Assembly: GCA_002269645.1 (NCBI GenBank)
Contig: NIVC01000618.1
Coordinates: 62,001 to 126,000, forward strand
Length of the DNA: 64,000 nucleotides
From: Macrostomum lignano
Taxonomy: Eukaryota
Direction of reading: 5' to 3'
Shown: in pieces, positions 1-64,000 of the stretch
Layout: every line of letters begins with the position of its first letter
How positions within the stretch are numbered: position 1 is the first letter of the stretch
Notes under the pieces: generated by a model
The model's database searches: none
What the model was told of the DNA's origin: nothing
Seen by the model: only the letters and a program-made list of their open reading frames with translations
Program-made: the position numbers and the translations under genes

Positions 1-124
1 GCATGATTTCAAACCCGTGATTTCGTATAAAATTCGACTAGAGTTCGGGTGAAGGGGTTAGCGACAAGGTGGCAGCGCATTGAGGACTTTATTATGCTAG
101 AAGGACCTGGGCTCGACTCCAAAT

Positions 125-545
125 GTCAGGGGCACCAAATGAGGTGTCAGGTGAACCAAATCAAATGTCAGGTGAGCCAAATTAAATGTCAGGTGAACCA
201 AATGAGGTGTCAGGGGGAGCCAAATGAAGTGTCAGGGGAGCCAAATGAGGTGTCAGGGGAGCCAAATGAGGTGTCAGGGGAGCCAAATGAGGTGTCAGGG
301 GGAGCCAAATGAGGTGTCAGGGGAGCCAAATCAAATGTCAGGTGAGCCAAATCAAGTGTCAGATGAGCCAAATTAAATGTCAGGTGAACCAAATCAAATG
401 TCAGGGGAGCCAAATCAAATGTCAGGTGAGCCAAATGAGGTGTCAGGGGAGCCAAATGAGGTGTCAGGGGAGCCAAATGAGGTGTCAGGGGAGCCAAATG
501 AGGTGTCAGGGGGAGCCAAATGAGGTGTCAGGGGAGCCAAACCAG
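125..545. repeat. 21-bp minisatellite (aaatgaggtgtcaggggagcc); duplicate at ~9159-9579
   Basis: Direct tandem periodicity. Confidence 0.95.
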
Positions 546-587
546 ATGTGGGATTGCAGAGTGCTAAAATCCGAGCTCCCAACTCAC

Positions 588-1078
588 AGGCGTTCCGGTG
601 GCCAGTGTCGAACGGCAGCCAGTCGGTGAAGGCGCCAACAAAGCCGGCGGCAGTGCGAGCGGCCACGCGGACAAGAAACCGCCGCTTAGCAGGCAGGCCC
701 GGCGGCAGCTGGCATTCAAGGCCGGCCACGGTCAGCAGCCGCTGTTCATTGTTGTCGTCGTCATCTTCAACGGTTGCAGCCGGTCGATAAGCGACAATAT
801 AGTCGGCAATCTCGGAGTCGGCCGCAGACTGTGGCGGTTGCCAGGCAACGTGCACAACGCCGTCTCGAGACCAGGCGGTGAGGCCGGACGGCGGAGCGAT
901 ATTAGGTTGGCCGAGGCCGATTACTAGGCTGGCCGACGGGGAGAACCGGCCGTCCGGGCCAAGGATTCTAGCCGACAGGCGATTCGTCGAGCGGCCGATG
1001 GGCAGATCGGCCAATGTGGCCGAGCAGCTGGCCGAGGTGACGGCCGGGCCGCTGCTGGGTGGAGGCTGAAGTCGCAGT
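588..1078 (-). CDS. Duplicate FN3 exon (copy 1)
   Basis: Identical to 9622-10112, with splice sites intact. Confidence 0.88.
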
Positions 1079-4000
1079 CTAGAAGGGAGAAAGTGTAAGC
1101 GTTTGAACTGATGAAGACCGCGAACGTCTATCAGCTGATGATAAGCACAGATGCTTCAGTGGGTGACTACACCCCTACCGGATGCTTCAGTGGGTGACTC
1201 CACCCCTACCGGATGCTTCAGTGGGTGACTCCACCCCTACCGGATGCTTCAGTCAGTGTGTGACTCCACCCCTACCGGATGCTTCAGTGGGTGACTCCAC
1301 CCCTACCGGATGCTTCAGTGGGTGACTCCACCCCTACCGGATGCTTCAGTGGGTGACTCCACCCCTACCGGATGCTTCAGTGGGTGACCACCCCTACCGG
1401 ATGCTTCAGTGGGTGACTCCAACCCTACCGGATGCTTCAGTGGGTGACTCTACCCCTACCGGATGCTTTATTGGGTGAAATCAAAGGTTTCAATGCTTGT
1501 AAAAGTCAGGTTTAAGTTCAGCTTTTTGTTGTCCAACCAATGTCGGAATGAACAAAATAAAGACGTGGCTGGTGGCCGGCACACAGGCAGGAGGGCACAG
1601 ATAAATGGCAGTGTGGGAAATCTCCCTGAAGGGACCGCAGCCGCTACCCCCTCTCCTTGCCCTGTGCCACCGGAAACCGGCATTATTTCCTCATTTTCCA
1701 CTTTCCCGCCAGCGCGACCCGGCCGAGCCCACAGAAACTCGACGCCAATCTGGCTGGGAATTTTATCCCATCCCCAACCCCCACTTCACTCCCCGCTCAG
1801 CCAAGCGCTCAATAATTCTCTAGCCCCACTAGTCTCGGGCCTCCCAAATCACTTGAAGTCGATTTAGCTGCAACCATATCAGGCTGCAATGGCAGCAGAA
1901 ACACTGCTAGCTTTGGTTTATCGCAATCAATTTCTCCCTACCACCCCCTGTTTTCCCCAGATTCCTTCATCAACCATCTAATTTCCACTCAAGCAGCCAG
2001 CTCAATGCTCTCCAGTATGGGGGATTTCGAAAACGGAGACAGATACAAGGAGATGGGCGCACTGGGCCGCAACAACAGGACATTGCTGGACATGCGCTAG
2101 TGGGTATTTAATGAAAGGCGTGCGCCTTATCTAGCAGCAGCAGGGCATTAGTTTTGTAGGGGGGGGGGGGGAGGGGTCGAATGTAAAAATGCAAGCGGCT
2201 GCAAAATATGCGACCTTCGGGTCTCAAGTGGGATTTCCTGGCTTACTGAATTAGTAAGCATGTCAAGACTAGGGAAGATCCCTACATATGATTTAGACTG
2301 TAACTAATATCCGAGCTATTCCATTCTGGTAACATGGAGCGATTCTTCTAGCAGGTCAAGGGCGATTCTTCTAGCAGGTCAAGGGCGATTCTTCTAGCAG
2401 GTCAAGGGCGATTCTTCTAGCAGGTCAGGGGCGATTCTTCTAGCAGATCAAGGGCGATTCTTCTAGCAGATCCAGGGCGATTCTTCTAACAGGTCAAGGG
2501 CGATTTTTCTAGCAGGTCAAGGGCGATTCTTCTAGCAGGTCAGGGGCGATTCTTCTAGCAGATCAAGGGCGATTCTTCTAGCAGATCCAGGGCGATTCTT
2601 CTAGCAGATCAAGGGCGATTCTTCTAGCAAGTCAAGGGCGATTCTTCATTCTTCTAGCAGGTCAGGGGCGATTCTTCTAGCAGATCAAGGGCGATTCTTC
2701 TAGCAGATCAAGGGCGATTCTTCTAGCAGATCAAGGGCGATTCTTCTAGCAAGTCAAGGGCGATTCTTCAATCTTCTAGCAGATCAAGGGCGATTTTTCT
2801 AGCAGATCAAGGGCGATTTTTCTAGCAGATCAAGGGCGATTTTTCTAGCAGATCAAGGGCGATTCTTCTAGCAGATCAAGGGCGATTCTTCTAGCAGATC
2901 AAGGGCGATTCTTCTAGCAGATCAAGGGTGATTCTTCTAGCAGATCAAGGGCGATTCTTCTAGCAGATCAAGGGCGATTCTTCTAACAGGTCAAGGGCGA
3001 TTTTTCTAGCAGGTCAAGGGCGATTCTTCTAGCAGATCAAGGGCAATTCTTCTAGCAGATCAAGGGTGATTCTTCTAGCAGGTCAAGGGCGATTCTTCTA
3101 GCAGATCAAGGGCGATTTATCTAGCAGGTCAAGGGCGATTCTTCTAGCAGATCAAGGGTGATTTTTCTAGCAGGTCAAGGGCGATTCTTCTAGCAGATCA
3201 AGGGTGATTTTTCTAGCAGGTCAATGGCGATTTTGTCAGCCCCAGAAAGACAAAGGACACAAAGATATAATTATATATAGTTACTCACTCAATTCTCAAG
3301 CAGGTGGCCGGCTCCGGCCGGTCCCAGCCGACTCGGACAGTCCGGCCAGCAGTCTCGGACAAAATACGCAGGTTAATCAAGCGATGCGGCGCTGAGAAGA
3401 GGAGAAGAATTGACAAAGGGATCGGAGATCAGGCGTGTTTCATTGGGCTACAATATGAAAAAAATAAGTGAGAACAGGTAAGTGTAATTAATAACTCACC
3501 TGCATTCAGATGACCATCGGGTAAGCTTCGCCGCAAACGCTGGTTGCCATGCCGCCACCTGAGAATAGTGAGTATTCGTCCAGCATCACTAACTGTAACA
3601 CCACTGACTACTACTACAGCCTCGACAGTTAATACTGCGATAATTAGCCAGCAATAAGTCTTTGTAGAATCTGCATGCATAGCAAATCCTTGTTGAAACT
3701 ATGTAGTTTAATTGCCAATATTAATATAGATACAATGCTATGCTAGCAGCATGTTAATTCAAGAAATAAAGATAAAAATAACAGTGAATCTCCTATTGAG
3801 GATAAATAGTCAAGTTTTAGGAGGAAATCTTAGAGGCTTATAGAGGTTGAGAGAGAGAGAGAGCGGGTCGGAGGCTGCCCCTCTCTTAACGATTGCGTGT
3901 TGGTCCAATTCCAAAAACAGAAGCAACCAAACCCAGTAAGTCGAATCAGCCAATGACAGAAAGCCAAGGATTTGCGCGTACGCTTCTCTCCAACTCTCCA

Positions 4001-7000
4001 ACTGGCCCAGGGCGATGGGGGGTTGGAGGGAGGTGGCAAAGCATTGGCCGACTGGGCAGGGGAACAGATGCGTCACTTCATCAATGCAGTTGGCCAAGTT
4101 CAATACCTCAGACTTGTTAGTTTACTTAAGCTGGCCAATCCTCCCCGTGTATGGCCCCACCGGCCTCTAATGGGAGATAGATGGGAGCAGTATAAGCATT
4201 GGGATTCCGTGGGTTTGATTAGGGCGATTCTCTGTGCTGGATTAGGGCGATTCTCTGTGCTACATTAGGGCGATTCTCTGTGCTACATTAGGGCGATTCT
4301 CTGTGCTGGATTAGGGCGATTCTCTGTGCTGGATTAGGGCGATTCTCTGTGCTGGATTAGGGCGATTCTCTGTGCTACATTAGGGCGATTCTCTGTGCTA
4401 CATTAGGGCGATTCTCTGTGCTGGATTAGGGCGATTCTCTGTGCTGGATTAGGGCGATTCTCTGTGCTGGATTAGGGCGATTCTCTGTGCTACATTAGGG
4501 CGATTCTCTGTGCTGGATAAGGGCGATTCTCTGTGCTGGATTAGGGCGATTCTCTGTGCTGGATTAGGGCGATTCTCTGTGCTGGATTAGGGCGATTCTC
4601 TGTGCTGGATTAGGGCGATTCTCTGTGCTGGATTAGGGCGATTCTCTGTGCTGGATTAGGGCGATTCTCTGTGCTGGATTAGGGCGATTCTCTGTGCTAC
4701 ATTAGGGCGATTCTCTGTGCTGGATTAGGGCGATTCTCTGTGCTGGATTAGGGCGATTCTCTGTGCTGGATTAGGGCGATTCTCTGTGCTGGATTAGGGC
4801 GATTCTCTGTGCTGGATTAGGGCGATTCTCTGTGCTACATTAGGGCGATTCTCTGTGCTGGATTAGGGCGATTCTCTGTGCTGGATTAGGGCGATTCTCT
4901 GTGCTGGATTAGGGCGATTCTCTGTGCTACATTAGGGCGATTCTCTGTGCTGGATTAGGGCGATTCTCTGTGCTGGATTAGGGCGATTCTCTGTGCTGGA
5001 TTAGGGCGATTCTCTGTGCTACATTAGGGCGATTCTCTGTGCTGGATTAGGGCGATTCCTTGGGTGGATTAGGGCGATTCTCTGTGCTGGATTAGGGCGA
5101 TTCTCTGTGCTGGATTAGGGCGATTCTCTGTGCTGGATTAGGGCGATTCTCTGTGCTGGATTAGGGCGATTCTCTATGCTGGATTAGGGCAATTCTCTGT
5201 GCTGGATTAGGGCGATTCTCTGTGCTGGATTAGGGCGATTCTCTATGCTGGATTAGGGCTATTCTCTATGCTGGATTAGGGCGATTCTCTGGGTGGATTA
5301 GGGCGATTCTATGTGCTGGATTAGGGCAATTCTCTGTGCTGGATTAGGGGCGATTCTCCGGAGAGAGATCGCCCTCAGGAAGAAAAATCTCACGGCAAAA
5401 ACGATTACATGTAGGAGAGAGCGAGATTACAGAGCGTAATTGTGAGCAAAAATGTGATTAGATTAGTAATACTGTTCTTACCTGTCACCCATTGCTGTAG
5501 AGGTAGCTTGAGTTGCCGTCAAGCCAGTAGCCCAAGTCAGCAGACACGGCACTTTGTCAGCATTAGAATTGCTGCCATCTTCTGCAAGCAAATACGGTAC
5601 CAACAGAAAATACAGTAGGCTTGATTTCTGCAACATCTGCTACCACATCGCTTTTTTGCAATTCCAAAAATTCCAATTGTTGATTTTTTGACGCAGTTCT
5701 GTCAAAAAGAAAAGACCCAGGGGCCTGACAGAAAGTTCCTGATCGAGAGGAAAAGGAAGAGTAGAAAAGCGTTGCCAGGCATTGGAACTCGGGATTCTAG
5801 CCGAGTGTGAAAAACCACTGTATTCTTTTTCAACACGTGAAAAAAATATGAACTAGCTTCTGTTGCTGGCTAAACAACAGGAAATGTTGATGGCACTGGT
5901 AAAATTGAGAAAAAATCACGTACAGAACTTTCACAACACTGACAACAAAACAAAAAAACAGCCAGAGATCCTTGACAACACATTTAGACACTCTTGACAA
6001 TAGTCAGATATACTCTTGACAATAGTGAGATATACTCTTGACAATAGTGAGATATACTCTTGACAATAGTCAGATATACTCTTGACAATAGTGAGATATA
6101 CTCTTGACAATAGTCAGATATACTCTTGACAATAGTCAGATATACTCTTGACAATAGTCAGATATACTCTTGGCAATAGTCAGATATACTCTTGACAATA
6201 GTCAGATATACTCTTGACAATAGTCAGATATACTCTTGACAATAGTCAGATATACTCTTGACAATAATCAGATATACTCTTGACACAAAAGTCAGATATA
6301 CTCTTGACAATAGTCAGATATACTCTTGACACAATAGTCAGATATACTCTTGACACAATAGTCAGATATACTCTTGACAATAGTCAGATATACTCTTGGC
6401 AATAGTCAGATATACTCTTGACACAATAGTCAGATATACTCTTGACAATAGTCAGATATACTCTTGACAATAGTCAGATATACTCTTGACACAAAAGTCA
6501 GATATACTCTTGACAATAGTCAGATATACTCTTGGCAATAGTCAGATATACTCTTGACAATAGTCAGATATACTCTTGACAATAGTCAGATATACTCTTG
6601 GCAATAGTCAGATATACTCTTGACAATAGTCACATATACTCTTGACACAATAGTCAGATATACTCTTGACACAATAGTCAGATATACTCTTGACACAATA
6701 GTCAGATATACTCTTGACACAATAGTCAGATATACTCTTGACACAAAAGTCAGATATACTCTTGACACAAAAGTCAGATATACTCTTGGCAATAGTCAGA
6801 TATACTCTTGACACAATAGTCAGATATACTCTTGACAATAGTCAGATATACTCTTGACAATAGTCAGATATACTCTTGACACAATAGTCAGATATACTCT
6901 TGACAATAGTCAGATATACTCTTGACAATAGTCAGATATACTCTTGACACAATAGTCAGATATACTCTTGGCAATAGTCAGATATACTCTTGACAATAGT

Positions 7001-10000
7001 CAGATATACTCTTGACACAATAGTCAGATATACTCTTGACACAAAAGTCAGATATACTCTTGGCAATAGTCAGATATACTCTTGACAATAGTCAGATATA
7101 CTCTTGACACAAAAGTCAGATATACTCTTGGCAATAGTCAGATATACTCTTGACAATAGTCAGATATACTCTTGACACAAAAGTCAGATATACTCTTGGC
7201 AATAGTCAGATATACTCTTGACAATAGTCAGATATACTCTTGACAATAGTCAGATATACTCTTGGCAATAGTGAGATATACTCTTGACACAATAGTCAGA
7301 TATACTCTTGGCAATAGTCAGATATACTCTTGGCAATAGTCAGATATACTCTTGACAATAGTCAGATATACTCTTGACAATAGTCAGATATACTCTTGGC
7401 AATAGTCAGATATACTCTTGGCAATAGTCAGATATACTCTTGACAATAGTCAGATATACTCTTGACAATAGTCAGATATACTCTTGATCACACAAGCAAT
7501 TTCGCTACAACCCATTAAACCTACAGAAAATATATATGAAATGTTGCACCATGCCTTTACACTATGACAGACAGAACAGCAAACACACAGGCCGTAGTCG
7601 TTTAGATATTAGTAAAACAATTTTTTTACAATTGCAGAGGGTACAGCGCAGACACAGGCGCCCGACTGTCTGGTGGTGCGACACTCAGTCCAACAAAAAT
7701 AAATAGAAGAATTCAGGCTACACACAGCTTTGCCATCTATGAAGAAATTCCTGCCCGGATGTCGGCGAAGCAGACTTTCTATAGATATGTATGGCTGTTC
7801 AGCAAACAGTTTTCTTGTCCGTTGCAATGGCAATATAATATCTACTAGAAGAAATTAAAAGAATGAATCAGACTTTTGCCAATGGGCAAAGCCACTCTTA
7901 TAAGAATCATGCTACACAGGTACAGTTTTAGTAAGTGTATACTAGCATTATCCTTTTAACAAACGAATAGATGCATAGCTGGTTCATAGTGAGTGGGTAT
8001 TTCTGAGGTCACTCAATACCCACTTACTGAGTGGGTATTTCTTATCTCACCCCTGCAAGAGTGACCTCAGAACCTCGAAATCTCACCCCTGCAAGAGTGA
8101 CCTCAGAACCTCGAAATCTCACCCCTGCAAGAGTGACCTCAGAACCTCGAAATCTCACCCCTGCAAGAGTGACCTCAGAACCTCGAAATCTCACCCCTGC
8201 AAGAGTGACCTCAGAATCTCGAAATCTCACCCCTGCAAGAGTGACCTCAGAACCTCGAAATCTCACCCCTGCAAGAGTGACCTCAGAATCTCGAAATCTC
8301 ACCCCTGCAAGAGTGACCTCAGAATCTCGAAATCTCACCCCTGCAAGAGTGACCTCAGAATCTCGAAATCTCACCCCTGCAAGAGTGACCTCGGAACCTC
8401 GAAATCTCACCCCTGCAAGAGTGACCTCAGAACCCTGAAATTTCATCCGAAACCCCGAAATCTTACCCCCTAACCCTGAAATCTCATCCGAAACCCCGAA
8501 ATCTTACCCCCTTACCCTGAAATCTCATCCGAAACCCCGAAATCTCACCGAAGTCTCACCCCTAACCACGAAGTCTCACCCCTAACCCCGCAGTCACACC
8601 CCTGACCCTGAAATCTCACCCCTAATAACGAAATCTCACACTTATTCCGCAGTCTCACCCCTGACCCTGAAATCTCACCCCTAATAACGAAATCTCACAC
8701 TTATCCCGCAGTCTCACCCCTGACCCTGAAATCTCACCCCTAATAACGAAATCTCCACTTATCCCGCAGTCTCACCCCTGACCCTGAAATCTCACCCCTA
8801 ATAACGAAATCTCACACTTATCCCGCAGTCTCACCCCCGACCCTGAAATCTCACCCCTAATAACGAAATCTCACACTTATCCCGCAGTCTCACCCCTGAC
8901 CCTGAAATCTCACCCCTGGAAGGGTGTTAGCCCCACCCAGGCAATAAACAGAGGCAGCAAATGTTTTTATTGTTATTATCATAGCATCCTGTCTAGCGGG
9001 GACACGGCAATTCTAAACTGCTGCAATGCGTTCAGCATGATTTCAAACCCGTGATTTCGTATAAAATTCGACTAGAGTTCGGGTGAAGGGGTTAGCGACA
9101 AGGTGGCAGCGCATTGAGGACTTTATTATGCTAGAAGGACCTGGGCTCGACTCCAAATGTCAGGGGCACCAAATGAGGTGTCAGGTGAACCAAATCAAAT
9201 GTCAGGTGAGCCAAATTAAATGTCAGGTGAACCAAATGAGGTGTCAGGGGGAGCCAAATGAAGTGTCAGGGGAGCCAAATGAGGTGTCAGGGGAGCCAAA
9301 TGAGGTGTCAGGGGAGCCAAATGAGGTGTCAGGGGGAGCCAAATGAGGTGTCAGGGGAGCCAAATCAAATGTCAGGTGAGCCAAATCAAGTGTCAGATGA
9401 GCCAAATTAAATGTCAGGTGAACCAAATCAAATGTCAGGGGAGCCAAATCAAATGTCAGGTGAGCCAAATGAGGTGTCAGGGGAGCCAAATGAGGTGTCA
9501 GGGGAGCCAAATGAGGTGTCAGGGGAGCCAAATGAGGTGTCAGGGGGAGCCAAATGAGGTGTCAGGGGAGCCAAACCAGATGTGGGATTGCAGAGTGCTA
9601 AAATCCGAGCTCCCAACTCACAGGCGTTCCGGTGGCCAGTGTCGAACGGCAGCCAGTCGGTGAAGGCGCCAACAAAGCCGGCGGCAGTGCGAGCGGCCAC
9701 GCGGACAAGAAACCGCCGCTTAGCAGGCAGGCCCGGCGGCAGCTGGCATTCAAGGCCGGCCACGGTCAGCAGCCGCTGTTCATTGTTGTCGTCGTCATCT
9801 TCAACGGTTGCAGCCGGTCGATAAGCGACAATATAGTCGGCAATCTCGGAGTCGGCCGCAGACTGTGGCGGTTGCCAGGCAACGTGCACAACGCCGTCTC
9901 GAGACCAGGCGGTGAGGCCGGACGGCGGAGCGATATTAGGTTGGCCGAGGCCGATTACTAGGCTGGCCGACGGGGAGAACCGGCCGTCCGGGCCAAGGAT

Positions 10001-13000
10001 TCTAGCCGACAGGCGATTCGTCGAGCGGCCGATGGGCAGATCGGCCAATGTGGCCGAGCAGCTGGCCGAGGTGACGGCCGGGCCGCTGCTGGGTGGAGGC
10101 TGAAGTCGCAGTCTAGAAGGGAGAAAGTGTAAGCGTTTGAACTGATGAAGACCGCGAACGTCTATCAGCTGATGATAAGCACAGATGCTTCAGTGGGTGA
10201 CTACACCCCTACCGGATGCTTCAGTGGGTGACTCCACCCCTACCGGATGCTTCAGTGGGTGACTCCACCCCTACCGGATGCTTCAGTCAGTGTGTGACTC
10301 CACCCCTACCGGATGCTTCAGTGGGTGACTCCACCCCTACCGGATGCTTCAGTGGGTGACTCCACCCCTACCGGATGCTTCAGTGGGTGACTCCACCCCT
10401 ACCGGATGCTTCAGTGGGTGACCACCCCTACCGGATGCTTCAGTGGGTGACTCCAACCCTACCGGATGCTTCAGTGGGTGACTCTACCCCTACCGGATGC
10501 TTTATTGGGTGAAATCAAAGGTTTCAATGCTTGTAAAAGTCAGGTTTAAGTTCAGCTTTTTGTTGTCCAACCAATGTCGGAATGAACAAAATAAAGACGT
10601 GGCTGGTGGCCGGCACACAGGCAGGAGGGCACAGATAAATGGCAGTGTGGGAAATCTCCCTGAAGGGACCGCAGCCGCTACCCCCTCTCCTTGCCCTGTG
10701 CCACCGGAAACCGGCATTATTTCCTCATTTTCCACTTTCCCGCCAGCGCGACCCGGCCGAGCCCACAGAAACTCGACGCCAATCTGGCTGGGAATTTTAT
10801 CCCATCCCCAACCCCCACTTCACTCCCCGCTCAGCCAAGCGCTCAATAATTCTCTAGCCCCACTAGTCTCGGGCCTCCCAAATCACTTGAAGTCGATTTA
10901 GCTGCAACCATATCAGGCTGCAATGGCAGCAGAAACACTGCTAGCTTTGGTTTATCGCAATCAATTTCTCCCTACCACCCCCTGTTTTCCCCAGATTCCT
11001 TCATCAACCATCTAATTTCCACTCAAGCAGCCAGCTCAATGCTCTCCAGTATGGGGGATTTCGAAAACGGAGACAGATACAAGGAGATGGGCGCACTGGG
11101 CCGCAACAACAGGACATTGCTGGACATGCGCTAGTGGGTATTTAATGAAAGGCGTGCGCCTTATCTAGCAGCAGCAGGGCATTAGTTTTGTAGGGGGGGG
11201 GGGGGGAGGGGTCGAATGTAAAAATGCAAGCGGCTGCAAAATATGCGACCTTCGGGTCTCAAGTGGGATTTCCTGGCTTACTGAATTAGTAAGCATGTCA
11301 AGACTAGGGAAGATCCCTACATATGATTTAGACTGTAACTAATATCCGAGCTATTCCATTCTGGTAACATGGAGCGATTCTTCTAGCAGGTCAAGGGCGA
11401 TTCTTCTAGCAGGTCAAGGGCGATTCTTCTAGCAGGTCAAGGGCGATTCTTCTAGCAGGTCAGGGGCGATTCTTCTAGCAGATCAAGGGCGATTCTTCTA
11501 GCAGATCCAGGGCGATTCTTCTAACAGGTCAAGGGCGATTTTTCTAGCAGGTCAAGGGCGATTCTTCTAGCAGGTCAGGGGCGATTCTTCTAGCAGATCA
11601 AGGGCGATTCTTCTAGCAGATCCAGGGCGATTCTTCTAGCAGATCAAGGGCGATTCTTCTAGCAAGTCAAGGGCGATTCTTCATTCTTCTAGCAGGTCAG
11701 GGGCGATTCTTCTAGCAGATCAAGGGCGATTCTTCTAGCAGATCAAGGGCGATTCTTCTAGCAGATCAAGGGCGATTCTTCTAGCAAGTCAAGGGCGATT
11801 CTTCAATCTTCTAGCAGATCAAGGGCGATTTTTCTAGCAGATCAAGGGCGATTTTTCTAGCAGATCAAGGGCGATTTTTCTAGCAGATCAAGGGCGATTC
11901 TTCTAGCAGATCAAGGGCGATTCTTCTAGCAGATCAAGGGCGATTCTTCTAGCAGATCAAGGGTGATTCTTCTAGCAGATCAAGGGCGATTCTTCTAGCA
12001 GATCAAGGGCGATTCTTCTAACAGGTCAAGGGCGATTTTTCTAGCAGGTCAAGGGCGATTCTTCTAGCAGATCAAGGGCAATTCTTCTAGCAGATCAAGG
12101 GTGATTCTTCTAGCAGGTCAAGGGCGATTCTTCTAGCAGATCAAGGGCGATTTATCTAGCAGGTCAAGGGCGATTCTTCTAGCAGATCAAGGGTGATTTT
12201 TCTAGCAGGTCAAGGGCGATTCTTCTAGCAGATCAAGGGTGATTTTTCTAGCAGGTCAATGGCGATTTTGTCAGCCCCAGAAAGACAAAGGACACAAAGA
12301 TATAATTATATATAGTTACTCACTCAATTCTCAAGCAGGTGGCCGGCTCCGGCCGGTCCCAGCCGACTCGGACAGTCCGGCCAGCAGTCTCGGACAAAAT
12401 ACGCAGGTTAATCAAGCGATGCGGCGCTGAGAAGAGGAGAAGAATTGACAAAGGGATCGGAGATCAGGCGTGTTTCATTGGGCTACAATATGAAAAAAAT
12501 AAGTGAGAACAGGTAAGTGTAATTAATAACTCACCTGCATTCAGATGACCATCGGGTAAGCTTCGCCGCAAACGCTGGTTGCCATGCCGCCACCTGAGAA
12601 TAGTGAGTATTCGTCCAGCATCACTAACTGTAACACCACTGACTACTACTACAGCCTCGACAGTTAATACTGCGATAATTAGCCAGCAATAAGTCTTTGT
12701 AGAATCTGCATGCATAGCAAATCCTTGTTGAAACTATGTAGTTTAATTGCCAATATTAATATAGATACAATGCTATGCTAGCAGCATGTTAATTCAAGAA
12801 ATAAAGATAAAAATAACAGTGAATCTCCTATTGAGGATAAATAGTCAAGTTTTAGGAGGAAATCTTAGAGGCTTATAGAGGTTGAGAGAGAGAGAGAGCG
12901 GGTCGGAGGCTGCCCCTCTCTTAACGATTGCGTGTTGGTCCAATTCCAAAAACAGAAGCAACCAAACCCAGTAAGTCGAATCAGCCAATGACAGAAAGCC

Positions 13001-16000
13001 AAGGATTTGCGCGTACGCTTCTCTCCAACTCTCCAACTGGCCCAGGGCGATGGGGGGTTGGAGGGAGGTGGCAAAGCATTGGCCGACTGGGCAGGGGAAC
13101 AGATGCGTCACTTCATCAATGCAGTTGGCCAAGTTCAATACCTCAGACTTGTTAGTTTACTTAAGCTGGCCAATCCTCCCCGTGTATGGCCCCACCGGCC
13201 TCTAATGGGAGATAGATGGGAGCAGTATAAGCATTGGGATTCCGTGGGTTTGATTAGGGCGATTCTCTGTGCTGGATTAGGGCGATTCTCTGTGCTACAT
13301 TAGGGCGATTCTCTGTGCTACATTAGGGCGATTCTCTGTGCTGGATTAGGGCGATTCTCTGTGCTGGATTAGGGCGATTCTCTGTGCTGGATTAGGGCGA
13401 TTCTCTGTGCTACATTAGGGCGATTCTCTGTGCTACATTAGGGCGATTCTCTGTGCTGGATTAGGGCGATTCTCTGTGCTGGATTAGGGCGATTCTCTGT
13501 GCTGGATTAGGGCGATTCTCTGTGCTACATTAGGGCGATTCTCTGTGCTGGATAAGGGCGATTCTCTGTGCTGGATTAGGGCGATTCTCTGTGCTGGATT
13601 AGGGCGATTCTCTGTGCTGGATTAGGGCGATTCTCTGTGCTGGATTAGGGCGATTCTCTGTGCTGGATTAGGGCGATTCTCTGTGCTGGATTAGGGCGAT
13701 TCTCTGTGCTGGATTAGGGCGATTCTCTGTGCTACATTAGGGCGATTCTCTGTGCTGGATTAGGGCGATTCTCTGTGCTGGATTAGGGCGATTCTCTGTG
13801 CTGGATTAGGGCGATTCTCTGTGCTGGATTAGGGCGATTCTCTGTGCTGGATTAGGGCGATTCTCTGTGCTACATTAGGGCGATTCTCTGTGCTGGATTA
13901 GGGCGATTCTCTGTGCTGGATTAGGGCGATTCTCTGTGCTGGATTAGGGCGATTCTCTGTGCTACATTAGGGCGATTCTCTGTGCTGGATTAGGGCGATT
14001 CTCTGTGCTGGATTAGGGCGATTCTCTGTGCTGGATTAGGGCGATTCTCTGTGCTACATTAGGGCGATTCTCTGTGCTGGATTAGGGCGATTCCTTGGGT
14101 GGATTAGGGCGATTCTCTGTGCTGGATTAGGGCGATTCTCTGTGCTGGATTAGGGCGATTCTCTGTGCTGGATTAGGGCGATTCTCTGTGCTGGATTAGG
14201 GCGATTCTCTATGCTGGATTAGGGCAATTCTCTGTGCTGGATTAGGGCGATTCTCTGTGCTGGATTAGGGCGATTCTCTATGCTGGATTAGGGCTATTCT
14301 CTATGCTGGATTAGGGCGATTCTCTGGGTGGATTAGGGCGATTCTATGTGCTGGATTAGGGCAATTCTCTGTGCTGGATTAGGGGCGATTCTCCGGAGAG
14401 AGATCGCCCTCAGGAAGAAAAATCTCACGGCAAAAACGATTACATGTAGGAGAGAGCGAGATTACAGAGCGTAATTGTGAGCAAAAATGTGATTAGATTA
14501 GTAATACTGTTCTTACCTGTCACCCATTGCTGTAGAGGTAGCTTGAGTTGCCGTCAAGCCAGTAGCCCAAGTCAGCAGACACGGCACTTTGTCAGCATTA
14601 GAATTGCTGCCATCTTCTGCAAGCAAATACGGTACCAACAGAAAATACAGTAGGCTTGATTTCTGCAACATCTGCTACCACATCGCTTTTTTGCAATTCC
14701 AAAAATTCCAATTGTTGATTTTTTGACGCAGTTCTGTCAAAAAGAAAAGACCCAGGGGCCTGACAGAAAGTTCCTGATCGAGAGGAAAAGGAAGAGTAGA
14801 AAAGCGTTGCCAGGCATTGGAACTCGGGATTCTAGCCGAGTGTGAAAAACCACTGTATTCTTTTTCAACACGTGAAAAAAATATGAACTAGCTTCTGTTG
14901 CTGGCTAAACAACAGGAAATGTTGATGGCACTGGTAAAATTGAGAAAAAATCACGTACAGAACTTTCACAACACTGACAACAAAACAAAAAAACAGCCAG
15001 AGATCCTTGACAACACATTTAGACACTCTTGACAATAGTCAGATATACTCTTGACAATAGTGAGATATACTCTTGACAATAGTGAGATATACTCTTGACA
15101 ATAGTCAGATATACTCTTGACAATAGTGAGATATACTCTTGACAATAGTCAGATATACTCTTGACAATAGTCAGATATACTCTTGACAATAGTCAGATAT
15201 ACTCTTGGCAATAGTCAGATATACTCTTGACAATAGTCAGATATACTCTTGACAATAGTCAGATATACTCTTGACAATAGTCAGATATACTCTTGACAAT
15301 AATCAGATATACTCTTGACACAAAAGTCAGATATACTCTTGACAATAGTCAGATATACTCTTGACACAATAGTCAGATATACTCTTGACACAATAGTCAG
15401 ATATACTCTTGACAATAGTCAGATATACTCTTGGCAATAGTCAGATATACTCTTGACACAATAGTCAGATATACTCTTGACAATAGTCAGATATACTCTT
15501 GACAATAGTCAGATATACTCTTGACACAAAAGTCAGATATACTCTTGACAATAGTCAGATATACTCTTGGCAATAGTCAGATATACTCTTGACAATAGTC
15601 AGATATACTCTTGACAATAGTCAGATATACTCTTGGCAATAGTCAGATATACTCTTGACAATAGTCACATATACTCTTGACACAATAGTCAGATATACTC
15701 TTGACACAATAGTCAGATATACTCTTGACACAATAGTCAGATATACTCTTGACACAATAGTCAGATATACTCTTGACACAAAAGTCAGATATACTCTTGA
15801 CACAAAAGTCAGATATACTCTTGGCAATAGTCAGATATACTCTTGACACAATAGTCAGATATACTCTTGACAATAGTCAGATATACTCTTGACAATAGTC
15901 AGATATACTCTTGACACAATAGTCAGATATACTCTTGACAATAGTCAGATATACTCTTGACAATAGTCAGATATACTCTTGACACAATAGTCAGATATAC

Positions 16001-19000
16001 TCTTGGCAATAGTCAGATATACTCTTGACAATAGTCAGATATACTCTTGACACAATAGTCAGATATACTCTTGACACAAAAGTCAGATATACTCTTGGCA
16101 ATAGTCAGATATACTCTTGACAATAGTCAGATATACTCTTGACACAAAAGTCAGATATACTCTTGGCAATAGTCAGATATACTCTTGACAATAGTCAGAT
16201 ATACTCTTGACACAAAAGTCAGATATACTCTTGGCAATAGTCAGATATACTCTTGACAATAGTCAGATATACTCTTGACAATAGTCAGATATACTCTTGG
16301 CAATAGTGAGATATACTCTTGACACAATAGTCAGATATACTCTTGGCAATAGTCAGATATACTCTTGGCAATAGTCAGATATACTCTTGACAATAGTCAG
16401 ATATACTCTTGACAATAGTCAGATATACTCTTGGCAATAGTCAGATATACTCTTGGCAATAGTCAGATATACTCTTGACAATAGTCAGATATACTCTTGA
16501 CAATAGTCAGATATACTCTTGATCACACAAGCAATTTCGCTACAACCCATTAAACCTACAGAAAATATATATGAAATGTTGCACCATGCCTTTACACTAT
16601 GACAGACAGAACAGCAAACACACAGGCCGTAGTCGTTTAGATATTAGTAAAACAATTTTTTTACAATTGCAGAGGGTACAGCGCAGACACAGGCGCCCGA
16701 CTGTCTGGTGGTGCGACACTCAGTCCAACAAAAATAAATAGAAGAATTCAGGCTACACACAGCTTTGCCATCTATGAAGAAATTCCTGCCCGGATGTCGG
16801 CGAAGCAGACTTTCTATAGATATGTATGGCTGTTCAGCAAACAGTTTTCTTGTCCGTTGCAATGGCAATATAATATCTACTAGAAGAAATTAAAAGAATG
16901 AATCAGACTTTTGCCAATGGGCAAAGCCACTCTTATAAGAATCATGCTACACAGGTACAGTTTTAGTAAGTGTATACTAGCATTATCCTTTTAACAAACG
17001 AATAGATGCATAGCTGGTTCATAGTGAGTGGGTATTTCTGAGGTCACTCAATACCCACTTACTGAGTGGGTATTTCTTATCTCACCCCTGCAAGAGTGAC
17101 CTCAGAACCTCGAAATCTCACCCCTGCAAGAGTGACCTCAGAACCTCGAAATCTCACCCCTGCAAGAGTGACCTCAGAACCTCGAAATCTCACCCCTGCA
17201 AGAGTGACCTCAGAACCTCGAAATCTCACCCCTGCAAGAGTGACCTCAGAACCTCGAAATCTCACCCCTGCAAGAGTGACCTCAGAACCTCGAAATCTCA
17301 CCCCTGCAAGAGTGACCTCAGAATCTCGAAATCTCACCCCTGCAAGAGTGACCTCAGAACCTCGAAATCTCACCCCTGCAAGAGTGACCTCAGAATCTCG
17401 AAATCTCACCCCTGCAAGAGTGACCTCAGAATCTCGAAATCTCACCCCTGCAAGAGTGACCTCAGAATCTCGAAATCTCACCCCTGCAAGAGTGACCTCG
17501 GAACCTCGAAATCTCACCCCTGCAAGAGTGACCTCAGAACCCTGAAATTTCATCCGAAACCCCGAAATCTTACCCCCTAACCCTGAAATCTCATCCGAAA
17601 CCCCGAAATCTTACCCCCTTACCCTGAAATCTCATCCGAAACCCCGAAATCTCACCGAAGTCTCACCCCTAACCACGAAGTCTCACCCCTAACCCGCAGT
17701 CACACCCCTGACCCTGAAATCTCACCCCTAATAACGAAATCTCACACTTATTCCGCAGTCTCACCCCTGACCCTGAAATCTCACCCCTAATAACGAAATC
17801 TCACACTTATCCCGCAGTCTCACCCCTGACCCTGAAATCTCACCCCTAATAACGAAATCTCCACTTATCCCGCAGTCTCACCCCTGACCCTGAAATCTCA
17901 CCCCTAATAACGAAATCTCACACTTATCCCGCAGTCTCACCCCCGACCCTGAAATCTCACCCCTAATAACGAAATCTCACACTTATCCCGCAGTCTCACC
18001 CCTGACCCTGAAATCTCACCCCTGGAAGGGTGTTAGCCCCACCCCAGACTCACCCAACTGCCCGGAACAATGCGACTCCAGCACCGCTTCTCTAGCAGAA
18101 GCGCCAGCATCGGTCAGTGGCAGCACCGTCAAGTCCCATCGGGCAACTACCATCAGCAGTTGACTAGCATCGACATCGTCGACAATCCAGCAGGTGTACA
18201 AGCCTGAGTCGGACAACTGCGCCGAGTTAATGATCAAACGAACTCCTGTCCTGCATCAGGGCAACAAAAGACAAATGCATCAATTAGGGCGAACACACAC
18301 AATGCAGGACTTTAATTGAAGCAAACACAAGAAACATATTGGCCGGCAAATGATGATTGATGCCAGTCATTAGCCTAGAAAAAGCACCCTATGCCGGTAC
18401 AAATCGCATAAAGGAAAGACCTGATTGAATGCCCTTTCACTGCCACCAATAATACGCTAATGAGTAAATCTCTCTAACTAGTTAAACGTATTCTAATACA
18501 CTATTAGAAACTTTCGTTCTTTAATCAATAAATAATATCACATAAATATCAGAATGCATGTTACAATTTTTTATCCTGCGTCAAAAATACGATTTGTTAA
18601 TTGCTAAACTGATGGCCTCTGGCTTGGTAAAGCAACAAGGAAAACCATGAGTTTTTTTGGAGGGGGTGGGTTAGTGCTATTTATACACACTGCTTGACCC
18701 AGCCAGACCTCCGCTTGACCCAGTCGGACCTCTGTTTGACCCAGTCGGACCTCTGCTTGACCCAGTCAGACCTTCGCTTGACCCAGTCAGACCTCCGCTT
18801 GACCCAGTCAGACCTCTGTTTGACCCACTCAGACCTCTGCTTGACCCAGTCAGACCTCTGCTTGACCTAGTCGGACCTCTGCTTGACCCACCCAGACCTC
18901 TGTTTGACCCACTCAGGCTTCTGTTTGACCCACTCAGGCTTCTGTTTGACCCACTCAGGCTTCTGTTTGACCCACTCAGGCTTCTGTTTGACCCACTCAG

Positions 19001-19543
19001 GCTTCTGTTTGACCCACTCAGGCTTCTGTTTGATCCACTCAGGCTTCTGTTTGACCCACTCAGACCTCGGTTTAACCCAATCAAACACATGCTTGACCCA
19101 CGCAGACCTCTGTTTGACCCAAACAGACACATTCTTGACCCACGCAGACCTCCACTGTCACTCAAAAAACTCACCTGACAATTTCACCGTCACGCAACCA
19201 TCGAATTCGACTAGAGTTGGTCACGTGACCGCAGGGCAGCGCAACAGACGAACTGACGGAAACTGCTAATGCAGCCTGTCTCAGTTTATTCAATCGGATT
19301 CGATCAGCTCGAACAGACACCAACTGATTTTTATTATCCAATTGTATAAGAAATGCACTGCGAAATTTAGTCTGACTAATCGCTTCAGTTGTTGATTGAC
19401 ACCAATAGTAGCCCGTCTGGTTATCTGGCGACTTGAGTTTTATAGCTAGCAACAAGTTTGGCAACTGCAGTTGATACAGACGACTGCTGAATATTGACTG
19501 AACAGGCACTGCGTTGTCTCTTCTGCTCCTGCTGTGCCACCAG
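588..19543 (-). CDS. Multi-exon Ig-superfamily / fibronectin type III protein (at least 2 Ig + 2 FN3 domains; 5' end not found; 3' block duplicated)
   Basis: GT-AG exons with compatible phases join to give WLRDGEIVR|TGVRLIINSAQLSDSGLYTCW (Ig I-set) and APHRLINLRILSETAGRTVRVGWDRPEPATCLRIE|LRLQ...ATLADLPIGRSTNRLSARILGPDGRFSPS...VHVAWQPP...IADYIVAYR...FLVRVAARTAAG (two FN3 domains). Confidence 0.85.
1155..1466. repeat. 31-bp minisatellite (ggatgcttcagtgggtgactccacccctacc); duplicate at ~10189-10500
   Basis: Direct tandem periodicity. Confidence 0.95.
2334..3230. repeat. 23-bp minisatellite (gggcgattcttctagcagatcaa); duplicate at ~11368-12265
   Basis: Direct tandem periodicity. Confidence 0.95.
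4219..5360. repeat. 23-bp minisatellite containing TTAGGG (gattagggcgattctctgtgctg); duplicate at ~13254-14395
   Basis: Direct tandem periodicity. Confidence 0.95.
5990..7487. repeat. 22/24-bp minisatellite (ctcttgac[ac]aatagtcagatata); duplicate at ~15025-16522
   Basis: Direct tandem periodicity with interleaved length variants. Confidence 0.95.
8045..8925. repeat. 36-bp minisatellite followed by a related ~59-bp derivative array; duplicate at ~17080-18030 (two extra 36-mers)
   Basis: ctcacccctgcaagagtgacctcagaacctcgaaat units, then gaaatctcacccct-based composite units. Confidence 0.95.
9622..10112 (-). CDS. FN3 exon (second half of FN3-1 plus complete FN3-2)
   Basis: Acceptor ctcccttctag, donor gtgagt, 491 nt, phase 2 to phase 1. 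FN3 W...Y...V-x-A...G pattern. Confidence 0.9.
12324..12426 (-). CDS. FN3 first-half exon; duplicate at 3289-3391
   Basis: Strong polypyrimidine acceptor (ttcttctcctcttctcag), donor gtgagt. Encodes APHRLINLRILSETAGRTVRVGWDRPEP. Confidence 0.85.
12535..12705 (-). CDS. Exon of the Ig/FN3 gene (phase 1-1, 171 nt); duplicate at 3500-3670
   Basis: Acceptor tgcag, donor cag|gtgagt. In frame with the following FN3 exon. Contains VSGVTVSDAG (degenerate Ig E-F strand motif). Confidence 0.65.
14517..14616 (-). CDS. Probable small exon of the Ig/FN3 gene; duplicate at 5482-5581
   Basis: Acceptor ttgcag, strong donor ag|gtaag, open frame EDGSNSNADKVPCLLTWATG. Phase linkage to the neighbouring exons is not fully resolved. 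Confidence 0.45.
16650..16879 (-). CDS. Probable exon of the Ig/FN3 gene (3' boundary uncertain); duplicate at ~7615-7844
   Basis: Acceptor ttcttctag in phase 1 continues the 18054 exon in frame (VDIILPLQRTRKLF...SIYFCW). Donor not resolved. Confidence 0.55.
18054..18250 (-). CDS. Ig-domain exon (D-S-G-x-Y-x-C motif)
   Basis: Acceptor tgcag, donor gtgagt. A phase-2 junction with 19175 gives RTGVRLIINSAQLSDSGLYTCW. Confidence 0.88.
18695..19150. repeat. 21-bp minisatellite (tgacccactcaggcttctgtt), intronic
   Basis: Direct tandem periodicity between exons 18250 and 19175. Confidence 0.92.
19175..19543 (-). CDS. Ig-domain exon (end of one Ig domain, start of the next)
   Basis: Acceptor tttctttag and donor gtgagt. 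Encodes WWH...TGYYWC...VALPCG...IRWLRDGEIV. Confidence 0.85.
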
Positions 19544-20389
19544 CTAAAGAAAGGAAAATTTATTAATTTAATAAAATTAATTAATGCATGATTTGATAAT
19601 AAACAATCAGAAAAACTTACACAACATTTGAAGTTAATGGACACTTGAGAATTATTGTGGCATTCAATGCAAAATTAGCAACTTGCAGTTGCCTTGCTGG
19701 CCTGGATAAATCTAAAAAGTCAAGTCAAGATCACTTTTTTGAAGTGAAATGCATTGAAAATCATAATTTAATGAATTCCAAAGTAGTCATTTAAAAAAGA
19801 AAACACTATAGCTAATACACTGTAACATTTGTTTGCCTCTGCTTTATAATTATTTTGATATAAATAAAACTGATTATAGATTATATTTTTAACTTTATGG
19901 CTGATTTTGGATTTCAATTTAGCAATTTATCTTGATTTGGCTTATCTTACATAATTTTTTTTTTAAATTTAAATAAATTTTAAATAATTTTTATTTTTAT
20001 TTATTTTTTTGTTTAGATTATGACAAATGCTTATGAACTACAAGATAGCCAAAAAAGCATTTCCTAGATAGTCTGTCTATATAGGTTAAACAAGCTGTTG
20101 CAACCCGCGGATTTTGAACCTGGGGAATTCCAATCCCCCAAACTAATTTTGCATATATTCTGAAGTCTAAAGCCATACACAAACAAAAACTTGTTAATAG
20201 TTAGTAGGATGGAGGTAGATATAAAATGGAGCACATTTGTGTAAAATTAGGGTTTGAGGCAAACATTTGATATTGTTGGTTGGGCCTGGGGTGCTGTGCA
20301 GAATGTCAGGCAATGTCTGTCTGACTCTAAAACATGTATTGGCAAACTCTGGCCTCTCCCTGACTCTCCCTATGTCCCTTGGATCCTTT

Positions 20390-20793
20390 GAAACTTCTAT
20401 CTTCTCTTCTGTTTTCTCTCCTCTCTCGCCCCTCGTCTCTCCTCTCCTCTCTTCTCTTTTTTTCCTCTCTCCTCTTGTATCTTCCTTCTCTCTATTCTTT
20501 TTTCTATCCTCTCTTCTCTCTCTTGTCTGCTCTCTCATCTCTCCTTTTCCTTTCTCCTCTTTTATCTCTTCTCATTTCTCTCTGCTCTCTATTCTCTCTT
20601 CTCTCCCCTCTTCTCGTTCCTTACTCTCCACTCTATAAAAACTTCCCTCTTCTTTCAACTCTCTCCTTTACTCTCTCATCTCTCCTCTCTACTCTCTCTC
20701 CCCTCTTATATCTTCTCTTCTCTCCTCTCTCCATTCTTCTCTTGTATTTGCTCTCTCATCTCTCCTTTCTCTTCTTTTATCTTTTCTCTCTTA

Positions 20794-20830
<37 letters not shown>

Positions 20831-20870
20831 TTTATCTCTCCTCTCCCATCTCTCTTCTCCCCTCTAATCT
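20390..20870. repeat. CT-rich low-complexity / degenerate (CT)n tract
   Basis: Almost pure pyrimidine on the + strand. Confidence 0.9.
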
Positions 20871-20998
20871 CCCGTCATCTTTCTAGCCAATTTCTGAGAG
20901 GAAGTTGCGTAACTTCAGCTCCACTGTAATCTAAATCAGTCTAGCGTATGTAACAAGTTACAACCAAGGAAATATGCATTTCTTAGGTTTTGTCTACT

Positions 20999-22677
20999 GG
21001 GTAATTCCACGAGATGATGGTCGTTGGGTTGGAGCAAATAATAATCAGTAATCATACAAAAGACAAACTAAATTGAGACTTTGTGAGTTCTATATTTATG
21101 GGCGTGACCTCTAGATTAAGATGAGATACATTTTAAAGTCATTTGTCTTACTGTGTTGATTTAGCAGAGAGAAACTTTTGATGATGGTCGTTTTTGGTGA
21201 AAGTTTATGTATCCAACTTTATAACTTAAGTTTAAGATTCCTGCAAATCAGGCAAGTTTTTGTCTCAATTGATCATTAATTGTAGTAAACAATAGCTAGA
21301 TGAATGGTTACAAACAATTATTACATTTTAGTAGATAACTTTAACTGTGTTTCACATTTTTTCTTAAATGATGGTCATTGACTGACGGTTGTTTGTTTCA
21401 AAAAAACGACCTTCAGTTTTAAAAAGTGTATTAGGATTCTCTATTTTTAGATACAATCTTGGTTAAAAGATTGTTTATAATCCATAGTTGTTCATATAAA
21501 AACTATAACTTGCTTGTCTAACCATAAAATTTATTATACCTGTTTCACATTTCAGATCAAATGTACTTATGCACCTTCAACAAAAACATCATGATTGCAC
21601 AACTCAACATATGATCATAAAGATGGACAGTCCTAATCTATTCAAGAATTCAAAGAATAGAATATAACAATTAATAAAACCAAAGGCAAATACAGATTAT
21701 TTGTTAGGCAATAAGCAGTAGCACCAATGGATAGTAAAAACTTGAGTCTAGTTAGACTACTTATGCTGAAGATTGGGGCATGTGTTAAGGTGCATTGCAA
21801 ACTAAAGTGGAGAGTTCTAGGTGCATGGTTAGTAATTGGAACAACCTTTTTAATAGTGCAGGTTGAAAATGATTTTAAGGTATCAAACAAGTAATTGACA
21901 GTATACATTTTTAATAAAAGACTTGAATTCCACTATATTTTTCTTTACAATCAAAACTGTAAAAACTTTGAAAGAGAAATTGAATAAGTAATTCACATTA
22001 AAAAAGACATGATTTTAGAATATCAGTAAATTCAGTTTTTTGTATAAAATTTAGGAATAAATGATAGTAATTCAGGTTTTATGAAGATCAACAAATTTCA
22101 GAATACCAGAAAATGATGGTCGTTAGGTAACTTTGCAAGGTTTTTTAGCATGTTACACTTATCATAAACTAACAAAAATGACTATAAACTTAAATATAGG
22201 CTCAGAAAATATTTTAGCAAAAAATTATCAACTTATAAACCTCTTGAAAATTAGTACAACAACTTTTTGTAAAAAAATGATGGTCGTTTTTAACACTTAA
22301 AAAAGGGAAGTCAAACTTTTTGAAATAAAAAATTATGATAGATAGAACTATATTAGATCATAAAATTTTATAATTTCAGTCTTTAGATATAAGAAAGAAA
22401 GATTTTTATTATTTATGCACTTGATGCATTATGTTTATTAACTTTTTTTCTTATTGAAAACTAGATTAAACTTTTTATAATGTCCCGCGGGACATTTAAA
22501 ATCTTGCAAGGGTACCATGATCAAAACAAAATATATATACCTAGAGGTAGATAAATGTGTATGAAACTACATAAAAATAAAACTATACATAATTATATAC
22601 AAAATGAAATATTCACATTTGCAAATAATTTTTAAAAAAATTTCAATACCTTTGATGACCCTATCATGGAATAACCC
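20999..22677. mobile_element. Non-autonomous TIR DNA transposon with 4-bp TSD (Sola-like)
   Basis: Ends gggtaattccacga / tcatggaataaccc are inverted repeats. TACT flanks both sides (20995-20998, 22678-22681). Interior is AT-rich, with repeated atgatggtc motifs and a perfect palindrome aatgtcccgcgggacatt near 22480. Confidence 0.75.
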
Positions 22678-24256
22678 TACTGGCAGACAAAACAGCTTTA
22701 TTTGGCAGACTAATAGGATGCAGGCCCAGTTTTGCAATCTGTGGGAATGGACTTAAGTGAATTAAAACAAACATACATACTTTTAATAGGCTTTTAATAG
22801 ACATAGTGGCATGCTATGTATTATTGTACTATTTTTATACTCTATGGATATAGAAAATACAATTAAAAGTAGCATGCAAATCAAATCAAATCTTAGTGAG
22901 TGCCTTAATGCAAATCATAAAAGTTTAAAAATCTGTATGTTAAATTATATACAGTAGCTAGTGGAACCTTTGAAAAAATGTTGCAATTTTTTAATCAGAA
23001 CAATGTAAAATTGATCTAAGTATAGATGTCTTAATTGAAAAGCAATTGCACAAATGTAGAATTTTTTCATACAAATATATTGTAATTGATATTTTTAACA
23101 AATAAGATTGCATTTGGTTAAAAAACATTTAATAGGCCTAATACTTCAAAAATTTTCAAAGCTCCTCTTATCAAAGCTATAATTTAACACTATATATTTG
23201 TAATTTAGGGCCAATTTTTTCATTAATTGCAGATTTATAGACCAAATTGGTAGACAAAATGATTTTTCATGAATATTAACAAACAAAAAAGTAATAGATA
23301 AAATAAAATAGACAAAATTATCACTAACCACCTTGTTGTACCATAGGTTTCAACCTACTTTGGCAAAGGAATTTTTAGAAAAAGTCAATAATGGCAAAAA
23401 ATACTTTTGCAATGACTAATTTATCAAAAGCTAGCTATTTTGGCAAAGGATTTATTAAGACACATCTCGAAGAAATCCAAAAATTGAGTGTTTTTGTTGT
23501 TTTAGAAAAAAAGTTAAAATAAAGACTAACTTTATAAAGACTGTTTTATTAAGACATGTTTTTTATCTTGTGACAATTTTATTATTTTATTAGTAATATG
23601 TTGTTTTATTAGGTGTTATTCAATTACAGAGATATTTCAAAATGCTATTTATGAACTGGAACTAAAAGAATATAGTATATTGTTATCACCCTAATCTATC
23701 AATTGCACTTTGCATGTACATAACAATAACATAGCCACCAGCTAACTTGTGAGTTTTTCTATTCACAAATTACAAATATGTACAAATTGCATAGTGGTCA
23801 ATGAATAATTTATTAAAAGCTACAACCACTAGTAGTATTTATAATTAAAGGTAGCATATATCTTTTTACCAAATGAGTCACTTTTTTTGCCAAAATGAGC
23901 TATATATGTGTTATATATATTGTTTTGCTAGAAGGCTGAATATACATATATTTTAATGGACAAATATAAATAAGTTATTGTACAAACAAGTTTATTTTTA
24001 TACAAGGTCATAATTGATAGGCCTATTGATTAATAACATGGATCCCATTTTATAAATACTACAATTAATAAACAATTAACCCTATATATTAGATTTATAT
24101 TCACTTTGTGTTTTGTTTTTTTGTTTACTATTGTTTATATAGTTTATTATTGTTTACTAGATTTGTGTTCATTATTTAAATTTAAATAAAATATATAATA
24201 TATAAAATAAAATATTTATATGTAAAGTTTACGTATAAATTATGTATCCTTGTTGA

Positions 24257-24675
24257 CCAGGATGGAATTTTTGTACAAAATCCTGGACGCGTTCTATGCG
24301 CGCTAACAAAAACTTGTGCACATGCGCGCACATTTCTAGCGAACTTGCGCAACTTTAAAAAGCTTACATGTGCGCAGCTTAATATTCTTGGAAATCATGC
24401 ATAATTTCATTGAAAGTTTGAATATTGCACGTGTTACAGTAGAACAAAGTCATTATAACTTTAAAAACAAAGCTACCGAGAACTACATCAAACTGAAAAA
24501 TAATAAAATTTATTAATTTTTAAGGATTTATTTAAACTTTAATAGAACATCATAAAAAAGTAGTTAAAAAATTCAAGTGGCTGAAAACTTGCGCATTTAC
24601 GGGTATAAAAACTTGCGCAAAAAAATTGTGCGCAACTTTTTGTTCCAAACTTGTCGTGCAAAGATTCTATCTTGG
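24257..24675. mobile_element. MITE with ~21-bp imperfect TIRs and 8-bp TSD
   Basis: ccaggatggaatttttgtaca / cgtgcaaagattctatcttgg. CTTGTTGA is duplicated at 24249-24256 and 24676-24683. Internal aacttgcgca repeats. Confidence 0.8.
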
Positions 24676-26467
24676 CTTGTTGATAGTCAAGCTTCTTAAA
24701 CCTATTTCTTTTAAGCCATGCACTTTTTTTAGATTTTTACTAGGCTAGTCTACTAGGCTAGTTACTAACTAGGCTATATGTCATATTAGTTATATTGTTA
24801 TTGCTTATAAAAATAAAATATCTATAAATTAAGTAAACTTACCAAGAGATTTTTTAATCAATGAAATAAATATCCCATTGTTGTATTTAGCATTAGCAGC
24901 ATGTTTGGAGAAAAGACTGAGGGTAGACTCAGACAATGAAAGAAATGTGATAGCATTTAGAACTAGAAATGGAATTATTTTTAATATTCCAATCATCATT
25001 AGGCCTACTTAGCGTAATTTTTCTGTGCTTTACAGTTATGTATATAGTTTATTATATCCAAGTAAGTTTGGGCAAAGGAGGCCTTATATTTATTAGGAAT
25101 TTCTTTTCCATGTGCTAGGAGAGTTAGAGTATGTGTAGGCCCCTTTTGAGTTTCAACTTGAATGTTTTTCTGTTCAATAAAAAACAGAATGATTTTATTG
25201 TACAATATCTTGAGCAATATCGTTGCTATAACTATCTTTTATTACCTTCTTGATTAAGTCAAGCCAATATTCTACCTCAAGGATTTGATGACTTAGGTCT
25301 ATCTTAAAGGCCCTATAACTTATAAAAATAAAAATATGGATGACAGTCAATCCTCAAATAGCAGAAGTACCTGTCATCAGTTCGCAATATGAATGATAGC
25401 ACCGACCGTTAAATCCTATTGACTACGTACAGGTTCTATACTATTTTACCGATTGACGTTCACAAGTTCTGTTCCTAGTTTAAGTACTGTAACCATAAAC
25501 TATACTATATTGACTGGAACTGCCATGTTCCCAGAACAAAGAATTCTATCGTGTAGTTAAACTAGTGCGTTTATATTCTAAGAAACTAAAATTGATAAAC
25601 AAATTTATTTCCCATTATAAATCTTTTAGATACAGTACGTAAATACAAACATATAAATATTCGTTTTTTTAGTTTGTAACGCAAGGTTGTAGTCTACTAC
25701 TGAAAATTGAGTATACGAGTTCTTGGGGAGAAATCGCAATTGAAAACACTTCAAACTTTGTTCATTTGCATTCATTGCGATTGCATTTATTATGAATTTC
25801 GCTAGTGATGCTTAAATATGTATAAGAAGTATTAGAAAATATCCTCCCGTTTATTGATATTTCTTTGGCCGTTTAGAATGACTGCAGAGAACATTCTCTG
25901 CTGTCTGCTCTCAATTTGTTTTTGTCGGCCGAGCAGCCAAAGAAACAAATTATTCAAGTGTTTTGGCCATACCATAGTCCATATGGGGTACATGTATGTA
26001 ATGTTACGGAAATAAACGGATATACATGTATTTTATACTGCTCTTAACATTTTCTCGCTAAATCTCGTAAACTTTATGTCTTTCTTGTAAAATTTAGGCG
26101 GCAGGTTTTACGTCGTACCGAAAATATAATTTTCAACTACTTTGAAATATCGATTGTACATGTATTTATTGTTTTGGTAGGGGCGTACATGTATGAGGCA
26201 AGAAGACCAAAATGTTTTTCTTTTGGTACGACACTTGCATTTCTTAGTTTAGCTCTGTAGCTCTTGATACTGATCGTAGAGCTTTTTGTTTAGAAAATAA
26301 AACATTTGAAATTAGAATTACATCCCAAAACCCAAACATAATACATGTATGTGTATGCACGCGGTATGCACCATATGTACATAAAACATAAGAGAATTAT
26401 AATTGCGTCATGTAAAAATAAAAGAAGCTTCATGTCAAACGTACAAGAAGCGTCATTAAAAATGGTA

Positions 26468-26790
26468 TTGAGATATCAAGGCTTGAGTTGAATTGCTGAG
26501 AGATGACTAAGACAATTCCGATTTAGGGTGGAATTAATTACTGAGATTTCAAAGCTTACGGGGGAATTGGCTGAGATATCAAAGCTTCGGCGGAATTGCT
26601 GAGATCACGTCATGGATACTATATGGGGTGAATTGCTAAGAGATGGCAAGGCTTGGGGGGTTGCAGATCGAGATGTCAAAGAGGATTACGGGGGATTGCT
26701 GAGAGATGGCAAGGCTTTGGGGGGGATTGCTGCATGAGATGTCAAGGGCTTAACTGGGGGAATCGCTGCGAGATGTAAAGGCAAGATTCA
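26468..26790. repeat. Degenerate ~33-36-bp tandem repeat (gctgagat..caa(a/g)gctt..gggg aatt)
   Basis: About 8 diverged units. Confidence 0.6.
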
Positions 26791-27368
26791 CATAAATATA
26801 AATTTCCGTCCCAATTGCTTATTGGGACGCCGCAAAAAAAGGAGGGCACTGGATTAAAGAGATTTTAAAAATGTTACATGTACGTATCAGATTAAACATG
26901 CCTTTCGAGGGAGTTATTGTATAAATCACGAGGGCCTGAGGCCCGAGGGATTTATGAAAATAACTCCCGAAAAAAAAATGTGTAATCTCGTATAAACCAT
27001 AGACATAAAGACTTTACGGGATATTATTGAATATTACCGAATAAAATCCCGGAGAACGCAAATAGTCACGGAAAGTCTTTATTTCTATGGATTATATGTA
27101 GTTTTTATATTCTATGGTTAAAATTGTGCCAAAAATATTGAAATGACAGTAAGCTCGAGTCATACGGTTGTATTGTTCCCTTTTGTCTATGGTTTCCGGC
27201 ATTCATACTTGCGGTAACAATTTAATTGTTTGTCGGCTTTTTTCGATTGTTGCCGGATTTCAGACGAATGTATTTGGCTATCAAAACAAGGAACAACAAT
27301 AGCAACACGGCGAAAGTGTTTCATAGTCACAAAAAGTTCTTAAGAACAAACCGATCGAATCAATTGTT

Positions 27369-27880
27369 TTACTTTCCGTAAAAGTTGAATGTGCAGTTGT
27401 GGAACTGACCACCACAGAGGCTTCTCGGCAGGTCTTGGCCGCCCTCGGGTGCTTTCATCAGCTCGCCTCTATCAGACCCAGTTGTCACACTTTCGATGGT
27501 GGATTCCGCATCGTCGTCAATCTTGGTGACTTTGGACCCATAGGCAGCCAGACAAGCGCTCATTCGGGCCACACAGTCCATGTCTCGCCGCTTGTATACA
27601 TCCACTGAGCTCGAATTCTTGTGTCCCGTCATTAGTGTAATCGCTTGATTATCGAAACCGGCCTTGGCCAAACAGTTCACCTAAGTTTCAGCAGTTGGGT
27701 AAGACAGTATTCTTACAGTTTTACTGAAGTGAGTAGGCCATGCAATCTTTACTCACCGTGGTTACTCGCACACAATGGTTGGTGTACTTCCGCTGCAGAG
27801 CCAGAGTCCACATATTTCTCCGCCAGGAATGTTTGCGTAGCGAATCATAGCTACTTTTCCTATTTGCACTCCGAATAGGA
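27369..27880 (-). mobile_element. Crypton-type tyrosine recombinase C-terminal remnant with a 76-nt spliceosomal intron (27681-27756)
   Basis: Splicing gives QRKYTNHCVRVTT|VNCLAKAGFDNQAITLMTGHKNSSSVDVYKRR...FHNCTFNF, containing the H-x-x-R, TGH and catalytic Y positions of YR/DUF3504-like proteins. The upstream frame is shifted and truncated. Confidence 0.8.
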
Positions 27881-29372
27881 GAATTAATTCAAGCTCAAAA
27901 TCAACTTGAGAATTAACTCATGGCAGCCAGGCTAGCTGTCTTCACTGTCCTTTAAATTTGCCATAAACGATTAATTATCTCTACAACCCTTTCATTTAGA
28001 GAGCAACTAAATTTGCCATAGACGATTGATTATCTCTACAACCCTTTCAAAGCGCATTCCGGCAACAATCGCATTTCATACTCAGCATCCGCACTATGTC
28101 TGGGCCATAGACAAGGGAAGTCAAAAGGGTACAATAATGACATGTACCGATTTTTTTCGGCAGCAATTGCTCTACTAAGCTTCAGCCGCTACGCGGCTTC
28201 AGCTTACGCAACTGCTGCCGAAAAAAATCGGTATATATCGTTACATTATATTCATCTTTTTCATCATACTTCCCTAACTTGTACTTGAGTAGTCCTCGGC
28301 TCACTGTAGCATGTACACATGTAATTTTTATTCTTTAGTAACCCGTCGAACTTTTCACCCGGAATTTTTTCCGGAATTTTGTGATCCAGGCCCGATTTTT
28401 AATTGATTTCCGGGTGAACGCCCGGATCAGCTTTTTTGGCCCGGAACAGCCCCTTTTTCCGGAAAAAGATCCGGAAATATGATCTGGTAAAATTTCGGGA
28501 AAAGGAAAGCTGTTCCGGTTGGATTTTCCGGAATTTTTCACCCGGAACACTATGGAATTCTGGGTGTACACCCGAATTTCAGTAGTGTTCCAGGTGAAAA
28601 TGTTCCGGGTGAGATTTCGGGACTTCAGTCGGAATTCTCCAGTGATCCGGACCAAATGATCCGGAAAATTCACCCGGATCAGCTCCCTTGACCCGAATTT
28701 CAGCCAAATTCCGGGCGAAGCTGATCCGGGAAAATTTCGGGACTTGAGTCGGAATCAATCCGGCATCCATTATATAAGTTCCATGGGGATTTTGAGAGGA
28801 AGCCTCCGATGGAAAACCGCTGAATACAGACCCCAGCAAATGGCTATCCCATCAGGCAATCCCTGGCATCCATTTGGTCAACGGCGCTAATTCCTCTTGG
28901 AAAGCGAGGGGTAATAAAGCCTCGAAATTGCAATGTGAATTGATCTGCTTTTCGGCGGCTCTGTAGCGTCCGTAATGTGAGGCTGAGCCCATCCTCCGTA
29001 CAGGTGACAATTGAAAATTGCCCTGTTTGTGTGCGAGAGGTTTGACTTCCACTGGCATGTAGTCTATCGCAGCTGCTTAGTGTGTCAACGGTCTGAATGA
29101 TTCTATCGTCATATTTGACGCTTAGAAGCATAAAATCAGCCAACCATATTGTTTGGCACAGCTGGGTGTCTAGACGGAGACTGTGGCATGGTTCCAAATA
29201 GCTCTAACTGGCCCAGTATGCAAAGCAGCTTTCCTATTAAGATAGACGCTAATCCGATTTTTGTCGGTACATGCTTCCAGTGGTTTGTCTAAGGCGTTTG
29301 CAGTTGCACCAGCCGTGAGCAGATCACGTCTAGAGTAGTCTATACGGACTACTATGGTCGGTAACCATATCG

Positions 29373-29750
29373 TGTGGCTCAAGGCAGCTGATAAGCTGAC
29401 CTGCGATGGATAATCAATCCTCGCTTCTGTTGTGGCTCAAGGCAGCTGATAAGCTGACCTGCGATGGATAATCAATCCTCGCTTCTGTTGTGGCTCAAGG
29501 CAGCTGATAAGCTGACCTGCGATGGATAATCAATCCTCGCTTCTGTTGTGGCTCAAGGCAGCTGATAAGCTGACCTGCGATGGATAATCAATCCTCGCTT
29601 CTGTTGTGGCTCAAGGCAGCTGATAAGCTGACCTGCGATGGATAATCAATCCTCGCTTCTGTTGTGGCTCAAGGCAGCTGATAAGCTGACCTGCGATGGA
29701 TAATCAATCCTCGCTTCTGTTGTGGCTCAAGGCAGCTGCTAAGCTGACCT
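29373..29750. repeat. 58-bp tandem array (~6.5 units) inside the CACTA-like element
   Basis: gtggctcaaggcagctgataagctgacctgcgatggataatcaatcctcgcttctgtt units, period 58, no spacers. Confidence 0.92.
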
Positions 29751-30179
29751 GCGAGGGGTAATAAAGCCTCGCTTTGATGAGACAACTTATCTGCTTTACG
29801 GCGGCTCTGTAGCGTCCGTAATGTGAGGCTGAGCCCATCCTCCGTACAGGTGACAATTGAAAAATTGTTGCGCCCTGTTTGTGTGCGAGAGGTTTGACTT
29901 CCACTGGCATGTAGTCTATCACAGCTGCTTAGTGTGTCAACGGGCTGAATGATTCTATCGTCATATTTGACGCTTAGAAGCATAAAATCAGCCAACCATA
30001 TTGTTTGGCACAGCTGGGTGTCTAGACGGAGACTGTGGCATGGTTCCAAATAGCTCTAACTGGCCCAGTATGCAAAGCAGCTTTCCTATTAAGATAGACG
30101 CTAATCCGAATTTTGTCGGCGCATGCTCCATTGGTTTGTCTAAGGCGTTTGCAGTTGCACCAGCCGTGAGCAGATCACG

Positions 30180-30847
30180 TTGTCACGGCTGCTAACAAGA
30201 GTACCGGATCCCGGTATTCCGCCACTCTCTGGAAGGGGCCTTTGGATAGAAAGGCCCAAGCGATTGAAGCGACTGCTTTGGCGCGTGTGCCGTCGCAGCA
30301 ACCGCAGCCGTCACGATGCCCGTCATGCACCACAATGATGGATCAGATTCGGGCCCAAGGCGAAGCCGTGGACGAACTGTGTAAGTTTTTTATGCATATA
30401 CTAGAAGACGTTAGCAGCCTCGTATATATATGTGTTGTCGATTCTTAAGCTTGAATCTGCTTCGCCACTCTCCTCATTTTTATGTACTTAATAGGCCATC
30501 AATTGAGCGGAGTTCGTGAAAAGCTGTCGGAGGCTCAAGCCGAAAATCGTCAGATGAAAGCTGAAGTTCTTCGATTGGAAGCTATCTCCGCTACTAGCTC
30601 GTCGGAATCCGACACGACCGTGGCGAGAAGCCAGGCAGTGCTCTTTCAATCTCGGCCAGCCGCAGAGCGGCAAAAGAAGGCGGACCAGGTGAAGGCGCGA
30701 CGAATCGCCAGTGCTGCCGAAAATGAGGGGCCGACTTCTGGAAACATATATTTCCAGACGGCGAGCTACTCGAGGAGTGAAATGCGGGCGATGTCCAAGA
30801 TCGAGTGCATAACACCACCACCGCATTTATTTGCAATTAATTTCTAG
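30180..30847 (+). pseudogene. Spliced coiled-coil accessory ORF remnant inside the CACTA-like element
   Basis: Donor t|gtaagt (~30381) and acceptor ttaatag (~30493) join in frame: CPSCTTMMDQIRAQGEAVDELCHQLSGVREKLSEAQAENRQMKAEVLRLE. No start codon or complete 3' part found. Confidence 0.5.
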
Positions 30848-31489
30848 CTTTTTGTTAAGGCCAAATTTGCTGGATTCGATTTCATTAGAAACGCTCTTCG
30901 AGACATTGGCTGTCTACATTTATGAGCCCTGATAGGTCCTGGAAAATGAGACAAAAGTCGTTCCTTAATTTTTGTGGAGATCTTTACAATTCTTAAGCAA
31001 GTGAATAGACAAGTCAGCTGACTTGAGTTAACTAGCTAATTAGCTGTATAGCGAGTGACCCACCTGACAGATGCAATCAGAGGTAGGCGATGGGGATCCC
31101 TGAAGAGCAGCCAATGTCGCGATAAGGTATATAAAACCGTATACGGCTTCAAAAAAGTTAATGGTAGCATCGAAGTCCAGCTGCCCATCCGAGTGACATT
31201 CAGAAGGTCAGCATTTTTTGTTTCTGAAAGTACGTAGAAGTGCATAGAAATATACGATTTACAGTTGTGCACAACTGAATTCAGTATTTCTGTTTGTGGA
31301 CGGCTAAATCGAATTCGATTCAATTCGTAGTCGTGGAAAATGTATGGAACAATGACCCGTTCTTTATTTAATTTTCTGCTACTGTGATAAGCCCAAGATT
31401 TGGCTGCAAATCCGGTTCAATCATCCAGAATTCACCTGGATTCGTGTGCTAATCCGGTTCACTCTCCCGGAATTCGCCCAGATTTGTGT

Positions 31490-32150
31490 GCTAATCCGGT
31501 TCACTCTCCCGGAATTCGCCCGGATTTGTGTGCTGATCCGGTTCACTCGCCCGGAATTGTGTGCTGATCCGGTTCACTCGCCCGGAATTGTGTGCTGATC
31601 CTGTTCACTCGCCCGGAATTGCGTGCTGATCCGGTTCACTCGCCCGGAATTGTGTGCTGATCCGGTTCACTCGCCCGGAATGGTGTGCTGATCCGGTTCA
31701 CTCGCCCGGAATTGTGTGCTGATCCGGTTCACTCGCCCGGAATGGTGTGCTGATCCGGTTCACTCTCCCGGAATTCGCCCGGAATTGTGTGCTGATCCGG
31801 TTCACTCGCCCGGAATTGTGTGCTGATCCGGTTCACTCGCCCGGAATTGTGTGCTGATCCGGTTCACTCGCCCGGAATGGTGTGCTGATCCGGTTCACTC
31901 GCCCGGAATGGTGTGCTGATCCTGTTCACTCGCCCGGAATTGTGTGCTGATCCGGTTCACTCGCCCGGAATTGTGTGCTGATCCGGTTCACTCGCCCGGA
32001 ATGGTGTGCTGATCCTGTTCACTCGCCCGGAATTGTGTGCTGATCCGGTTCACTCGCCCGGAATTGTGTGCTGATCCGGTTCACTCGCCCGAAATTAGCC
32101 CGGATTTGTGTGCTGATCCGGTTCACTCGCCCAGAATTAGCCCGGATTCG
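31490..32150. repeat. 31-bp subterminal tandem array (ccggaattgtgtgctgatccggttcactcgc)
   Basis: Direct tandem periodicity within the right arm of the element. Confidence 0.92.
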
Positions 32151-33179
32151 GCTGCAGATCCGGTTCACTCGCCCGGAATTCGCCCGGAACTGTCACCGGC
32201 ATTTTTTTTGATCCGGGTCAATTTTCCGGAATTTTTCTTTTTGATCCGGAAAATTCGCCCGGATTCTGTAAACTTTCGTTACAGATCCGGAATTTCCACC
32301 CGGATCGGATTGCATTACTGGAATATGAAAAAATTCCGGGTGAAAAGTTCGACGGGAAAATAAATTTCATCGAACTACTCACAGTAGTAAATTTGAGCAT
32401 GCATACCCCTATATGTACAAGTTGTAAAATAAAAAAGTTACCGAGACTTTTTTAGAAGTCCTTGACTTGTTTACGTTTACACATTCGTTTATTTGCTCAT
32501 TGTATGAAAATAACTAAATAGTAAAAAATCAATGAAGAAAGCGAATGTCAAGTTTTTACAGAATGGAAATAATTTCTTTATATGGAAATCAGCTTAATTC
32601 AATGGGAAAGAGATGACATGTACCTATAGATCAGCAGGTGTAGTATTAAATTAAAGATTTAATTAAAATCCTGGTAGGGCATATGGAATTAAGCGAAAGC
32701 ATCAACACGTATTTAGCATTACAGGTATAAGAAAGGCGCATAATGATAAATGAAAGTTTTAAATTACTTTGTATTTCGACTGTTTAGTGCTGAGCTTAAA
32801 GTTTTAAGCTTTTTGGTTTTACAGATACGGCCGCTACAAGTAGCCGAAGTAAAATGATTTGAATTATTAGTTAGTTATATAGTGTATCAAGAGTAACAAA
32901 AAATCATTACACAATTTCGAAATTAGAAAGATGCGACTAAAAGCCCTACTTTTTCACTACAGCTGACTAAATTAATTGTAGCAAAGATGTGCAATATTTT
33001 ACGCGATTACAACAATCAAATAGTGCAAACAATCACCATAGTGAGAAAAATCGTCACAAAATCTCCCCTCCCGATCCAATCGCCAGTGTATTCAGTTCAG
33101 GCGTCAACATAAAACAATATAGCAATATTCCATGCTTCACTGAAATTGTGAACGCATCAATCTCAGCTTCGATTTAGAT

Positions 33180-33422
33180 TTAGCAGATGTGCATCTCAAC
33201 GAAGACCTCGCGTGACTTGAAGACACCCCAGGCGTTGTTCTTCGTAGCCTCAATCTCCGACTCGATGGCGACTTCCATGGGACTGTCGGCGCTGTAGCCG
33301 GAGTCCACGGTAGCATCCGACTGTCGCCGTTTGCGCTTCTCCTTCTGCTGGTAGTATGGCGACGTGTGCGGCTCCTGCAGCTTAGGGATCTCGACCATCT
33401 GGGGAACGCTAACGCAAGCCAT
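33180..33422 (-). CDS. Small uncharacterised ~80-aa protein (basic NLS-like KRKRR, DSGYSADS motif)
   Basis: ATG...TAA ORF with strong G/C-ending codon bias like the host exons, set within AT-rich flanks. No family recognised. Confidence 0.55.
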   Translation of the reverse strand: MACVSVPQMVEIPKLQEPHTSPYYQQKEKRKRRQSDATVDSGYSADSPMEVAIESEIEATKNNAWGVFKSREVFVEMHIC

Positions 33423-33965
33423 TAGTGTTGAACGTTGAGAAACTATGTGATAATACAAGTGCTAACGTCTGAAGCCTGAATCGGGAGGGGAGTAATTTGT
33501 GCGAATTTCAATCGTCAGGAACCACAGAACTTAGCTCGGGAGCACCTTCGCTTCTTTACTTGACTTGAAGAATTGTAAGCAAGAACAGAGAATTCGTAGT
33601 TGGTTGTCAGTTGACAGAAAATCACTGTGCGCATTCACAGTCTGCTGAGATAGAAAAAGAAAAAGGGGCTTAGATTAGCAATATCTTTGAACCACAGTTT
33701 TATATGCAAAAGCAATCGAAAAGGAGTGGCCAGGGTGAACGAAGCCCTGCCCTATAGCAGTCCAAAAGGTCGCGAAATGTACATTCACAGTAGAGCTTGT
33801 ACGGTAACTGCATAGGAATAGGGCATAACAGTACATTAGTCCTTGTAAAGAATGTAAGTGGAAAAATTTCGACCCCTGCTTGCATCGGTAAACGGCGTGA
33901 CGAAGTCCAAGGTCGATGCACGCTTCTTTAGGATTTTATAGTACGCGTGATCCTGCATTGGCAAC

Positions 33966-33985
33966 GCCTCCGTGGCGCAATAGGC

Positions 33986-34022
<37 letters not shown>

Positions 34023-34039
34023 GAGCCCACCCGGGGGCG
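33966..34039 (+). tRNA. trnN-GTT: tRNA-Asn (GTT)
   Basis: Acceptor stem GCCTCCG/CGGGGGC, anticodon loop CTGTTAA, A box (TGGCGCAATAGG), B box (GGTTCGAGCC), T5 Pol III terminator at ~34045. Confidence 0.97.
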
Positions 34040-34966
34040 TTCACTTTTTGACGGTGGATAATTTCTTTAGACTTACGCTTTTTATGCTAATTGTTATAGT
34101 TACACATACGCTTAAGAACAAGCTTCAAATTTACAGAAAGCACCAACTGTTTTTACTCTGTGATATGTTGTGTGTAGACAGAGACCGATATGTGTAGAAA
34201 GTTATTTTCTCCGTTCCAATAAATGTGAAAAGAGAAAGTATGCAACTAGTATGCAGATAGAAGTTTTACCTTTTCAGACGTTTTTATTTCAAAAAATTAC
34301 AAAATAATGCTCCTGATTTTTTATGTATGATAATTGGTAATAAAATAAATCTTTGTTTCATCTAAATCTACAAAAACGTTAGAAAGGTTTTGAGCCCCAT
34401 TTTTTAAATATGCAAAAGCAAACTACTGTAAGTAGACTTACTACCTTGTTTCATTTTATCGGAAGCGAAAAAATGGTGGTGCAAGCCATTTGAAATGCGC
34501 CGGATCACGCGGAGATAAAAGAATTGGAACTTGTATTCTGTCAGTATAAAATATAATTGCTTTAATAGCTTTAACTATAGCTTATTTATATACAATTAAT
34601 TAATATATAAATAAATCAAAGCTATATACGAAAGCTATATATGTGAAAGAAAAAAAAGATTTGTTCGCTTTCCTGAGTTTAACTAAAAACTTCCATCTCA
34701 CCCTGCCTTGCCCATTTGATTCTGGCTGAGAGATCACTTCAAGATTACTTAAAAAGTTATTTTGCACCACAATGCGCTACGCGTGCTTGGTCATTCGTGA
34801 CTGAGTAAAATGTATGCTTCACTCATCTACATGTAATTTTATTGAGTATATTATTTCAGATTGAACGCATTGAAATAATCATTAAAGAATCAAGCTGATT
34901 AAACCGAGGAAAATTAATACTCTGGACATTTTGGTACAGAAAATTTGGGTGATTAATGCTTTAAAC

Positions 34967-35357
34967 CAAGGGCGTCGCGCGCCATGGATTTTATGGTGGG
35001 GTGGGGAACAAAAAAGCCAAGCATTTTACATGTACATGACTAAATTCCTACATGCACATTATTTTGAGAGTCAGTGTTGTCAGCAGCGCTCATTTTAGCG
35101 TCGCAGGCGCTTATTTCGGCGCTGCAGGCACTCATTTTGTCGCTGCAGGCACTCATTTTGGCGCCACAAGCACTTATTTTAGCGCCGCATGTGCTATATT
35201 TTGTCGCCCTGAAAACAAAATTATTGATTTCCACAACGGGTCACAGGGTACGTGGGGTGGGGGGACAAAGCATTGGTATATCCCCAATAGCTTTTACTGG
35301 GGGGGGGGGGCATGTTCCCCAGCTGTTCCCCCTGTTCCCCCGGTGCCGACGCCCCTG
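34967..35357. mobile_element. hAT-like MITE with internal degenerate 21-bp repeats
   Basis: caagggcgtcg / cgacgcccctg termini. The TSD is only partly recognisable (ctttaaac vs tttaagc). Confidence 0.6.
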
Positions 35358-35419
35358 TTTTTTTAAGCGTTTGAGAAATATGAAACCGTTACAAGACACA
35401 AAAGTACGAGTATAGTGCG

Positions 35420-36780
35420 GCTAGAATCGCTTAATCATCTCAGATGATCGTCTCAGATGTTGTTCCCTTAGTCAGGTGAACTTCAGCCCACTTACTGAAC
35501 ACACCTGCAATTAGTAGTTTCCACTCTTCATGGGTCCTGCGTAGTCCATGTGAACTCTCGACCAGCACTGGGTCTCGTCTGGCCACGAAGTCCATTGTCG
35601 AGTTGTTCCGTGCACCTCGTTTATCTGCTACGAACTGCATCCTTCTGAGTAGTTTTCGATATGCCGATCTAATTCGGGTCACCAGACACATTGTCTAGCT
35701 GTGGATTTCATCTTCTCACGTCCGATGTGTCCTTCGTGTCCTTCGTGCAGCAGTCGCAGAGTTTTGGAACGCTCCAACTTTGCATGGTACAACCAGCCTA
35801 ATGCCTCTGTACAGCAATCCGTTCTCAATTACAACTCTCGTCCCTGATTTGGCTAAACTGCTGTAGTTGTCGAACTTAACTGAACAGCTTCCAGAGTTTT
35901 GAGTCCTCTTTTTGATTGCCTTCTCAAGTTCTCCTTGCTGATAGGAACACATCCAGTAGACAGTCCTGAGCTAATATCAACCTTCAGATGTATATTTGCT
36001 TAGTCTTAACAGCACGTGGGCAACATGAATCTCAGAGAATCTCCAGCACTCAAAGACATACTCGTAGCAAATCAGAGTGATTTGCTAGGATCGAAGATGA
36101 ACTTCAGTGACTAATGGTCCGCGTGGATGATGAATTTCTGGCCTAGCAAATACTCTTGTAAGTGGTTCTTAGCTGCAGGGCGGTCCGAAGACGCAGCGGG
36201 GAGGCGAGCGTCGCCCATTCCGCTATGTGTAAGTGGTTCACGGCCCATACGATAGCGAGAGTCTCACGCTCGATGTGAGTATAGTTTCGCTTTGCTGGTG
36301 TTAGAGTCTTTGAAATAAATATTGCTGGCCCAGTCTATTGCTCTAGAACTGCACCAAGTCCAGAGGGTGAAGCATCAGTTGTGAGAATGATTTTGTCGAT
36401 CGGATGGATCGAAAGGTTTGAGAGCGACTTGCGTTGTACAGCAGAGCCTCAATGCTTTTAAAAGCTCTTTGCTCGACAGATGTCCATTTCGTCTCTGTCC
36501 TGGCCAGTTTCGTCTGAAGTTACTTCAGGCTCGCGAGATTTTTGATACACCGCCAGGATTCCACCTTCCGGAGCTGTCCAACCTATTTCACTCTTTAATA
36601 CGGCTTTGATATCGTCCTGAATCCCTATGGAATTTGCCGAGGTTTACAAAAGATGGGCTTTGCTCTGGATTCAATAGCCAATGACGCAGAAAAAATTCTC
36701 ACTAGCACGTTGCTGTGGAGTTAAAATCGTCCTCTTCCGGCACTGAGCATTTTGTACGAATTTTGACTGCAATCCAGTCT
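35420..36780 (-). mobile_element. Degenerate Ty3/Gypsy pol fragment A (RT C-terminus, RNase H, integrase N-terminus)
   Basis: IILTTDASPSGLGAVL...ISKTLTPAKRNYTHIERETLAIVWAV; VIENGLLYRGIRLVVP; FSKWAEVHLTKGTTSETII. Many stops and frameshifts. Confidence 0.9.
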
Positions 36781-36789
36781 AGGCCAGCC

Positions 36790-37790
36790 TAGGTATCTAT
36801 GTTCACAATGTCAAGATCTCGGTCACAATAATCTCCCCCTTCCGGATCTGGATATCGAGCAGGCGATCGTCCAGTCCTGGTGGACTCCCGTGTCTCGATT
36901 TGCGGCGGTTGCTCATGTTTAGTTGCTGCATTGGCCGCGACTGGCTCGTCCAGCATCGATGCGCTGCCTGCTTCAGGTTCGGCCACGCCCTCTTCGGCTT
37001 TTGGGTTGTTACACTTCACCAGGCGATTGGCATGCTACTTCATACCGTCTTAGAGCACGAAGGTGTTCCTGCCAGCCTTCGACATGATGACTAAGGGGCC
37101 CTTCGAGATGACTACGGGGCCCTACAGTCGGGTTGCCAGCTCGTGCGCCCCATGTGGTAGCCGTCACCACACCCAGTCTCCAGACTTGAGTGTCGAGTCC
37201 GGAGCTCGCATCCGCCTGTTGGTGTCGGCTGCGATCTTGGCCTGTCGCTGGCTGGTCTCCTCGTTGAGACCATCGCTCCGAGACTGCCGCGTCGTTGGTG
37301 GCTTCAGTAACTGCAGGCCTGTCCTCAGCTTGCGACCAATCATCAACTCGGCCGGGGTGTGCCCTGTGAGCGCATGTGGACTCGTCCTGTAGGTCTTCAG
37401 CACCAGGTCAATGGCATCGTCAGATTTAATTCCCACTCAGGTTTGCGGCGAGGCCCTCCTTGATGTTGCGATTGAATGTCTCAACCTCGCCCTGTTGCCT
37501 TGCTTGTACGAGCTGGTATCAGCTTGACCTGCTGTGCTGGATTCCTTCGATTCGATCTGTAGGAAGTCCCAAAAGTCTTAACTCACAAATTGAGGTCCGT
37601 TGTTGCTGACGATCACCCTGGGAACACCCCAGCTGGACAGCTTCCTGCTTCCTGGGCGCCTTGCAGATGCTTGACGATATCACAGTCTCCATAGCTGCGA
37701 TCTCTGGCCATTTGCTGCGCAGGTCATGCACAACCAGCAGGAATCGCCGATGCCGCGGGGCTGCGACAACCTCACCGAAGATCTCATTCA
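36790..37790 (-). mobile_element. Degenerate Ty3/Gypsy pol fragment B (integrase core and C-terminus, PPT, start of 3' LTR)
   Basis: FLLVVHDLRSKWPE...SNNGPQFVS...YRTSPHALTGHTPAELMIGRKLRT. Polypurine tract GAAGGGGGAGA at 36832-36842 is followed by TG. Confidence 0.88.
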
Positions 37791-39265
37791 GAATAAATTA
37801 CTGACACGTGGTTGCACTTCTAACACTAGATTTCTTTAAAAGATTCAGTACTCTTCAGTTTTGAGAGTCAATTGAAGCCAAGTTTTTACACTGTGGTCAG
37901 CATGATGGAGTCGATTGAAGATTGCTGAGCATATTTTTACAATACGTGGTCAGAACAACATCAATTAAACGATTATTTAAGGATGGATCGAACGATTTAA
38001 GGACGTCGGGTAGGGAGCCATCCAGGCCCTGTCGGTCTCAGATGCAAGCCTGACAGTTTGAGAGACCTGTGATCGATTGGATATTTCCAAGCCATCTATC
38101 AAGTCAAAATCGACTTTTCAGAGTTTCATTGGTCGATGTTTAATGTTGTAACACTAGTGTTGACTTGTTCAGGTACTTTTTGATTCGGCGTATGAATGTA
38201 CCCGTAAGAACATTTTAATGCCGTTTTCCGAGTTTGGAATTTTTTTACCCTCTTTTTAAAAAGTTCTTTTTAACTGAATAATGTGAAGTCTTTCGGCCAA
38301 AAAAGGTCAACGACAGCTCGAACAGATGATGCTGATGACAGAGCCAAATGTGTCCATCCAAACTCACCATCAGCAAGGAAGCTGATTCAGAAAGCGATTG
38401 AAACTGTTTAGCCGATGGGTGACTTCATCCAAAAGTCATCAGTTGATGATGATGCTGTAATTCTGACAAGGCATGTTCAACTAGTACGATCTATTATCTC
38501 CGCTATTTTAAGACACCACTTGTAATACACGTAGCAGAATGCAGTAGAGGATAGGGATTTTTATTCTAATAAAGATTTTAGTAGTGTAACTTATGAATAT
38601 GTTTTGGACTTCAGTTTCTAGTTAATAGCTGAAGCCCAAACGGAATAAATACTATCATACAACAACTTTGATGTGTTGGCGCCAAAGCATATTAACATAG
38701 GGATGTAAATTCGGATCAAATAAACAACCGACTGAGTTTATTGACCAACAAATCAGTAGCGACAGCACCAAAAATAGGGGGAGTTCCTACCTAAACAAAA
38801 AAACATCGGGAAAGAAAGTGACAAATGCAACAAAGGCATTGCACAAAAATGCAAATCTTAGTTAAGAGACGAAAAGCACTCTGAGCCGAGCCTGTGAGTA
38901 TATGGATAGAAAAATAACGACTATGGGACTGGAAAACTTCGACAGGAAAAATATACAAACAAAAGCAGGTAATTGTGGAGGACATCATTCGCTCACACAA
39001 TTTACTAGTTGATAAAAGGCGACTTATAAAAAAATTGAACACATTTGAACACAAATTGAACACACAAGCAGCTAAGGTTTTTTTCTATTTTTTTTACTGA
39101 AAAGAAACGAGAACTAGAAACAAAATCCATGTACACAGAGTCTAAAATCACACACAGAATCCACAATTCAGCATACATAATCTCTTTGCCAAGCAGAAAT
39201 GCATTGATTTCCCTAAGTTCCCTAAAAATTCCCCCAAATCGGTACACACGGGATCAAAAGTCTTT

Positions 39266-42200
39266 TCAGTTCTTCCTTCGCTTAGGAGACTGTGGCGCGC
39301 CAAAAAGTTTGTCATCTTCAAATCCCTCTTCCCGCCTTCGCTTTCGAGCCTCATCTTGTAGATCCCTAATCGCCAGATCTTCATCCTGCTTTGTGTCCGT
39401 GTACAGCAGGCACTTGCCGCACTTCTGCGGGCAGCCCTTGTCGCTAGGGTTCTTCGGATGGTTGCAGAAATGCGCATAGGGGTCCTTGGTCAGCAGCGGC
39501 TGCCGGCAGATGTAGCAGAAGTGGGCGCGGCAGCGGCAGGTGATGTGGTTGCAGCCGTCAGTTTTGTAGATTGAGGCGTGGCACTTGTGGCACTCGCGCA
39601 GTCTGGCTCGGGTCATGCGCTCCTCGTAGTCCCTGCGCAGCTTCGTCTCACCTGCGATGCGGCGCGGGGAATGTGACGTCGGTATAGGGAATGTGACGTC
39701 GGTATAGGGAATGTGATGCCGGTATAGGGAATGCGATGCCGGTATAGGGAATGTGATGCCGGTATAGGGAATGCGATGCCGGTATAGGGAATGCGATGCC
39801 GGTATAGGGAATGCGATGCCGGTATAGGGAATGTGATGCCGGTATAGGGAATGTGATGTCGGTATAGGGAATGTGATGCCGGTATAGGGAATGCGATGCC
39901 GGTATAGGGAATGCGATGCCGGTATAGGGAATGCGATGCCGGTATAGGGAATGTGATGCCGGTATAGGGAATGTGATGTCGGTATAGGGAATGTGATGCC
40001 GGTATAGGGAATGCGATGCCGGTATAGGGAATGCGATGCCGGTATAGGGAATGTGATGCCGGTATAGGGAATGTGATGTCGGTATAGGGAATGTGATGCC
40101 GGTATAGGGAATGTGATGTCGGTATAGGGAATGTGATGCCGGTATAGGGAATGTGATGCCGGTATAGGGAATGTGATGTCGGTATAGGGAATGTGATGCC
40201 GGTATAGGGAATGTGATGCCGGTATAGGGAATGCGATGCCGGTATAGGGAATGTGATGCCGGTATAGGGAATGTGATGTCGGTATAGGGAATGTGATGCC
40301 GGTATAGGGAATGTGATGTCGGTATAGGGAATGTGATGCCGGTATAGGGAATGTGATGTCGGTATAGGGAATGTGATGCCGGTATAGGGAATGTGATGCC
40401 GGTATAGGGAATGTGATGCCGGTATAGGGAATGTGATGTCGGTATAGGGAATGTGATGCCGGTATAGGGAATGTGATGCCGGTATAGGGAATGTGATGCC
40501 GGTATAGGGAATGTGATGCCGGTATAGGGAATGTGATGCCGGTATAGGGAATGCGATGCCGGTATAGGGAATGTGACGTCGGTATAGGGAATGTGATGGC
40601 TGAAGAGTGTGATGAATGAAGGGGACTGTGATGAATGAAAAACAACAGGATACTGCATAGGGGAGTGTGAGGCAGTTTGACGAGGGACAAATATGAACTC
40701 ACTATTCTGCTCGAGTTCCGAGCACTTCTTGCCAAAGTGCTCAGACCAGTCCTGGCCGCATTCGCGGCAGGTCTCCAACTCGCAGTTCTGGCAGGCGAAC
40801 ACTTTCACGCCGGGGTCGAGAATGGCGCCCCACTGGCAGGTCGGGCAGCGGACAAAATTCTGGTCGTCAACCAGGCCGGAGCGCAGATTCTCCTCCATCA
40901 GGCGATCCTCGAATTTCTCAAGCACCTGCGGATCCAAGGCTTGGTGCACCAGCGACGGCAGGAACTGGTTGTCGCAGCCGTCGGCCATGCAGTCGAATGA
41001 GGTAGTGCCGGAGCCGAAGACCTTCTCTTTGACGTAGCCGTTCAGGCACTCCCGGCAGAACAGATGGCCGACAGGGCACTGAGTCATCTGCTCGAATGCG
41101 AACTCCGTGTAGCAGCACTCGCACTCGAATTGGGCCAGGTCAACTGGGCCGGCGGGCGCCGTGTCGCCGGCTGAAGCCGCTTCTGAGGGGGCGGTTCGGT
41201 TTTTGTTTCACATGACTGAAACATCACATGACCGAAACATCACATGACCGAAACATCACATGACCAAAACATCACATGACCGAAACATCACATGGCTGAA
41301 ACATCATGCACATGACTAAAACATCACATGACTGAAACATCACATGACCGAAACATCACATGACCGAAACATCACATGGCTGAAACACCACATGACTAAA
41401 ACATCACATGACTAAAACATCACATGACTGAAACATCACATGACCGACACATCACATGACCGAAACATCACATTGCGGAAACATCCCATGGCCGAAACAT
41501 CACGACCAGAATATCACAAGAACGAAACATATAACAGAAACATCACATGACCGAAACATCACATGACCGAAACATCACATGACCGAAACATCACATGACC
41601 AAAACATCACATGACCGAAACATCACATGGCTGAAACATCACATGACTAAAACATCACATGACTAAAACATCACCTGACCGACACATCACGTGACCGACA
41701 CATCATACAACTGAAACATCACATGACCAACACTTCACGTGACCGACATCACGTGACCGACACATCACATAACTGAAACATCACATGACCAACACTTCAC
41801 GTGACCGACATCACGTGACCGACACATCACATAACTGAAACATCAGATGGCCAAAACAACACATGGCCGAGAAGTCACAAGACTATTTAGACTTGGTAGG
41901 GCTATAATAAAGAATACAGACGATGCACTGGCATAGACTGAATGTTTTGTGTTAGTGAAAATATTACCATCTTTATCAACAGTATTGGAGTTGGCTGAAG
42001 TGGTTTCGCCGGCAGAGTCAGTTCGACAGCGATCTCTGGCAGCTTTCAGCTCCTGTGCCAGATGCGGATATTGGCCATAGATCTCAGCAGCTCTGGGCCC
42101 GTACATTCTTGGCCGCCGGTTGCGCAGAAAATGGATAGCATTAGGAGGCGGCTTGAGGCCGGGAACCAGCGGTGTTGGAGTCTGGTTGGGACAGATCATC

Positions 42201-43701
42201 TTATAGGAAAATCCGTGAGTCCGATAGGGAAACGACGACTCAGTTGTCAGTCCCAGAGCCGTCAGCTGACCGTATAGAAAGCTGTAAGCCGGAGCCAGCA
42301 AGTGCTTGTGAGACGCCAAGACCGCACTGATGGTCTGATGGCTTACGTACGGAAACTCGAGCTGCAGAATGTCCAGCGCGGTGCGGATCTGCCTGGCATC
42401 AGTTGGCGCCTCCCTGCCCCCGATATCCCAGTAGTCGGCAACTCCGGACTGCGGATTCGACAACGACCGCTGCTGCTTCTGCAGGCCCGACGGCCCCGCG
42501 CCAGGCGACGAATATGAAGATGAAGCGGAGCCGGCGCTCTCCCGAAGCTGCTGGTACTTCTTGACGCGCCGTTTGAAGCCGCCCTCAAGATAGTCGGTGA
42601 CCACACGCTGGATGGCGGCCTCGCGTGCTCCGTTAGTGACGGCCAGCGCTGTCCGAGCAGCCGCAGCGGTCGCATCCGGACAGGCGTCCGGAAAGATGCC
42701 AAGCAGCTCGCTGAGTACCAAGTCCACCTGTTCAGCGGCGACCGAGGCATGCATCGAGTTCTGCGGCTGCTGAGGTGTCGGAGGCTGCTGCTGCTGCTGC
42801 TGCCACTGCTGAAGCAGCTGATCTATATCAAGCGATGTCATGTCCCGCTGCTGATGCTGAGCTGTTTGTACAGGCCGATCTCCTTGATGAGGCGGCTGAG
42901 CACCCTGTGGCTGCTGAGCAACCTGCTGTGGCTGTTGAGCATGCACCTGTGGCTGTTGAGCACGCACCTGTGGCTGTTGAGCACGCACCTGTGGCTGTTG
43001 AGTACGCACCTGTGGCTGTTGAGCACGCACCTGTGGCTGTTGAGCACGCACCTGTGGCTGCTGAGCACGCACCTGTGGCTGCTGAACATGCTGCTGAGCA
43101 GGTGGCTGAGTATGCTGCTGAGCAGGTGGCTGAGCAGGTGGCTGTGCAGGTTGCTGAGCATTCTGCTGAGCAGGTGGCTGAGCAGGCTGCTGAGCAGGTG
43201 GCTGAGCATGCTGTGTAGCAGGTAGCTGAGCAGGTGGCTGAGCATGCTGTGTAGCAGGTAGCTGAGCAGGTGGCTGAGCATGCTGTGTAGCAGGTAGCTG
43301 AGCAGGTGGCTGAGCATGCTGTGTAGCAGGTAGCTGAGCAGGTGGCTGAGCATGCTGTGTAGCAGGTAGCTGAGCAGGTGGCTGAGCATGCTGTGTAGCA
43401 GGTAGCTGAGCAGGTGGCTGTGCAGGTGGCTGAGCATGATGCTGAACACGCTGCTGAGCAGGTGGCTGATTCTCCGACGGTGCAACTTGTTTGTTCGATT
43501 GGGGCGGCGGCGGCTGTACTTGCATCTGCAACTCCATCATGCCTTGCTGTTGCTGCTGCTGCAGGATCTCAGTGGCCGGGTCCTGCGGGTCGCCAGTCAT
43601 TGCACGCAGCAGGGCATCGAGAGTCTCCGCATCAAACAAGTCTAAATTCGCCGCAATCTCCTCGGATCCATAGCTGCGCAGAGTTCGGCGGTGACCAAGA
43701 T
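39266..43701 (-). CDS. RNF216: RNF216/TRIAD3-like RBR E3 ubiquitin ligase (exons ~43701-41968, 41182-40703, 39651-39266; start codon or 5' exon uncertain)
   Basis: Spliced frame gives CUE-like LLGIFPDA and LQLEFPYV...HKHLLAP segments, RING1 (CECCY...CPVGHLFCREC...C..DGC), IBR (CPTC...CQNC...CRECGQDWSEHFGKKC) and RING2 (CHKC...KTDGCNHITCRCRAHFCYIC). Both introns are GT-AG, phase 1. Confidence 0.9.
39665..40600. repeat. 20-bp intronic minisatellite (ggtatagggaatgtgatgcc)
   Basis: Fills most of RNF216 intron 39652-40702. Confidence 0.97.
41213..41850. repeat. 16-bp intronic minisatellite (aaacatcacatgaccg)
   Basis: Fills most of RNF216 intron 41183-41967. Confidence 0.93.
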
Positions 43702-45284
43702 CTAATTTTAAATCTCTGAAGTGTTGCAAATTTCACCTGATTATTCCTATTTTTGATGAACTAAAAATACTTTTAAATTGTCTGTTCCATAGATCTTATA
43801 TTCCCTGGATAGGCCACTTAGTAATTGCGGTTAAAAGCGAAAGCGCGACCGCTGTTTTTCGTCATTTGCGCTTCAATTTGAGTTCAGCAGCTTAGGGACA
43901 TAGACGCTATTTTTGAGAATTTCTTATTAATTTTTTAATAAGTTAATTTCTGTCTCATTGACTGTTATTTAAAGCGCACCTTTTAGAATTCTGCGTTTTT
44001 GCATTAAATATATACAAGCACATGTACGTTTAAGAAGGACCAGCAGTTAAAAGCGCAGTTATACACGCACTGATCATAAAAGTTTGACCTCACTCCGTCA
44101 GATATAAATGAGCTAATAAAAAGCTACTTAATCAAACTAAGAATGATACATGCGCTGCAGAGACTACTGACGAAATTGAGTTCAGTAGTAGTTGATTTTC
44201 GCGCTGTTGCGAGTTGCGGAATATTTTTACATTGGCTTCTATGGCCACATAGGCGGTTAATGAGAGGCCCATATTGTGTATATATGATCTTTGATCTATT
44301 CTAAGCTTGTTGTTCTAAAGTACAACAGGTACTGTGCTATCTATCTGCAGGGCAGAGCAGCTCAGTGGTGAACGTATGAACGTTTATGAAAAATAGGAGC
44401 GACAGTAATGCTATGTTATGCCTCCATTATGATTTATCTCTTAGTATTGTTTATATTATCCTCCCACCCCAGGTTTTCCCGCCTTGATGGAGACATAAAT
44501 AGCGTCAAGGGGGGTTTGTGGTCAAGTTAAAGCGCTCGGGTTTTTCGGGGGAAGGGATTGGGGTAGAGAAATCGGGACCCAATGCTTCCGGCTCAATTTT
44601 GACTCTCAAGTTCACATCCCCTTCCTGTGGTATATTTCAAATTTTAGCCGGCTTAACGCGGAATCGAGCCCGGGCACCCAGCTACCGCTAGGCTGCTTTT
44701 AATTCAAACCAATTTCTCTAGCAAGTCTAAGGCACCGCTTCTGTGCAAGAGAGCAGTGGTTTGGCCATAGACATGACCTCTAGCCAGTTTGAATATGGAC
44801 ACATTGGTCCAATTAAGCAAGCTATAAAACGTCTATGACCAGAACAGTGTGTTTAACAAAGAGGAGATTGTGACACACTAAGAGCGGGGGGGGGGGGTCG
44901 AACCTCGATCAGACAGACCAAGATCAGTCTCTGGTTTGTTTGCTTTCTTCAGTGGGGCCGTAGCCACGCGCCTGTTGTTTCTTTTATGGCCACATTTTTT
45001 CTGACTGTGAGACATTTTACGATTTAAATATTTACTCGTCTACTTTTCTCAGTAGTCTAGATGGAATCTCTCACAGATAGAAAATTGGTTTGAAATTATT
45101 AGATAGGTTTATAAAATATCAATGATCAAACTAATTACTATTGAAGCAGCAAATAAAGAAAACTCAAAGACAGAAATTTCACAGAGCCTATCAGATTTTT
45201 ATTCTTATATACCGCCCGCAACCAGGTGAGACCACAGATACAAGAATAACTAGATGAACCACCACTCATGCATACATACTTAGC

Positions 45285-45649
45285 AAAACAGCTTCCTACT
45301 TTCAGTTCAGTAGCAATGAAGAATACATAAGCTATTTTATAAGTTTTATAACTTTGATAACTTTAGAAGCCCAAGCTTGCAGGCGTAAACAGCTTGCTAA
45401 TTGGTTCAGCCATAAGCTTAAAGTTCAGGCTGGAACAACTGAGGAAGATAATAAAAATTGGGTGGCGAGGTAAGGGTAAAGGCTTCGTGTGGAGTTTGGG
45501 GTTTAAGCTTGGAAGGGGGTAAAAGCCAATAAATGAGCCTTGGCTGTAAAAATACATTAAAATGCTTCTGTTTAACTTACTACTGAACTGGAAGTAGCTT
45601 GCACGCAAATGTGCTGAGTGGTCCATCTAGTTATTCTAGTATCTGTGGG
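45285..45649. repeat. ~370-bp dispersed repeat with 18-bp inverted arms; second copy at 57902-58275
   Basis: Long colinear matching blocks between the two loci. Arms are ctactttcagttcagtag / ctactgaactggaagtag. Confidence 0.88.
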
Positions 45650-45734
45650 TGAGACATAACAGACCAAGCATTAAGAGACTACAGAGCTGCATCTCAATGG
45701 ATCTCAGGCAGTGCATCTATCCGCACACAATCTA

Positions 45735-48700
45735 CTACTCAAATTCAAAGTCAAAGTAGTCATTGTCGAATGAGTGCAAACGGACGAAGCCGTCCTCGCC
45801 GCCAGTGACGAAGCCGCGACCGTCGGGCGTGAAGCCGACGGAGTTGATGGGTCCGAAGTGGCCTTTGACCCTGGCGAATTCCTCCTCGTAGACTGTGTGG
45901 AAAAATTTTGCATCAAATTTGCCAACATGCGCGCCGGACGTTGTGACGTCCTGGGCCTCCTGGCCGCCGCCAAGCAGCACATGCGGCCGCAGCGGGCTGA
46001 TGTCAGCCGAGTTCACCGGCCGCTCGGTCTTGTAGGTCTTGAACAGCTGCAGCTCGTAGCTGTCTATTAGGCGAGCCGTGTGGTCTTTGCTGGCTGTTAC
46101 GAACATTGTGCCGTCTTTGTACATGCGAATGTCGTTAATGGCGCCTTTGTGATGCTTCTCCGTCCTTATTACCTGGGGTAGCATGCGAGTTTTAGAGATG
46201 ACTCTGTAGGGCGGATGTTGCTCTGTGACCAGGTTCCACGACAATGGCGATCACAAATATGAGATCTAAGAGGGTTGGCTACATAGCAACTGAAGATCTG
46301 GGAGGCTGGCCCAGCAACTGAGGATCTGGGAGGCTGGCCCAGCAACTGAGGATCTGGGAGGCTGGCCCAGCAACTGGGGATCTGGGAGGCTGGCCCAGCA
46401 ACTGGGGATCTGGGAGGCTGGCACAGCAACTGAGGATCTGGGAAGCTGGCCCAGCAATTGAGGATCTGGGAAGCTGGCCCAGCAACTGAGGATCTGGGAG
46501 GCTGGCCCAGCAACTGGGGATCTGGGAGGCTGGCACAGCAACTGAGGATCTGGGAGGCTGGCCCAGCAATTGAGGATCTGGGAAGCTGGCCCAGCAACTG
46601 AGGATCTGGGAGGCTGGCCCAGCAACTGAGGATCTGGGAGGCTGGCCCAGCAACCGAGGATCTGGGAGCTTAGCCCTGCATGACAGAGACCCCACCCCGC
46701 CCATACCTTCTGAGCGCGCACGTCCATCTGGCACAGGTCGCCATTCTCGTGCCCGGTGATGAGGAACCGGCTCAGTGGGCCCCACACGGCGCTGGTTATC
46801 TTGGACTCCGGCACCAGCATCTGGCAGGCGGGCTGCCCGGCGGGGTCCTGGCGGATATCGTACAGCAGGATGGTGCACTTGTAGCCCATGGTCTTGTCCG
46901 TGGTCAGCATAGCGCTGGTGCCGGCAAAGTCGAAGCCGCAAGAGCGAACGGCGCTATTAGTATCGACGCTGAGCACGCACTTGCCGGTCTCCGTGTCCCA
47001 CAGCTTGGCGCTGTTGTCGGCAGATCCGGTTAACACCTGGGTATTATTAGTTGTGAGTCCAATGAGTATGAGGATAAGTTTACACTTTTGACACCTCACT
47101 GAGTCACTGCTAGCTTAACCTGTGACACCTCACTGAGTCACTGCTAGCTTAACCTGTGACACCTCACTGAGTCACTGCAAGTTTAACCTGTGACACCTCA
47201 CTGAGTCACTGCAAGTTTAACCTGTGACACCTCACTGAGTCACTGCTAGTTTAACCTGTGACACCTCACTGAGTCACTGCTAGCTTAACCTGTGACACCT
47301 CACTGAGTCACTGCTAGTTTAACCTGTGACACCTCACTGAGTCACTGCTAGTTTAACCTGTGACACCTCACTGAGTCACTGCTAGTTTAACCTGTGACAC
47401 CTCACTGAGTCACTGCTAGTTTAACCTGTGACACCTCACTGAGTCACTGCTAGTTTAACCTGTGACACCTCACTGCTAGTTTAACCTGTGACACTCACTG
47501 AGTCAATGCAAGTTTAACCTGTGACACCTCACTGCTAGTTTAACCTGTGACACTCACTGAGTCAATGCAAGTTTAACCTGTGACACCTCACTGCTAGTTT
47601 AACCTGTGACACTCACTGAGTCAATGCAAGTTTAACCTGTGATACCTCACTGCTAGTTTAACCTGTGACACCTCACTGAGTCAATGCAAGTTTAACCTGT
47701 GATACCTCACTGCTAGTTAAACCTGTGACACCTCACTGAGTCACTCCCGTTAGAAAAGTTATGCACCTGCAGAGGCATAAAAGGTGAACGAGGTACACAA
47801 AAGAGGCACTTTAGTGGCCTATTTCGTGTGTGTTTTTGAAATGCACCTGAGTGCACCTTTTATGCCTAAATGTCACCAATATTTTTGAAAAGAGGCATGA
47901 AAGGTGTAAAATCGGTGAAGTGGTCAGGCAGTAGGTGAATTCTCAATTTTGATTGGTTGCGGCGGTAGGGGGGCAGTAAAGGTGTATAAGGGGCACTGGA
48001 GGTGCGCAAAAGGTGAAGAGTAGGCTCACAAGTGAGGCACATCAGGGGCACGAGAGGTGCTGAAGGGGCGCAGAAAGCGCATGAAAGGTGAATTAGAGGT
48101 GCATTTAAGGTGCATTTCAGGCACGAAAGGTGAATTAGAGGTGCATAAGGTGTACATGTGCGTAAATATGTATACAGATGCATTTCCAAAACACGCCCGA
48201 AATAGACTCCTAAAGTGCATCTTCTGTGCACCTCGCTCACCTTCCATGCCTATGCACGAATTAACGCATTAAGAATTCGTAACAAAAAATTGACTGAGAG
48301 GTACATACTCATACATTGCACGCACAGATTGAACATAGAAAAGCTTTATTTACACCTATACTAATCGCTGCTATCCCCTTCCTGATTCTAACAAACCAAG
48401 AAACTAAACATTTCTTATACTGATAAGTTTTAATGACTTTCAAATACTCAGGAAAAGCTCCGAAAAGTGATGAAAAGGTTTGCATTAGTGAGGAAAAATT
48501 TCGAATAGTGAGAAAAGGAAGCAAATAACTTTGCCAGTTGAAAATTTAATGCCCCTTGCATTGCCTCTACGCCTAAAGTGCCCACTGTGCACCTTTTATT
48601 CACCTTTCGAGCCTCCAGTGCACACTGTACACTTTTTATCCACCTCCACCGCAGCGCACCTTTTATTCACCTTTCACTCCACCAATGCCCCCAATTCCTA

Positions 48701-49194
48701 CTTTGTTCACCTTTTGTGCCTCAACGCACACTGTGCACCTTTTATGCACCTAACTCACCTATGACACCTGTGCCCCTACCGCCTATTTCGTGCCTTAAAT
48801 TCACCTTCCACCCCTGCAGAGGCACTCAGGTGAACAAAAGGTGCACAAGTGGCACAAAATAGGCATAAGAGAGGCGAAAGTGAGGCAGAAGGTGCAAAAC
48901 TCTTCACCTTTCATGCCTACTTTAAAAACTCAAAATCCAACGGGACTGCTAGCGACTCTGTAAAAAACAGCAGACCACCGGCAAACTGTCACTGACCTTT
49001 TCGCTGTCCCAACGGCAGTCAACGCACCACACGGCGCCATTGTGTCCAACCAGGCTGCCAAGGCGTTCGCCATTCAAAGCGAACCAAATCGAAGGATGCG
49101 GATCTTTGGCGCAGGTGAAAATTAAATCTCCATCCCGATTGAATCGGACCTGCGTTATGGACCTCATGTGGCCGAGGAGGCATATGGGTTTCAT
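45735..49194 (-). CDS. EIF3I: Eukaryotic translation initiation factor 3 subunit I (WD40); exons 49194-48997, 47036-46707, 46172-45735; 321 aa
   Basis: [26 protein letters not shown]...[14 protein letters not shown]; [14 protein letters not shown]; [11 protein letters not shown]...[12 protein letters not shown]...KFDAKFF...[23 protein letters not shown]...[10 protein letters not shown]. Two phase-0 GT-AG introns. Confidence 0.97.
46288..46668. repeat. 28-bp intronic minisatellite (tgaggatctgggaggctggcccagcaac)
   Basis: Within eIF3i intron 2. Confidence 0.95.
47090..47745. repeat. 34-bp intronic minisatellite (ttaacctgtgacacctcactgagtcactgctagt)
   Basis: Within eIF3i intron 1. Confidence 0.95.
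47746..48944. mobile_element. 1.2 kb CACTA/CMC-like non-autonomous element with 3-bp TSD
   Basis: cccgttaga / tccaacggg termini. ACT is duplicated (47743-47745, 48945-48947). aaaggtg(a/c)a subterminal motifs are inverted between the halves. Confidence 0.82.
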
Positions 49195-52100
49195 GATTTG
49201 GTTTAACTGGGAGAGTTGGCTGAAAGTTAGAGGTGCGAAATGTTGAGCATAGCTGAAATGAATTGCCTAGAATAAGTTAATTTGCTGAGTAATAGAAAAT
49301 ATTTTCCAGAGAGAAGTCGAAGAGGGAGGATACCATAGAGGTCTAGGACTCTATGCATGGATAAAATACTTAGGTGATGTATATTTGATAGAATAAGAAA
49401 TAATTTGTAATATATATTTTTTAGTTATGTTTTTTTGCTTATTATAACAAACTGTCTTAACATTTACATTGTCAATATAAATTTGGGAAGTTGCCCATAT
49501 ATGTATTGAGTGGGCATCTATATTTTAACAGAAAAAAGATTAAAACAGAATTAATCTTTTAATAAAAACAAAAATCACTAGAGATTTACTATATTTATTA
49601 AAACCTTGTTAATCGACATGTAATTATTTGTATTTAATTAATTTTGACTCTCCAGTATTTCTTAACAAGAATCAAAGTTTTAGTTGCGCCTAGTTTGATG
49701 CAAGCTTTAACTGGCAATGTTTGCAGTATTTTGCAATTGCAAATATCAGCAACAAAGAATTATCTGCTCATTTTTACATTGTGCCCTACAGGAAAGTCAG
49801 ACATCAAAGGCAAAGTCAAAAAGGCAATAATCCAAGATATCATGAACTCAAATCTGACTGTTTGAAAGCTACTTAAACTTTATAAGTAGTTATGAACTCT
49901 CAAGCAAGCATATTAACTCTAGTGCCAACATCATCAAGCAAGGAAGATCTGCTGAGATGACCTATTGATTTCTAGGCCAATTTAGCTGGAGTGGAAAGAC
50001 TGAAGACTAATACTAATACTACACAATTGGTAATGCTCAAATTCAGTATGTTGCTACTGCCATTGAATTCAATGGTATAAATGTAATGTTCTAGTACTAC
50101 CTTGGTGAGATATTAACTAAAAAATAATAACTCTATACTTATAGCAAATATTGCAAGCAGGAAAATGCTCAATACCTATAGACTAATTATAGTTAGTCAA
50201 TTAGTTCTATAATAAGTGTAAATGTGATATATAAATATATAAAACTGGCTAGTGGCATTTTATTTTTGACAATGATAGGCAACTAAGTCTTTTCAAATGT
50301 TATAAAGGGTGGCATAGCAACAGCACTTTTTGCCATTAAGGAGCTTTTTAACAGCTCTATATAATTCATAGTTATACTTAAACCTGGCAAGATGATAATG
50401 TTATACAAGTGCCTTTAGCTTTTTTACTCATGTCTAAAGGAGCATACCTTTTACTATGAAGCCATCTAAGAAAAATAAAGGAACTTTTTATCTTAGACCT
50501 TCAAATTCAAAGCCTTGCAATAAATTTTGAAGTAGCTATATGGAATATAGTTGTCTTTTTTCTCTAAGCATTGAAAAATATAACTGCTCCTTTCTTTTTG
50601 CAAGCAATGTTTTTGAAATTTTTTTGAATTTGAATTTAAAATTTCTACTGTAGTTTGGGATGAAATGTATATACTTTTTTGCATTTGTTTTACTTTTGTT
50701 TTGTATTTTACTTTTTACTCTTTGTGCTTATTAATATTACCAACATTTTGCTTTAGGTATCTAACTTTCTAACTGATTGGAATATACTTTGATAAAAGTT
50801 CTTAAATATCCCTTATATCTCTCTATTCTTATACCTAAATATCTATCTAATTTTAATAGAAAATTATACAAACATAGGCCTATTTATAATGAATCCATAA
50901 ACTAAAAATAGTTCTATTCTTAAGTTTCAGCTTAATTGGGTTGATAGAACAAAAGCAATCATTCATCATAGAAAATAGACTAATGTATATATATATATAG
51001 GCCCAAGTATTAATTTTCTACATGGATATAAACTTTTAATATATGCAAATATATATCTTGATAGAGTATTTTTTGTTTTTTCCTTCCTAAAAATTCTTTT
51101 GCAGTTATTTTTAATATTATATCAAAATATATTGTTATTGTCATTTTCATCCTTTGTTACGAAAGTAATAAACATTACTTTGTTTATTATTTGTTTATGT
51201 TTGTTATTTACTATTTATTACTATAGAAAATAATAAACATTACAAAAGTTATATAATTTATAACCAATGATATGACAGGCCTAATCTATGCAAAAAAAAT
51301 TTGTGAATTCTACATACTAAAATTTTTTTTCTAAAATCAATCACATATACTTAGTAACTTAGATAGATAAATATAGACAAAAAAATTTAATATAAAGGAT
51401 TGACTTAAATAAATGCAAATTATAAAACAAAGTTGCTTTTTAGTCAAAAATAAAACCAAGTTACATGGCCAATATTAATTTTAGAAGGCTACTAGTCACT
51501 TTGGCAATTGACATTTTGGCAATAAAACATTTTGGTAATAGTCATTCAGTAGGGGGGGGGGGGCTAATAGTCAATTTTAGGCCATTTTACCTAAACTCCA
51601 AATATAGGCCTATAGATTTGAAAAAGACACAGATGTTGATTAGTTGCTGTGAAACAAAATTTAATAAATATATATTTTAAATCCATTTAATCAAAATTAA
51701 TCTATATAATATGTATTATTTGTCAAAAGAAAAACAATTAATGCCAATGGTACAAAGTCAAAATGTTATTTGCAATTAACATTGTATATTTACATTTAAA
51801 CAAATATAGGCCCTAATATCTAAAACTGATACTTGTATATTTATATACTATACAAATTACTTTAGTAATTACTATACTAGTAAATTATTATACAAATGAT
51901 ATTAGACCTACCATAGCAAGCTCAATATTCTATTCTATAAAAAATTGTTTTTCCTTCTTTTTCTATAATCATAATTGTACAAATTTACCAAATAATAATC
52001 TTAGCACTGATTTACCTAGTGTAAAGAGAGCCTATTAGATGCTAATTAGGCTTAATATCGAATCTCGATCAAATCTCTGAAAAGCATGACATAGCATAGG

Positions 52101-52505
52101 GCCTAGGCCTAGATCTCGAGTCTCGAAAATCTCGAAAATATGATATCATCTGATCCAAAAAGTAAAAGTACAAGTAATTCCATGATTGTAGCCTAAACTA
52201 AACTAAAGCTAAGCCAAGCTATTTAAACTAAGATTTGTTGGCATTGTTGTTTTCTCAGAATTAGGCTAGCCTACTTTGCTTGCATCTGTCTCATACATAT
52301 CAGATTATTCAGAATCTTTAGATACGAATGCTTGATGAGTGAGTTCACATTTTTACTCGATGCGGGACTGACGAGTCTTGAATCAGTAAGGACAGCGTTT
52401 TTTTAGGACGGCAGGTTTCTTTATGTTTGGGCTCAGGCCTTGCACGTTGTACCTCGAGCACGTTCGATCGAGAGCTCGAGGCTCAGCTCATGACGACGAG
52501 ACTTT

Positions 52506-52767
52506 GAGGCTCTTCACGGCAATCGATTCCAGAACCAGAATCGGTTCGGATTTCCAAGAAAAAAAGCAGTATAACTTTTTAACTTTGTTGAATGTTTGAC
52601 TGCCTTAACAGCCTCACTCTGCACAATTTTTCACTTTCTTCTTGGCTATTGCCATCCAATAATCACAATTTTAAAGCACTAAAATCCCTCTAGTTTAGGA
52701 GACAAAAAGTTATACTTTACAAATTGGTTCTGGTTCTAGAACCAGAACAAGCAATATGAAGAGCCTC
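52506..52767. mobile_element. 262-bp MITE, 11-bp perfect TIR, 3-bp TSD (PIF/Harbinger-like)
   Basis: gaggctcttca / tgaagagcctc with TTT on both flanks, plus additional internal inverted blocks. Confidence 0.72.
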
Positions 52768-54689
52768 TTTGTCTAGTTTAAATCCGTGCCAGAATTTCCG
52801 GGGTTAAGGTCGATACGAACAACTTGGAGTGCAATGTGGGGAGCTCTGGCTTATGATCAAGCTCAGAGGGGGGTAGCTATGGTCGTGACTAATGACTGAG
52901 TCGTCTAAGTTGATGTCGCACTTCAGAATGCTGGGCAAACAATGTACGTCAGCCGATGCTGAATTTTTCGCATTAATTGTAGATATATTCGGAAAGTCTT
53001 ACAAATTTTCGTAAGCTAATGCTTAATACTCAGAGTTACTTGTAGTAGCAGGTCGCTGCCACCACCGCGTGAATTCGTTGAGAAGAAATCCAAAGTGCCT
53101 GGAAGTATCTCGAACTAGCCCGTGGACTCTATTAATTGATGAGATCCCTTAGATCTGAATGCTTTTCCGAGGGTCACAAAGTCTAAAAGGAACAATTAAA
53201 CTTAACCGAATGAGCGTTCTGAATTTTATTGACAATTCTAAAAGTAATCAGGCATTTGGCGTACTGCGAAGAAGGGAGTTATAGCCAAATTTAAGCAGAC
53301 AGAAAATTTACATGCATGTACATGTAATGTACGTAAAATAATTACCAATGGGAATGTATTTTAATGGTAGTGATGGGTTCGGCCTTTTTAAGCCTGTAGC
53401 TTCGGGCCTCAGAACTCAGAAATGCATCACTAAGAGCTCTGGCCTCGATCACTCCTGTCAGATGGTCAGCCCCTTGGACATGGTAGCTAGATTGTGGGCG
53501 ATCGGGGCAGCAAGGTCCTATAGCTAGGAGAGGACAGCGAGAGACAAGCAGGGAGAATTTGAAAGGTAGAAATTAGCTAACCCGCGGATAAACTAACTCG
53601 CTGCCACCAGTCCGTGCGCCCCGGCTCACCAAACCGGAGCTATCGAAATCGGACTTCCGACTAGAGGGGCACTGCACTTACCTGCCATCTAGTGTCTTTT
53701 AGCTGTCTAAATCTCGAAGTCATAGCCGAATAGAAGGGACGCTGCTGGGACTAAGATCGCATTGGCCATGCAGGGACAGAGAGGACTTCTTCAGGGGGTT
53801 CTTGCGCTGGCGAGCCTTCATAAACTGCTAGATGTACTATTTCATTACCAAATTCCCAGAAGTACATGTATAAGTACACGTAACAACATGCTTTTGGCAC
53901 TAAATGTGTTAACACGTCGACAGATAGCGATGATGTAGATGCATTGTCACTTTCGGAGATCGTTAGGCTAATACTTAACTTACTTTGGCCGCTTAACTGC
54001 CTGTGACCGCGCCAAAGCGCCAGTCTGGCACTTAATTTGCATGCTTAACATAATGATTTCTTAGATCGACTGATTGACTGGGAACTGTGTCGCTTCCGGT
54101 CCACTGTGACCTCTGCCTCTATAGATTTAGCTGCTCATCTCTCAGCTGGCATTGCGAAAAAGAAAGAAAACGCTAAGTCTTTAACTTCCACATTTAACTT
54201 TCTCACTTAATCCGCAATCCTAAACACTTTAGATTGAGTTAGAGCAAATGGCTACTTTTAATATTAACTGACACTGCTGCCTCGAGATTGGCACACAAAA
54301 GCAAGTAAGCAAAAGTGCAAATCCTATCAGACTACCTAGGAAGGGGTCAGACAAAGAGTGCACCCAGTTAAGCAGGTCAAGAGAGCCTCTCACCAAACCA
54401 ATCAGAGGACCTATCTGCCGGTAGCCGAGGAATCCACAAAGACCGAAGCGTTCAGATTGGATGCTGTTGCTGATCTTGACTGACGATTGCCGCCGCTGCT
54501 CTTCGCTTGCCGATAGTCGTTGCTGCTCTTAGATCACTGCCGAGAGATATTGATGATGCTTCTCAGGGGGAACTTAGCTGTTGAAGCCGAAACTGCCGGG
54601 AAAGGGGGATCAGGTCGGCAGGACCAGAAGAGGAGTGTCCGGAGCGGAAGGGAGTACTCGAGCGCGGGGCGAGTTGCCGCCTTGTATAG

Positions 54690-54815
54690 CTCTCACGCGG
54701 CCGATTTGTTATAACGCACGCCGAATTTTCCTATTGGCTGAGAGCTTTTGTTAAAATAGGCGCCGAATTTTCTGATTGGTCGAGCCGGGGGCAGTCAGGT
54801 CGACTCTGATTGGCT
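54690..54815 (-). promoter_or_regulatory. Putative Pol II promoter: three CCAAT boxes plus a TATA-like element
   Basis: ATTGG on + at 54733, 54775 and 54809 (CCAAT on -), followed on - by TTATAAC (~54710) in GC-rich sequence. Confidence 0.4.
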
Positions 54816-55954
54816 GAGCGCAAGACCCCAAAACCCACCCCACCAGGTGGCCTTCAGACCCCAGGGAAGTTGACAGGTGCGGTGGGTCATAAATCATAAG
54901 CAAACATAATAAAAGTCACTTAATTGTCTAGACATTCTGGCGCCAAAAGTGACAGCAAAACGCCCATAAATCAAAAGAGAAAGCAACAGAGTGAGTGGGG
55001 GAAAGCTGGAAGGACCTCTTTTACCCAGACAGGCTGGCGCCAAAAGTGACAGCTAGACGGCCATAAATCACGGGAAACAGTGAAAAATCCACAAATCTGG
55101 GGGTCAGAACACTTCTCCCAGACTTAGTGTCGCCTGTCTAGACTGTTGGAGATCAATACGTCTCGAACCCAGACAGTCTGACCTTCAAATACGCGTAAAC
55201 AATCCTAAATTAGGTTCCTAAGGGAAGTACATTGGGTATCTAACAGAATTAATAGTAATGGCATAAATTAGTATAGAACTTAAGCCTAGATGGGAGAATG
55301 GAAAGAAGTTCCTAAGCTAGCCTACTGACAGTAGGGGAAAAGCGCATCGAAGCAAAATGTGCGGTTCTGAGATTGAAAAAAGGTGCGTCCTCATCAGTAG
55401 GTATATGTAGCTGGTCACTTGGGCTTACAAATTTACCTCGGGTATCATGGAATTCAATAAGGGGAGCTGCATTGTTTTACCAAGGAATAATCTGGCCAGG
55501 ACAGGGCCGGCAGACCGTCATACAAGCGATCGGAAGAGGGACAATGAGTCGGACCAGTGGGTAGTAAACGCAGGACCACCGGGTGGAAACAGACAAGAGC
55601 ACATGGGGATTAATAAAAATTTAGCAGCAGACGCACGCATTTACATCGAAAGTAAAACAAAATTAAAGCCATCAGTGAAAAATGAGGTAGTAATTCACTT
55701 CTGGGAAATTTTTTTACGCTGACTGGAGGGCATTCTTAAACTCTCAGGGTAGGCGGAGGCCTACCGTTTTATTTAATTGAATGTTTCACCAACTTTAATT
55801 TCGTTAATTACATAAATCGTTGATATAAATATATGCAATCGAAGCAAAGAGGCACGATCGTTGCTTCTAGATTCTTATTTAGATTTACTCGTAGTATCTT
55901 AGAACAGTATCAACTATATGAGCAGCGCAGTACGTATCATTCAATTAACTCAAC

Positions 55955-56490
55955 TGTCAAGGGCGCCCCAGCGACAACTGGACAAGCTCGATCGTTGCTG
56001 TTGCGGCGAGTGTCGGCCTGGTGGTCAACACGCTGAAGACCGTCGTGCTCTGCGTGCCGGACGACATCGAGACTGCGATTTTGTGCCGAGGCACTGATGA
56101 ACAGGCGACAGAGCTTCCGCGTTTTCCGCAGTTCGTCTACCTCAGCTGCTGCGCGCCGCCTTCAAGCTCGGCTACGAGAGCGAGTGAGCAACGCGGCTTT
56201 GTATCACCGCGCCGGCCTGGTCCGTACCAAACGACCTGCTGCGCTGTTGGCGACTCCAGCTGGCAGGCCACATCATCCGCACCGAGTCGTACTGCACATG
56301 CACAGAGCCGGTGCAGGAGGTGCTGCTCCTAACTCTGCAGGCACCCTACCGGCGGGGGCAGTTGCGCACTCGGCGTTTCGTCGACTGCCTGCTGGCTGAC
56401 GCCGGCTCTACGTATTCTGCCGGTGGCGTGGCGTTCTTTCGCTACCTGGCCTTGAAGCGCGCCCCTGTTGTATTCTGTTGTATTTTGTCA
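55955..56490 (+). mobile_element. RTE-type non-LTR retrotransposon 3' fragment, degenerate and internally deleted
   Basis: Across frames: SVGLVVNTLKTVVL...FVYL; LRAAF; ERVSNAALYHRAGL; RLQLAGHIIR; EVLLLTL..PYRRGQLRTRRFVDCLLADAG. Short tgttgtatt tandem tail. Confidence 0.7.
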
Positions 56491-58936
56491 GTTAATTAGT
56501 TTTCTGCACTTTTCAAAGTGTTTAACGCTTTACAAACAGTGTCATATATGTACACGTAAATCAGAACGGATGCTTACATAGTCAGTATAGCATGTGGGCA
56601 TGAAAAAAGACTCAATAATCTTCGATAGTGTTGCAAAGCTCTTGGCAATTTGGTGAACAACAGCCAAGAGCTTTTTGTTAAATTGCTTATTATTAAATCT
56701 ATAGGTTCGCTTCGCTTTGACTTTTATTTAAAAAAAACATATATTTAAGCATATTTTAACGTCTGATTAAAATAAATAAAAGTAAATTATTTATGCATTC
56801 GCGCTAGCCACTATATAGCCTATATTGTAGGCAAAGTAAAACTATAATTAAAAAGTTTAAATGTAATAATTATCGAATCGATGCTAGAACAGAAACATGT
56901 TTCCAATGTTTTAAAGGTTAATGCATCTGGTATACATGCTTATATGTGTGTGTGACGTGTGAATATTAGTAATTGACTCGATGCGAAGTGTGGGACCAAG
57001 TTGTTCCTATCAGCACATATAATATGTTCTCATTACACGAAGCGAGATAGATGTTAGGGGTTGCAATGTATCATCATATAACAAGACTGCGCAGGTCAGA
57101 ACAGGCTCTAAGGCGTGCAGCATGAGAATTAGCTAGAAATCAAGGGTGAGATGCTGCTTATAGCCGCCAGATTCGTAAGTCTACTTCAACAACAAAGAAT
57201 AAAGAATATGAAATACAATTAATTTTATATAACAGTATAATCAACAGGTAGCGGACATACATGTAGAACTAATTTAAGGTCAGCATTTAAATAGTGACAG
57301 GAGCTAATAAAGCTTAAGAATTGAAATCTAGGTTGAACCAAGCCAGTTAGCCATGCGGCATGTATGCAATAGCAGACGGAGAACACATGAAAAATATAAA
57401 TCAATATAGCATTATGCGGCCTTCAGAGCGCTGGGCATCAGCTTGAAACCATTGGCGAATACAGACAGTTCCAGTTGTTATGTAAAATTATAACTATAAA
57501 GTTATTAGTGATTTTCGTATGCATAGCTATGAATTAGAATAACAAACAGAGCTTATACGAAGGCAAATAGTAAATAGAATGACGTCATAGTGGCCCGCCA
57601 AATGCTTACCTCAACTTTATAAGCAAAAAAAAATAAATGAGGAACTACATGTTTATTAAAGCTACTAATAAAGTCAGTAGTATGACAGGCAAAGTATGTG
57701 CACAAAAAAACGGCATGCAAGAACAGACAGAGGACAGACAGGACAGTTAAGAGGCTATAGTACATATTATGCTTGCAATTTGCTGATGCCCGCCGCAGGG
57801 TCATCGCCGCTCGTCAACACAAAAGGAGGGCAGATTAGTTAGCAGGTCAGGTCACGGATACAAAAATAACTGGATGGGCCACTCAGGCATATATATTTAG
57901 TAAAACAGCTTTCTACTTTCAGTTCAGTAGCAATGAAGAATACATAAGCTATTTTATGATATAAAGACACATGAAATGACTTTGATAAGTTTAGAAGCCC
58001 AAGCTTGCAGGCGTAAACAGCTTGCTAAATTGGTTCAGCCATAATGTACATTTGCCAGTCCACTAAAATGTACATGGCAGCTTTAGGTTGGGACAGGTTC
58101 TGCGTGAAGTTTGAGGGTTTAAGCGATGGGGGTGTGGTGAGAGCCAATAAATAAGCCTTGGCTTTAAAAATACATTAAAATGCTTCAGTTCAACTTACTA
58201 CTGAGCTGAAAGTAGCTTGCATGCAAATGTTCTGAGTGGCCTATCTACTCATGTAGTTATTTTAGTATCTGTGGGCCAGCTAGGTGAGAGGAGCTGAAAG
58301 CAAGAGAGAGGGGAAGGTATGCAGATCAGAATGTGAGCAGCCCCAGTCCAAAATTTGACTCGCGCTGAGCATTCAGAAAACAGATGCGCTGGTAAGTGAA
58401 ATGCAGCGAAAGGGTACACAAATATAAAAGTGCATATATAGACTAGGAGCCAGACAACAGAGATATGACTTTTGTATAAAAAAAGCGCAACATCATTCTA
58501 AAATATCGTCGGTTGTGTTGGTTTTTCGTTTAAAAAATGTGCGAAAGCAAAAATAACAGCAAGTAAAAGGATAGATAGAGGCGGAAAATAAAATAAAACA
58601 CCGACTAGAATTGATAAAACTTAGTGCAAACTAATTTTTTTAAATAGAAATTTCACACAGATAAGACGAAGAAGAGAAAACAGTAGTAAGCTATGTTTTG
58701 ATAGCCCGATGAAGCCGAGTCTGCAGTTCAGTAGATGCTCAAGGACTGACGACACTAAAGCCCGTCAAAAGCTTAATGCCCATGCAGTGAAGCAACTAAC
58801 AGCTTGCATGCTGAGAGACAGAGATGAGGCTAAAATGAAAACATATCGAGTCGCTACGCCACATAATACATAACTATATTTAAATCTGTAGTTTTAAACA
58901 CAGTCGCTATAATGTTTAATTGATTAGCATTTGAGT

Positions 58937-61423
58937 TCACGGTAGCGGGACCAGAACCTCAACGTAGTTGACAGGGAAGTAGCCCCTGCGGCCGTGAGCC
59001 TCGCCCTCGTACCAGTTCTCGTCCACCTGGGCCAGCAGGGCGATAGTGTCGCCCTCTTCGAATGGCAGCTCGGTGCTGTTCTCGGCCGAGAATGAGTACA
59101 GAGCCCGGCAGCTGGGCGTGGAGCCGCCGCCGGCCGACTCTGCGCGAGGATGGGAGGGGGGGGCAAGCAGGCGCTGGAGAAGCTGCTGAGTGCTGCTTAT
59201 TCAGTCAGTAAGGCACAGTCCAGGTGTCAGTCTTATTGCTATTGGCAATTGTGGGTCTTGCCTGCCGTAAGGAAGTAGCGATCGAGAGAAAAAAGGCAGT
59301 ACAGTAGTTGAAGAGATCAGAGGGTAGTTGATGAGATCAGAAGGTAGTTGAGGCGATCAGAAGGTAGTTGAGGCAATCAGAAGGTAGTTGAGAAAATCAG
59401 AAGGTTGTTAAGGCGATCAGAAGGTAGTTGAGGCGATCAGAAGGTAGTTGAGGCAATCAGAAGGTAGTTGAGACAATCAGAAGGTTGTTAAGGCGATCAG
59501 AAGGTAGTTGAGGCAATCAGAAGGTAGTTGAGGCTATCAGAAGGTAGTTGAGGCAATCGGAGGGTAGTTGAGACAATCAGAAGGTAGTTGAGGCAATTAG
59601 AAGGTAGTTGAGGCAATCAGAAGGTAGTTGAGGCAATCAGAAGGTAGTTGAGGCAATCAGAAGGTAGTTAAGGCAATCAGAAGGTAGTTGAGGCAATCAG
59701 AAAGTAGTTAAGGCAATCGGAGGGTTGTTGAGGCAATCAGAAGGTAGTTGAGGCAATCAGAAAGTAGTTAAGGCAATCGGAGGGTTGTTGAGGCAATAGG
59801 AGGGTAGTTGAGGCAATCAGAAGGTAGTTGAGGAGATGAGAAAGCAAAGAGACTGTGCACTGAACGCAAAGATCTACATCTTAAAGCAACTATGTGAATG
59901 CATGAGTTGTTGCTAAATAAACACATTAGCAGCCTCTCGAACAGAAGAGGTGTTCCAGGCGTGTACGCGATGGTGAGGACAATTTCCATTGGAATTGTCA
60001 TAAACAAGTAAATAAATAAATGCCCGGTGCTGGGTGTAAATAGAAAATAAATAGCTGCTGGGAATTCCCGCATGCAAAATGTGTCTTAAAGAGTCTACTC
60101 GAGTCACCGATATGTTTAGAAAGAAGTTTAGATTTAGCTAAAGAACTAGACGGTTGGCAGGTCGATAAAGAATAAGATTTGCAGCCAGCCAGTCACCGGG
60201 GGAGGGTCTTATTGGTTACCGTGGCCGGCCTCGAACTCATCATTGCCGCCATTGGACTTCCATTTGTCTATATGTTTAATAATTTGGCGGAGGGGGGCGG
60301 GCGACAGCAGGGAATATGCGTCAGATTATTAGTAGCATGAATGGCGTTTTTTGCTTGAATTTGTTATTTGGCAAAAAAACTGTTTTCTGCAGTTTATTCA
60401 GGGAGTTAGATAAGTACTTTATATGCTAAATTAAAGCAAACATTATAGTCAATTAAGATAAGGAAACTGACATTGAAATATCAAAATTAACACAGCTATG
60501 GAATTTATGAGCAAAATGCTTGGATGCACCTATAAATAGATGAGTAATTTAATTTGAGCCAATTTGAGTAAATTTGAAGGCAAAATTAAGCAAAGAAATG
60601 CAGGAAAATTATGAATACAATACAATGGCGGGGAAGAAAAACAGTGCCAATTTTATGATGAATACAATGAAACTGAGTGACAATGACAGTGAGTGACAAT
60701 GACAGTGAGTGACAATGACAGTGAGTGACAATGACAGTGAGTGACAATGACAGTGAGTGACAATGACATTGAGTGACAATGACATTGAGTGACAATGACA
60801 GTGAGTGACAATGACAGTGAGTGACAATGACATTGAGTGACAATGACAGTGAGTGACAATGACAGTGAGTGACAATGACAGTGAGTGACAATGACAGTGA
60901 GTGACAATGACAGTGAGTGACAATGACAGTGAGTGACAATGCTAGTGAGAGTGACAATGACAGTGAGTGACAATGCTAGTGAGACTCAAATTTAGTGTGA
61001 AAGGGATAGTGAAATTCAGAACTTCGAGTGATAATAGTCGAGATGTTTGAGTGACAATTGGTGTGAGTGTGAAAATGACAGTAAGAGTGACAATAGCACT
61101 AAGTGTGACCAAATGAGTGACATTGAGAGTGAAAAAAGAACTGAAAAAATCAGCCTTCAAAACCTAAAGTTGGCGGAAGCAAAAGTCATTGTCGGGAATT
61201 AGGCAAGGTAATAAATAATAAGTGAAGAGCATTCAACTCACTCAGCGGTGTTGTGGCCCCCTGCTGATGGTGATTCTCCTGGTTGTCCGAGCGCCAAGAA
61301 TTGGCCGAGTGCTGCTGCTGCGGAGACGGCAGGTGGTCGCGGCTCAGGCTGGAATTGTTGCCAGCGCCTGTCGGCTTCGTAGGCACGTACTCCGTCTTGG
61401 GCCGCTCGGCTGCCTCTCTGCGC
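58937..61423 (-). CDS. SH3GL: Endophilin A 3' exons (61423-61242 linker; candidate 60267-60220; 59139-58937 SH3 + stop); BAR exons not identified in this window
   Basis: Terminal SH3 [59 protein letters not shown] closely matches endophilin-A C-termini. The upstream exon [14 protein letters not shown] matches the post-BAR segment. Phases are compatible. Confidence 0.88.
59320..59835. repeat. 20-bp intronic minisatellite (gaggcaatcagaaggtagtt)
   Basis: Direct tandem periodicity. Confidence 0.95.
60676..60982. repeat. 16-bp intronic minisatellite (gtgacaatgacagtga)
   Basis: Direct tandem periodicity. Confidence 0.95.
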
Positions 61424-61631
61424 CTGCGGCGGGTTGATCACGGCGGATGCAGGGGTGTGGATTCAGAAGCCCTATGACTTAGATTCTCGCTTAATTTTTA
61501 GCGCGGAAATAAAAATCGGATATAATAACCTCGCTACTCTACTTACTAGTAGACTAGTAGAGTAGTGCGAGTGTCAATAAAATTCACAAAAGTTTAGGTA
61601 TAAAGTTCTTGCCTGTACAACTGAATGACAA

Positions 61632-61830
61632 TTAGCAATCCATTCTATTCCTGCATCCGTGTTTGGCTAAATTAGCAATCCATTCTATTCCTTCATCCGT
61701 GTTTAGCTAGATTAGCAATCCATTCTATTCCTGCATCCGTGTTTGGCTAGATTAGCAATCCATTCTATTCCTGCATCCGTGTTTGGCTAGATTAGCAATC
61801 CATTCTATTCCTGCATCCGTGTTTGGCTAC
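61632..61830. repeat. 40-bp tandem repeat (5 units; ttagcaatccattctattcctgcatccgtgtttggctaga)
   Basis: cattctattc recurs every 40 bp from 61641 to 61801. Confidence 0.95.
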
Positions 61831-63065
61831 ATAATTCTACAATTATATCAAACTTATTTATTCTAAAAAAGTAGAAAACTTCTTTTGTTTCCAATTGGCC
61901 CTCATCAAAAGAAAGTTGCAAGACCAGTCAGCTTCATTTTATTCTGGTGGGAGGGGCCCAATTTATTCATTGGAAATAAAGAAAGTAGGCGGACAAAAAT
62001 AATTCGACACCGATAACTCCGATCCCCCCAAGAGGATTAAAGAGGCTGCGATGGGATGGGGTTCCAAGCACCGGCGCCTCCCCTCCCACGGGATCGGCAC
62101 ACTGTGGGAACTATATTGCTCCCGAATAGGACAGCTCTGGTCCGCTCTCTTTGGAGAAGACGAGAGCGGAGGCAGAAAGTTGCAGACGGAAGAAGACCGA
62201 GGCAAAGGCGAATGCGAAGACGGGGAGCTGGACAAGATGGACCGGAGAGAGCGGAGAGAGCGAGTGTGCGAGCTGGGAGAAACTAGGAAGAAATCCCCGA
62301 GTTGCGAGTTCGCTGAGCACTCTCTCTCTCTCTCTCTCTCTCTCCCTCTCCCTTCCCAATCTGTCTCTGCATCTCTCAGCCTAAGCCCGAGAGCCCGAAC
62401 TGCCTCCATAAGCCTGATGCAAACTCGCATCACGCAAGGCGGCCGGCACTGACAAGGGCGCATATAGGGCATATAAGTATGAGTCCAAATATGGAATCCA
62501 ACTCAGGGGGGATGCTGACATCAAGCAGATTAAACCGTTCCCCACATCTCAAACCAAATCAAAGTCTATAATAGCAATTGGAAAATTATCAGTTCTAACA
62601 GATACTCGTAAATCTGTCAGATGAGTGTTGAGCAGCCAATCTCGCCGCACTACCATATAAGGCAAAGGAAAATAGTTGCCAAAAGCAATACTTGCCCAAC
62701 AGGCTAAAAATAGATTCGACTTCACAATGGGACACGCCAGATCGATAGAGAATCCAAGCCATTCACACTTAGTCCAGGCGCTTTCCTCTCTGCATGGGCA
62801 TCCAGCAGCCGCCCACGCTGCCTTCATCTCCGCCATTAACCCTCCCCTCAACCTCAAGCATCGTCTCTTCATCTCCATTCTGTTTGCAATTTCTTTTTCT
62901 CACTTCTTAACGGCCACCTAGAGTAGCGCGAGGTTAACCTGGACTAGAGGGCTAAAATCGATGGACTGCATACTCACATATGGGGCTATTTTTGGCTGCG
63001 GATTTATTTATAGACTGTCCGAATTGGACAGGTTGAGGACAGGCCACGCCGATGGATTGCTGATC

Positions 63066-63540
63066 TATGTGGATTGCTAATCTATCTATGTGGATTGCTA
63101 ATCTATCTGTGTGGATTGCTAATCTGTCTATGTGGATTGCTAATCTATCAATGAGGATTCCTAATCTATCAATGAGGATTGCTAATCTATCTGTGTGGAT
63201 TGCTAATCTATCTGTGTGGATTGCTAATCTATCTGTGTGGATTGCTAATCTATCTATGAGGATTGCTAATCTATCTGTGAGGATTGCTAATCTATCTGTG
63301 TGGATTGCTAATCTATCTGTGTGGATTGCTAATCTATCTGTGTGGATTGCTAATTTATCTATGAGGATTGCTAATCTATCTATGAGGATTGCTAATCTAT
63401 CTATGTGGATTGCTAATCTATCTATGAGGATTGCTAATCTATCTATGCGGGTTGCTAATTTATCTATGTGGATTGCTAATCTATCAATGCAGATTGTTAA
63501 TCTATGTGGGTTGCTAATCTATCTGTGTAGATTGCTAATC
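63066..63540. repeat. 21-bp minisatellite (tgtggattgctaatctatctg)
   Basis: Direct tandem periodicity. Confidence 0.95.
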
Positions 63541-64000
63541 TACAAGATGCATGTATCTAACCTAATTAAAGTACACAGGCTCATTCAGTATGCTTAAAAT
63601 TCAGTAGTAATTTTGTGTTTCCCAGAAAAACTATTCAGCTCAGCGAACCCCCCCCCCCTTCCCAGTCCCGCGTGGCCCAATCGCGAGAGCCAATCCAGTA
63701 AATGGACCCGAGCGCCGCTCTGCCTGTCGGCTTCAGAGCGCTCCAAGGAATTTTTCAATCGCTTGATGGCTGATTTCCTCATTTGTTAATTAGTTCAAAA
63801 TTGCGGACTAAGTAAAAAACAAATTAGCAATATGCGGCGCCTATTGATGCGTTGGTAATTATATTGATAAATAAAAGGTTAGTAACCCAATGGAAATGAG
63901 TTTAACAGAGAATAAAGTAAACAAGTCTTTGTGGACCAAGTACTTTTTAAAGAGATAGTGATAGATTAACAATACCAACAGATAGATTAGCAACCCCCAT

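Follow-up and report, generated by a model that had tools for sequence, protein, structure and literature searches.

The sequence analyzed (hereafter "the window") comprises the 64,000 nucleotides of NIVC01000618.1:62001-126000 in Mlig_3_7, a draft genome of Macrostomum lignano. On its (-) strand lies a gene annotated as Mlig014023.g2 (protein PAA79732.1; hereafter g2). Its product, a member of the Ig/FN3 superfamily, starts with a signal peptide and includes Ig domains and ca. five FN3 domains, followed by a transmembrane segment and a tail. The coding sequence was rebuilt from exons E0, E1, E2, E3, H, G', Fa, and F of the window (Table 1), and it reproduced residues 1–522 of PAA79732.1 exactly. 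In an exhaustive search and a cluster look-up, PAA79732.1 was found to contain the FN3 and Ig exons at 100% identity. Pfam recognized the spliced Ig2 as Ig_3 (32.8 bits) and exon F as fn3 (28–30 bits).

Within g2, two head-to-tail direct copies of a unit of ca. 9.1 kb were found. Self-BLAST of the window returned one 8.9-kb direct repeat (1-8917 vs. 9035-17964). In the public sequence extended to the left, the downstream copy (copy A) occupies 26062-35095, and its extra 96 bp are identical to positions 8939-9034 of the window. Self-alignment that included 18.5 kb of the public record to the left of the window yielded a copy number of exactly two. The preliminary description had proposed that more copies may lie left of position 1, but only those 96 bp of copy A are located there. 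Homology stops at 8938 in copy A and at 18043/18044 in the upstream copy (copy B); the latter position is 10 nt beyond the GTGAGT donor that follows the exon end at 18054. The earlier statement that the intron is rejoined ca. 10 nt after the donor of this Ig exon was accurate, and the exon end at 18054 matches the annotated CDS. One end of the duplicated span lies in the intron that follows exon E3 (10 nt in), and the other in the intron that follows exon F (684 nt in). Minisatellites make up more than half of the unit. One of these arrays, which is G-rich and contains repeated relaxed G-quadruplex motifs, begins ca. 20 nt past the upstream breakpoint.

Table 1. Coordinates of the duplicated unit, its junction, and the exons of Mlig014023.g2 (window positions unless a contig accession is given).
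Feature	Position	Strand	Remarks
Head-to-tail junction	8938..8939	-	gene strand ...CTCTGTTTATTGCCT / GGGTGGGGCTAACACCC...
Copy A (downstream on gene strand)	1..8938	-	true start NIVC01000618.1:61905, 96 bp left of window; self-alignment of extended record
Copy B (upstream on gene strand)	8939..18043	-	9,105 bp; self-BLAST, ungapped comparison, extended-record self-alignment
Both copies together	NIVC01000618.1:61905-80043		
G-rich 20/59-bp minisatellite	17538..18023	-	copy A equivalent 8431-8917; 41% G on gene strand
Exon E0	24843..24999	-	start codon and signal peptide; tblastn 100%
Exon E1	19621..19711	-	start of Ig1; phase-1 acceptor, phase-2 donor
Exon E2	19175..19543	-	end of Ig1 and start of Ig2; phase 2 at both ends
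Exon E3	18054..18250	-	end of Ig2 and 30 more residues; phase-1 donor 10 nt upstream of duplication boundary; unduplicated
Exon H, copy B	14517..14616	-	first coding exon of block; phase-1 acceptor ttgcag/AAGATGG, phase-2 donor
Exon G', copy B	12535..12593	-	phase 2 to phase 1
Exon Fa, copy B	12324..12426	-	N-terminal half of FN3-1; phase-1 acceptor, phase-2 donor
Exon F, copy B	9622..10112	-	C-terminal half of FN3-1 and whole FN3-2; phase-2 acceptor, phase-1 GTGAGT donor leaving T
Exon H, copy A	5482..5581	-	acceptor for new junction with donor 9622
Exon G', copy A	3500..3558	-	identical to copy B
Exon Fa, copy A	3289..3391	-	phase-1 acceptor
Exon F, copy A	588..1078	-	next exon ca. 860 bp further, left of window
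Putative first exon of the preliminary description	16665..16879	-	copy A equivalent 7630-7844; good acceptor, GTAAAA donor only

The two copies were compared piecewise without gaps over 8,938 bp (1-8938 vs. 9035-18043). There were no substitutions and three length differences: a poly-G tract (G13 at 2158 in copy A vs. G14 at 11193 in copy B), a 36-bp minisatellite near 8303/17339 (AAAABABBBCDE in copy A vs. AAAAAABABBBCDE in copy B, which is longer by two units, or +72 bp), and a run of C residues at 8586 (C4 in copy A vs. C3 in copy B). A global alignment in MAFFT featured 46-bp indels, nine variant swaps in a 23-bp minisatellite, and a SNP; according to the ungapped comparison, these were artefacts of alignment. 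All three previously described features, i.e. a tandem duplication, its junction, and near-identical copies, are genuinely present in the sequence, and the statement that only homopolymer lengths and the number of VNTR units distinguish the copies is correct.

At the junction, the two copies adjoin directly, free of filler and of gaps, with a microhomology of 0–2 bp; the 32-mer that crosses the junction is CTCTGTTTATTGCCTGGGTGGGGCTAACACCC. No Ns occur in the window or in the left-extended record, and hence there is no assembly gap between the copies. The upstream side of the junction is unique sequence, and the joined ends share no common repeat. Given a junction devoid of Ns and of any repeat common to both ends, an overlap assembler would need reads that carry it. 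When the junction-spanning and exon-E3 open reading frames were looked up in public assemblies, no match was obtained.

A sister locus, Mlig014023.g1 (hereafter g1), contains one copy of the unit, and both of its flanks are continuous at 100% identity. The ancestral flanks of the junction (GGGTGAGTCTGGGGTGGGGC and TTTATTGCCTCCAACTGGTT) are both present in this single-copy locus, and the head-to-tail junction between the two adjacent direct copies, which is the only such junction, is missing from it. The g2 copies differ from g1 by eight substitutions in ca. 3.8 kb of unique DNA, compared to none between copy A and copy B, and both g2 copies have minisatellite lengths of the g2 type. The idea that the second copy is a misplaced g1 homeolog is contradicted by these minisatellite lengths and by the substitution counts (zero vs. 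eight), g1 being the only homeolog compared. The 90% protein cluster contains only the g1 and g2 loci.

Several of these observations bear on whether the genome contains one true copy, with the second having arisen when Canu assembled the noisy PacBio reads of this neopolyploid genome, which is rich in minisatellites, e.g. by the expansion of a near-identical third homeolog or from a chimeric read. The copies can be told apart only by the lengths of two homopolymers and the unit count of one minisatellite, and homopolymer-length differences are expected from residual consensus error in PacBio CLR data. Mlig_3_7 is a Canu/Pilon draft with known redundancy (180–312 Mb; PMC5730564); wrongly expanded or collapsed variants have been documented in it, and 36% of its length is in chimeric scaffolds (PMC10733133). 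Three subgenomes have been reported for M. lignano (PMC10733133), yet two loci (g1 and g2) were present in the cluster that was looked up. Further, the RNA-guided annotation is of a single-block protein, as a single-copy genome would yield. In common with false duplications in other assemblies (Ko et al. 2022, PMC9516828), the copies are adjacent and near-identical, reside in a long-read draft, and show only differences of the sequencing-error type. Unlike those duplications, which are typically separated by assembly gaps, the present copies have no gap between them, and two unrelated sequences are joined at a specific point. Because these unique sequences have at most 2 bp in common, a false overlap cannot produce the junction, and it is very unlikely that a random library chimera would have linked two points at a distance of 9 kb in direct orientation. 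Each copy is, moreover, of the g2 type, not the g1 type. Heterozygosity is negligible within the subgenomes of the inbred DV1 line (PMC10733133), which speaks against a juxtaposition of two alleles in the assembly. On balance, an assembly artefact is regarded as a minority possibility of appreciable weight, and a genuine and very recent duplication is judged likely from the sequence. If the structure were an artefact, it would be another wrongly expanded segment of a draft, of value only as a warning for gene-family counts in M. lignano.

In the protein, the duplicated block corresponds to an unclassified segment of ca. 50 residues and, after it, FN3-1 and FN3-2. Pfam places the end of FN3-2 at the 3' end of the block, whereas the 5' exons, H and G', have no Pfam match. 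The annotated CDS places half of an FN3 domain at 12426-12324 and the remainder, together with a complete FN3 domain, at 10112-9622, in agreement with the earlier statement that the module ends in FN3-FN3. Exons H, G', Fa, and F sum to 753 nt (251 codons), with a phase-1 acceptor and a phase-1 donor, as checked against PAA79732.1. The block was a multiple of three and of phase 1-1 in every exon model that was tried (753, 729, or 594 nt). The phase-1 symmetry that had been asserted for the block consequently stands, as does its GTGAGT donor at 9622/588; its first exon, however, is H (14616/5581), not an exon at 16879/7844. An AG does precede that latter position, and the frame from donor 9622 into 7844 is open as had been claimed (...RNA-LDIILPLQR), but the exon lies outside PAA79732.1 and lacks a GTRAGT donor. 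No Pfam signal was detected for it alone, in three-frame translations of all non-repeat intron sequence, or when it was spliced to E3. Two other models of the block were set aside. One consisted of the 491-nt FN3 exon alone (phase 2 to phase 1, such that double inclusion would cause a frameshift), and it was dropped after a motif scan revealed exon Fa. The other made use of an upstream AG at 12669, which results in a longer, 135-nt exon G (12669-12535, phase 1-1). This model reads open, but exon G is absent from the annotated CDS, which has H and the shorter G'; G was retained only as a possible alternative acceptor.

At the new junction between exon F of copy B and exon H of copy A, the computed splice creates a stop codon. 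The donor at 9622 leaves a T and exon H begins with AA, so that the split codon is TAA (predicted splice CTGGCCACCGGAACGCCT / AAGATGGCAGCAATTCTA; in its wider context, ...GGAACGCCT / AAGATGGCAGC...). Phase symmetry therefore provides no open frame by the default route, and, the block being a multiple of three, the barrier is the stop codon and not a frameshift. Matching intron phases are necessary but insufficient, since a split codon can be a stop. From donor 9622, the frame is open via Fa at 3391, via the long G at 3634, via the second AG in the CAGAAG of H (predicted splice ...GGAACGCCT / ATGGCAGC), or via the unsupported exon at 7844. Splicing to Fa at 3391 (predicted as ...GGAACGCCT / CGCCGCATCGCTTGATTA, the Fa side being CGCCGCATCGC) would form the codon TCG (Ser) and would add exactly FN3-FN3 in frame.

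Taken at the level of the DNA, the arrangement is best accounted for, with moderate confidence, by a two-copy intragenic tandem duplication that arose in a single recent event and for which default splicing would lead to TAA and truncation. Two non-homologous points would have been joined with 0–2 bp of microhomology, the upstream one at the edge of the G-rich minisatellite, through either end joining or a template switch at a stalled fork. Too little time would have passed since then for substitutions to accumulate, and the minisatellites would have changed hardly at all. If both copies were transcribed and spliced as in the single-copy gene, the TAA would fall at codon 523. The truncated product would lack both the membrane anchor and the tail, along with three FN3 domains, and nonsense-mediated decay would be probable; the effect of this loss would be buffered by g1, its near-identical sister gene. 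The duplication is probably neutral or truncating.

A neutral outcome would apply if the duplication were genuine but the protein unaffected, i.e. if each transcript included one block and skipped the other whole, leaving the mRNA unchanged. The annotated g2 mRNA is indeed full length with one block, and, the copies being identical, either choice would result in the same protein. By default, however, four exons with strong, identical splice sites would not be expected to be skipped, and the annotation cannot distinguish block skipping from a single-copy genome. This scenario was deemed unlikely.

A functional enlargement of the receptor, in which both blocks are in one open reading frame and a second FN3-FN3 module is gained, was considered very improbable, despite the phase and length of the block in all three models and the open frames listed above. 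In the annotated mRNA, it is the acceptor of H to which a phase-1 donor is spliced, and this acceptor yields TAA at the new junction; the exon at 7844/16879 is outside the annotated CDS and without a domain signal. A second H and G' may also encode an incomplete domain, since these exons continue a segment that begins in the unduplicated E3. No double-block or truncated protein is on record in the 90% cluster, and PAA79732.1 holds a single block (H-G'-Fa-F). The domain-array expansion in progress that the preliminary description had put forward is not borne out by this one-block protein and by the TAA at the default junction; with one block in the annotated mRNA, growth of the array, and with it of the protein, can be considered only a possibility. 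Under the truncation model favored above, the protein could be extended in frame only through acceptors other than the default one, namely that of Fa (3391), that of the long G (3634), or the second AG of H. It is conceivable, albeit rather improbable, that the duplication is genuine and segregating or fixed in DV1, representing an exon-block duplication at time zero with its outcome set by one split codon (TAA by default), and that minor use of the neighboring AG or of Fa already results in seven instead of five FN3 domains. If so, it would be a live example of a new module passing from a nonsense allele to an alternative isoform.

Proteins composed of Ig and FN3 domains have evolved by intragenic tandem duplication of phase 1-1 exon modules (modular exon shuffling). 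The g2 block resembles such modules in being a head-to-tail exon block with a phase-1 acceptor and donor, a length that is a multiple of three, and a 3' end that is the end of an FN3 domain. It departs from them in the TAA split codon at the new junction, in a 5' end (exon H) that is not at a recognizable domain boundary, and in that a two-block transcript or protein is not on record for g2. Tandem exon duplication is also a source of mutually exclusive exons. The adjacent exons in g2 are likewise identical and default inclusion of both is not tolerated; in contrast to that origin, the block comprises four exons instead of one, and alternative use was not observed. If genuine, the duplication would exemplify, at time zero, the initial step in the presumed mode of growth of Ig/FN3 arrays, and its setting would be an animal model capable of transgenesis in which the unduplicated sister gene serves as an internal control.

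The automatic UniProt name of A0A267G3D6 is "Netrin receptor DCC", and another record of the same gene is automatically named Dscam2-like. The g2 product shares the type-I membrane topology of DCC and neogenin: its Ig domains are N-terminal and precede a series of FN3 domains, a single transmembrane segment, and a long tail. DCC and neogenin have four Ig and six FN3 domains and conserved cytoplasmic P motifs; the g2 product, by contrast, has fewer domains of both kinds (one Ig and four FN3 stretches above the Pfam threshold, or ca. 2–3 Ig and five FN3 by eye). A single-sequence AlphaFold2 model of a 461-aa conceptual protein was unusable (pLDDT of 35). For the membrane-proximal FN3 domains of the g2 product, the best matches among solved structures were FN3 domains of neogenin and DCC (E = 5e-22 to 1e-18); this FN3 stretch is also matched by titin, LAR-type phosphatases, and Dscam.

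Comparison of the window with itself returned a single long direct repeat (1-8917 vs. 9035-17964), with homology limits at 8938 for the copy downstream on the gene strand (copy A, 1-8938) and at 18043/18044 for the upstream copy (copy B, 8939-18043). The copies were compared piecewise and without gaps; the many differences in a global alignment were mostly gap placement inside minisatellites. In this comparison, 8,938 bp were identical except for three length changes, with no substitutions. Over half of the duplicated unit (ca. 9.1 kb) is taken up by seven minisatellites, and there are no Ns in the window. Positions 1-34999 were 100% identical to positions 34999-1 of a public stretch of Mlig_3_7 (L001) that extends 18.5 kb past the window, which places the window at NIVC01000618.1:62001-126000. 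L001 contains exactly two copies (copy B, L001 16957-26061; copy A, L001 26062-35095), and the 96 bp of copy A outside the window are identical to 8939-9034. The tandem duplication is confirmed as a sequence feature. The preliminary description was correct in every detail of the sequence checked (the tandem repeat, its limits and the copy differences); its suggestion that more copies may lie left of position 1 is excluded by the copy count in L001.

In an exhaustive protein search, the conceptual splice product was matched by a 672-aa M. lignano protein whose 90% cluster includes PAA79732.1 (Mlig014023.g2, 1225 aa; here g2) and PAA62084.1 (Mlig014023.g1, 1226 aa; the sister gene, g1). The gene in the window is g2, on the minus strand: the exons E0, E1, E2, E3, H, G', Fa and F, when joined, reproduced residues 1-522 of PAA79732.1 exactly, and all have polypyrimidine-AG acceptors and GTRAG donors. 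Pfam placed an Ig domain across the E2/E3 splice (Ig_3, 32.8 bits), an FN3 domain in F, and four FN3 stretches in the whole of PAA79732.1. Fa and the first part of F were judged by eye to be a further FN3, for which there was no Pfam call. The closest solved structures were the membrane-proximal FN3 domains of neogenin and DCC. The g2 protein is thus predicted to have a signal peptide and two clear Ig domains, together with an unclassified stretch, ca. five FN3 domains, a transmembrane segment and a tail rich in glutamine. The database names DCC and Dscam2-like are automatic labels.

The exons in the unit are H, G', Fa and F. This block of 753 nt (251 codons) has a phase-1 acceptor at H and a phase-1 donor at F; the phase symmetry and FN3-FN3 ending described earlier therefore hold, and the preliminary interpretation finds partial support. 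The first exon had been placed at 16879 (copy B)/7844 (copy A), which is absent from the annotated CDS and, although its acceptor is good, lacks a consensus donor. Pfam returned no match for this ORF alone, spliced to E3, or when all non-repeat intron sequence was translated in three frames. The identity of the first exon matters because the frame at the new junction depends on the two bases with which the acceptor exon starts. The donor at 9622 leaves T and H starts with AA, so that joining F (copy B) to H (copy A) yields ...GHRNA and then the stop codon TAA. The frame is open only via the four acceptors listed below. The proposed splice of 9622 to 7844 is among them, but its exon is unannotated and the annotated acceptor gives the stop; with the first exon wrong, the open frame is wrong as well. 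In the single-copy gene, splicing connects E3, through its phase-1 donor, to H. If splicing of the duplicated allele followed that pattern, its default product would be truncated after FN3-2 and would probably be subject to nonsense-mediated decay. The annotated g2 protein has one block, and neither a double-block nor a truncated form was found in the same 90% cluster. Both findings would agree with a genome that has one copy, with skipping of a whole block, or with loss of the aberrant mRNA. The suggested expansion of the domain array thus found no support, and it is highly improbable that the junction yields an expanded receptor.

Positions and details of features in the window (/ marks a boundary)
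Feature	Position	Strand	Detail
Exon E0	24999-24843	minus	
Exon E1	19711-19621	minus	
Exon E2	19543-19175	minus	
Exon E3	18250-18054	minus	
Exon H (copy B)	14616-14517	minus	
Exon G' (copy B)	12593-12535	minus	
Exon Fa (copy B)	12426-12324	minus	
Exon F (copy B)	10112-9622	minus	
Open-frame acceptor after 9622, Fa	3391		codon TCG; adds exactly FN3-FN3, 198 residues
Open-frame acceptor after 9622, long form of G (unannotated)	3634		codon TTA
Open-frame acceptor after 9622, second AG of H's CAGAAG acceptor			codon TAT
Open-frame acceptor after 9622, preliminary description	7844		codon TTA
Unit start (from L001)		gene strand	...CAGTTGG/GTGAGTCTGG GGTGGGGC...
Head-to-tail junction (from L001)		gene strand	...TTTATTGCCT/GGGTGGGGC...
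Unit end (from L001)		gene strand	...TTTATTGCCT/CCAACTGG...
Length change 1, poly-G run			13 vs. 14 (copy A vs. copy B)
Length change 2, C-run			4 vs. 3 (copy A vs. copy B)
Length change 3, 36-bp minisatellite			two extra units (72 bp) in copy B
Minisatellites (and their copies)	124-541, 1150-1478, 2339-3232, 4217-5358, 5990-7487, 8044-8445, 8431-8917		units of 20-59 bp; over half of two introns
Tyrosine recombinase-like frame	27372-27680	minus	103 aa; Phage_integrase, E = 0.04
pol-like broken frames	35400-37980	minus	RT_RNaseH_2, E = 5e-9
IBR-domain frame	39651-41207	minus	519 aa
Q/A/P-rich frame	41846-43732	minus	629 aa; no Pfam match
eIF3i gene	45738-49266	minus	WD40
SH3 domain exon	58940-59200	minus	SH3_9, E = 8e-15

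The joined ends have at most the dinucleotide CT in common, with no filler between them. Upstream of the junction lie 219 bp of unique sequence; on the downstream side, a G-rich 20/59-bp minisatellite (41% G on the gene strand, with repeated relaxed G-quadruplex motifs) is reached after ca. 20 nt. The homology limit of copy B lies 10 nt past the GTGAGT donor of E3, and no exon or splice site was damaged by the duplication. A single event is the most likely origin, either non-homologous end joining or template switching at a stalled fork; in the latter case, stalling may have occurred at the G-rich minisatellite, which starts just after the E3 donor. Such an event would have fused two intronic points, one 684 nt past the donor of F and the other 10 nt past that of E3. 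The proximity of the upstream breakpoint to an exon would then be due to the position of the minisatellite and bear no relation to splicing. As a tandem duplication within a gene, the event is of an ordinary kind, and the draft assembly is known as difficult; the instructive twist is the stop codon at a phase-compatible junction.

At the g1 locus (stretch L002 of the same assembly), there is one copy of the unit: both window copies mapped to the same L002 interval, no long internal repeat was found in L002, and the two ancestral flanks run on there without a break, at 100% identity. Between g1 and g2, 8 substitutions were found in ca. 3.8 kb of non-repeat sequence of the unit, and several minisatellite arrays are of unequal length, the difference reaching dozens of units (e.g. 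66 vs. 78 and 50 vs. 84), whereas no substitution and a single array separate the two g2 copies. Copy A as a misplaced g1 was therefore rejected, and by the same comparison the duplication appears to be far younger than the g1/g2 split.

Whether the second copy is present in DV1 DNA was weighed against the known properties of Mlig_3_7 (GCA_002269645.1), which, according to its authors, was assembled with Canu from PacBio CLR reads and polished with Pilon; simple and tandem repeats account for 15% of it, and its redundancy amounts to 180-312 Mb (PMC5730564). A later study describes variants that were expanded or collapsed in error and places 36% of the assembly length in chimeric scaffolds (PMC10733133). 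An assembly artefact is thus possible: two of the three copy differences are just what residual CLR consensus error produces, only two loci appeared in the one 90% cluster looked up vs. three reported subgenomes, and the annotation has a single block. However, the junction links two unrelated sequences, for which an overlap-based assembler needs reads carrying it; a real duplication is favored on this ground. No gap separates the copies; in most false duplications, a gap or unsupported sequence lies between them (PMC9516828). Both copies are of the g2 type. The inbred DV1 line has negligible heterozygosity within each of its three homeologous subgenomes (PMC10733133), so two alleles assembled in series are unlikely. 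On this evidence, the junction probably exists in DV1 DNA. Junction-spanning ORFs were looked up in public assemblies, with no match.

Divergence between g1 and g2 is mosaic (window 18-25 kb vs. L002): the proteins differ at 9 amino acids in residues 18-178 (E0-E2) and at none in residues 179-826, and the unique DNA of the unit differs by only ca. 0.2%. Recent gene conversion between the homeologs could account for this pattern, as could a chimeric scaffold. The g1 intron after F carries a 6.8-kb insertion (L002 27555-34385; insertion point ca. 9125-9129 in the window) that is absent from g2. Its direct terminal repeats are identical and span at least 300 bp, it contains three long ORFs (277, 558 and 1104 aa), and the flanking alignments overlap by 5 bp, suggesting that the target site was duplicated; the insertion resembles a full-length LTR retrotransposon of very recent origin. 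The broken frames with a reverse-transcriptase RNase H domain, which are a degraded LTR-retrotransposon pol remnant, also occur upstream of g1 at 97% identity (L002 647-3178). The frame with the weak match to the C-terminus of tyrosine recombinases could be the relic of an element of the Crypton or DIRS type. Elsewhere in the window, the frame with the IBR domain (RBR-type E3 ligase) runs into a coding-looking repeat (...HSLYRHHIPYTGITFPIPAS...), the SH3 exon is part of a neighboring gene, and the exons of the eIF3 subunit I gene match an M. lignano UniRef protein exactly.
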